Part shown: positions 1-64,000 of the stretch, one piece after another
Numbering within the stretch: the stretch's first letter is position 1
How the letters are laid out: every line of letters begins with the position of its first letter
Source of the DNA: Tubulanus polymorphus
Taxonomy: Eukaryota; Animalia; Nemertea
NCBI RefSeq assembly: GCF_964204645.1
Contig: NC_134026.1
Location: 15,658,150 to 15,722,149, forward strand
Direction of reading: 5' to 3'
DNA: 64,000 bases
Notes under the pieces: generated by a model
Databases searched by the model: none
What the model was told of the DNA's origin: nothing
What the model saw: the letters and a program-made list of their open reading frames with translations, nothing else
Made by a program: the position numbers and the translations under genes

Positions 1-585
1 GTACCTGTTGTATCATATGATTGGTTGTTTTGATGGCCGACATAGCATTAGTTAGACGTTTATTGACACTTACAATGTATGATGCCATGTGTCCCTGCAA
101 ATGTTCGACCGCATCATGTTGCCTGTTAACTTTTGACACGATGGAATTAACTTTCGCTACTACCCTATTTAAATCGTCTGAAGTTGCTGTGCCAAAAAGC
201 GTTTTAGAAATGTCACCGATAAAATTAAGAAGTCCACGTTTAGAACGGCTGCCTTTGGTTGGTTGCTCTGAATGGGGAACCAGCTTGTGAACAGTTTTGA
301 CAAAATCACCGATATAGTTCAAACATCGAGCTCGTTCAGTATCAATTGTATCTATAGCCTTATTGAATATTTCGCAAGCCGTGGAAGTATTGGTGCATCT
401 AGAGATCGGAACGTATTTCTTAATTGTAGGGATCGGGAACTCGTAGGTGTGTAACCATGCATCGGAGCTGAAGTGCAAGTCCGACTGCTTTTCAAAAATA
501 ACACCGTAATTCAATTTTCTAATGGCATTTGATGGTTTGACGGTTGCCATCAGGAGGAACAGAACAATCGCTGTGGTTGCCAATC
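1..585 (-). pseudogene. env: env-like fusion glycoprotein (baculovirus F/errantivirus Env type), N-terminal part, one frameshift near 355
   Basis: Manual translation gives a hydrophobic leader LATTAIVLFLLMA, then RKLNYGVIFE..WLHTYEFP, then furin site plus fusion peptide RSKR|GLLNFIGDISKTLFGTAT. It is preceded by CTAAC, a pyrimidine tract and TGTAG (acceptor at 587-586). Confidence 0.85.
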
Positions 586-717
586 CTACAAATGAAAAAG
601 AGAACCTCAGTTAGGACCGAATGAATCAAGGAAGAATGCGGGCCCTGCATCTAACCTAAAATCCTAGCACAGATAGTTGGCCCTAATTGAGAACTAATCC
701 AAGAGTTGAATGGCTAA

Positions 718-3700
718 CTACACTTGTGCTTGCGTTGGTTTCTGTACATAGGGGCGTCGACGCTTACGACCATCTGCCCTCCTTGTTATGTGAAATGATC
801 GAATTAGGTGGGCAGGAATTGAAACACCATTAACTTCATGTCTACCGGGTATACCTGCGTATCGTATTTTCCAAATCTTTTTGCCACCGACAAATTTGTA
901 TGATATTAAGGCATCGATCTGTCCTGGAAATTTAAGAGGCAAGTCGGCTTTGTCAACATGCCCATTATGATTATCATTGATAGGTTTCGTTGTAACAACC
1001 TGCTTGCCACCCATTGATATATCAGTATTAGTAATTGGGGTGCCATCAACTACCTTGTCTAGCTGCGTAATGTGACTCGTTGGTGCTTAAGTAGGCGTTA
1101 TCCGAGTATCGTCATCTATCAAATGATCAGGGCGATCTTCAGGATCTTTAAATATTTCAATAACTTGGCGTTCACTGCACCTTTTCTAACCTTATTAGTA
1201 TCCTCTTTAGTCATATGATACGTGAAATTATCATTCACCTTATGAATATAATACGGACCGTCCGTTTGTTTGTACAGTTTATGCGACAAACCCCTGGGGG
1301 TCTTTTTCACCTTTAAGCATACACGATCGTTTAATTTAAAGGTAGGGATGTTTGACTTCTTATCATATCTAGTCTTATCTTTAACCTGAGTGTCATGAAT
1401 GTTTTCCTTGGCTAATTGCTCAACGGTTTTTATTTTGCTGATTATATCCTGCACAATTTGCTAGTGCGGTTTGGTCAGTGCATCAGTTGGAACTAGGGAG
1501 GTATCAATCGGAAGTGACATATGTCTTCCTGTCATTATTTCAAATGGCGAGAACCCAGTAGTAGGAGATATGCTCCTACGATGAACCATCATTACACTGG
1601 GTAATAACTCGTGCCAGTTTGACTGACTTTTATCGATATACGACCGTAGTATCTGTTCAATTATCGCATTATTCCTTTCACAAGCCGCGTTAGATTGAGG
1701 ATGATTAGAGCTTGTTTCCGTCTTGGTTATTTGGAATAAATCGGAGACAGCCCTTATAAGCTTTGAAATGAAGTTAGGCCCACGATCGGTAACGATGTTT
1801 CTCGGAGCACCCCATCTCGTAATGATCTGTGAGTACAGGACCTTGGCAATCTCTGGAGCCTCCTGTGATTGTAATGGAAAAGCTTCAGTCCACCTAGACA
1901 TACTTTCCACGACTAAAAGAATGTATTTGTGGCCATCTGTAGTTTGTGGTAATGGACCAATGATATCCATGTGCCATCTATGTAGTTTGTCTGCGATAGG
2001 CAGAGGATTTAATGGAGGCTTATTGTGCATGTTCTGTTTGTTTTCCTGACAATTCTTACAAGAGTTGATGTACGCTTCCAGGTCCGAATACATCCTGGGC
2101 CAAAAATATTGCTCCTTAATTGCTTCATAGGTTTTCTTTACTCCTAAGTGGCCACCACCGGCTTTGCAATCATGATACGACAATATAACGTCACGCCTCA
2201 TTGAGCGTGGTAGTACCACCTGGTAAATAACTGTTTTATTGCGTTTTCGTGCATCGGACCTAGGATAGTATAAGTGACACAGTATACCATTTGAACGTAC
2301 GTAATATTCATTTTCAATTGTTGCGAGATATTTAGCACGTCTAGGGTCCTTGGGAACTGTTTGCTCTTCAAGATAACTGATGATGTCCTGACAGTCAAGA
2401 CATTCCCTTTGAGCTTTAGCCAACTGCTCCTCGGAAGGTACAGGTTGGACCTGTAAAACCTGTATAGGCGCATCAGTTGCATAATGAAAGGTCACTTCGT
2501 TGCATGCAGGTGTGCCGATACTTAGAACCGTTGGCAAATCTGTATCATCATGATCTTGATGACATAATAGGTACAGTCGCCTGGACAAGGCATCAGCCGC
2601 TACATTTTTCTTTCCCGGTTTATAATGGATTGTATACTGAAGACCTTGTAAACGTAAGGACCATATACACAATCTTGAATTATGGTTCTTATTCTTGTCA
2701 AGGTAAGTAAGCGGCTGATGGTCAGTGAAAATATCGAACTCCGTATAGCGTAAATACTCTCCGTATTTCTCAACACCCTCTATGATAGCCAAGCATTCTT
2801 TTTCTGTGATTGACCATTTCTGTTCAGAAGGACCTAGTGATCGACCACCATAACAGACAACGTAATGATTACCATCATCATCAACCTGACCTAAAATCAT
2901 GCCAATACTACTATCTGAAGCATCGGTAGTTAATGTAAACCTGGCTTTCGGATTCGGATAACGTAATACCGGCGCCGAGGTGAGTGCACTTTTTAATTTA
3001 TCGAATGCGTTTTGAGCATCTTCCGTCCAGCGAAAGGCAACGTTTGCTCTGAGCAAAGTATTGAGCGGGTTTGCAATGTTTGCATAGCCTAAAATGAACC
3101 GCCTATAGTAGTTACACAGTCCTAAAAATGAACGAACGTCTCGTTGACATTTTGGTATTGGAAATGACTTAACAACTGATATCTTTGCATCATCTACCTG
3201 CAGACCATGCCGACTGAAAATGTGACCGAGATAAGTGACTCTATCTCTTCCGAATTAGCACTTAGATGGTTTTAATGTTAATTTAGCTTGCCGCAGACGT
3301 TTAAGAACCTGATCAAGATGCAGCAAGTGTTCATCAAATGATTGACTGAAAATCAATATGTCATCAATATAACGGAGTGCATATTTCCAATGCACACCTT
3401 GAAGTGCCTTAGACATAACCATTTGGAACGACATAGGTGCATTCATCAAACCAAATGGCATTTTTTTGAAATGATATTGGCCCTCATGGGTAAGAAACCC
3501 AGTACGTTCTTCCGAATTTTTGTCCATAGGGATCTGCCAAAACCCGGAAGACAAATCCAAGCTAGAGAAAAATTTTGTTTGGCTTTGGCCAACTGCATCA
3601 ACGACATCTTCCATTCGAGGCATCGGAAAGTTAATCGGTTTAGTGCATGCATTTAAAGCCCGATAGTCAATGGCAAAACGCCATTCCTTGGAATCCTTCT

Positions 3701-4784
3701 TTTTAACCATGACCACTGGAGAAGCCCATTCTGAGGTGCTTGGCACTGCAATACCATTATCCACCATCTCTTTGACCTTTGCCTCAATTTCCTGTTTCAT
3801 AGGAACTGAATAGCGGTATGGTCGGTGTCGAATCGGTGGATGATCACCAGTGTCAATTTTATGACTGTAGGGATCAGTACAACCTAATTCAGAGATGCCT
3901 GTCGCTAATACATCACGATTATGTATCAACAACCTATGCAGTGCTGAACGTTGAGTATCGTTTAAAACTTCAGAATCAATGTTGAAACTAATATCTGGTA
4001 TTTGATCTGTGTTAATTTGGGTTGTATGAGGTGATGCAACTGAGACGTTAGGAACTTCCCTAGAAATAGAATCTAACAGTTCGGATACAGAATCAACTTC
4101 AACGGCATGTACTGTAGCCAAAACTTTGTTACGTGGTATAAAAATCGCCTGATCAGTGGGATTCAAAACATTGAAGAAAACTTTACCGTTGCAACACTTA
4201 GTTAGCGTACGAGCACCAGCAAGTTTGTTTTTGTGTAAAGTTTGAACTGGTTCTAATAATAACACCTCAGTGTTTTTACTAAGGTTTTTGACAAATAAAG
4301 GAATACAACTAGTAGAATGGGGTGGGATAACAACGGCGCGTGTGGATTTGGACAACCCAATATTTGAATCAATATGCTGAACATGTCGGTCACCTATGGC
4401 CAAAAGTTTCTTTTCCATTATAAAAGAAACGTTGAATTTTTCCATAAAATTCCATCCAATGATGAGTGGGTGATGCAACACTTTAAAAACGTGGAAGTCA
4501 AAATGGAGGGTGAGAGATCCACCAAAGGTGATAGGCAAATTGATTTTTCCTACAACCTCGTGCGTTTCACCCCCAACTCCTACAATAGATGTATAATTGG
4601 ATGGCTCTATTCTATGAGATAATTTACACTTGTCTAAAGTATACTTTAATACACAGCAAATTTGAGCACCTGGATCTATCAATGCATTCACAATTTTTTT
4701 GTTAACAGTGACCACGCAAGTATTTCTTTCCGTCATGTTAACGACTGGTTTGTCATCTACCCGCCTATCCGTAGGTGTATTCAT
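718..4784 (-). pseudogene. pol: Gypsy pol (protease, RT, RNase H, integrase with GPY/F, chromodomain-like tail)
   Basis: Motifs seen: ALIDPGAQI (DTG-like), WRFAIDYRALN, MPFGL, YIDD, TDAS..EKECLA..TDH, HHCC and D,D35E (WHMDIIGP, TDRG, ACERNN), GPYYI. ORFs 3255-4784, 1461-3056 and 1119-1454 are in one frame separated by single stops. 718-1014 is reached by frameshift. Confidence 0.95.
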
Positions 4785-4808
4785 TTGCCTTTGGATAGGC
4801 CCGCGTCT

Positions 4809-5928
4809 TCAATGACGTGAATTGCTACGGGAGCTACTAGAACCCTGATTTGGCCTATGTTCAGATCGACTGTAACGTTGGTCATTAAATTGGTGACCCC
4901 TAATAGGTCTTCCTGAATTAGCCTGATTATAAGAACCAGACCCTTGTTGTTGGTACCGAAAACTATTTTCTTCTGATCTACATTTTTGCCGAAAATGACC
5001 CGGTTTGCCACAGTTAAAACATTTTTTGCCATTAGCATAACAAGCACCAGAATCGTGTAACTTACCACAGCGTCCACAAGAGGGAACTTGTGTCGGTTGA
5101 TAGGTGTTATGTCGACGTGTCGGCTGATAGCTTGCGACTGCAACTGCTGCTCGAACATTCTCTGTATTTTCCTGTACCTGAGACATAATACTATCCATTG
5201 TCCGAATTTGCTTGTATGGCTTGCGTCAATTTGTTGATTGCCGTCAAAATTAACGTAGACTCCCCAGATGTAGTTGTAGCCGCTGCTACTGCTGGTCCAT
5301 TTGACGGTGCTCGTTGCACATTCACCATATGGCGTCTTAAATCGTCCAAAGATGTATGATCTTTCAGCCTCGCTGGCAGCTGGAGATGTGGTTTTAGCCC
5401 TCTGATTGCCATGTCGATGACGAACTCCGAGGGTGCACCTACAGACACCTGCTCCACCCGATGGATGTAACTATCTGTCGTCTCCGCCTCCCTTTGTTTT
5501 AGATCATGAAGCGAATCCCAATAATGCTTTTTAAACCGCAATACCAATTTATCTTTGATATTCTCGTATGTCTCTCTCTCAGCCGTAGCAAGGTTATAAA
5601 ACCATGTTTTTTCTGGCCCTTCGAGATAAAAAGGAATCGATTGATTCTGTTCTTTCGGAATATTGTTCAGCGTACAATACGTTTCGAATGTACGTAACCA
5701 CATCGTAACATCTGACTGGCCGTCAAAAGCTTCTACTCTACCCAAAGGCATGGTGTTGTTCATCACCCAATCAGGCTGGTCTGGTGCGGGTGGTTGTACT
5801 ATCAGCCCCTTGAGTCTTGTTTCTACAGGTTCCTGTGTCGTAAGTGTTGACGGAACAGGGGAACTTCGCGTTTGTCGATAATTCTGATTCGTAGGGTTTC
5901 TTCCGGTCATCGTGCCCGGGTTCTCCAC
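4809..5928 (-). pseudogene. gag: Gypsy gag (capsid plus zinc knuckle), split by a frameshift near 5195
   Basis: FDGQSDVTMWLRTFE..LEGPEKTWFY..LKQREAETTDSY capsid-like motifs; CFNCGKPGHFRQKC (CX2CX4HX4C). Confidence 0.9.
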
Positions 5929-5930
5929 CA
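5913..5930 (-). promoter_or_regulatory. Primer-binding site, complementary to a tRNA 3' end (Ala-like)
   Basis: TGGTGGAGAACCCGGGCA lies 3 nt after the LTR end CATCA. Its complement ends CTCCACCA, as in tRNA-Ala. The tRNA identity is inference. Confidence 0.75.
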
Positions 5931-5933
5931 GTA

Positions 5934-6630
5934 TGATGCCGTTGTTTTCTCAGTCCTTGAATTAAATAAAGAGCAACTCAGAGGTCTCGTTCATGTAGTA
6001 TATTGTCAGCAGAATAGAATGAATACTATAATAATTACAAGTTACATATTTTTAATATTTATAAAAGCAATAGTATTTGACGCTTAAAATATGATATTTT
6101 ATAACAAGCAAAAGCTAGATTTAACCACTAATAAATCTGACTCTGTATAATACATCAAAAGCACATTTGAAGAGATATATTAAATGATTATTTCTCCAAA
6201 ACATGCCTCTAATACAATCTCCAGAGTTCAGGTCACATGACATAAAAATGGCTTACCTTGAATTAAATAAAGAGCAACTCAGAGGTCTCGTTCATGTAGT
6301 ATATTGTCAGCAGAATAGAATGACTGCAGTTCCATTCCATGGGTATTTATACCCATCTGCTGAGAACTAGCTGAGACATGAGTTTGATAGTTAATTAGCC
6401 ATAGTTATTAAATAAACAATACTTGCTAGACATGTATCTCACAGTTTAGACATGTTGGCATTAATATAATATGAGAATAACTACTCTTAAATTGTTGAGT
6501 GTCAGACACCAATTAGCAACACAGGTCTGTGGGATTATAGTGATTGCAGGTACTAATTAATGTTTGACACAAAACTGTTACTAAGTTTATAGATACAATA
6601 TATGTAATATATGTTTATGATATAACATCA
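5934..6630 (-). repeat. 5' LTR of the Gypsy element
   Basis: Inverted termini TGATG...CATCA next to the PBS. TATAAATA at 6351-6344, with an Inr-like TCATT 30 nt downstream. Confidence 0.8.
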
Positions 6631-7009
6631 ACTATGACAAATTAAGACATTTCATTATTTTAAATACATAACATTATAAGCCAAAATCAGACTAAATATA
6701 TATAAAGTATGGCTGTGTAAAGTACAGCATGATAATTTTCTGTAGTGTGAACACAGATTCGGCGTTAAGCTAGGCGCGTTTTTACATGCTCGTAGAACAA
6801 TACACTCAACGCTAATTACACTTCCCTCTATCGGCACACCGGGTGACTACTATACTGGGCTTGCTAAGTGCAAAATTGCCGACTCTACGTGTGAACGTTA
6901 CTGGCTGTGTAAGCGCCGCACTTTCGGTACCAGCGAAGTACGGTACTTCATAAGTGCCGAATCTAGTGTGAACGCGGCTTATCAAACGACAGCAGAATCG
7001 CAATAACAA

Positions 7010-7655
7010 CAGATGTTCATTTTATCCTACACGATGTGGCTACAATCAGTGAAATCGATCTTGTTCTGAAATATATTAACTATTTTCTCTGGATACGTAT
7101 TGTTTATTGTCGCGATTCTATGCGGTTTTATACATTAACCTGCTGTAACATATTGACCGTTTTCAAGAACCCGAAAATTAAAATTTTCTGGAAAATGTTG
7201 ATCTAACCGTAAAAGAAAACGTTCTGTGACAGAAAATAAGCTCAGCAGTGACTGATTATCATGTTATGCCCTTCCATTGGATTAATTCCCTTCACGTGAT
7301 TAATTGGTGGCCAAATATGTTCTACCGTGGAAACTCTGCATTTGGCGTTAAACGAATTTTTGTATGTATCAGAATGCATGCTCTTCAAAAAGGTAGCCTA
7401 TAAGGAAAAAAAAAACTTAGCCGGTAAAATGTCCTAATTTGTCCTAAAAGATGTTCCAACTATTATTTTGTAAATTATCCAACTATTATCACTTACTGGG
7501 TAAGTTAGTTGAATTCACATAAGATATTTCAGAAGGGACACTTCAATTTCACACCATTCAATATCATAAGGGAACACATTTCTTTGAAATTTGGTAGTTC
7601 TTAAGACTAGGTTTTGTTTTCGAAATCTACCAACTGTGCCAATTCTAATAATTCA
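7010..7655 (+). repeat. Segment duplicated at ~16265-16950; similarity continues 9980-10110 vs 16950-17095
   Basis: Collinear near-identical text, e.g. tcagtgaaatcgatc..ttctgaaatatat, gggacacttcaatttcacaccattcaatatcataagggaac. Confidence 0.85.
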
Positions 7656-9970
7656 CGGTTCCTGAACTTCGCTGAAAAAGCTGAAACACTGAAAAGCTGA
7701 AACGCTGAAATAAAAACGCTGAAATTTCAGGGAGTTTCCAAAAAACGCCGAAATTTCAGGGAATTCCCGAAAAATGCTGAAATCGTGCTAGGTACCGACA
7801 ATACACGTTTTGAAATGTTTTCCGGGCCGGTGTCCGCTGACGAGTCCTGATCCGTGTTTTATGCTCTACCTTCGGTTACAGAGACATGCCTTAAGGTCAT
7901 CGTCATGATCGACTTGATCGATTGCGGATTGCGTGGATTGTTAGATGTGTTTTTTGCCATAGTTTTATGTGCATATACCGGTACGATCTAACAATGAAGT
8001 TATCACTTCATTTGAATAAATTCTTAATTACAGTAATATTAATTCACAATATTTTTTCTTATGTTTGGTGATTTCTTGCAACTTATCATTGCCAAGTCTC
8101 ATACAAGTAGTTGCTGAATGAAAGTACAGTTAGGCTGAACCCGATAACCCAAATTAAGTGCTAGCATGGAACTAATGATTATTTTGATTCTATTTTCGGT
8201 GTCATTGAAATTCGTTAATAAAGGTTCAACCGTCATAGTATACTGTACTTAGCATTGCTACGATTGGGTGCCATATTTCTACAATTTCTACAAGGAGGAA
8301 GGAATCTTTAAGTGTCTTTGTTCCCGGGCAGGGTACGGGGTAAAACCTGGTTTACTTTCTCTTTCGACTTGCCGGAGACTACTATCTGCAATGTATTGCA
8401 TGCTTTGATTTGTCTGGCCTATAGGAGTCGAACGATATTTTTTTCCCATACACAGGCTTGGCTTTAGTGTAGATGAAGGCTAGGCACTGCACATTGTGGA
8501 TTGACTGGAACTCTTAACTCACAAAATTAAACGAGTCAACAAGAAAGATCCAATAATTGGATATTTGTCTAACTATATTATCTAACAGCTTGAAATAATA
8601 CATAACACATTCTGCAAGAGTACACAAAGGAAATCAGTTCTTACATTATATCAGAATCAATAGTTCGCTTAACTCTGGCTAGAATTCTGGTTCCATTGCT
8701 TCATATTCTAATGAAATCCACTAGCATACCTTAGAATATCGCTTAGCTTAAGACTAAAAATTTGGTACCAGGAAACAGGGAAGAAAAGTGGGTGTACTGT
8801 ACATCCGCAATTGACTTATTTCGAATAGCCATTTTATTTTTAAAAATTGTGTCGTTCAGCTATCCTGCTGCAAATTTCGCAGTTGAAGTTTACTGGTGCC
8901 ATCTGATTTCTCAGTATCTCAAAAAATTTGCACATTCTAAGCCGGAATCTAAAAATAGGAAAAGGTGCATTTTAGTCGGATATAAAAGAATAGTGGCTAA
9001 TACACCCTGGACTATATAGCCTATGGGTTGGGCCTAGTTTGAAAGCACTGAGGTCCGAGAGAACAGCACTTAGTAAATAAATACTGAAATTAAACTTACA
9101 AAACACCCAGTACTTGAGATGATGTACTTGACAAGAAGTGTCTCCAGCTAAGCAAATCAACTTTGTCTATGACTACAGTAGTCTACAAATAAGAATCGGT
9201 ACATTTTTCTAACAGTTGGTATGTCATTTCTTCAAAAAAACTAATTATTATCACGCCACAGCAAATAAATTATTCACAGTTGTTGAATGGTTTGCCCGAT
9301 TTAGATTATTTGGTTGACGCTAATCAGTATGACCCATACGTAGGGGCCTACTGCATGCCATTGGCGTCAATCCATTCCATTCCATTCCACAGTGAATTAA
9401 AAAGAAATTTAGTTAGATCCCTTTTGTCCAAAAGCTGCATCATTTATATAACTAGCTGTCAAATTTAATTTACCTCCTTCAGAGAATACCATAGTGACAT
9501 AGTCCGTCGCCCATCAACGTGTTGACAAAAGAAAAGTTGCTCCATGTTTTATACATGAACGTTCAAATAAGATATTTTGCGTCTTGCAGGGAATATTGAG
9601 CATTAGTGTTTAAGTTGGCTTGCACGGTTTGTGAATGGGTTTTCCTCATTATGCTGCCTGTACGCATTAAAAATCCGGATTTCAAGCGAATTAATTTGTC
9701 CAACAAGTGGCCCTCTAGAAGTATACTCCACACATACTGTCCATGCGTGTCTCTGTAACCGAAGGTAGAGACTAAAACACGGTTCAGGACTCGGCAGCGG
9801 ACACCGGCCCGGAAAATATTTCAAAACGTGTATTGTTGGTACCTAGCACGATTTCAGCGTTTTTTGGGAATTCCCTGAAATTTCGGCGTTTTTCGGAAAT
9901 TCCCTGAAATTTCAGCGTTTTTATTTCAGCGTTTCAGTGATTCAGCTTTTTCAGCGAAGTTCAGGAACCG
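7656..9970. mobile_element. Non-autonomous Mutator-like DNA transposon
   Basis: ~230-bp TIRs (CGGTTCCTGAACTTCGCTG.. / ..CAGCGAAGTTCAGGAACCG) and a 9-bp TSD AATAATTCA at 7647-7655 and 9971-9979. The empty site is present in the paralogous copy at ~16945. No intact transposase was seen. Confidence 0.85.
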
Positions 9971-10192
9971 AATAATTCACTCATTCACCTGATAAAAGCT
10001 TCTATACACCAGTAGCGAAATCTCGTGCGTCAAATAAATAGTAATAATAATAATAATCTTTTCTTCATTAATTCTAATAGTTTTTATTGATTCTTTTTTT
10101 ACTGGAACATGCGTCACTTTTTATCGCTGCCACATCTGTAATCGTATCCATCGTGTTACAAAACATCTCCATTCTAAATGTATTTTTTACAG

Positions 10193-10657
10193 TATTTTCA
10201 AAAAAACTCGGGAATAATGGATGCAACTACTACAACAGCAATATCCGTGGAGTTGAATGGAGTAATGAGAACACGTTCAAAGCTGATCAGACGGGAAAGA
10301 TAGACGGTAACCAAACTTATTTGCAACTATTTCTATATTTTAAGCACCGCATCAGCGTTAAAACTTCATCTTGTTCTATCTTATATTCAAGGTTGCATTA
10401 TGGAATCTATACCAGCTGTAGTATTCAACGGGACGTGTTTGTATAACATGACGTATAACCTAAGGAATATGTTTGGTACAAGGTCTGCAAAATTCTGTCG
10501 AGACCTCTGCAAGTTGAAATCTGAGTGCATTGCAGTTACCTGGAAAATTCATAGAAAAAGAAAGACTTGTTCGTTATATTCACAAGTATCGGACTACGTT
10601 CCACAAACTGGACCGTCCACTCTTTGGTTGCGTTCATATATAAAGTTTTGTGATTAA
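10193..10657 (+). CDS. Last two exons (10193-10306, 10392-10657) of a host PAN/Apple-domain protein gene
   Basis: AG/GT boundaries are phase-compatible. CRDLCKLKSECIAVTW..TCSLYS is a PAN-type cysteine pattern. AATAAA follows the stop. Confidence 0.6.
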
Positions 10658-13600
10658 ATGAATAAACCTAAAAATATCTATATACTATGAGAGTTATCGA
10701 ATACATTACCGTTAAGTACGTACGCAAGCCTAGGACCTCAACGGTAAAAGCCCACGATCTGCGTAGAAAGCTAGGTAGCTTTTTACACAATGCGTGCGTA
10801 CGTACGTACTTACGTGATAAATCAAATCGCACTAATTTCTACCACCATAAAGTCCTTGATAATTTTGTTTATATTAGCCTGCATTTTATTTTCAATTATG
10901 GATGCGTTGACGACAGATATGTGCTAAAAGTAAATATTGTTTATGTTGATGCAAGGCACATGACGTGTTATCAATTCCTTAAATCGGCGCCTTCAAGAGG
11001 CGCAAGCTTTATGGCGCGATAATAAAAGTTTTACTTAGACTTTAATAAACAGAGTAGTAGACTACAACAGACGTTTGTTTCTGTTTTATACAACTATATT
11101 GCGTACGTAAGATAGGAGGAGGCCATTGGCAATAATACGCTGCGCGTACACAAGGCATGACCTCTTTTTGCGCACGTGCTTTGGCTAAGGAATGATACCT
11201 TGTTTCTCCACCTCCTCGACCAGGCAGGCAGGTGTTTTTTAACACATATTGTGGAAACTCTGGCCAGGCAGACATGATTTTATTTTTATATACAACAAAT
11301 TTGTAGAATAAGAAAAGATTGAAATTTCCAGATATTGATATGAAAGGGTAGGGAAAGACCCGAGTTATGACCTACTTACGTTTTCAAATGACATATTGCC
11401 ACCGGTACCAAATAACAAAATAAATTGCCCATGGGCAAAGTGTGGTTTACCTTGAAAGCTAGAGGTTGTTTGGAGTAAGGGCATTGCTTGAAAAATCATT
11501 TTAATTCGTGACTTCAAAGTTCTAGAAGTTTATATTGTATTTTATCTTTCTTAAAGAATTATTTTGTAGTCAAATAAGACCAAAGATAAACATTTGTTTA
11601 TGGTCTACGTCCAAAATCTCTTGGAAAGTCTTGGAAACGAAACATTTTCCAATGTATGGCCGAGGAAGCTAAAACCGGGGCGTAGTATTAAATCCTGGAA
11701 TTTACCACTACAATATTCAGACCTCGGCCTATACCTATAGTTTGCTGCTTAGTATTTTCAGGTCACAAGAAATTACAATTTATTACAAATTCTATCAAAC
11801 ACAGCGCTCATCTGCTACGACGATTATTCAGCCTGTTATCATACCAAACGTGCACGCGCCAAGCAGGGTTACAACATCACCATGTAGAAGTCTGTATGAG
11901 CGTGTGTTTGTGTGCGCAACAGTCTAATGTTAGCACTCCCGCGCACGTGGAGGCCTTGACGTATAGTGAGCGTTCGCTTCACTTCAATCTCAACGAACAG
12001 ATTCACCGGGTATTAAAATGAAACAATACCTATGTGAAATGATTATATTCTCACCAGCAATGAGCGTTTAAAATTCGCACACATACGGCACCTAGTCCAA
12101 TGAAACTTTCGCCATTAATTGCTTTCCCATAATTATTTTAGTATTTTAGCGCCGGAATTCCCCGTATATGCCAAAAACAGCCAATCACATTCGCTCGTAG
12201 AGACGACGCCTCCCAATCGAGGTCATTGCAATTTCATACGCAAGACCTAAGAATTTTCCCACCAAAAACAGTTTTTCGTCGAATTTAAACAATGTCATCG
12301 TCGCAGGTTCGTAATGTCTTCAATCGTATCGATTATACGTCGTTTAACCCGAGAAACAATGAAAAAAATGCTCATATAAAACAACGTACGACGATTTTAC
12401 ATGAATTGGCTCAATGCCAACCTCACACTGCTGACAAAGGTAAACCAAAAACTACAAGCGCAGATAGTCACAGAGACGAAGTTGGTGTTCCCGCTCGTTT
12501 AACTGTATTTCTGTCATTCGCAAATACATATTCCAGGTAAAATGGTTCGACTCGTTCAGTCACAGTCAAAAGAATAACCGAACACTCAACGCCGTCCGCG
12601 GTCCCAAGCGTGGGAGCGAAGTTCCTACACGTGGTAAATGTTGCAACTGACAACCCAGGGGCGTAGCCACCTAAAATTCAGTCTTGGTTGAACCAAGACT
12701 GAATTTTTGTTATCAACTTCCAAACTGACTTTTATTCGACCATAAATATTGACCAAGACGCAAAGACGTTGATATAATACGAAATTAAAGTTTACAAATT
12801 TGTGATTCAGTGTACAGAAAACTGACCTCTAATGAGCAACTGATAAATAACATTACGGATTAACCTGAATTAAACTTACGGAACAATTGAGCCTTTTGAC
12901 AATATATTGATACCACCAAAACCAGCTGCGTTAAAATATGGATACGAACCGCAAAATGACGTAGTAAAGCCGAAACAATAATATGAATGATAGGTGGCAG
13001 CACAATAAAGTATTGAAATGGTACGGTATATGAAATTACAAACTTCGTACTGAAATAACTATACAAAACTTCGAACAACAAGAGCCGAAACGTGGCCTCA
13101 ACAGTAAACCAAAGTTTTTTTTTCTAAAATGAAATGCGTTACGGGAAACCGATAGGGCCCTATCGATTTTTTTTGACGCAACAGCATCGTGTTCAATTCA
13201 ATCGCCGTGAACATGAACGCCCTTGAACTTTCACCAGCGCTACTGTCGCTAAAGTCTTATCTTTACCGAGCGAGGATCCAGTGATATGTTGCGTACAGTA
13301 CTGATACACCGGTCACAATCCTCTCTTTAATCGTTATCTATTAAAATACTTGAGTAAGGCCCTGGCGAGAGAACGTGTCCGTGCACAAATCCGAATGAAT
13401 AAACTGAAATACCGGATGATAATATTGAAGATAATATATTTTATTTACCTTGAACCTGAGAATGATTTTCCTAATCCCTATTATATGAATCCCTATCGTT
13501 CCGAAGCTTCTCCTGTCCTGCTGTCGACACTCGTCTTACTAAGGTACAGATTCTCCCGATTGACTGCTCTCTCAAGATGCGGGTCCCTTTTATAGAAAGA

Positions 13601-16600
13601 ATCGGCATTCTTAAAATACCGACTCTCCCACTCGACTTTTGGAAAGGAGCAGCAACCTTACTGTCATGACTGTTTTGGTCATATAGAATTTGGCCTTAAT
13701 GATTCGCTGATCTAAAATTATTTTCAAAACTGATTTGCTAAACTAACTTTTTCCTTCCAACCCTCCTGTCATGACGCGTTGTGATTTACTCACTCCTTGC
13801 TAGTCGTTGTTGAGAGAGCAGCTATTGTCTGTGAATTACCAACGAGCGCATACAGACAACAGAAACTTCAGACAGCTAGTTTTAACATTTAACACAAATT
13901 AATTTTTCTAAAACATTAGCGATTATTAACAATTTGTTCTTTAACAACATCTAGATTACTCAAATTAAATATCTTTTCAAAACTTTGTTTTCTTTTCTAA
14001 TTACAGTACAAATTCATTGTTTCTTTTTTTAATTATTATAATTAACTACGATTCGGAATACATTGTGATTGATTATCAATTCTTAAATTATTTGAAATAC
14101 TTATACTAATTATTTTATCTACAATTTAACTAATTCTATTTTAATACAGGATAAGCAAAACAACCACATCTTCCTAAACTTCCGGTTTTTCCTTTTACGG
14201 AAAGTAGCCGGGAATATCATCAAGTATCAGCGTGATCCCTTCACGAGCCTCATTATAAATACACTCCATTGTTCCGACCCAACCAAATATGGTTCCAACT
14301 ATTTAAAAGTTTTATATAAAGATTTTCTGAATGTTTGCCAGATCTCACAGCAGAAGAACCGAGAAAGAATTGTTGTTTATAGACTGATTTATGGTTTGCG
14401 TTGGTAGATGAAAGCATCAAACAAGAACTTTCGTAATTCTTACTACTAGTACGTTCTTGTCTGACGGCTTTAACGTAACCCCCACGCATACGGAAACACC
14501 ATTAAGAACATTTCTAAATACTACGAAACATTTTCAGTTACTACGAAAATCTAGCTGTGGATCAGTACCAATCCATCTTGCCCAAAGGGTGCTTTGGTGC
14601 TACGTACTACTTTGCTGGACGATTGATGAGTTTAGAATATTCTATACTGATACTAAACTGGTTTTTTTTTATAATATTCTATACTGAAAATCGAAACATT
14701 TTTGCACGAACTGCAGTACATTTTACAAAATCGGCTAAAAGATACCATTTATATACTTGTATTCCATACCAATTTAACCAATATCGCATTACTCATCCAA
14801 CACGTTCCCAAATGTTTTGATACTTTCTCAGTTTGTATCAAAAATATTGCCAATTTCTGGTCCTTGAGTCCTGAAAAATGATAAATTTACAGCGCAAAAT
14901 CGTACAAACGTGTCAATTATACTTCTAAACACTTTATTTGCGGACCAGTTTATGAATTGAGCGTGGGCCATAGAGCGCTATATCCGCCTGTGATCTCGAC
15001 TTTAAATTTATTACGTAAGCTATTCGTGAACAAAATGCGGCCGGCGCACAATAGAAACTTCGCTCTATTTATTCTTTCATTACCGCCGACAAAGAGGACC
15101 GATATTTTGCAAATTGGATTCGGGAGGTTTAAACCTCCCAAGGTCAAATCACTAAAATTGTGACCTTCGTGGAGATTATCTAAAAAGCCGATGGTAATCA
15201 AATTTAGCAGAACTTTTTACCCAAACGTTCAATGGTTTGAAAATCTTTCAATGGCATTCCTAAGTATTTGATGAAAGTTGAGAAATCATAAGATATTCAT
15301 ATAACCATGGACTCTAAAACCTAAATCGTTTAAGAGTCCCTGATATTAAAAAAAAACTTCGCATAACGAAGAAGCAAAAATTCGAATCTGATTCATCTGT
15401 TTGGAATTGATTCTTATGAAATGGAAACAAATGCGTGAGCACTACTAATTGATTCGTTCATTTTGTACAATATGTTTCATTTGTTGACCGTAAGACGTTG
15501 AAATTATGTCAATTTCATTCAATTTACTTTGCGGCTTTACAACGGCTGTTTCACTGGTTCTGCGTGATGAAATAATTCTGATTAAAGTTATTGTAATGAT
15601 TTCTATATGTATGATACTCTTTCTGAATAAAAGATGCACGTTATTCGAATCCCCACCATTGTTCTCTACAATGTACGTTAATCAAACTCACGATAAAACC
15701 AGAGCCAAAACCATGGACTCAAAAAACGAAGAATCCGTGGTCAAACATACAATTCTAATTTCCCCGTTAGTTCACTGATGCCGTCAGTTTCTATCGAATG
15801 CAAGGATTCTAGCCAATCAGAGAGGCGCATGTACACATCCATTGGCATGTTAGTTATAGTACAACTTAGACAATAATCAAGGTTCGAGCCAACGGCAGTA
15901 ACCAGAATATGTTCTTTCATCAAATACAAGTAACACAGCAGTAGTCAGTTAGTTGAGTTTGTTTAATGACTTGATTTGTATTTCATCAATCAATCTATTT
16001 CATTTTATTTTAAAGTACAAACTAAACGCTTGAATTGCTTATAACACGACCAGGTATGAATTAGAATAGATCGGCTTAATATTTCGAATGCATATTTGGC
16101 GTTTAAGCAATCGGAAATTCGCAGTGCTTGAGAAATTTTCCAATACGCACATTACTTCGAATAGCGATAAGTTCATTGATACATGTGACCATTGTTGTGT
16201 TACTTTCGATAGCGAGTCGAATAAGCTATGGGACAGACTAACGACAGCACAATCGCAATATCAACAGAAGTTCATTTTATCCTACATGATGAGGCTAAAT
16301 TCAGTGAAATCGATCGTGTTCTGAAATATATATTTTCCTGGATACATGTTGTTTATTGTAGCTATTCTATGCGGTTTTATCTATTAACCTGCTATAACAT
16401 ATTGACCGTTTTCAAGAACCCAAAAATTTTCTGGGAATCTGTTTTTTTTTCAAAAACAACCCTAACCCGAAATTGTGTACAGTTAGTACGCAGCGTATAT
16501 ACTGTCGGATTAGAGAATATTGAAAAAACTTAGAAAAAGGTCAGTGAAGGAAAATAAGCTCAGCAGTGACAAATTGTCATTTCATCCCCATCACGTGATT

Positions 16601-18185
16601 AATCGATGTCCAAATATGTTCTACCGTGAAAACTATGCATTTAGCGTCAAACGAATTTTTTTATACGTAAATCAGGATGCATGATCTTCAAAAAGGTAGC
16701 CTATTAGGTAAAAACTTACCCGGCAAAATCCTAATTTGTCCTAAACGATATTCCAACTATTATTTTGTTAATTATTCAACTATCATCACTAACTGGGTAA
16801 GTTAGTTGAACTTACATGAAGATATTTCATTAGGGACACTTCAATTTCACACCATTCAATATCATAAGGGAACAAAATTCTTTGAAACTTGGTAGTTCTT
16901 AAGACTAGGTTTTGTTTCCGAAATTTACTAAATGTACCAATTCAAATAATTCACTCATTGAAGCTTCTATATATTAGAAGCGAAAGCTCGTGCGTCGAAA
17001 TAAATAGTTAACCTTTAAAGTACTACTCGTCTCTTCATTTAAATTCAAATAATATAAGTCTTTTTTGATTCTTTTTTGTTGGAATATGCATAACTTTTTC
17101 TGGGCAAATTTCTATATTCTGTCAAGTCATGGACTCTAAAACGAGTTTAGAGTCCATGGTCAAGGTATTTTGGCTATAACGAATATAACTAACTCCCTGG
17201 GGCAACGATGTGGCTGATGAAATGATCTCTCCCATTGTAATCCCACCATTTAATTACTCATTGTATAACAACTCTCACAATTAAGCCTCGGACTCTTAAA
17301 CGAATTATGAGTGCATGCTTTAGTATAGGCTCTGATATAGAGCATATAGTCTTGATTTAGAACATGTATGCATAAACTCTAGGCTGCAAAGAAATACGTT
17401 TTCAGCGGCTCTAATCGAGTTAAATCTTTCGTGATAGATTAACACAGAGAGGCGGCACCCAATCGCTGCTTATTGGCATTAGACAGAAGCCACTGTTATG
17501 TTCATTAGTAAAACTAATATAGAATGAATGATTGAGGAGGGAAATTGTATAAATTAAATTTGTAAATGAATTTATAAGAATTTAGCATGCATCGGAGTGC
17601 ACTTAAATTGGATTATTACAAAATAACTCACTTCAAAATTGATGATATTGTTTCATTGATATCTATTACTTTAAAGCAATTCACGTTAAGAACTTTGGTC
17701 AACAATAAGTCTGACCTGCAAATCAAATCATCGGGAGACAAAATACTGTTTCAAAAAATTGTATTGCTAATACATTCCTAATCTTAACCTTTCGCCATAA
17801 ACCTACTGGATTTAGGGCCTGGGGCATTTTAGATGGTTGTAGGTAGAAATCCCCTAGGTAAAATCCTCACTTGGCGATTTTTCAAGAACATTTGAAAGCA
17901 CGATATTTATTCAAACATATTCATCCACAATACAACTGCAATATATTTGAACTGTGCATTGAACTCTTTTGTTGAAATAAATCTTTAAATAAATTCATAG
18001 AATAAATGAAATTAATGATTTAATTTTATTCATACTATCTTTTCATATTTTTATTCATACTATCTTTTCATATTTTTATTCATACTATCTTTTAATTCGA
18101 ACTAAATAACTCTTTTTAACTTGTTGTATAGTATGCTTATGATATGGATTCGATTTACGTATCAATATTTTCATGTTGACGGGGC

Positions 18186-18222
18186 CTGATGATGGCTAAT
18201 AGCATTAGCCGAAACATTGCTC
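18186..18222 (+). ncRNA. Minimal hammerhead ribozyme-like motif, probable Penelope-like element remnant
   Basis: CTGATGA-t-GGCTAAT-agc-ATTAGCC-GAAA-C: core plus a perfect 7-bp stem II. Stems I and III are degenerate. Confidence 0.5.
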
Positions 18223-19971
18223 GTAGAACATTTGATTTTTAGCCGAATTCATTGTGGGATTTGTCTCGTTATTCACCATACACGGATATTGTGTATTTTC
18301 TTCTCATTTTCATGTTGGTTTTGAACAACTTAAATTTTGCGATTCTAATACCTTATTAACTTTAGATGACAGTAATACCTTCAATTTACATGTAAAATAA
18401 GATCACTGCTGAAAGTGTAATAAGGAATATATATTTACTCCAGTGACAATATTTTGATTCAAAGATTTAATTCAATCATCTAGTCTGAGTTTAAGGTAAA
18501 ACTTCTGGCTAACCAAGAGCTAACCGAATACCGACAATAGGTAGTCGTCGCTTGAAAATTAGTTAATTTACGCAACAGGAATCTATCTTGATTTCAAGGG
18601 CACTTCAATTAATCGTTTCAATAGTGACCACTGTAAATTAGCCAGTAGTTTAAATGACCGAATTCAATCAACCGATTCGTATCCTAAGAATGAGAATTGT
18701 ATTTTACCACAGTAGTTATTCCTCATCAAACGTTCGGTCATCATATTATACATCTATACATCATTACTATCATCTTCAGTTAATAGAAGTGCAATAAAAT
18801 CTAGAATCTATGAGTTGAGTTTTTTTTTAACATAATAGATTTTGTTGATTTTATGTTAGTTAAATCAAATATTGGGAATATTTTACCGGGGGATTTTTAC
18901 TTCGGGGATAATAACCTAAGTTATTTTATATCATCGGTTTTCATTAAGAAAAAAAAACATAACTACACTTATATTCCTTTTGGAGCATTAAGAATCTTTC
19001 ATTGAATTTAATGTTATTTCGTACAATAGTTCATCACAGTGCGTCATTCACGCTTAAATGTACAAAACTTCTTTACAGAGTTCAAAATATAAACCAACAA
19101 TCTCATCTCAAGCATGTACTAGCGCTGACGCTATGGGATAAAACCAAGTCGCGATTCATTGCCTAAAATGTGGGTACATTCATTCAAATCAGGACTAAAA
19201 TACGCTTATATGAATATCTTGCATGATATCATTTTACATTACGGGTGTCTCATAGGCCTGGTTTTACTTGTACATTGTCATCAATTAATTAAACATCCCA
19301 AGTAACTTCTTTATTTACTTATGGCTTAATCACTGGTATTCAATAGCTAGTCGGCCATAGAAAGACAAACCCGATAAAATTCCATTAACCGTTCGTCCAG
19401 AGTCGAACACTCGCGCGTTAATTCGCAACGATTTTAAAGAAAGAAAATGATTGCATGAAATCTAGTTTTCGTATCAATCGGCGTCCAATCTCTTAAACCA
19501 TCCTAAACACAGTAGTTTAGTAGTTTGAGTCTATTTGCTTTTACTGATCTGTAAATATGATAACTCACGGGCTGAACTGGTTGAAAAGCGTAAAATTCCC
19601 GTGATGTAACTGTGGCTCAACTCTCAATTCAATTTGAATTTCAGTTAATTTTGTAATATTTCATCAAGTACTAAACGATCGCTACATTTTAAAACATTGT
19701 CCCGTTTTATTCTTTTATGTGTGCGCAGATTATTTGATTTTTCGATTTATTTTTCTATGCAGCAGAGCCGAGTCGGCCTTGTATTCGGTACAGCTACCTA
19801 CAATAAATAGGCAACGTTTTGATCACAATCGTTTATTGTCATCAGAGTCAGATGGATGCGCGCGGTTATACATGACTTTTTGTACGTATGTTTGAGCAGT
19901 TTAGCCGTTCAAGCCGGGAACGGGGTCGATGAAAGTTAAAGTAGACTTTGTATCAGCTCATGCCTCCAACT

Positions 19972-20212
19972 CAGGCGCAGATCCAGAGGGGGGGGGGCTT
20001 CAGGGCTTATGACCAAAAATCTTTTTAAATCGTTCTCTTGAAAATACACAAGAAAAAGAGGGCGGACAGTATCACATAATCGGTACCATATCATCTTATG
20101 TTTGGCCAAACAATTTGTCGTATAGGCCCCTATCATTAGAGATTTTGGTCGGCAGTTTAACATTACCATTTTCTATGAACCCCTCCTGAAAAAAATCCTG
20201 GATTCGCGCCAG
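19972..20212. mobile_element. MITE
   Basis: Imperfect TIRs CAGGCGCAGATCCAG ... CTGGATTCGCGCCAG. Confidence 0.55.
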
Positions 20213-21269
20213 CAATTCCAGAATCCTACTGTTTTCACGAGTTACGGGACCTCGTCAGTACCGGTACTTATTTGAAAGATGCATACATCAGGCAGCATCC
20301 TGATTTTGCCTCTGTATGTCTGTCAAGAAATGTGTTCAAAGTAATTTTTCGCCAGCGGCAGGAGCTACGAGGTCACATCAACTTAAACTGGACATCAACG
20401 TAGGCCTAGCTCTACACCCTCTTGAGATGGGATAAAACCGAAACATGTCGACTACCAAGCATAGTAATCCACCTAATTTAAATCTTTCTCGATTGATGTT
20501 TATTTTTATTGTAGTACAAAATATGAAATATACTCAAGTCACTTAACTGTTGCCTTCTTTCTATTTCCAGGCTTTACTGCTTTCAGGGCCTATGCATACT
20601 GGATGCTGGGCTCAATACACTCGCTGTGTGTGTAAAACAGAACATGTACTATTGATCGTACAGCGCCGATCAGGTCTAACGCCTTGCGATATTCAGCGCT
20701 AATGCTCAGAGAGTCGGGAGTGCTCCAGACACAATTACACAGTGAACCAGTAGTGTGTAGAACTTCTGGAATAACGTAATATGATGACAGTTAATGTACC
20801 ATTAAAATCGAATATAATAAAATCGCACATTTATAGATGATCATTCGTCGTAAATACGTACATTTATCAGGATATTCGTAGCTCCAGGTTCCTCGAAGTG
20901 GTTACTAATTCCATGTTTGAAGTAAGTTTTGTAAAAGTGCATAGGTCTTCGTTTTGGTCTTGCATAGTTTTGCGTGTGTGGGTGTTACTAAAATAATGCA
21001 GTACTAAAACGGAAGTGACCTCATACCGGGAGTGACATCATCCAAGATGGGGACCGGAAGTGGAGGGAAAATTCTAAAATCTTTTGGCGGGAAAATTCAA
21101 TTTTTCCACAAATCATGATAAAACAAATTCAAATTAAATTGTTGGTGGTGTTAAATCCAAATTTATTTATTGGTATGATTAAATCCAAATTTATTTATTA
21201 GATCAATGACGACATCCTACGCGCGCGCGCTCGTGTGTGTGTGTGCGTGCGTGCGGGCGTGCGTGCGTC

Positions 21270-23182
21270 TGTGAGGAGGGAGTTAAATCCTAGATGGCGC
21301 CTTTTAACGGCTATTGTGAAATCATGTACGAGTTTGTGCGAAAAATAATTAGACCCCGAGCCTCATTATCTAGGATCGCTTACGTGCGCGAGTGCGAAAA
21401 CGTGGCAGGGGTCGAGACTTATAGATTTACGATCTTACGAGTGTTGCGAACGAAGAAAAGAACTGTACCCCACTAAGAACGGTATTTCGCTCGATCTTTA
21501 AGAGTGGGTATATAGGGTGAATAGCTATAGGGGTTATATGTGTATATGTAATTCAATTCCATATTGTATATGAGTAGATTGTGTGTGTGTGTGCGTGCGT
21601 GCGTGCAGTGCGCACGATATCGCACACTAGATGTATGCTGGCGCGCACACTGAATGCAAATGGCTCGGGTTACAAGGAGGGAGTATGTTGAAAAGAAAGA
21701 ACAGCATTTAGTAACTATATTTAATATGTAATGAATTTTAAGGGATGGTTAGTGCAGGAGGGAGTAGAGTGGAAATAGCCGGGATTGATGATACCAAATA
21801 GGGTAAGGATAGAAGCGGGTGAGGTCAGGGTATAGGAATGTGAGAATGTACCAAATAGTATATAATTCTTAGGTTTTGAAGTTAAGAGAGTTGGAGATAA
21901 AGCAGAAAGATATGTAACACTAAGAAGAAGAAAATAAAGAATTAACGTGGTCGCAAAGAAGACTTGTTTCAACTTATATTCACTCATGAAAGGAGAAAGC
22001 TGAGGACAAATAGATGAGCCGATCAACAACATTGGTGAAAGGAGTCACACACCAACTGTTCCAGAAAAAGGACCGCGAATATTCAGATACAAAAAAAATG
22101 GATCCTGTGGTAGATAATGGACAGGGTCAACCCGACCTAACCGAAGATGGAAACGAAGAGGCAGATGATTCTTACAGAAGCGTTCACATACTAAAAGGTA
22201 TGAGTGCTTTGAAACCAGAATATTTTAACGGAGAAGATGATCCAATTCGGCCGTGGATGAACGCATTTCTACAATACGTGGAAATGATGGGCTGGACTGA
22301 GATTCAACGATTAGAGTCAACGATAATCTGAGAAAAACTATCGATAACAGATATGATAATGCCGAAAAGAAATGGCTACGAACACATGAACTAAAATATG
22401 TGAAAATAGTATCAGGACAATCAGTAGATAATTTTGCGGACATGGTATGACGAAAAGCTTCAGCACTGGAACTACCACCTCATGTAACCTTAAGTATATT
22501 TTTGGATGGGTTACCAATAAAGATAAAAAAAATTGTGTGGACTCAAATACCGGAAAATTTCGAAAAAGCGGTATCATTAGTGGGTCATGCAGTTCAGATG
22601 CTGAAAATGGATAGTGCAGTGGATAAAGACGAACGTATGCTAAACGCCTTGCACTCGCCGGCAGGCGATGAACTAGAAATATTGCGTGCAAGAGTCAGCG
22701 TGATTGAACAACAACAAGCGGCTAGACGAGATCAACAACAACATCAGCAGTGGGTGCGGCAACAAAGTAATTCGCGCACGAGGCAAAACTTTAGTTCAAG
22801 ACAATGGAATTTTTTGGGACAAAAACCCCAATATTTTTGTGGTGAATGTTTAACGGTGGAAAACATATACATGTATATTGCGGACAGTTACGGTTAACAA
22901 AAGGCCCAAAATAGGCCACCAGCAAGGATAGGATTGGGCGGCTCTAGAGCTACAAGGACGATTAAAATGATTTAAAGGTAAAAGAAAGCAAAAATGCACC
23001 CAAAAGAAGCTCAGAAATAAAAAATGGCAGGCTAAATTGAAATCTAATAAGCAGGTAACAGTGTTGAAAAGTGAGCATCCTTTAGGTTTACTATGTAAAA
23101 TAAGGGGACATGAGGTCTATACATTAGTAGATACGGGAGCAACAAATAGTGTAATTTCATTTGATTTTTTTGAACATTTTGA
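21270..23182 (+). mobile_element. Decayed Gypsy-type LTR retrotransposon (LTR, gag, start of protease), truncated at the (ACG)n tract
   Basis: Candidate LTR TGT..ACA at 21270-22031 followed by TGG. Gag-like KPEYFNGEDD..WMNAF and FLDGLPIKIK. Protease TLVDTGATNSVIS. Confidence 0.7.
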
Positions 23183-23333
<151 letters not shown>

Positions 23334-26300
23334 ACTCGACCCCGAACACGTCAATCTGGTCACCTCCCGGACTCAATTTTTGGGCCTCCGGCCTGCCACT
23401 CAGTCCAGCTGAGGGGATCCCGTATGTCCCGCCTCAGAGACCTGAGGTTCCGGGTAAGTAATTGGGTAAGTAATTGTTTCAGATCAAAGTCGAGAGGTCG
23501 AGTCCACTCGCCCTCTCAACCTCTGATATGAAACAACATATACCCTATTACTCTAATAATTTCATATAAATGAACATTATATAAATGAATATCATATACA
23601 TGAAAATCAATTATATAGATTTCAAATAAAAAATAGTTAAAATAAATGGAGAATTAAAAACTATAAAGTAATTAACGAGTTGATGAAAATATCAATTTTA
23701 ATTAAAAAGAAATTACTAAATAAATGAAAGAACAGATACTACATTTCAAAGATATTTGATTTCCATGAATTAGAAAAATATTTTACAATTAACATTTTAT
23801 TCCTATTAAAGATTGAAACTGCACGTTTTCGTTTTCAAGTGAATAATATTACTGAATTAATGTTTAAAAATCATGATCTAATGATAGAGTAATCGAATGA
23901 AAAAGATAAAATCTTATTCAATACAATAATTCCAAAATTCACAACATTTGATGAAATAGATAAACATTTAATAATTACAGATGAAATACAATAGTAATTG
24001 GAAGATGTGGGTTTCAGATCAGAGGGCGAGAGGGCGAGACACCACTCATCACCACAAGTAATTTTTTCCCCTAATAAATGGGGGAGAATGAACACCAGCC
24101 AGAAAATAATAATGTTAAAAATCAATAATAATAAAAATCAATATTATTGCACATATTGTAAAAAATACGTCGATACATCTCATAAAACACGACATGAAAA
24201 AACTGCAAATCATATAAAAATGTAATAGATTTTGAAACTCCAGAAAATTCCAATGAAAGAAAAGAAAGATTAGAAAATATGAATGTGGATGAAATAAAAT
24301 GTGAAAAATATTTAATGAATTTAAACGTCATATTGAAGAAAGATATTTTGAGGGTTCTGGCTTAACATTGAATGAAATTATATATTTACATTTAAATGTT
24401 TATAATACAGAAAGAAATAAAACATCAAAAAGTAATAAAATGTTTAAAAATGATTCAAACTTTACAACAGAAAAGGAGGATATTAAAGCATCATCTTATA
24501 TTAAATTACCATTTACAACAAAAGCAGTAATAAATGTTCAAAATGAAGATAATAAATGTTTTCTATGGTCAATTATTAGTTGCTTACATCCAACACAGGA
24601 AATGTTTGTAGAATAACAGATTATCGGAAATATGAAACATTATATGAAATTGATCAATATCCAGTAACTATAAAAATGATTCCTAAAATAGAAAAAGTTA
24701 ATAATTCAAAAATAAATGTATTCGAATTAATGCAATTACCAAAGACAAAAGGTGAAAATATTAAAGATTATACATTGGAAGCTTTATATTTAACAGAATA
24801 TTATGATGATGAAAATGCTATAGATTTGTTATATTACAAAAAAGATGAAAATGAACATTATATGTGGTTAAAACAAATTGATTTATTCGTTAGAACAGAA
24901 AGTGATCATCATCGTAAAATTTATCTATGTAGAAAATGTTTATCTAAATTTATGACTGAGAATACATTATTAAAACATAAAGAATTATGTGATAATAAAG
25001 ATTTTTGTAAATTAACAATGCCAACAGAAAAAGATTATAAATTGAAATTTACTAATCATAAATTTAAGAATATTGTTCCATTTGTAATTTATGGGGATTT
25101 TGAATCGTTGAATAAAGAATTAACTGATCAAGATAGAAAAGAAATATATAACAAAAAGCAATCATTAAAATCAATGGATAAAGGAAATGAATTAAATGAA
25201 GACACAATACAAGACCCAACAATTATAAATACAATTAAAAAAGTTCATCAAAGAGCTGCTGCTTATGGAATTTATATAAAATCAAATTATCCTGAATTAT
25301 ATGAAAGTCAATATATTTCTTTTAGAGGTGAAAATGTAGTTAATGATTTTTGTGACAAAATGATTGAATTAGAAAGTGATTTTGCAAAATTATTAAACAA
25401 AAATAAAAGAATAGTTATGACAAAAAAAGATGAAATTGATTTTAATTACGCAACTCATTGTTGTTATTGTGAAAAACGTTTTTATTCATTTGATAAAAAA
25501 GTTAGAGATCATAATCATTTAAATTCAAAATATCGTGGAGCTGCTCATGAAGATTGCAATTTTCAAGCTAAGAAAGTTAATTTCGTACCAACATTATTTC
25601 ATAATTTATCAGGCTATGATACCCATCTATTTATAAAACAATTATCGGGAAAATTGGGCGCAATTAATCAAGAAATAAAAGAATATAATGCTATGAATGG
25701 TGTAAATGTAAGAAAATATGATTTTAAACTATTAGCTAAAACATCTGAAAATTATATTTCATTTCAATTTGGTTGCATTAGATTTTTAGATTCTTATAGA
25801 TTTCTAGCAAGTTCATTAGATAATTTATCAATAAGTTTAGTTGATAATGATTTTGTTATGACTCGATATTATTATCCAAATGAACAAGATTTTAAATTAT
25901 TGAGATATAAAGGCGCAATTCCTTATTCATTTTATAAAACACACAATGATTTTAATGTAACAGAATTACTAAAAGATCAATTTTATGAGGTGGAATTAGA
26001 GGTGGAATTAGTGGTGTTATGGGAGATAGGTATTTTAAAGCAAATGATGAATATAAATTATTATATATTGACGCCAATAATTTATATGGTTGGGCAATGA
26101 TGCAACCTCAACCATATAAAAATTCTATATTAACAGAAGTTGAAAATGATGATAAAGCTAATTGGGAAAGCGCAATTATGAGTTTAGAAGATGAAGCACC
26201 AATTGGTTATTTCTTTGTAGTTGATTTAGAATATCCTGAAAATATAAAGTTTAAAACAAGAAACTTACCTTATTGCCCAGAACATTTAACTGTAGATGAT

Positions 26301-26864
26301 AGTTATTTAAGTGAATACCAGAAGAAAATAAAACCGAAAGATCATGTTTTTACAGAAAAATTAATACTTACTCAAAATAATAAATACAATTATATTGTTC
26401 ATTATAGAATGTTAAAATTTTATCTAAAACAAGGAATGAAATTAAAGAAAGTACATAGATATATTGAATTTAATCAATCGAAGTGGTTAGAAAAATATAT
26501 AGATTTCAATACTCAACAGAGAACAATATCAAAAACAGATTTTGAAAAAGATTTCTTCAAATTAATGAATAATAGTTTTTATGGTAAAACATGTGAAAAT
26601 ATTAGAAATAGAAATGATATTGAATTAGTAAATAATTCTGAAAGATTAAGACATTTACAATCAAGTCCTAGACATTTAGGAAATAAAAGATTTGAAGATT
26701 ATTTAACAGCAGTTAAATTAAAAAGAACGTCAATGAAATTTAATAAACCTATATTCATTGGTTCAACTGTTTTAGAAGTATCAAAATTATTAATGTATGA
26801 TTTTTATTATAATGTTTTACAACCACTTTTTGGGGAAAAGCATATTGAAATATTATATTTTGAT

Positions 26865-27926
26865 TCTGTAACAGCTGACACCCCAATATTATTAAAATGT
26901 AATGGTAAAATATTGATAAGAAGAATTTCAGAAATAATTCCAAAACAAAATGAATGTTATATTTCATATGGTGAAAAAGAATTAATACAAATAAATGGTT
27001 TAATGGATGTTTGGACAAGAAATGGATGGAAAAAATTAAAGAATATTATTAGACATAAATCAAATAAGAAAATCTATAGAGTTAGAACTAAATTAGGGTT
27101 TGTAGATGTTACAGAAGATCATAGTTTAATTAAACGAAATGGCGATGAAATAAAACCAACTGATATAAAAATTGGAGACGAATTATTACATAAAAGATTT
27201 TTCCAAAGAATGAATCATATGACATTCGATGAAATTATTGATAATATTTATAATATAGAACCCGAAACATTAGAAGAAAAAGAATATTTTATCAAAGGAT
27301 TTTTTATAGGAGATGGTTCAGCAGGTGTGTATAAATATGTTAATCGCACTCAATATCGTTGGTATTTATGCAATCAAGATTTGAAATTATTAGAAAGAAT
27401 AAAGAAATTCTGCGAAGTTTATTCACATAAAACATTTAGAATCATGGATCATATGAAATCATCCGCGGTTTATAGATTATTTGTAAATAATCCTAAAAAT
27501 TTTGCTACAAAATATAATGATGAATTCTATATTCATACAATAGTGAAAAGTAATACTTCAACAAAAGAAAAGATAGTTCCAGATTATGTATTAAATCCAA
27601 AAAATAATTTAAGAAAATGGTTCTTCATTGGGTTCTATGCTGCAGATGGTTCAAAAAGTTTCAAAAACCGCAAAACGATATCTTTAGCTCAAAAAGGAAA
27701 AGTTGCTATATCAGGATTGAATATATTATGCAATTCATTAGGTTTTAATATGAATATTGGATTGATTAAATCTAAACCAAATTGCTTTAATTTAAGCCAT
27801 GTAGAAAATGAGTTAACAGAAGAAGTTAAAGATTTATTTGAAATATATAACCCAACAGATTATGTTTATGATTTATCAACTGAAGATGGTACATTTAACT
27901 GTGGATTTCCATTAATAGCGGTCAAT
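26865..27926 (+). mobile_element. Intein (354 aa) with dual-motif LAGLIDADG homing endonuclease, in PolB motif C
   Basis: YFD|SVTADTPILL (block A), DVTEDHSLI (block B TxxH), FIKGFFIGDGS and FFIGFYAADGS (LAGLIDADG), VYDLSTEDGTF (block F), IAVN|TDS (Asn, then +1 Thr). Removal restores YFDTDS. Confidence 0.93.
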
Positions 27927-28776
27927 ACTGACAGTTACATACTAAAAATCAAGACAAATGACATAACAAAAGACTTAAAAACATTAAAACATCATTTTGA
28001 TTTTAGCAATTATTCCAAAGATCATGAACTATTTAGCAATGATAATAAAAAAATTCCTGGTAAGTTTAAAGATGAATTAGGGGGTGATGAAATGATTGAA
28101 TTTGTTGGGATAAGAAGTAAAATGTATAGTTACAGAACAAAAGATCATGAAGCTAAAAAGTTAAAAGGAAATATAGCTGCAAAGCAGCGATGACGGGTTT
28201 TCTGTAAAGCCATTCCGAATGATGGGAATTGTAGTAAATTGAAATATCGATACATAGAATTAAATGCATTGACAGATTCGAACCTAATATGCAACCACTG
28301 TGTAAACGTCAAATATGATTCAGCTTTGAAACCGAACATACGTGGACGTACAATCACAAATATTAATATATTTGACCAGGCACTTATTTTGGCATTCAAA
28401 CATCATGATACTGTATTATCACCATCCTTAAAAATGGATCTGTCCTATTAAGAACTCATCTTAAGCACCTGCTGAGCCGATAGATTGAGTGAATTCACAG
28501 ATAAGAACGTATTATGATTTAGAATAGATTTAAGAAGTTAATGTTTTTATTGAAATATTTGAATAAATACATATATTGTAATGTAGATTCAATCAATAAA
28601 TTATGAATTGATTTGGTCTGGGTTTCCGGCTGATGTTGATTTTGGCTCTTATGGATTACAAATTCTACAGTGATAAACAATGGATACCTGCAACATGTGT
28701 GTAAATCAAACCTATTCCACTAGTTGCGTGTGTTTCCTAATAAACGGGAGAGTCACTCTTGATCTGAGTTATTAGA

Positions 28777-30208
28777 ACTAGGAGTCCAGGGACACCATGC
28801 CCACTTGGGAAGTGGTTCCAAATGCTCAACAATCTAACAATTCAGGGGCCGGTTTCACAAAGCGTAATTAACCCTTAATTATGACTAAATCACTAATCAT
28901 GATTAAATTATCATGATTTAATCAAGTTAGGTGTTTCACAAAACGTAATTAACTTTAATTATAATTAAGTGAATTACAAAATTTAATTCTCCTCTAGAGT
29001 GTAATTAAACCTTATAATCATCATTAGTTTATTATTAAAAACAAAAAGCTGCATATATTATTCATGGAATTTGGTGTTTATTAATTGACGACGGCAATTC
29101 CTACACTTATTTAGTTCTTCAGATTGTTTGGCTCAAATAATTTGGATTTTTTGCCTTTTGTAAAAAAGGCATGTCAATACTCTAAATTCTATTGATTTTT
29201 TTCCAAACGTCCTATGTTTTTGTCAGCACGACCACCACATACTTAGAAGTATTGAATTAATTGATTTTGTCCATACATATGATAGATTTCCGTCAGTAGA
29301 GTACATATCTATGGAGTTAGTGTTAAAAAGTGCTAATCACTGCTCGAAAAAAAACCCTATTTACGAGGATTTAATTTTGCTGACTGGAGGTGAGTTTCTA
29401 TTTAAAAACTTCTGAGACATCTTGCTAAGTTTTTCCACTGGTTCCTGAGACCTTTCAGAGCAATCTTTAACTCCCAAAGGAGTGAATTTCTCTTTTCCTC
29501 TAAACAAGGAAGGTTGTTGATGCTTGGACAGCAAATGGCTGTCTAAAGTTCCGCCATTTTGATACAGTTAAATTGTAATCAAGTTGCCTAACTATGTAAT
29601 TAGTTAATTTTGTAATTAAACCCTTTTGTGAAACCGAATTTTAATCGTAATTAACTAATCATGATTAAGGAAATTTAATCATGATTTAGGTCCTAATTAT
29701 AATTAAAGTTAATTATGCTTTGTGAAACCGGCCCCAGGTATCAAAGGTATAAAACATCCCTTTTCAATGAGAAATGGCAAACTCAGAATTCGGGCCAAAA
29801 TTGACATTTTTGGGCACTAAAAAAGGTCATAGGACGGCCATCTTGAGTCTGTATCCCAATTTTTGTTATGCTGATGGGCCCAGGGGGCATTCACATATAT
29901 CCGAAAGATCAAGGTAATTGATCAAAGCATCTTCAAAATTTCCCTCAAAAAGTTCAAAAATGTGTAAAAAGTGTTGATTTTGGCGAACAACAATGGCTGC
30001 CAGTCGGCCATCTTGAATCTGACAGGGCCAGTTTTTGAGCTGAAGATGTGTCTAGGGTAGATACATGTGAAACCCAAATATCAAGACATTACATTGAAGC
30101 GTCTTCAAAACTTCCTAAAATAACTGATTTCCGTCTACGGACGGACGGACGACAGACGAAAAGTGAACGCAATAGCCCGCTGGGACTAAAGTCCCAAGTG
30201 GGCTAAAA
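28777..30208 (-). mobile_element. HINE-like element, family B, nested
   Basis: Shares ends (CCCACTTGGGACTTTAGTCCCAGCGGGCTA, (GTCC)n, ..CCCTGGAC.CCTAGTT) with 46362-47778 and 56558-59003. Confidence 0.75.
28846..29734. mobile_element. PIF/Harbinger-type MITE
   Basis: TIRs GGGCCGGTTTCACAAAGC.. / ..GCTTTGTGAAACCGGCCC, with flanking 3-bp CAG on both sides. Confidence 0.7.
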
Positions 30209-32900
30209 ATAATGTTCATTTAGTCATAGAAATCCATTGCCTTTTTGGAGTTTCTGTAATAATATTTGTTCTGCCCTAATTTTTATTACTGTATGAACCA
30301 ATGATATGCTTTGTAAATATGATGTAATAAAATAAATTTGAATTAAATTTGAACATGAGAATCAAGCATAACTTGTGTTTTTTCAACTTGTCTTACTTGT
30401 CTTTTGTTAACAGTTCCAGAGTTTCAATTACAATCAAATCCAAATTTGCTAAAAAGTACATAGGACTAAATGAAATGAACGGTTAGTTACTGCAAACCTA
30501 TTCCAGTGTTATGTCGATCGTGTTGAATCACTTTCCTTGAGTTGAAAGAATCAGATCTTCTATGGTACAATATCGGTCGAAGAGAGATATATGGTGTTGA
30601 CTGTCCTTGACCATCTAACTTCATGCATTTGACATTGGAATCAGCATCATACCCATTTGAACTGCAAAATATTCATACAACATGAAAACCTACAGGACAT
30701 GTATACAGTATTAATCAAACTTTCACCGATGTTGGATATTTGAATGAACATTAGGTTTATTTCAGTACTCTAAAGCAGGAAATAATAAGCCCAATCAATA
30801 GGCCCTATTCCCATTGGAACAATTATATAATGCGTACAGCTGTATCGTACACTTATCAGTCAAGAATGGAGAAATCGGTATACCAAACCTACGAACAGCA
30901 AAATGTACAGGCCTACAATGATTTCTGGTAATACAAGCCGTGACCACATGAACGTTTTGGTTTGACTATTAATGTCAGCAGGTCAGAGAAGGCCTGGCCA
31001 AACTTAATCACATGGCTCAAATCAATTAGCATTTCTGCGTGTGAATATTTCACTGTATTGTTTTAAAAATAGGCCTATCGAGTGAATTAGTACATAGACT
31101 GAATTAGACTTTAGGCTAGTCCTGACCAAATCCTATCCATATTATCATGGCACCAGTTATAGTAACATCACTGTAGGGCCGACGAGAGGGAAAAAGTTGT
31201 GTTTGTAGTACATAGGCATGGTAGGCTTGTCGTACTCACTTAATACTTAAAACGCTGTTGTTACCTGTACGTGACTGTACGGTGATTTCTACAGGTTAGC
31301 CATATGTGAGTACATATGGAGTACATATACATATGGAGCATGCGCGTTTGCAGATTATAGGAACTCACGTACAGCGTTTTTAGGGAACTCACGTACCGTT
31401 AACCTGTGGATATCACCGTACAGTCACTGGCACGTACGGGTAACAACTTCGTACTTAAAAAATGGTATTGGCTACTAGGAACTCACGTACGGCGTTAGTA
31501 GGGAACTCACGTACGGTTAACCTGTGGATATCACCGTACAGTCACGTACGCGTTACAATTTCGTACTTAAAATGGTATTGGCTTCTATATAATAGGCCTA
31601 TAGACAAATAAATACCGGTAGGCTTTCTTATAACCTTAGCTTCCACACTTCACAACCGAACCAACTGACCAACCAGTAGTATATTTAGTCCCAGTACGCA
31701 CCAACCGGCACAGGCCTAACACTGTTTGTCAACTGTGTGTACCGTTGTAGGCTATCGATAATCACCTGATACTTCTCTGTCGTTTGTTTTCTCTCTCTGA
31801 GACGAAGACGAACGTAATTCTAGTAGCCTTCCGCGACTCAACGACCTTGATTTAAACTTGATCAATTCAAAGTGTGTTTATTGACGCTTTTGGTTACATG
31901 AACTGATCAGCAATATACTTAAATAAAATAACCGGAATAACAAGAAATCAAAAATATTAAAGAGGTAACAAACAAATGCCCGTAAACCTGTCAGACACGC
32001 GAACGCCCGACTCGTAAACTCTTGGACTCGGACCCGCTGAGCAATAAATTCATAAAATTGACTTTGAAATTGATTGTGGAGAAGAGAGGGAATTATTCGA
32101 TAGCTCTTCCTCGAAAAGAAGAGAGAAATATCGGTAAGAAAACACAACATGGCTACTAATTGAACGGAGCCAAATTTCCGATGTTTACGGCTCGACAGTG
32201 CCTTTATAACGTGGATTTATCAAAATTCCCATGCAGTATCTGGAGATTGAAGTGAGCTGAAGGACATCATACGGATTGTATCGGCGACAGCGGTAAGGTA
32301 AGGAAACCTTTACACTTTTAACAAAAACTATGTGGAAAAGGGAAAAAAAAATAATAATAATCACGCGAATTTCAATAGGGTTTTCTGTGAAGAAACAGAA
32401 AACCCTAATAACAAAACATGTGGTTGATAAACATATAGAATTTCAAGATTATATAAAGTGTTTATATAACTCAATTGTAATGAAACATAAAATGAATTGT
32501 TTAAGATCAGAAGATCACGAGATGTACATTAATGAACTTGAAAAAACTAGTTTGAATCCATTTGATGATAAAAGGCATATTTTAGATGATGGTATAAAAA
32601 CATTACCTTATGGCCATTAAAACATAAAATCAATATCATCATACTCGAAATCACTATTGGCTTCTTCATTTTCATTTAATTGTTCTTGTATAATTTGTTT
32701 AGGTTCTTCCATTTAATTTTTCTCATTTAAATAACGTGTTATATTATTCCACATTTCATCTCGCTCTCTTTGCTTCTTTTTGTTTGTTAATTCATCAAAT
32801 GGAATTATAATATCTATGTTTAAATAATTTACAATCTTATTTAAAAAGAATTCATAATTAATTTGTTATTCTATTTTCCAAATGATACATTTATATTTGT

Positions 32901-33941
32901 TTAAATATTTTTTTTAATATTTTCCATATCTTCTTCTGTTAATTTAGGTTTTTCATAATAATCGTTAAATAATAAATATAAATACATTTTCTTTTGTTTT
33001 GTGTTAAATGTTGACGGAATAATTGTTTTTATAATATCTTTTTTAGTTATTTCACCATTTTTATTTTCTATTATTTTCATTTTTTCAAGCCATTGCATAT
33101 ATTCTGGTGTATGATCTTCTATAGAAAATATTTTAAAAATTTCATCTAGATAATTTGATTTTGGATCTATGAGAAAATTTCTAGTTTTTTCTTCACCCCA
33201 TAAATTCTTTTGCCATCCACAATCAACACAAAATAACACAGTACCTTCTTGTCTTAAGGTCGCATAACTACATGGTGGACATTTTCGTTTATAATTTATT
33301 GGTAATAGATCTTCATTAAGCTCTTGGTATTTTCTTACGTTTTCTTTATGTTTTATTGTTCTATTATGTAGATTTGAATTACTTGTTGTAATAATCAATT
33401 TACAATATTTACAATAATATGTTTTTCTTGTTAATTCATTATATTGTTTTTCTAACTTTTCAACTGTTTCTTTATTATCTGGTAACGTTTTCTCATATTT
33501 TATTTTTTCTAATAAACTATTTTTTCTTTCATTGAATTCAGTTTCAAATTTATTAGAAATTTTATCTATATGTACTTTACGAAATTGATGATTCTCCCAA
33601 TCTTCTATATTTTCAGGGCTGTATTTTATTCGACAAGGCTCGCAGAAATGATCTTTTATATTATCCTTATCATGGAATAAGAAAGGTCTTTTCCAAATAA
33701 TTTCATGTTCAACTTCAACAGAATTACTATTACTTTCATTACTATCAACATTAGCCGTTGCGCCATTAATTTTACACTTCTCTGAATGTTTTTTAACATA
33801 ATTTCTTGAGAATAATTTATTACATTTTGGGCAGTTTAGTTTAGGGGGTTTATAATTTTCTTCATGTTTTTTCATATATCGAGCAATATTACTTTTTCTT
33901 AGAAGTTCATCACAAATTTCACATGCTATCTTCTCATCCAT
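32901..33941 (-). CDS. Maverick multi-zinc-finger protein (346 aa)
   Basis: Intact ORF with CEIC..H, CPKC..HSEKC, CEPC..H..H, CKYC..H..H and CPPC..CVDC. TAAATG start. Confidence 0.7.
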   Translation of the reverse strand: MDEKIACEICDELLRKSNIARYMKKHEENYKPPKLNCPKCNKLFSRNYVKKHSEKCKINGATANVDSNESNSNSVEVEHEIIWKRPFLFHDKDNIKDHFCEPCRIKYSPENIEDWENHQFRKVHIDKISNKFETEFNERKNSLLEKIKYEKTLPDNKETVEKLEKQYNELTRKTYYCKYCKLIITTSNSNLHNRTIKHKENVRKYQELNEDLLPINYKRKCPPCSYATLRQEGTVLFCVDCGWQKNLWGEEKTRNFLIDPKSNYLDEIFKIFSIEDHTPEYMQWLEKMKIIENKNGEITKKDIIKTIIPSTFNTKQKKMYLYLLFNDYYEKPKLTEEDMENIKKNI

Positions 33942-34009
33942 TTATTAAGGACAAATTTTATTAAAATTAATTTTTAGTGATGAGCGGTAATTTTTTTATG
34001 CTATAAATA

Positions 34010-34190
34010 ATGGTAGAATTAAAAGAATAGAGAATATATGTTGATTCTAGAAAACTTACAAATTATAAATCACATAATTTACTAGTACAATTAGATAGAT
34101 AATTTAAGAATTGTGTTGATTTAAAATTAGTAAATATAAGTTTATGTAACTCATTTTACAATATATCGGATAAACTGATGAACATAGAAT
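34010..34190 (+). pseudogene. Possible minor capsid (penton) 5' remnant
   Basis: Translation with stops: RIYVDSR..L.VQLDR.FKN..DLKLVNISLCNSFYNISD, which resembles the N-terminus of Polinton/virophage minor capsid proteins. Truncated. Confidence 0.4.
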
Positions 34191-34216
34191 CCTTTTGTAA
34201 TTTTTTTGTTAAATAA

Positions 34217-34639
34217 ATGGCTTCTGCAATTATAACTATTATAGGATCGGCAATTGTTAACGCTTTAGCATTTACTGGTGGTGGTTATTTATTTAAGCAT
34301 ATTGATAAAAATGGATCATTAACAGAACAAAAAAGACATAACTTAGCATTAGAGAAATATAATAAAGCAGCAGAAGAATATAGAGAAAAGAGACAAAACT
34401 ATATGGATTATATTAACAAGGAATTATATGATCAGAAGATTTCACATAGAGATTTTCAATCAGTCGATGATGCAATGAGTTTATATAACGCGGTAACCAA
34501 TAAAGAAAAATTACATCTATACAAACCTAAATTATCAGATTTTTATACCCCAAGTAAAGAACAGAAGAAATATGAAATAATATGGATTTTAGGTGGAACA
34601 GTTGTTGTTATATTTGTAGCATATAAATTTACTAATTAG
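34217..34639 (+). CDS. Maverick small protein with hydrophobic N-terminus, coiled coil and C-terminal TM
   Basis: Intact ORF MASAIITIIGSAIVNALAFTGG..EQKRHNLALE..IIWILGGTVVVIFVAY. TAAATG start. Confidence 0.75.
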   Translation: MASAIITIIGSAIVNALAFTGGGYLFKHIDKNGSLTEQKRHNLALEKYNKAAEEYREKRQNYMDYINKELYDQKISHRDFQSVDDAMSLYNAVTNKEKLHLYKPKLSDFYTPSKEQKKYEIIWILGGTVVVIFVAYKFTN

Positions 34640-34658
34640 TAATTTTTTTTCTAAATAA

Positions 34659-35093
34659 ATGAAAGGTAAAGTTGATAATATTGATATCATTCCTCGTGAT
34701 ATAAATAAAACTAAATTAAAAACAAATTTAGAAAAACAAATATTAGAATTTGAAAGTGACTTAAAGATAAAAAAGAAAAAATATTTAAAAAGTAAAATTA
34801 TATATTATTTGATTATAAGTGGTTCGGTTACAATTAGTTCTGTAATAACATTTCTAGCAATATTCAGTCCATTAACACCTTTAGCTATATCAATTGGTGT
34901 GTTAGGATTAAGTTCAAGTGTTTTAACCGGTATAAGTTCAAAATTAAATATAAAAAGTAATAAAGAAAAAATTAAAACTAATATAAAAGAAATTAATAAA
35001 TTAAAGAATACACTAGATTATATAATAAGTTTAAATGGTCATATAACAGTTGAAGAACAAGATAAATTATTAAAAGAATTAATAAATTATTAA
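34659..35093 (+). CDS. Two-TM coiled-coil protein
   Basis: Intact ORF with two adjacent hydrophobic helices. TAAATG start. Confidence 0.7.
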   Translation: MKGKVDNIDIIPRDINKTKLKTNLEKQILEFESDLKIKKKKYLKSKIIYYLIISGSVTISSVITFLAIFSPLTPLAISIGVLGLSSSVLTGISSKLNIKSNKEKIKTNIKEINKLKNTLDYIISLNGHITVEEQDKLLKELINY

Positions 35094-35108
35094 TTTTTTA
35101 TTATATAA

Positions 35109-36419
35109 ATGGGGTTTCCAAAAGCCTTCCAATATGATAAATCACATGAATATTATAAATATAATACTCCAGCAATAGATTTTAGTAACATGATAATATA
35201 TAAAAATTTAGTTTACCCTTCATTGATTAATTTAGAAATTTATGTTACTGAAACAAACTATTTTATTTCTAAAATGGAAAATATATTTAATACATATGAA
35301 GTTACTTTTACTCGAGATGAATATAATATATATAAAGTAAAATCTAATATGAAATAATGGCAGAATCAATTAAATTTTGCTGTTCATTGTGCAACAGCTG
35401 GTTGTGGTGTAAGTTGGCATGATCACTTGAATAACTTAGATAAAAATTTGAAATATTCTGATTTAAAATTCATTCATACAATATTTAGATTTCATGTATA
35501 CTTTCAAATTAGAATTATATTAAATGAATTAGAATGCCCTTTACCTGGATCAAAATATTTTAAAGAATTGGATAATAATATTAATCTATCTAAGTTTTAT
35601 AAAATATGTAATGAATTTAATATAAATATTAATTTCGATTTTAGAGCGCATGGTAGATTACATGGCGTTGGTGAAGAGTATGAAATAAAAAGAATTGATT
35701 ATATGCATAGAATTTCAGCTTATCATAATTATAGAATTGATAATAATAATGGTTGGGTTTATTTTATTGAATCTTATAGTGAAGGATTTACAAAACCTGG
35801 TATACAAAGAATAAATCAATCAATTAGAACTTATTTGATATGTATTTTAGGTGCGCAAGTTGAAACAAGATCACCAATAGTTGGAAATAATAGTACTTCA
35901 TTTGATGCGCAGAAACAATTTAAAGTATTATTTGAAGATTCCATTCATAATGATAAAAATAGATCGATTCCAGAAAACATTGTAAGATATCAAAATTATT
36001 TAGATAAATCTCATGTAAGACTAAATTATTGTATAGGCCCTAATCTATTAATTATTTCTAATGATTTAGTATTAAAGATGGGAAATATAATTGGTTATAA
36101 TAATCTAATTAAAGCTGCAACAATAAATAATTCAATTGGATTAAGTGATATAAATAAAAAGATTATTACTGCTCCAAAATTAATGGAAGGTGAAAAAAAT
36201 AAAAAACATATTCAATCAACAGAAACTAAAACTAATAATATTAAATTAAATAATGATTCCAAAATAAAAGATTACAATACTACAGAAAATATTAAAACTG
36301 ATAATATTCAACATGATATAATTAAAACTGATAATGATAATAAATCCCATGAAAATACTAAATTAGCTTTAACTTGTATAGGAATTGTTATAGGAGGAAT
36401 ATTATATTTTAAATTTTAA
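35109..36419 (+). pseudogene. Maverick hypothetical protein with C-terminal TM; one internal stop at 35355-35357
   Basis: ORFs 35109-35357 and 35427-36419 are in frame, linked by WQNQLNFAVHCATAGCGVSWHDH. Confidence 0.7.
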
Positions 36420-36435
36420 TTTTTTTATTATATAA

Positions 36436-39124
36436 ATGGATGTAGAAGGTGGAGAAGATATTGGAATGGATAATTTTGATGAACCTGGCATAACTGATGA
36501 ACAACAACCTGATTTTAGTGAACCAAGTTTTAATGACGGTAATGAGCCTGAATATAATAATAATTTAAATATGCCTGATTATATTAAAAATGCAGAATCA
36601 CAATTAAATCCTGAAAATTTAGACCCAGATTTAGTAAAACAAGATTTAAATAATTTAAACAAAATACCTAAATTAAAACATATAATTGAAAATTCTGAAT
36701 TTAATATAAATGATGAAGCCGTTGGACCTTTGGCAGATAAATTAAAATTTTTAGATAATGGTAAATGGTATTATCGTTTGAAAGGTGATTATTATATTGA
36801 TATCACTAATCAAAGGACAAAACTAAAAAAAATATTAGCGGAATCAACTTTGAAAAATTTAGAAACATTTAGAATTAAGAGAATAAGTAATATTAATGAA
36901 ATAACTGATGTTACACAAAAAGAAAGAGATGATAATATGGACGTATTTAAACAAAGAATTAATGAATTATTTGAAATAATCAAAAAGAAATCAGAAACAG
37001 AAACAACTTCTGAACAGAATATAACTTCCAAAACTAGTAAACATAAATCAAATAAAGTTCCAATTGAAAAACTTTTACCGAATGGATTAATTGATGCAAC
37101 AGATCAACAATTAGAAGATTTAAATAATATATTTTCTGTTGAAGCAATAAGAGAAATTAAAAGTATAAGACTTGCATCTGATAAAATTGCGCATGATAAA
37201 AATATAAGAGATTTTAAAATTAGAACTTTAGAAAAAGAATTAACTGATAAATATAAAGAAATAGAACAATTAAAGTCTGATTTAGATCATCAAGTAATTG
37301 ATGAAATAGAATATAGGAAAAAAGAATTACGTTTAGAAAAAGAAAAAGATGATTTAGAATATAACATACAATTACAAAAAGAAGAAATTAAATTATTATT
37401 AAAATCATATGATTATAATATTAATAGATTAAAAGTTATTTTTAAAGATTTGTTGATTAAACCAAATTCTGAAATATCATTGAAAGATAGAATAAAGTTA
37501 TTATTGATGGGTTTCGTCGTCAGACGAACCCATCTATGGCATCGTCGTCATGTCTGTCTGTCTGTCCGTCTGTGGATGTTTCTTTATGACACGATTTAAG
37601 CTGTTTGTGTGGACCGACAATTCTGTAATTTCACACAGGTATTCTCTACTTGATGTAGATGGTGCAGCTTGGTTTATATTTGATTCCGATGGTTATAAGT
37701 GCTCTAATATGGTTAAAAGATAATTAACGTTACTCGCTAGTTCAAGCCGCTGTATAGCGCGTTGCTACGACGACGCTCGATCAACATACTTGTACTCGCT
37801 GTGTAATACTGAACACGTATATACCTGTAGATATTGATCGTACTAGCACCGGTTTTAGATAGCCCGCGCTGATCGGTCTTAACACTTCTCGGAAATGCTG
37901 TGCTAAATGCTGAGAGGCCGAATCTATGCGCAATCATTTATTGGGCTCGTCACATTTGATAGTGAATGGATAAATAACCGGTGTCAATGACGGTCGCTAC
38001 TCCCCATCATTTTAACTCAGTATAAGAAATAATTCTTTCGAGTTTTTTTTTCAATCCCCGAAGTTGTTGTTACTATGTTGACCTCGCCGTTTTATAAGCT
38101 TACCGATGATTCTTCTAGTATTTTCAGGGTCACAAGACATGACGAAGTCGCAAAGTTTTGTACAAATTTCACGAAACAAACAATTATTTAGGCGGCATCT
38201 GATCTATTGATTAATTATGATAAATAATGTTTATTTCATTAAAAATTGGTTTTATTCAAACACTACTTTCATCGCACATAGCGTGATCGGTAGGCCCTAC
38301 TATTCTACGGTAGGCCATGGACTCTTTCATGTGGTAGGCCTATTACAAATGATACAATCCGCGTGTCCGTGAATAAGTGACACGTGGTGGGGCGGGTTGT
38401 GAGGAGCATCGAAACTAATCCATCACAAATAATAGATAGAAAACAATACCTTAAGAGGTTAACTTTTATTAACATCATTACCAAATCAAAACCTGCACAT
38501 CCTATCATAAATAGAAATTCTAAGAATTTATTTCAAAGAATAATAAATTACGTCTAAATATTGGGATTCGAACTCGTAGCATCGATTCAGGTGCCTTTCC
38601 CAAAGCGGGTATCCCGCGGGGAAAACCCATTACTATTTATATCGAGAATCGCCTTTTTGACAGCGAGTTCGGTGAATGAAACAGAAACAATTACACAGAA
38701 ACCCATCATGGAAAGTTTCTTACTGGTTTAAATTAGACGGAATAACAATTCTTTCAATTCTAACAGCTGTAACTATGTTATTTACAACAATTGGTTTGCA
38801 ATATCAAATGCTTTAAAATCTACTCCTACTCAAAATAAACCGGATAAACCCCCGAATGATAATAATTCCATACAAGATAAAGTTGAAGATGGTTTAAAGA
38901 AATTAGCAAAATATTTATGGGAACTATCTAAAAAATCTGCTGCAGCATTACCAGGAATTATTGCATCAATTGTTGGTTTTATATTGAAATCGGCTGGGAA
39001 TATTCTTAACTTTGCTGCTGAACATATTATTTTATTTTTAATTACAGTTGTAAGTGCTATTATTTTTGGGTTAGTGAATATGATATCAAAAAGATATCAA
39101 GAAAAAATAATAAAAAATAAATAA
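36436..39124 (+). pseudogene. Coiled-coil protein with C-terminal membrane helices, split by a HINE (37504-38728)
   Basis: ..SLKDRIKLL|FKLDGITILSILTAVTMLF..SAAALPGIIASIVGFILKSAG..AAEHIILFLI rejoins across the insertion. Confidence 0.75.
37504..38728 (+). mobile_element. HINE-like element, family C
   Basis: 5' GATGGGTTTCG..CGAACCCATC inverted repeat, (GTCT)n tract, 3' GAAACCCATC subterminal repeat. Inserted at a T-run. Confidence 0.65.
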
Positions 39125-39144
39125 TTAATTTTTTTGTTAAATAA

Positions 39145-40392
39145 ATGAGTGGGAGTTATATAAGACCTTCTAAGATTTCTAGAATATCTAATGCTATTAA
39201 AGCAGAAAGATCACATCATATAATTACACATAATCCTTCAAATATTAATCCCGATGAAACTTTATATGTTAGAATTCCTAGATTAACACAAAATACTTTT
39301 TATGTTCCAAATAGTACTTATTTATCAGCCGATATAAAAGTAACTGGTCATGATAATAATTATGTTGTTGATAATGTTGGGAGATATTTGATTAAAAAAT
39401 TAACTATAAAGATTGGTCCAGAAACAGTTTTCTCATTAGATGATTATAATTCATTTATGCATTATAAAGATTTATGGTTAACTAAAGAAAATAGAAATAA
39501 TATGATATTTCAGGGTATTCAATCGGAAAACCATAATAAATTAAGATCTGAAGCCAATAATGCAGTAGTAACTAATGCTGTAGATAATTTGATAAAAAAG
39601 ATTTATGGAAGCAAATATAAAATTCCTTTAGACTTTGAATTGATAAATAATAATGCACCTTTATATAAATATGTAAGTCAAGAAGATATTATATTTGAGA
39701 TAACATTTGCTCCTGTAAATGAAATTGTATTATCTAGCGTTGTTAAAGATATGGGTTATAAATTATCAAATATATGATTAGAATATGACACAGTAACTAA
39801 TGAAAATATTGCTAGCACAATTCAAACTCAATACAATCAAGGATTTTCATTATTATATGATTATATTGATAAATTTAAAACTGTAACTATTAATGCAAAT
39901 GATGAAATAATTAATGAGAATATTAACTTCCCAAGAAGATCTATTAAAGGTATATTAATATTTTTTACCATTGCAACATATTCTAATGGTGCAATTAAGG
40001 TAGATAATTATTATAATCATGAAATAACAAAAGTAGAAATAACTATCGAAGGAATAGCAAATAAAATATTTTGTCAAGGAATGAGAATGATAGATCAGTG
40101 GCCAGAAATTAGAAAACATTTTATGAATGAAAAAGTAAAATCATTTGAAAATTGTAATATTTATCAAATTGATTATTATACCGGCAATAAATATGCATTA
40201 TGGTTAGATTTTAGAACAACAGAGGATAATTCATTACATGGTTCTGGGAAAAAACTACAGAACACAAAAGATGGAATACAATTATTCATGAAAAAGAAAA
40301 AAGGAAGCTTAAATTTTAAAATGCATATTTATATTATATCTGACGCACAATTAAATATTGTAAATTCACAATTAGATAGTATTCAATATTAG
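39145..40392 (+). pseudogene. Major capsid protein (double jelly-roll, inferred); one internal TGA at 39775-39777
   Basis: ~415 codons in one frame. ITHNPSNINPDETLYVRIPRL, YKDLW..QGI, LEYDTV, ALWLDFR..DNSLHGSG resemble Maverick MCPs. Lies next to the integrase and ATPase. Confidence 0.75.
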
Positions 40393-40422
40393 AAATATAA
40401 AGTTAAAATTAACGATATATAA

Positions 40423-41547
40423 ATGGGCGGTAAAAAAAACTCCTAATACTAAAGAACAATATTTAAGAAATTTATATTACAACCCTGAGAGTTCGGTTGC
40501 TTATTCTTCTACTAAAAATATATGGCGTCAAGTAAAACAACATAAATTATATAAGATAATCCCACAAAATTTAGTTAAATATAAAGATATAAATGAATTT
40601 ATGTTAGAACAACCAACATACAAAACACATAAAAAATTTGTTAGAAAATATAAAACACGTAAAACTATGGTAAGTTATGTAGATCAACAGTGGCAAGGAG
40701 ATTTAATTCATATGAAAAATGTTAAGAAAGATAATGATGATTATTGGTGGATATTGAATATAATTGATATTTTTAGTCGTTATGTATGGAGTTTCCCACT
40801 TTATAGAAAAGATCCTGTACAAACATCAAATGTTTTAAGAAAATTTCTTTCGGATGACAAACTAAAACCAGAAAAAATACAATTTGATGATGGAAAAGAG
40901 TTTGATAATTCACTTGTTCATGAACTCTTAGATAATCATAATATTAAATATTTTTCAACAAAATCGGATAAAAAAGCAGCAGTTGTTGAACGATTTAATA
41001 GAACATTAAGAACAAGAATGTGGAAATATTTTACAGCAAATAATACTTTTAAATGGATTGATGTTTTACCAAAATTGATAGAAGGATATAATAATTCTTA
41101 TCATTCTTCTATTGGAATGAAACCTATTGATGCTAGAAAACCTGAAAATGCTGAAATTGTTTGGAATAATTTATATGGAGCATTTCTTGTAGAGGATTTT
41201 GGTGAACCTAAATTTAAAGTTGGTCAAAATGTTAGAATCTAAGTATAAAAAGATATTTGACAAAGGATACGATCGAAATTTTACTAGGGAAATATATAAA
41301 ATAAAAAAGGTAATAACAACAAAACCATATGTCTATAAATTAGAAGATTTAGATGGTGAAGACGTTGATGGCTACTTTTACGAAGAAGAATTAAGTTTAA
41401 CTTCTGAAAATCTAGAACAAGAATATAAAATTGAAAGCATTAAAAACAAAAACTATTAAAAGAAAAAAATATTCTTTAGTAAAATGGGTTGGATGGCCAG
41501 ATAAAGTTAATGAATGGATATTATCAAGTAAAATTAAAAATATATAA
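40423..41547 (+). pseudogene. Retroviral-like (rve) integrase with C-terminal chromodomain, frameshifted
   Basis: LYYNPES, WQGDL, IDIFSRY, DDGKEF, KAAVVERFNRTL, KFKVGQNVRI/SK..FDKGY, LVKWVGWPDK..EWI. Confidence 0.92.
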
Positions 41548-42156
41548 ATGAATAAGGAATTATTTATATTTGAGCCTCATAATATGTTAATTTCTGGCGT
41601 AACAAATTGTGGAAAAACTTATTTTATATTAAATTTATTAGAAACTGTTTATAAAAACTATTTTGATAATATAGTATTATTTTGTCCAACATATGAAATT
41701 AATCAAACTTATGATAGAAATATTACTAGAAATAATAAATTTATTATATTAGATCCTAAAACAGTAAAAGAAAATTTAGATAATTGTATTAAAATAGCAA
41801 TTGATATTTATAAAGGATCAAATACATTATTCATTATAGATGATTGTGCTAATCTACATGATTCAAAAGTTAGAGAGAGTGAGTTATGCTATTTAGCTTT
41901 TTCTGGCAGACATTTTGGGATAACAACTTGGGTTTTAAATCAAAAATATAATTCAATTGTTAAAGACTTTAGAGAAAACATTAGATTTCTAGTTTTATTC
42001 TACAATAAAGATAGAAAATCGATGAAAAATGCACTTGAGGAAAATGATATTATTCCACATGATTTACATAATGAATATATGGATAAGTTGAAAAATATTA
42101 AAAGATCAAAATTACTATTTAGATTACAACACCCATTTAAATATGAATTTATTTAA
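41548..42156 (+). CDS. A32/FtsK-like DNA packaging ATPase
   Basis: Walker A GVTNCGKT, Walker B LFIIDD, GRHFGIT..LNQ, FRENI. Intact ORF. Confidence 0.9.
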   Translation: MNKELFIFEPHNMLISGVTNCGKTYFILNLLETVYKNYFDNIVLFCPTYEINQTYDRNITRNNKFIILDPKTVKENLDNCIKIAIDIYKGSNTLFIIDDCANLHDSKVRESELCYLAFSGRHFGITTWVLNQKYNSIVKDFRENIRFLVLFYNKDRKSMKNALEENDIIPHDLHNEYMDKLKNIKRSKLLFRLQHPFKYEFI

Positions 42157-42432
42157 ATTCAACTAGCTTGTTAATCTAGTTGAATTCTAGTTACATTCTA
42201 GTTGAATTCTAGTTATTGGTAGTTGTAATAAAAATCAACTAGATTTAACAATATTTTAACTAGCTTGTTAATCTAGTTTAATTCTAGTTACATTCTAGTT
42301 GAATTCTAGTTGTTAGTAGTTGGAACAAAAATCAACTAGATTTAACAAGAAATAAACAAAAACAACAATATTTCAACTAGCTTGTTAATCTAGTTGAATT
42401 CTAGTTGCATTCTAGTTGAATTCTAGTTGCAA
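42157..42432. repeat. Three ~100-115 bp tandem units rich in CTAG/GAATTC palindromes
   Basis: AACTAGCTTGTTAATCTAGTT(G/T)AATTCTAGTT.CATTCTAGTTGAATTCTAGTT occurs three times. Confidence 0.85.
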
Positions 42433-42460
42433 CAACACAACTAATTTATTTGTTATATAA

Positions 42461-43051
42461 ATGGGAGGTGAAAAGAAAATAAAATCTAAAAATGGTGATG
42501 TTCCAATTGAAAAAACTTTAGATGATTTAGGAATAACAGAAAACAAATTAATTCCAGATGATGGTGCTTTAAATAATGTTACAACAAATAATAATTATGA
42601 ATATTATTTTTATTGTAAACATCAATTAGAAATATTAATAGCATCTGGAAAATGTAAATATTTTATCGGTAAAAATTTAACTTATAATGAATTAGATACA
42701 ATGAAATCAGATGAAATTATTAGATTATTTAAGATTTATGAAGCCGCGAGAACAGCTAGAATTAATGACGCGATATCAGAAAATGTAGTAAAAGGTTATA
42801 GTAAATTATGTAATTATATACTACCAATTGAAGATGAAAATAGATTATATTCCGATTTAAAAAATGATTATTTAGTTATGACCGAATTAAATAAATGGAT
42901 TGGATATTCATCATTTCAATTAGGTGGATTTATGACATTATCATCAACTGGAGTTATAACATTTTCAAATATTGAAAGTAAAAATATTTCTATAATAAAT
43001 GAACAAGGTGGAAGAAGTGAAGAAAAAACCGAGATCACAGAAACAAATTGA
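42461..43051 (+). CDS. Maverick hypothetical protein (196 aa)
   Basis: Intact ORF with TAAATG start, within the gene cluster. Confidence 0.65.
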   Translation: MGGEKKIKSKNGDVPIEKTLDDLGITENKLIPDDGALNNVTTNNNYEYYFYCKHQLEILIASGKCKYFIGKNLTYNELDTMKSDEIIRLFKIYEAARTARINDAISENVVKGYSKLCNYILPIEDENRLYSDLKNDYLVMTELNKWIGYSSFQLGGFMTLSSTGVITFSNIESKNISIINEQGGRSEEKTEITETN

Positions 43052-43357
43052 ATGGTCTCGGCAATTAGGAATTAAATCACAAGAATATAAAAAAGCTGTA
43101 AAAGAAAAAATAAGTAATAAAAATTTTAATAAAAATGGTGAAAATATTGTTATTTCTACTCCTTCTAATAATAGAATATTTGATAAATGTCTATATTTAC
43201 ATATACAGTTGGATTTGTAATTGTATTCATTTTGATTGGGTGTAATTGGTATAAGAAATCAAATAAAATTCATGATATTAATAATTCTGAAACAACTGCT
43301 ATCAAAAATGAAAATACTTCTGAAATTCCAAAATTGACAATACAAAAAATGGATTAA
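42999..43357 (+). pseudogene. Small basic protein with TM segment, frameshifted
   Basis: TAAATG start, KKPRSQKQIEWSRQLG. A hydrophobic segment continues in another frame after ~43200. Confidence 0.5.
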
Positions 43358-44859
43358 TATTTTAGAAAAAAAAAAAAAAAAATTGAATATCTCACTACTT
43401 TTGTCTATCTATGCGGAGCAATTAAATTGTCCAGATAAGTCATTTCGGATTCTAGATATTCATTATTTTTATTAATTTATCTTGTTTTTACTTGAATATT
43501 GTATTACAGTCGTTTCTTATTATTAGTTTTTTCTTAAATTGAAAGATGGCAGCACTGGGTGTGATGCTAAAATGAATATTTGAATTTGAATTTGTTAATC
43601 AATTAACATGGTAATTGATTACTAATTTGATTTAAAATTTTATCATAATTAAGTTAAAAATCCATAATTCATTTATCAGTTTTCATTCCTATATTCTTTT
43701 CATTCGGAATAATTCATAATTTCAAATTTCACATATTTCTTTAGTAAACACCAACAACATTTGCTTAGGGTCGCGGGGGTGTAAGTAGAAATGACGGGGG
43801 ATAAGCGTCCCGTGGCGCCTTTCAATAAGGGGATGCTTATCCCCTGAAAACTCTGTAGGTCGAGGATAGGGCAATTTTGCTAAAACTTACCTTAAAAACA
43901 CCGAAATATTCCTTTTAATCACGAGAGAGAATGTATCCTCTGTGTGTTGTATGTACTGCGTGCTTATTATATAACTGCTAGCTATCCAATATAACAACAA
44001 CGTTGAATTGCAACACCTGTTTGATCGATCAATGTTCAAATGAAGCACTCTCTTATAATAACATGTAACAGATGTTTGACTGGTACGATTGTAGTTGTTC
44101 GTAAAACGACTATGGTCATTTTTAGATATTCATTATTTTAATTTTTTATTTAATCAACAATTTCTAAATCATGATGACCGTCTTCATTTTCCCCATGATA
44201 GATTATTTTAAATCCTTCTAAATCTTTTAATTCCTCTGTACTCAATGAAACCCATTTATCAGGTAAAAACACTTTAAATTCTCGCGATGTACCAACATTA
44301 CAGTAGCTTAAATTCGCTGATACTTTCTCTCCATATTTAGTTTTTATCTTTTCTAATTTCAATATTTTATGTTCAATTTCTTTTGTAACATCAATTAACT
44401 TTTTTATTAGGGTTTTCTGTTATTTCACAGAAAACCCTATTGATATCCGCGTGATTATTATTAGGGTTTTCTGTTATTTCACAGAAAACCCTATTGATAT
44501 CCGCGTGATTATTATTATTATTATTTTCTTCCACACTATTTTTACCAAAAGAACATAGGCTTTGTTACCTTACCGCTGTTTCATATACAATCCATATAAT
44601 ATCGTTCAGCTCACTGAGATCTACAAATAGCCCGCGTGTTTTTTCACGAATCATCGTTACAAAAGCGCTGTCGGGCCGTAAAAATTTACATGTTTTTACA
44701 TGGGCGACATGTTTTTCGAGTCGTCATCCCGAAATCAACCCGCAGGCCGACTGTCACTTCGATTATCAATTCAAGTATAAATGAACTAATTTATTGCCGT
44801 AGACTTCACATTCAGTCGCGGTCTTCAAACCGTATTATTTCAACTCACGATTGCATCAT

Positions 44860-47800
44860 TCCGCGACAATTCAATATTTTGGTTTTGTCGCCCGCAACAA
44901 TTCATTATTTTGGTTTTATCGCCCGCGACAATTCAATATTTTGGTTTTATCGCCCGCGATAATTCATTAATTTGGTTTTATCGCCCGGGACAATTCAATA
45001 TTTTGGTTTTGTTGCCCGCGATAATTCATTATTTTGGTTTTATCGCCCGCGACAATTCAATATTTTGGTTTTATCGCCCACGACAAATCATTATTTTGGT
45101 TTTATATTTTGTTTTTATCACCCGTGCCAATTTTTTTTTGGTTTTGTCGCCCGCGACAATTCAATATTTTGGTTTTATCGCCCGCGACAATTCATTATTT
45201 TGGTTTTGTCGCCCGCGATAATTCATTAATTTTGTTTTATCGGCCGCGACAATTCATTATTTTGGTTTTATTGCCCGCGACAATTCATTATTTTGGTTTT
45301 GTCGCCCGAGACAATTCATTATTTTGGTTTAATCGCCCGCGACAATTCAATATTTTGGTTTTATCGCCCGCGATAATTCATTATTTTGGTTTTATCGCCC
45401 GCGACAATTCAATATTTTGGTTTTATCGCCCACGACAATTCATTATTTTGGTTTTATATTTTGTTTTTATCACCCGTGCCAATTTTTTTTGGTTTTGTCG
45501 CCCGCGACAATTCAATATTTTGGTTTTATCACCCGCGACAATTCATTATTTTTGTTTTGTCGTCCCGACAATTCTTTTTTTTGGTTTTTTCGCCCGCAAC
45601 AATTCAATATTTTGGTTTAGTCGCCCGCGACAATTCAATATTTTGGTTTAGTCGCCCTCGACAATTCAATATTTTGGTTTTGTCGCCCGCGATAATTCAT
45701 TAATTTTGTTTTATCGGCCACGACAATTCAATATTTTGGTTTTATCGCCCGCGACAATTCATTATTTTGGTTTTATTGCCCGCGACAATTCATTATTTTG
45801 GTTTTGTCGCCCGAGACAATTCATTATTTTGGTTTAATCGCCCGCGCCAATTCAATATTTTGGTTTTATTGCCCGCGATAATTCATTATTTTGGTTTTAT
45901 CGCCCGCGACAATTCAATATTTTGGTTTTATCGCCCACGACAATTCATTATTTTGGTTTTATATTTTGTTTTTATCACCCGTGCCAATTTTTTTTTTGGT
46001 TTTGTCGCCCGCGACAATTCAATATTTTGGTTTTGTCGCCCGCGATAATTCATTATTTTGGTTTTATCGCCCGCGACAATTCATTATTTTGGTTTTGTCG
46101 CCCGCGACAATTCATTATTTTGATTTTGTCACCCGCGACGATTCAATATTTTGTTTTTGTCGCCCGAGACGATTCATTAGTTTGGTTTTATTGCCCGCGA
46201 CGATTCAATATTTTTGTTTTATCGCCCGCGACCATTCATTAGTTTGGTTTTATCACCCGCGACAATTCATTAGTTTGGTTTTGTCGCCCGCGACAATTCA
46301 TTAGTTTGGTTTTGTCGCCCGCGACAATTCAATATTTTGGTTTTGTTGCCCGCGACAATTATTTTTCAGTCCACTTGGGACTTTAGTCCCAGCGGGCTAT
46401 TGCGTTCACTTTTCGTCCGTCCGGCCGTCCATAGACGGAATCCAGTTATTTTGGGAAGTTTTGAAGACGCTTCAAGGTAATGTCTTGATATTTGGTTTAT
46501 ACATGTATCTACCCTAGACACATCGTCAGCCCAAAAACTGGCCCTGTCAGATTCAAGATGGCCGACTGGCAGCCATTGTTGTTTGCCAAAATCAGCACTT
46601 TTTAAACATTTTCGAAGTTTTCGTGGGAAATTTTGAAGACGCTTTGATCAATTACCTTGATCTTTCGTTTATATTTGAATCTACCAAAGGCCCATCAGCA
46701 TAAGAAAATTGGGTCGATCTGACTCAAGATGGCCGTCCTATGACCTTTTTAGTGCCCAAAAATGTCAATTTTGGCCAGAATTCTAGGTCCTATAGCTTCC
46801 TACTGGTTTGCCATTTCTCATTGCAATTGCTGATGGATATTCTTTAGAGAGGGATTTATACCTGGGACAGGTATTTTTGATCAGCCAATTATGACGCAAT
46901 TGGCGGCCATCTTGGTGTCATCAGTACTCATTCGTAGGTGGGAAAAAGTTTTTCCACAATTAATTGATACCTAAGCATATTGTGTTACTATATTCAATTG
47001 GAAAGTTGTAGCCCATAACGTGTTCTATGATTTTGGTGAGTTTCAAGGTCATTGGCTTTTGTATGTGGCCATCAGGGGGCGTTGAATAATACAATAACTT
47101 AGTATCGCTATATTATATTTGTACCAAGGCATATTTTGTTACCATGATCAATGGCAAAGTTGTAGTTCATGACATCGTCTATGATTGTGGTGAGTTTTTA
47201 AGGACATTAGTTATTCCATATAGTCACCAGGGGGGCGTTGAATAGTAGAAAAGCTTAGTTTTTCCTTATTAGATTGGTACCTAGGCATAGTTTGTTACCA
47301 TGATTCATTGCAAAGTTGTAGTTCATGACATCGTCTATGATTGTGGTGAGTTTTTAAGGACATTAGTTATTCCATATAGTCACCAGGGGGCGCTGAATAG
47401 TAGAATGGCTTAGTATTTCCTTATTAGATTGGTACCTAGGCATATTTTGTTACTATGATCAATTGCAAAGTTGTATTTCATGACATGTACTACGATTGTG
47501 GTGAGTTTTAAGGTCATTGGGTTTTGCATATGGTCACCGGGGGGCGTTGAATAGTAGAATAACTTAGTAGTTCCATATTAAATTGGTAACGAGGCATATT
47601 TTGTTATCACAATCATTTACAAAATCATAGCTGCTCACATGTTCTATGATTGTGGAAGGTTTCAAGGTCATTGGTTTTTGTATATGGTCACTAGAGGGCG
47701 TTATGTATTTAAATTGTTAGATTGTTGAGCATTTGAAAGCACTGCCCAAGTGAGCATGGTGTCCCTGGACCCCTAGTTTGGTTTTGTCGTCCGCGACAAT

Positions 47801-49010
47801 TCATTATTTTGGTTTTATCGCCTGCAAAAATTCAATATTTTGGTTTTATCGCCCGCGACAATTCATTAGTTTGGTTTTATCGCCCGCGACAATTCATTAG
47901 TTTGGTTTTGTCGCCCGCGACAATTCAATATTTTGGTTTTATCACCCGCAACAATTCATTAGTTTGGTTTTATCGCCCGCGACAATTCATTTTTTGGATT
48001 TGTCGCCAACGACAATTCAATATTTTGGTTTTATCGCCCGCGACAATTCATTATTTTGGTTTTATCGCCCGCGACAATTTTTTTTCTTTTTGTCGCGGTT
48101 TTATCGCCTGCGACACTTCAATATTTTGGTTTTATCGCCCACGACTATTCATTAGTTTGGTTTTGTCGCCTGCGACAATTGAATATTTTGTTTTTGTCTC
48201 CCGCGACAATTCATGATTTTGGATTTGTCGCCCGCGACAATTCAATATTTTGGTTTTATCGCCAGCGACAATTCATTATTTTGGTTTTATCGCCCGCGAC
48301 AATTCATTATTTTGGTTTTATCGCCTGCGACAATTCATTAATTTGGTTTTGTCACCCGCGACAAAACAATATTTTGGTTTTGTCGCCCACGACAATTGAA
48401 TATTTTGGTTTTGTTGTCCGTGACAATTCATTATTTTGGTTTTATCCCCCGCGACAATTCATTTTTTTGGTTTTGTCGCCCGCGACAATTCAATATTTTG
48501 ATTTTATCGCCAGCGACAATTGATTATTTGGGTTTTATCGCCCGCGACAATTCATTAGTTTGGTTTTGTCGCCCGCGACAATTGAATATTTTGGTTTTAT
48601 CGCCCGCGACAATTCATTTTTTTGGTTTTATCGTCTGCGACAATTTATTATTTTGGTTTTATCACCCGCGACAATTGAATATTTTGTTTTTGTCGCCCGC
48701 GACAATTCATGATTTTGGTTTTATCGCCCGCGACAATTCATTTTTTTGGTTTTATCGTCTGCGACAATTTATTATTTTGGTTTTATCGCCCACGACAATT
48801 CATTAGTTTGGTTTTGTTGTCCGTGACAATTCATTATTTTGGTTTTATCGCCCGCGACAATTCATTTTTTTGGTTTTGTCGCCCGCGACAATTCAATATT
48901 TTGATTTTATCGCCAGCGACAATTGATTATTTTGGTTTTATCGCCCGCGACAATTGATCATTTTGGTTTTATCGCCCGCGACAATTAATTTTTTTGGTTT
49001 TGTCGCCTAC
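44860..49010 (+). repeat. 31-bp tandem satellite (TTGGTTTTATCGCCCGCGACAATTCATTATT), interrupted at 46362-47778
   Basis: Dozens of head-to-tail units are directly visible. Confidence 0.95.
46362..47778 (+). mobile_element. HINE-like element, family B, with an internal ~148-bp tandem array (~46960-47710)
   Basis: Same termini as 28777-30208 and 56558-59003; about five internal units. Confidence 0.8.
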
Positions 49011-49097
49011 ATTATTAGCTTTTGAATAATTAGGCCAATTAATAACGTAATAAAGACTTATGCTTTCGCCTATTTTGAAGTCGATTAATCTGATATA

Positions 49098-49515
49098 GTA
49101 CGGAAGCGATAAAGGGCCTCGAGTCGTCGCGTTCAAACTCGACAAGTCGCCATATTTATGTCGATATATCGCGATATATCGTGTCAAGTCCACATGAATA
49201 TGTCTACATATCGTGACGTTTTCACGACAAATTTCGCTTATTTGCTCATTTTCCACGGGACAAGCCGTCATTTGAAGACATGTCTAAATGTAAGATGAGG
49301 ACGCCAGTAATATGACGACTGAGTTTCAAGTCGTCATGAATATGTCGACTTGTCGCGAGGAAAATGGTTGAGAAAACGAAATATGTCGTCAAAACGTCAC
49401 GATATATCGACATATTCATGTCGACTTGACGCGATATATCGCATCAAGTCGACAATAATATGGCGACTTGTCGAGTTGGAACTCGTCATCTCGAGGCCCC
49501 TTATCGCTTCCGTAG
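49098..49515. mobile_element. Foldback MITE; partial second copy at ~49610-49745
   Basis: Long TIRs TACGGAAGCGATAAAGGGCCTCGAG.. / ..CTCGAGGCCCCTTATCGCTTCCGTA, flanked by ATATA on both sides. Confidence 0.7.
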
Positions 49516-52249
49516 ATATAGTGTCGAATATTAAGGTCATTTTGGCAGATCCCTTTTTTTTAAAGTGATATTAAAGCGATCATTTAAGTGATCCTACTTA
49601 ATGAAAGATCTACGGAAGCGATAAAGGGCCTCGAGTTGTTGCGTTCCAACTCGACAAGTCGCCATATTTATGTCGATATATCGCATCAATTCGACATGAA
49701 TATGTCGACATATCGTGACGTTTTGACGACTTGAAACTCAGTCCTCATCTTTCAACAACGCCAGTCACATGGAGTCGTACGTGTTCTACTTTCTGCGACG
49801 CGACACGACTGTCACAACCAACCGACGCGCTCTTGCGACTGGCAGAAACTAGTCGCACACAATCGTATTGCAAGTGACTTGCATCGAATTTTGCGATGCA
49901 ACGCGAGGATCGCATCGTGTGACAAGAACAACCTACGTCTGGCTTTAAGTTACTGCGGAGCACCAGAAATATCTTTTTTTTTCGTTCAAAAGACCTTTCG
50001 CTTGAAAATTCTTTCGTCGGAACAAAATTTATTTCGTTCGAACCAATAATATTCTATACAATTGAACCAGTTTGAAAAAATCGTTAGAACAAAGTTGAAC
50101 AAACTTTTTTCTGTCCAAACGAAAGGTTTTTCGTTCGAACAATCATTCAATTGAACAGAATCGTTTTAATTTGAACAGAATTTTCTTGTCAGAACATTAA
50201 GTTATTCGTTCGAACAAGTATATTGAAAAAAGTTTTTTCTCCGAACCGAAAGTATTAAGTATTTCGTTCAATCGAACAGAATTGTTTTCATTCAAACATT
50301 CGTTCGAAAAAAATTGTTTTCGCTCAACCAAATTCTTTTTCATTTCAACAATAACATAGCTTTTTATTCGAACACATTTTTGTCAGAATGAAGAAAATTT
50401 TTGGTTCAAGCAAAAAGCGTATTGTTTGATCAAACAGAATTATTTTCATTCGAACAAGATTTTCTTGTTGGAACATTAAGTTTTTTGGTCGAACAGCGTG
50501 TTAAGGTCGATTTGGAAATTTACTCGGTCTGGTATATGTTGGATTACTGTGTATGCCATTTGCCAGGACAATAAACAGAAGACAACTTAGGATACTACCT
50601 TGCGTGACTCCACTAGTTTGACCGACTTATTCCAAGATGAGGCGTTCCGTTGATATCAGCTACAAGTTTTCGTTCAGAGATAACTGCTGAGCCATTTGCG
50701 CGACCTATCATTGAAACTGTTTCCTAATAGCCTGTTAAGTAATGGCTGATGTTGTGCCTTATCAAATGCTTCGTCAAAATCCACCGTTGAACAGGATTCA
50801 AAGACTGTGCAGAAAACCCGTTATCGCTGCTTTGCAGCTATATTTTCAAATTGTTTTTTTGCTGGTTTTATTCTTTTGGTTTTTATTTATTGTTGCTAAG
50901 AATGCTTTTCTATCTCCCATTTATTAGGGGAAAAATTACTTGTGGTGATGAGTGGTGTCTCGCCCTCTCGCCCTCTGATCTGAAACCCACATCTTCCAAT
51001 TACTTACAATCACTTTTGAAAAATGAAAATTCACATAAATCATTATTTTTACACTTACGTTATTGCCCTTTTAGAGAATGCCATGTATTATTTTTCAGAA
51101 TACAAGAAAAAAGGTTTATCCCAGACATTCCGAATGAAATATCATTCAAAGATGTGGGAATTCAACGTAATTTAGACGATAAAATCGAAAGACCTAAATA
51201 TGAACCTAATGAAGAATCGTTATGTAATTGTGGAAAATATTATACTCGAAGCAATAAATCACATCATCTTAAATCAAAATATCATAACTCAAAAATAATA
51301 ATTCAACCCTAAATATTCAGAATAAGTTATTTCAAATTAGTTATCAATCGTTTAATTTTTTTTCTTGAATAAATGAATGAGAATGATTTCAGCATTCCAA
51401 CTGGAAAAAGTGATTTCAAAGACTATCTTGTAGCAGGAGGTTCAATATTGGCTGTACTTTTATTATGAAAATATCAGTGAGGATTTGATGAATGAAAATA
51501 TGAAATTAAGTTGGAAAAATTAAATGGAAATAATCATAAAAATAATAAAAAGAATAAAAAAGTTAATTTAGAAAATGTTTTAGAGGATTAAGACAGTATC
51601 TTTTAATTTAATTTATTTTACCCATTTTAACCATAAAAATGAGTGAAAATATATTAAATTTATTACATCTTATTTACAGAAATCAAGAGCGCATTAAGTT
51701 AATTATAATGATATCTGGAATGGTTTCATTTTCAATTTAATCATTAAAACAGTTATTGGATTTCTATGATAATTGCAAAATTAGATACGCTGAATTAAAA
51801 GATAATGTCAATAACATTTCAGATAGAATAAATAATATCAAATGCTGTGAAATTTGTAATAAAAAGTATTAAAATGATAAGAGTTTAAGAAATCACCGAT
51901 ACATTCACGAACAAAATGATAAATTATATGAATCAAATTAAGTTTTTTAATTCATTCATATATGATATTGTAATTCTTTACGCATACTAAGTCAGCTGGT
52001 TTATTGTTTTTCTTATTGATTTCTAGTCAAATGTAAAGGAATTTAGTGTTAATAAGAATTGAATAGATTCAATTAGAATTATAATAAGTTTCCTTAACAA
52101 CACTAACTTATTCAATTCTATTGTTTTTCTAATTGAATCTATTTAAAATATTATGTAATCCACTTAGCAAATAGAAACAATAGCTAGTGCTGAATAAAGA
52201 ATATGATATTCATCTGATAGATTTTATATATTACTATAAAAATAAAATA

Positions 52250-52868
52250 TATATTTGACTATAATAATACCATTCCAGTCTTTTGTTTTTGGAAATTTGA
52301 TTAAATCAAATGCATTTATCTTTAGATTATAATCTCTTTTTATTTTTGGAATAATTTTAATTTTAACCGGATAACTGTCTATCTTATGATTATTTTCAAA
52401 TGGTATATAATGTGTTTATCTAAAACTATGTGTAATATCTTCTGTTGGATGTAAGCAACTAATTATTGTCCATAAAAAACATTTATCATCTTCATTTTGT
52501 ACATTTATAACAGCATTAGTTTTAAATGGTAGTTTAATATAACTTGATGCATTTATACTATCATCTTTATAATATGATAAATCATTTTCATCAATTGGTT
52601 TTGATTTAGCAAATTTATTATATTTTGTATTGTCATAAATATTATTTCATCAAATATTAAACCAGATCCTTCAAAATATTTCTCTTCTATTTTATTTTCT
52701 ACTTCATTATAACATTTATTTAATTTATCATCTATCTGTTGTTTTGAAATAATATATTGTGAATGAGAATTTATATTATATATTGGTTTATCTTCAGATT
52801 TTATAAATCTAACTTTATCAGATATACTAATGTTAGGATATTCTACATCTTTAATTATTTTAAAATCA
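52250..52868 (-). pseudogene. Second, diverged copy of the PolB N-terminal region
   Basis: EEKYFEGSGL..ASSYIKLPFKTNAVINVQNEDDKCFLWTIISCLHP, compared with EERYFEGSG..ASSYIKLPFTTKAVINVQNEDNKCFLWSIISCLHP at 24336-24595. Confidence 0.8.
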
Positions 52869-55800
52869 TGTTAGTCGATAAACTTTGTTTCGTCAGTAAC
52901 CGGCACTAACTGGCCTCAAATTTGAAGAACTTGGGAGCTTCTGTCCTGATTGGTCAGTATGATAAAAATGAAAAAACCTCCGATGAAACCCAGGCTCTCA
53001 CCAAGTTTGTACCGTATCTTATCGGGCCACTCATAGTTTTAGTTGTTTTACATCATTCAAGGGTTGTTATTGAATAGCATTACAATAATGAACATTTGTT
53101 CAGACAAAAGGCCCATAATCAATTTTTCGAAGATTTCATTCTCGTTAGTCAGTTATCATTAAATGTTCACACTGATCAAAATTGACTCCTTTTTTATGTG
53201 TTTTTTCTTGTTTTATTTTCAATGAAATGATTTTTTGCATACCGGTAGCCTACGTGACAGATTTTTACTTCACACCAGTTTGCCGAGCCACTGGACCATT
53301 GGTCCTTCATTTAATATTTAAGATTTAATCTTAATATTTTTATCATCATTTTTAAAATATTAAACTTTCACACATTTGAAACATACAATTTTATGCTTTC
53401 ATTTAAATATCTTATTAATTATCATTTTAGTATTTCACTTGTATATATTTGAAACATATAATTAAATAATTAAGATTCAAATATAATATTTCATGAATCA
53501 TTTTTAACATTTTAAACTTTAGTACATATGTGTCAAGACCTTTTCCTCCAGAAAGAAGTGACCAGTACGACTCGGTGTTGACATTAATGTAGTTTATTCT
53601 CAAGTGTTCCCCCTCTTGAAATAATTATCGAAATATGCAAGATTAAAAATACACATACAAGATTTAAACTACACATATTCATTTAGACAAAATGTTCAAA
53701 GTATATTATTTACGACAAATCATCGGATCGCTCCGCCGCCGCGATGGTCGTGATCCTCTCTCCTGCAGCACTCTTGGGTCGCACATTTGCTTCCTGCGCT
53801 GAATTCGTAGCTGAATATTTTGATACGGACGCAAAATCGGTTGACGCATAAACTTCGAGAGGGCATAGTTTCGGCAACGTTCTTTGTGTGACCTCTTGCA
53901 GTTTTTAATGAAACATTGCGTACTTTCCACGATGTAATTCCGTAATTACGCTAAGTCGCCATTTCGATTGTGGCCCATCATCGGGATTTTGAACGACCGA
54001 GCCCTTTTTCACTAATTCCGTATCAACGACTTCACATTTTTGATTCTCGCGTAAATGTTATAAGTACTCGCCTTTCCAGCGCCTCTTATTCACTAAGGAG
54101 CAAACAAAGATATTTCATTCTACGTGTTAACCATTCGAGAGTGACACAAAACTTCGGATCATTCAACTCATTATCTCGTACGCTAGGTTGAGGTAATCCG
54201 GTTATCCGGTGATTGAACATTAACATAGATGGGGTAAATGCTTCTAAATCTGAAAAATCTGAAGTTAGATAGGTCAACGGTCTATCATTTAAGTGAGATT
54301 CAACTTCAATCAAAAAGCTATTTAACTCATCATGGGTAAATAGAGCTCTGTCGAGTACTTATTTGGTCATATTATTCACCAACCCAATCAATCCTTCGTA
54401 AAAAACCCCTGCCAGGGGCCCTCTTGGCTATGAATTGCCATTTTACCCTGTTCACGGATAGAAAGTCCGTTACCTCAACTGATGAAAAGATTTCACCTAG
54501 AATTTTATTCGCCGATGTAAACGTTGTGGCGTTATCAAAAACGCAAGTTCTCGGCAAACCTCTACGACCTGCAAACCTACGTAGCGCTTACAAATAAAGT
54601 TAAATCCCGAACTAGCTCTAAATGCACCGCTCTACTGACAGCACATGTAAATAAACAAACGTGGCATTTAGAGGTCTCGCCACCACATCCCTTAATCACG
54701 AGTGGACCTAAATAATCAATACCAGTATGGTGAAAGACTGGAACCTCTGAAACTCTGATACCAGGTAGTGAAGGAGGGAATGGTAAGAAAAATTAACAAA
54801 CTGATGATACTTGGGAAGCGGTATCGGTCGTTTTGCCAAATAGTCTTAATCTGCGTTTTCTAACCTACCATTCGAATGATGCTCAAGCCATCATTACTAA
54901 CTGTAAATCTTTTATCAATCTGTCAACAACCAGAGCTCTAAATGACTTATCACCCGACAATCGGGCAAACACCAGAGGATATTCTGATCTTTGAATACAC
55001 AATAACCACACTTTCTCAGAATTGTTTAGATCATCAGCCGAAATACTGTCTAAGTTCCTATCAGAAACTTTGAGTCTACAATTAATTATAAAATGAAGTA
55101 CTAAGGTAGTCATTCCGAACAAGTTAGACAATGACGAGAAGCCATTTGCGTCTACTACTTCTGAAATGCCCAAAGATTCACTTTTTTCAATTGGAACAGA
55201 TTATACATGTAGATGCATTTATGTGTGTAACCGGAATTTGATTTATTCGATCTGCTATGTCAATTGTACCGGACAACCACTGTCCGCTAGAAAACAGGCA
55301 TTGTGCAGATACGCCTCTCATCAATAAATCAGCTGGATTTTTATCACCAATACAAAATTGCCAATCCCCAAAATCACAAATAGATTTTATAGCACGAGTT
55401 CTATTGGCAACAAATTCTAGTAACTTTTTATCACTTCTCGGCCAACTCAATACAATCTGACTATCCAAATAATATTTGGTTTCGATTACAGGATACGATT
55501 GTTTTAGTTCATCAAATATATTGCCCTAATTCAGCGCCTAAGGTCGCGGCTATGAGTTCTAAGCGTGGAATTGTAACCTGTTTCAATGGTGCCACTCTGC
55601 CACGACTCAATAAGAATTGAATTTCCCCCCCTTGTTTAAGGTAAGCTACAGCGCCATAAGCCGGCTGACCGGCATTGACAAAAATATGTAATTTTACAGG
55701 TAAATTGGTATCGAAACCATACCATCTTGGTACGTGCATATCTTTGATCGCATAATTCAGATCTGAAACTATTCTTTGCAACTGTAGACGAAATTGCTCT

Positions 55801-56557
55801 GGTACTGGTGTGTCCCAATCGTATGATTCTCTCCAAAATGTTTGAGTCAGTATTTTGTTCCGAATAGAAATTGGTAATAAAAGACCAAACGGATCATAAA
55901 TCTTAGCTAAATTATGAACAATTGTCCCTTTTGTAGTACCAGAGAATCCGTCTAATATAAATAATTTCTTTGAAGGCGATAATATCTTGCTCAATACTCC
56001 AATTCAATCCCAAGACGTGACTTGGATGTTCCAAAATATTCTCAGATTCTGCTAATGAACACACATAATCACTGTTTGAAGACAAGGACCTTAAATTCAT
56101 TCCTGCTAAAGAAAAAATCTCTCTCGAAGACTTAAAATAAACTAAGCTATCTTCTTGCGAATTGCATGATGTCAATATGTTATATACATAAATGTTACGT
56201 AAGATATCTCGTAACTCGTACAACAATTTTTTGTTTCGATCTGACTCCATAAGTGATGTAAGACGGTGCAATTCAAAATAAATGGAGAACAGGTTGCACC
56301 AAATAATACGCGTTTGAAACGATAAGTTTCATTTCAAGACCATTTCAGGATCTGGATTCCCTGGCTCTCTAAACCAAATGAATCTAGTTACATCGCTATC
56401 TTTGGGTCGATGCCTATTTGGAGTAAGGCTTTTTCGATGTCCGCACAAAGACCAATCACATTCAATCCAAATCTCAATGAAATACCCGTGAGATCGATCT
56501 GCAGAGCTGGACCGGGATTTAAACTATCGTTCAAACTAGGTGACCCAAAACTACAAT

Positions 56558-59003
56558 AACTAGGGGTCCAGGGACACCATGCCCACTTGGGAAGTGGTTT
56601 TAAATGCTCAACAATCTAACAATTTCAATATTCAACGCCCCCTGGGGACCATATACAAAAACCAATGACCTTGAAACCCACCACAATCATAGAGCATGTC
56701 AGCAGCTACGATTTCGTAATTGATTGCGAAAACAAAATATGCCTCATTACCAATTTAATAAGCGCACAGCGAGCGCCGAAGGCGAGAGCTGGAAGCTCCT
56801 TAAGTTAATCGCGCGTATGAGGCAAATTCAAACTTTCTATATTTCTCCATACCGTCCTTCTCAAAAAGTGTAGTTTACATCCGGGACACATGGGCATTGG
56901 CTAAATCGCGGCGACGAAAATGACGGTCACGGACGGCCTTTCGTCGGGTACTTTAAATACGTGAATGAAGGATTACAAAATGATTTTGTGTAATTTTCAG
57001 AATATTTACAAAGAATATTCACAAAATATTGTCAAAAAATGATATTTTTAGTTCGTATTTCTCCGTAGAAACCGATTGGAAGACTGGATTCGAATCCCAC
57101 AAAAAGCACAGTCCCTTAGCAACGGGTCGAATTTTTTAGAATAACAAGCGCGCCGGTTTCACAGCATCACTAAGGGTCGAGTCCCGGAGAATAAGGCGCG
57201 CGCGCGGTCCGCGTGTTACAAAAAGACCGTCCCGTTACACACAAGTACTGAATAATTAACTCAAAATTTTGCCAATCCCTTGAGTATAATGCCATATCTT
57301 ATATTTATGTGTCTTTTCAAACGTTATTCCCATTTTCTGTGTCGAGTAAAATTCGTACGCTATAATCCGTATTTAAAATACCGTTGTTCCATTAATTCCG
57401 AACCCATGCAACCCGTTGTTTTACCCCGGCTTAGGAACAAATTTTTAGTGTAAAACATATAAAACTATTGGAGCCATGAGACTTAGGTAGAAATCTGACG
57501 ATTTTTAACTACAGAAAAATTTATTCTCGTGTGATCGATAATAAAGACTCTCAATATGTAATCAACATTCCCAAACTCCCACGTTCTTTTTCGCAGAAAA
57601 TGATTAAAAAAATAATTTAATCACGGGTCCCTTAATTCGCTCGAAGGTCTATCATATTTTGGGTGATTTTCTTTGGTCACGCCATCGGGTTCCTTCCTTC
57701 AGCAAAACCTACATTTTTTACAATGTATAACTTGGGAACAAATTTCTTGTGTAAAACATAAACTGTTAAAGCCGTTCGTAGAACATATCTGACGATACAG
57801 AAAGATTAATCGTCGTATGAAAGATAAAGGCTTTCAATTTGACACTCCCAAAGCACGTTGTTTTTTCGCAAAAATGAATTCCTTTTCTAAACATGTATTT
57901 ATTTGACCACGGCAAATCTTCGCTCTGAATAGATCTTCGACATTTTGGGTGATTTTCTTTGGTCACGGACCACACCGAACACAGTTGCCCCCGCAAAACC
58001 AATGTTTTTTACAATGTAGATCTATATAAGTTGCCGCGAAAAGGCACTCGCCTCTAGTATTTATTCATTAAAACTCTGGCTGTGCGCTTCACCAAGTTTC
58101 GACTTTGACATATTATGGAAATACTAAGTTACTTTACTATTCAACGCCCCCAGGTGACCATATGCAAAACCCAATGACCTTGAAACTATCTACAATCATA
58201 GAAAATGTCATGAACTTTGCAATTGATCATGGTAACAAAATATGCCTAGGTACCAATCTAATGAAGAAATACTAAGTTATTCTACTATTCAACACCCCCT
58301 GGTGACCATATAGAATAACTAAAACCTTGAAACCTTGAAACTCACAAAAATCACAGAACACGTTATGAGCTACTACTTTTCAATTGATTGGATTAACACA
58401 ATATGCTTAGGTATCAATAAAATGCGGAAAAACATTTTTCTACCTACGAATGAGTACGGATGACACCAAGATGGCCGCCAATTGCGTCATAATTAGCTGA
58501 TCAAAAATACCTGTCTCAGGTATAAAACATCCCTTTCCAAAGAATACCCATCAAAAGTTGCAATGAGAAATGGCAAACCAGTAGGAAGCTACAGGACCCA
58601 GAATTCCGGCCAAAATTGACATTCTTGGGCACTAAAAAGGTCTCAGGACGGCCATCTTGTGTCCAATCGACCCACTTTTTCTTATACTGATGGGCGCTTG
58701 GGGTATACAAATATAAACGAAAGATCGAGATAATTGATCAAAGCGTTTTCAAAATTTCCCTCAAAAACTTCAAAAATGTATAAAAAGTGCTGATTTTGGC
58801 GAACAACAATGGCTGCCAGTCGGCCATCTTGATGACAGGGCATGTGTAACCCAAATATCAAGACATTACATTGAAGCGTCTTCAAAACTTCCCAAAATAA
58901 CTGGATTCCGACTACGGACGGACGGACGGACGGACGAACGAACGGGCGGACGAAAAGTTAACGCAATAGCCCGCTGGGACTTAAGTCCTAAGTTGGCTAA
59001 AAA
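56558..59003 (-). mobile_element. HINE-like element, family B, inserted in the BEL RT, with a further nested element at ~56757-58110
   Basis: Family B termini. The flanks rejoin to TTIRIVF-NCSFGSPSLND. The nested insert has AAGCGCACAGC / GCTGTGCGCTT subterminal inverted repeats. Confidence 0.75.
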
Positions 59004-60592
59004 ACGATTCGAATTGTAGTCGTTTTCGATTATCTGTAGACAGGAAAATGCGACAAATAGTGTACTCGTCTCGATGATGGATGTAAATCATCCACCGGAA
59101 CAATCTCAATATAATCTCGTTTTAATTGTTCATCGATAATCTCCGAATAGATTCAGAATTTCTGGAGTTTTCGACAGCTTTTTTAACGTTGATTTAGTCC
59201 TATTTACAACAGCACAATAACTAGTTGTTAACGTATCATGTCCAGTTTTCCAAGGTAATTTCACATAGTATCGACCGTCATCGTCTTTCCATATGAAATC
59301 ACAAATGTACTTATCAACAAAACTTTCATCTGATAATTTTTCAATCCCAATTTCGTCATTCAAAGAGAATTCAGGGTTTGACGAAACACTCATTATCGAA
59401 ATTTTATCATTGGAAGTACCAGTCGGACCCGACACCAAATAACCGACATATGATTTTATAGCTACAGGACCTTGCTTTTATCTCAGAACTAACAAAATCG
59501 TAATAATAATCGCTTCCAATCAAAAGATGAGCTTAAAATTTACCCTTAGTGAATTGGATTATCCAAATGTAAATCTTTGAATTCAGGAATCTCATGAAAA
59601 TCATCCATGTCTAACGGACGGGTACCATTGGAACTACCAAAACAGACACTTCAATCAAATGCGAATCCTCACACTCGATGCCTATTTTTACGACATCCAA
59701 TGTTCTAACTTTTGAATTCTGCGATCCACATGCACCTAAATCTAGTGTTTCAGTTCTACTGGATTTCAAACCTAACTGATTCGCCATTTTGGCAGTCATA
59801 AACGATCGTTGTCAGCCATCATCGAATAATGCATTACAGGACATAATAGAACCACTATACTGGTTTTCGATATTAACAACTGCAGTCCCCAGCAGAACAT
59901 TTCCAAAAGAAAAACACAAACTAATATTTTGTGATGCCGTTTTTTGTCCCAATATGATCATCACTCAGTATCAGAGACTCTGTCTCAGAAATCTGAACTG
60001 ACGAAGACTGCGTTGTCACAGAATTTGTTGATTTGCTCTTAATTCTATTCTGCCCATCGCCTATACTACGGTTTCGACCTTCAGTCATGGAAAATTGTAC
60101 ACCCCTAGACTTTGGACCAGAATAAGGCCGTGTTTTCCTCGTTTGAAAACAAATACTGGTGTGATGTCGCTCTTTACACATGCGACACGAACATTTAGAC
60201 TTGCAGTTTCCGGCATGATGGTTATCTCCTAAACAATTCAAAACACAAAGACTTGTTTCTCAGAATTTCCATCCTTTTTGACATCATTAATTACAGTGCA
60301 TTCGTTAGATGCACGTAAACCTTCGCAAAAAACGCACTTCTTTCTGAAAGTCTGAGCTCCGGTTGATAAGAATAATTGACTTACGGTGCTTGTAACTTCA
60401 ATCATAGCACAATTACTCACATCTTTGATATCAAGAGATATCATTCGACTCAATAATTTCTAATTCGAATCTAAAAAAAATCAAGAAGAGATGTTATTGA
60501 CCATTCACAATTATTGTTTGTACCACACATGTTCCGATAGATTTCATACGGAAGCTTTCTTATAATTATCAGTACCAACATTGTGCCGTAAT

Positions 60593-62719
60593 TTTATTAT
60601 TAGGGTTTCTGCTGCCTCTCTTTCTGCGCGTAGTTTCTATGGATGTACTGTGCTTCCTATTTTAAACTTGAAGTTATTTAAAGATAACACCGGTGGAAAT
60701 AGCAATCATCAATCATGGCGCGCTTACTGGTGCGAATCTGTAAGTTTGTGACGTCATTTCATAAATAAATAAATAAAGATGGAAGGCTCCGAGAATATCC
60801 AAATCACAGGTTACTGTGAATAACTGGGGTTCGACCATTCACAAGTTAAAAATGTACTTCCTTGTTTGTGAAGTAAGTTTATTCATACTGTTATTAAAAG
60901 CAGTCCCTTTTTAACATTCTATAATAGTATAGTTTTGTTCGTGGATATCAATACTTCGAAAAATCAAGAGCGGTTAATTTATTTACTGTACCGGTACGAG
61001 TTTTCTTAATTGAATTGAATTGCTCCGGTCCAAAAGGCGGGTCATACTAGTTAGCGTCAGAAAATGTCAGCGTCGGTGATACCTTGTTATCGTCGATATT
61101 AAACGGTCTATAGTCAGTTTATACATCACATACATTACAAATTGGAGGTCCCTTGTACATGTACATCACATCGTGACGCAGCGGCGATGGTAATGTCATA
61201 GAAGAACAAAGTCAGTTGAAAATACCTACCCACTGCACCGATAAAGAATGATTGTTAGCCAGAGACCAGTGACAGTCAGTAATGGGGAGTGATGGTACCG
61301 TTCGTGATTATGTTTTTTATAATGGTTATTGGACGTCAATTTCATATGTGAATTGTAGTCCCCATCTGATCGCTTGACTTGTCAGTCAGACTGACTTGTC
61401 ACTCCTCTACTAATAGTAACACTATAAGGCCTTCCCTCCTGCATAGTTTGGCTTAAGTCCATTATAGCATTAAATAGTTCCAGCAGAGACTTATCACATT
61501 GGACTGGTATTTGGAATTAATCCGCCAATATTGGACTGATTGAATCTTACGACATTACGCGATAGGGACGTGCGAACATACCGACATACCGACAAACCGA
61601 CGAACCGACAAACCGACGAACCGACAAACCGACATACCGACGAACCGACATACCGACAAACCGACGAACCGACAAAAAACAAATCCGTGCGTGGATTACC
61701 CTTATATAAAGTGGCTGGGATCGAGGGGCTGCGTGGTTGCGTGGATTACCCTGGTTATATAATGTGGCTGGGATCGAGGGGCTGCGTGGTTGCGTGGATT
61801 ACCCTTATATAATGTGGCTGGGATCGAGGGGCTGGGTATATGCGTGGATTACCCGCCGATTTCCCTCATATAAAGTGGCTAGGATCGAGGGGCTGCGTGG
61901 TTGCGTGGATTACCCTTATATAAAGTGGCTGGGATCAAGGGGCTGCGTGGTTGCGTGGATTACCCTTATATAATGTGGCTGGGATCGAGGGGCTGGGTGG
62001 TGCGTGGATTACCCTTATATAATGTGGCTGGGATCGAGGGGCTGGGTGGTGCGTGGATTACCCTAATATAAAGTGGCTGGGATCGAGGGGCTGTGTGGTG
62101 CGTGGATTACCCTTATATAATGTGGCTAGGATCGACGGACAGGGTTTTTCCGTGGATTACCCGTGGCTGGATCGAGGGCATACGAGTTTGTCGGTTTAAC
62201 GGTATGTCGGTTTGTCGGTTCGTCGGTATGTCGGTTCGTCGGTATGTCGGTTTGTCTTGAAAAATACGCAGCCGATTACTCCTTTTCTAAAAATGTATCC
62301 TTGAGCGGGAACTATTCCACGCTATACTGGACTTGAACCCATAGTTAACCCTATATAGGCCAAATTTGTGTTTTGGGCCAAATTCGGTTTTCTTATCTAG
62401 TCGACTTTTTTTCGGAACTAACAATAACCGAATATGCGCTTAAACTGTCACTAGGGAATGGGAAAAACACCATAGCTTCGTTCTTCTCGATGTTTTTTCC
62501 CCCAAAACCCGGCACATTAGTACTTTGCGCGTAATAGTACATGCGCGTAGTAGCACATGTGGGTCAACATATCCATGTTGTGAGTTGACCCCTAGGTGGC
62601 ACTCTTTCAAAAAAACGGAATGTAACGAACTGATTTCGGGTGAAATCTTTGCTCGCATCCCTGAACGACATTCTATCCAGAAAGGCAGAAACCCGTTATC
62701 GCTGCTTGCAGCTATATTT
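60593..62719 (+). mobile_element. HINE-like element related to family A, inserted in the BEL gag
   Basis: 5' TTATTAGGGTTTCTGC; 3' GCAGAAACCCGTTATCGCTGCTTGCAGCTATATTT. Confidence 0.7.
61575..62256. repeat. ~50-bp tandem array (about 10 units) bracketed by inverted 8-bp microsatellites
   Basis: (ACCGACAA/ACCGACGA)n on the left and (TCGTCGGT/TTGTCGGT)n on the right. Central unit GTGGATTACCCTTATATAATGTGGCTGGGATCGAGGGGCTGCGTGGTTGC. Confidence 0.9.
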
Positions 62720-64000
62720 ATTATTATTATTGTAATTATCGTGAGATGTTTCAAGCGCATTCAACGGATGCATATGACGATTACATTCGTCGTAAAATTT
62801 ACGCAGGGATGATCGTTCGTTGTAGGGCGGACTTAAATCAACAAGCGCGGAAAGGTAAGCCTGTGATATCTTGTGATTCTGTCCAAATCGCGTTTTCAAC
62901 AAACTAACAGCTGCTGAATAATTGTCATTCGTCAATGGCAAACCGTCAATGCATGGTCTTGCATCGCCGATTAACACTCTTCAAATAGCTGAATCTTTCG
63001 ATTTCCGAAAATTGCGTGTTGAGATGAACTGACGTTTCGAATAAACCCCAGAACATTGGCCACTCTTATGTGCATAAGAGCACGACCTTTTGACCCCGAA
63101 TATTGTGTCTGGTGCAGCTAACTGGCTGGATGTATTGCCCACTCGCTTCTTCGCACCTCTCCCTACGCCATAGTCCAGGAATCCCGGGATCAAAGTCCCT
63201 AATCCTGAGGATATCACCGACAGCAACAATCAAGGTAATCTGTAATGCAATCAACGTCCATCCCGAGTCAGCAGAAAAGTACACAGAAAAGGGATGGGAA
63301 ATTCCATACGACTTGTATTGCCAAGCAGCCAAAAATCCACAAGACCGCCTCTGCCAGAGTGTTCCTTTCTCAAGTCAAGCAGCCTTAATCGGCATAAGGT
63401 AATTCACAGGATCGGGCCTCACTTAGTTGGAAACAATGACAAGTCCTTTGCGTATGACGATATCCGTCTAGAACTTATCGATGACGATGAGCCTGAATGA
63501 GGAGACGATGATCCGGATTAAGGAGATATTACAGAATTTGAAGAGACATAAACTAATGTCCATGTCTACCGGAATGTATTTGATGCATTATTTACAGAAC
63601 CCATGAAGCATAGACAATTAAACAGAAAATAGGCCATACGTTGTTTTAAACCAATGGTTTATTATCTCAGTACAGTTAAATGTACCTAAAAAGATACATA
63701 ACCAATTGTGAAACTTAATAGTCAGACGCTATACGCTGTAATGGTTTCCTCTAGGTTATGATGAACACAAGTAATAGGGGTAATGGGCTTTCAAGCCAAA
63801 GGTCGAACGGTCGAGCTCATTAAAAAACAAAACATTAAAAGTAATTTAAAACTATAATATATTTTCATAACCGTGTGCATTTTATATTATAACTAAATAT
63901 TTATTCTAAGATATCAATAATTTAAAAAGCATATTGTATAAATCAATTTATTTACAATACACAAATTCATATAATGAAATATATTTTAATAATAATAATT

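Follow-up and report, generated by a model that had tools for sequence, protein, structure and literature searches.

The window, by which we mean the whole stretch of 64,000 nucleotides analysed here, carries within the gene for the DNA polymerase (PolB) of an integrated Maverick what its motifs and predicted fold confirm to be a pol-c intein with a LAGLIDADG endonuclease. Inteins are protein parasites of microbes and giant viruses. Our preferred reading, to which we assign a probability of about 80%, is that this intein belongs to a multi-copy Maverick family of a likely animal genome, that it is predicted to splice when expressed intact, and that it likely spread by cutting empty polB genes and being copied into them.

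Motifs and predicted fold of the intein

The intein and its parts are located as follows, with the evidence for each given in brackets.

26865..27926, + strand: intein of 354 aa, pol-c allele, in which a LAGLIDADG homing endonuclease with two motifs divides the Hint splicing domain (translation, profile matches, predicted fold)
26865..27191 (right end approximate), + strand: N-terminal splicing region with Ser1 and the block B residues Thr83 and His86 (TIGR01445 at residues 2-88; invariant alignment columns)
27285..27800 (limits approximate), + strand: LAGLIDADG endonuclease with Asp150, Lys236 and Asp261 (PF14528; I-DmoI and PI-type structural matches)
27816..27926 (left end approximate), + strand: C-terminal splicing region with block F Asp336, penultimate Val353 and Asn354 (alignment columns, residue table)

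Translation of the window at 26865-27926 (+ strand) yields 354 stop-free codons running from SVTADTP to IAVN. They are in frame with the ORF at 25989-28193 and lie between the YFD and the TDS of PolB motif C, a site written here as YFD/TDS with the slash at the point of insertion. An in-frame insert of 354 codons splitting motif C in this way had been proposed in an earlier note made from the sequence alone, and translation and ORF both agree with it. The borders are confirmed independently, because 40 reads from a whole-genome run described below skip exactly 1062 nt and because P0304, an intein-less relative of 1336 aa to which the two flanks in the window show 88% and 84% identity, reads YFD/TDS.

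The same note had listed intein blocks A, B, F and G together with two LAGLIDADG helices, and residues, profiles and fold all bear this out. TEDH is located at intein residues 83-86, and GFFIGDG and GFYAADG are both present. In the profile searches for Hint and LAGLIDADG domains that the note had recommended, the 354 residues passed Pfam LAGLIDADG_3 (PF14528; 31.5 bits, cut-off 22.5) and TIGR01445, which describes the intein N-terminal region (34.8 bits, cut-off 24.5), while Pfam Intein_splicing gave an E-value of 3.5e-7, yet its 30.6 bits lie under the cut-off of 35.8. A sequence search of the PDB returned the intein endonuclease PI-PkoII as the top match (E 5e-7). Alignment A2 comprises 57 rows, the window intein and 56 homologues; Ser1, Thr83, His86, Asp336 and Asn354 are invariant in all 57 of them, and Thr occupies position +1.

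Alignment A2 also served as the input to AlphaFold2, and the resulting model of the window intein has a pLDDT of 90.6 and a pTM of 0.90. This alignment-based model is the one used here; single-sequence folding of the intein gave a pLDDT of 34. When the model was compared with the PDB by Foldseek, endonuclease-bearing inteins took ranks 1-10, headed by the TliVMA intein (7qsu, E 4e-18), PI-PkoII (9e-18), PI-PfuI and PI-SceI, with mini-inteins and I-DmoI lower down. The top fold matches in BFVD were, in order, an unnamed entry and then phycodnavirus, Pandoravirus, Marseillevirus and Megavirus PolBs.

Twelve full Maverick inteins were tabulated, and Ser1, Thr83, His86, Asp150, Asp261, Asp336 and Asn354 are kept in every one, with Lys236 kept in 11. 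The penultimate residue is Val353 in the window intein, so that the usual, though not universal, class 1 His is missing; in the other 11 it is His (8), Lys (2) or Ser (1), and Lys is the rule in the sister group described below. The features that characterize a class 1 intein are present, namely Ser1, the block B Thr and His, the block F Asp, Asn354, Thr+1, a Hint fold with an endonuclease, and a precise empty allele, and a LAGLIDADG homing endonuclease is recognizable by the two helices with their acidic Asp150 and Asp261. The assignment to the pol-c allele is based on insertion between the motif C aspartates (YFD/TDS) and on kinship with other pol-c inteins in three trees. That this is the site of archaeal and giant-virus PolB inteins, as had been claimed, is therefore supported both by position and by the nesting of the window intein among pol-c inteins. 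A Hedgehog-type Hint identity was also considered and is ruled out by the endonuclease, the insertion site and the empty alleles. No base-composition trace of recent arrival was found (GC 25.7% vs 24.2% and 26.4%).

A nuclease domain fused to the polymerase and retained in it would be another way to account for the insert, and HNH and VSR inserts of this kind exist in the Polinton PolBs of nematodes, oomycetes and molluscs, as reported in PMC10748475. The insert in the window, however, has the full set of splicing motifs and the corresponding fold, and it parts the catalytic motif between its two aspartates; we give a retained domain next to no credence.

The Maverick element and its host

The following features define the element and its surroundings; the pieces of polB are given in the next section.

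23993..24070, + strand: left terminal inverted repeat, 78 nt, with the target duplication TACAAT at 23987-23992 (repeat comparison)
39145..40392, + strand: gene resembling that of a major capsid protein, divided by a stop into two pieces (only the first matches PF16903 Capsid_N, at E 5.7e-4, which does not reach the cut-off)
40376..41242, + strand: retroviral-type integrase (PF00665, E 2.4e-10)
41548..42156, + strand: A32-type packaging ATPase (PF04665, E 3.5e-13)
50927..51004, - strand: right terminal inverted repeat, with the target duplication TACAAT at 51005-51010 (repeat comparison)
55512..56003, - strand: BEL/Pao retrotransposon remnant in the host flank (PF05380, E 1.1e-35)

The integrated Maverick extends over 23993-51004. 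Its 78-nt terminal inverted repeats (TIRs) are 99% complementary and the 6-bp TACAAT is found on both sides, which together indicate real integration into the flanking DNA. The Maverick/Polinton context assigned to the gene at the outset is upheld by the TIRs, the target duplication, the protein-primed PolB, the integrase and the ATPase. A viral maturation protease was not found among the 20 ORFs scanned, and there are no tRNA genes in 24200-64000.

Several other features of the window were recorded. The Maverick is inserted into an older AT-rich element, seen at 23470-23992 and 51005-52860; TIR-like sequence is seen near 23480-23530, in the DNA flanking the Maverick, and a second polB remnant, 53-54% identical to P0304, is located on the minus strand at about 52280-52855. 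A Ty3/gypsy retrotransposon with gag, protease, RT, RNase H and integrase occupies 718-5949 (- strand), its several ORFs being split by stops, and a (CGA)n run of 150 nt at 23183-23332 breaks up a gag/protease-like remnant at 22050-23530 (+ strand). Within the Maverick, a 346-aa zinc-finger ORF (zf-U1, E 7.5e-7) is encoded antisense to polB at 32901-33941 (- strand), and about 6 kb of low-complexity tandem and other repeats precede the right TIR (about 44000-50800). A weak PAN domain match at 10304-10657 (+ strand; E 3e-4, just under the cut-off) is possibly a host exon.

An animal host is likely because BEL/Pao, described as a metazoan subclass of retroelements (PMC3118150), sits in the flank. 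That the window is instead protist DNA or a mixed assembly, and its intein one more viral PolB intein on a microbial-eukaryote scaffold, seems to us quite improbable: while viral-type PolB inteins are known on nuclear scaffolds of algae and a labyrinthulomycete (PMC10710043), and the 24 flank ORFs scanned include no clear or single-copy host gene, the flanks do hold BEL/Pao (E 1e-35) and Ty3/gypsy elements, and the TIRs with their 6-bp target duplication mark a genuine integration into that flank. A further point against a non-animal host is the relative P0014, which is filed in a symbiont bin; the host Ctena appears in the source name of that bin. We take Ctena to be a clam, and the P0014 contig would, by that source name, be host DNA. 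Two Maverick PolBs, P0014 and P0174, are filed under bacterial names (Ca. Thiodiazotropha and Sulfurimonas), and both are likely host DNA in symbiont bins.

Decay of the window copy

The polB gene of the window is preserved in pieces on either side of the intein.

24219..26864, + strand: N-extein of the protein-primed PolB, broken by frame changes or deletions near 24305, 24605 and 25990 (tblastn with P0304)
27927..28169, + strand: first piece of the C-extein, beginning at Thr+1 of TDS (ORF, tblastn)
28169..32407, no strand assigned: repeat DNA of non-viral type, about 4.2 kb long, which interrupts polB and opens with 36 bp from the end of a very high-copy repeat (reads, tblastn)
32408..32614, + strand: C-extein, last piece of polB (84% to P0304 residues 1263-1331)

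The window copy is a decaying remnant. Neither its polB pieces nor P0304 match PF03175, a profile that the relatives P0002, P0003, P0131 and P0145 pass. The earlier note had contrasted an intact intein with a broken polB. The breaks near 24305, 24605 and 25990 and the interruption at 28169-32408 are indeed evident against P0304, but the contrast lies within chance: at the extein rate (4 breaks in 3051 nt) a stretch of 1062 nt would escape any break with a probability of about 0.25, and upstream of the intein another 290 codons are likewise open. Because the absence of a break is within chance, the stop-free intein carries no weight as evidence of selection, and the idea that it reflects selection on the window copy (p about 0.25) was dropped.

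Full, empty and recoded copies in one sample

Four runs of one coded organism contain about half of the sampled sequence words. Copies of the element were examined in the whole-genome run X5, which comes from a separate study and bears the same species label; raw reads amounting to about 12% of the run were compared with 26200-28300. The matching reads fall into identity classes of 99% and above, 95-99%, 90-95% and below 90% with 577, 6256, 4876 and 2183 reads, respectively, a spread that indicates a diverse multi-copy family. The intein is covered at a mean depth of 205 and the exteins at 413, so that about half of the copies have the intein. For an assumed genome size of 0.3 to 3 Gb, this amounts to roughly 30 to 320 copies of the intein in each haploid genome, a figure to which free viral DNA may contribute. 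The depths, together with 78 reads across empty sites, establish that intein-plus and intein-minus Maverick copies coexist in one sample, as the earlier note had anticipated.

The empty-site reads are of two kinds. In 40 of them, with 29 different starts, the site is precisely empty, the reads passing over the intein by a 1062-nt skip. The other 38 show a recoded empty site, in which the TDS codons are synonymously changed at 4 of 9 nucleotides and the serine codon class is switched; at a background divergence of 5-15%, the p-value for 4 changes in 9 is 0.0006-0.03. The recoded site represents either selected resistance or a separate subfamily, the reads not linking site to subfamily.

Variants among the copies also bear on selection. 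The split into synonymous and non-synonymous changes covers 36 of the 40 variants listed, with 423 further variants outside the listing. Among the listed intein variants that are polymorphic among copies, 8 of 10 are synonymous against an expectation of 19% (p 5e-5), while those private to the window (at least 90% of reads differ) comprise 11 non-synonymous and 2 synonymous changes, in line with neutrality; the two classes differ (Fisher p 0.003). The listed variants thus carry a signal of past purifying selection on the family, as read from differences among copies and not from the window copy.

The intein family across Maverick polymerases

The intein is not a one-off: what the earlier note had treated as one case is a widespread family. 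In three protein searches, 32 of the 268 listed cluster representatives combine an intein with a Maverick-type PolB; these are clusters at the 90% level, many are fragments, and several may share one host. The best matches among longer proteins are Maverick-type PolBs whose inteins, at the same site, are 62% (P0002), 48% (P0003), 47% (P0005), 45% (P0010) and 39-40% (P0013-P0015) identical to that of the window. RNA-primed PolBs come next in that search, at no more than about 41%, and the identity of their inteins to that of the window reaches about 42% at most.

The P0003 cluster has 136 members, on contigs of up to 1 Mb. The listing covers 15 of them, including 7 full-length copies that carry the intein and 5 empty ones, and their exteins are 94-98% identical. 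When the empty copies are compared with an intein copy, 8 of the 20 residues adjacent to the site differ in each of the five, against 9-57 of about 1100-1170 elsewhere in the extein (Fisher p 3e-11 to 6e-6). The flank of P0003 agrees at 14-17 of 19 positions with intein-bearing copies of other families, versus 11 of 19 with its own empty sisters. Since it also agrees at 14-15 of 19 with empty copies of other families, the odd flank may belong to the empty sisters. For this family, either the flanks were converted when the intein arrived or the site is altered in those empty copies that survive, and homing predicts both. In the P0010 cluster, the empty P0145 is 99% identical to three intein copies and has an unchanged site.

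In the main class of PolBs, the identity of the inteins follows that of the exteins (62/60, 50/49, 65/67 and 77/81), which points to an old association and is compatible with prolonged vertical descent accompanied by losses as much as with homing. The intein of P0005 is 41-49% identical to the others and its extein only 19-25%; this would represent a horizontal jump between PolB classes, as suggested by a single sequence from one 5.3-kb contig.

Much of this could be accommodated by purely vertical inheritance, in which a real, splicing intein is now passed on only with its Maverick and the endonuclease no longer homes. Empty copies would then reflect precise loss or subfamilies that were never invaded, and altered sites would reflect subfamily divergence. 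The parallel identities within the main PolB class fit such a history, as do the reads, which cannot tie the recoded empty site to its subfamily, and the parsimony counts given below, which do not separate gain from loss. An idle homing endonuclease is, however, expected to decay, and both LAGLIDADG aspartates are kept in all 12 inteins, which are just 41-77% identical. Vertical inheritance alone also sits poorly with differences that bunch at the insertion site in the exteins of the P0003 cluster, which are 97-98% identical, and with the presence of the same intein in a PolB class that is about 20% identical. We consider it unlikely, and retain the reading in which the intein spreads into empty polB genes.

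The same searches gave further observations on the family. The clusters of P0271, P0272 and P0173 have 41, 55 and 17 members, mostly fragments on contigs of up to 0.8 Mb, and appear to be decaying intein-bearing copies in other hosts. Across 106 parsed empty sites (proteins P0156-P0305), motif C reads YMD/TDS in 39 and YMD/CDS in 33, with several TDA and TDG forms. The unusual variability of motif C in empty Maverick PolBs may reflect escape from the endonuclease. The same intein family is found in type II topoisomerases at DQD/TDG or DAD/TDG-like sites (P0009, P0077, P0079, P0084, P0086-P0088, P0090, P0096 and P0100) and in P0029, a PF03747 protein, at the site GGD/TDT. From their site sequences, the topoisomerase and PF03747 inteins would be non-allelic jumps to D/TD look-alike sites.

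Environmental collections were scanned as well. No relative turned up in viral_contigs when P0001, P0002 and P0013 served as queries, and a scan with alignment A1 found 4 loci, the best of them from a giant-virus bin. In a set of 80 of the 426 confirmed metagenome loci and 25 genome loci, those with parsed borders have YGD-type sites, with no Maverick-type site among them, and no free Maverick genome carrying the intein was obtained from the viral_contigs, metagenome and genome loci scanned. The new 50%-cluster representatives P0348-P0488 included no protein classed as a Maverick PolB, and 2 weak matches without annotation came from the phage records.

Phylogeny and the donor of the intein

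The intein and extein trees are quick searches with SH-aLRT support only. One intein tree had 40 of its 139 rows removed as near-duplicates, and another had 23 of 61 removed, including all 5 long-branch phage-type rows. Leaving those five rows out places the 11 Maverick inteins in a single group (SH-aLRT 99). The group is nested among pol-c inteins of RNA-primed PolBs, and its sister shares a C-terminal GFPL-type motif (support 87). This sister group includes giant-virus-like PolBs (L005 by gene context) and phage-type PolBs; L001, which comes from a giant-virus bin, shares the GFPL-type motif. If the long-branch rows are kept, they group with the Maverick inteins with support of 99, and on its own the Maverick clade is weak (80) or not resolved, depending on the tree. 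The five rows (P0101, P0103, P0105, P0109 and P0116) are phage-type PolBs, matching phrog_262 in 3 of 5 scanned, whose inteins stand beside or within the Maverick inteins through a real link or an artefact. The P0005 intein groups with that of the window with support of 86, 94 and 90 in three trees.

On the extein tree of 40 rows, intein presence requires 9 changes, 7 of them forced by starred branches, and is thus patchy. The intein label is only weakly clustered on this tree (35-45 of 500 shuffles are as low), the counts being blind to gain versus loss.

Judging from these trees, the intein likely entered Mavericks once, from an RNA-primed PolB. A giant-virus (NCLDV) donor is also likely, with phage-type PolBs too among the nearest sisters. 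The earlier note had proposed that the intein moved between an NCLDV-type, RNA-primed PolB and a Maverick PolB, and had suggested separate intein and extein phylogenies as the check. The trees nest the Maverick inteins among pol-c inteins and so support the RNA-primed origin; they leave giant-virus and phage donors unseparated, and the NCLDV part of the proposal does not follow from them.

A model for the spread of the intein

In known systems, class 1 splicing restores the host motif, and the freed endonuclease cuts the empty site, into which the intein is then copied by homologous repair (PMC7765530, PMC549080). A comparable sequence of events can be proposed for the Maverick intein. The insert splits motif C, so the polymerase would work only after the insert has been removed. 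Ser1, Thr83/His86, Asp336, Asn354 and Thr+1 are predicted to perform class 1 protein splicing, and the freed LAGLIDADG protein would then cut the empty YxD/TDS site. Repair from an intein-bearing copy would convert the site and some flank, as the footprints around the site suggest; the venue could be either co-replicating extrachromosomal genomes or chromosomal copies. Empty copies with altered sites would escape cutting. Over longer times, the trees favour one old entry from an RNA-primed PolB, after which the intein was probably lost and regained and passed at least once from one PolB class to another.

A stronger version of this model holds that animal nuclear genomes, generally considered free of true inteins, carry the Maverick intein family as a natural gene drive among the endogenous viruses of one genome, one that converts empty copies, jumps between distant lineages and drove the recoding of the otherwise conserved DTDS motif (recoded TDS, TDA, CDS) as resistance. 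We regard the odds on this version as evenly balanced.

If the host is an animal, the boundary of intein hosts moves, and splicing and homing would act on animal chromosomal DNA by way of an endogenous virus. The crossing of an intein from RNA-primed to protein-primed PolBs at one shared motif would mark an encounter between a Maverick and a large DNA virus in one cell. A genome in which full, empty and recoded copies number in the tens to hundreds makes the cycle of invasion, resistance and loss of homing endonucleases testable in one individual. That the endonuclease has stayed intact across deep divergence is a further argument for expression of these Mavericks and for contact with one another's DNA.

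Comparison with known inteins and Mavericks

Eukaryotic inteins have been described from fungi, algae, a few protist groups and large viruses (Green et al., PMC5784728), and the available text of the intein surveys PMC5784728 and PMC7765530 names no animal host. In what is available of PMC12220804, inteins are mentioned in general terms only. The word intein does not occur in the available text of the vertebrate (PMC8097293), coral (PMC11131425) and protist (PMC10120064) Maverick surveys. One sentence in the available text of Krupovic et al. 2024 (PMC11161782) mentions "intein invasions" and speculates on an intein origin of the nucleases in Polinton polymerases. The literature searched, which lies outside subscription papers, Repbase, InBase and bioRxiv supplements, describes no Hint-type intein from a Maverick or from an animal genome.

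The element itself resembles the adintoviruses/Mavericks of Starrett et al. 2021 (PMC8502044) in its TIRs, 6-bp target duplication, pPolB, integrase, A32 ATPase and capsid-like gene. The window type and the P0005 type likely represent the two PolB classes of less than 30% identity described in that paper; its available text does not contain the word intein. Jeong et al. 2023 (PMC10748475) described HNH and VSR nuclease inserts in Polinton pPolB2, which, as in the window, place a nuclease in a Polinton polymerase. Unlike those inserts, that of the window comprises a Hint domain and a LAGLIDADG nuclease and lies in motif C, and intein, Hint and LAGLIDADG have no occurrence in the available text and supplement of that paper. 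The inteins in viral-type DNA polymerases of Klebsormidium, Tetrabaena and a labyrinthulomycete (Gallot-Lavallee et al. 2023, PMC10710043) likewise reach the nucleus inside an endogenous virus gene. Their hosts, in contrast to the window, are algae and a protist, and the terms animal, metazoa, Polinton and Maverick do not occur in the main text and two supplement files searched.

The Mimivirus PolB intein, at the pol-c site YGD/TDS (Ogata et al. 2005, PMC549080), is like that of the window in its site (YGD/TDS vs YFD/TDS), in having Ser first, Asn last and Thr at +1, in its LAGLIDADG endonuclease and in its length of about 350 aa. Unlike the Mimivirus case, the host protein in the window is the protein-primed PolB of an integrating Maverick, with many chromosomal copies and with empty alleles in the same sample. 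The intein described here is thus a known pol-c allele in a new setting, that of protein-primed Maverick polymerases in likely animal genomes, where full, empty and altered alleles stand side by side.
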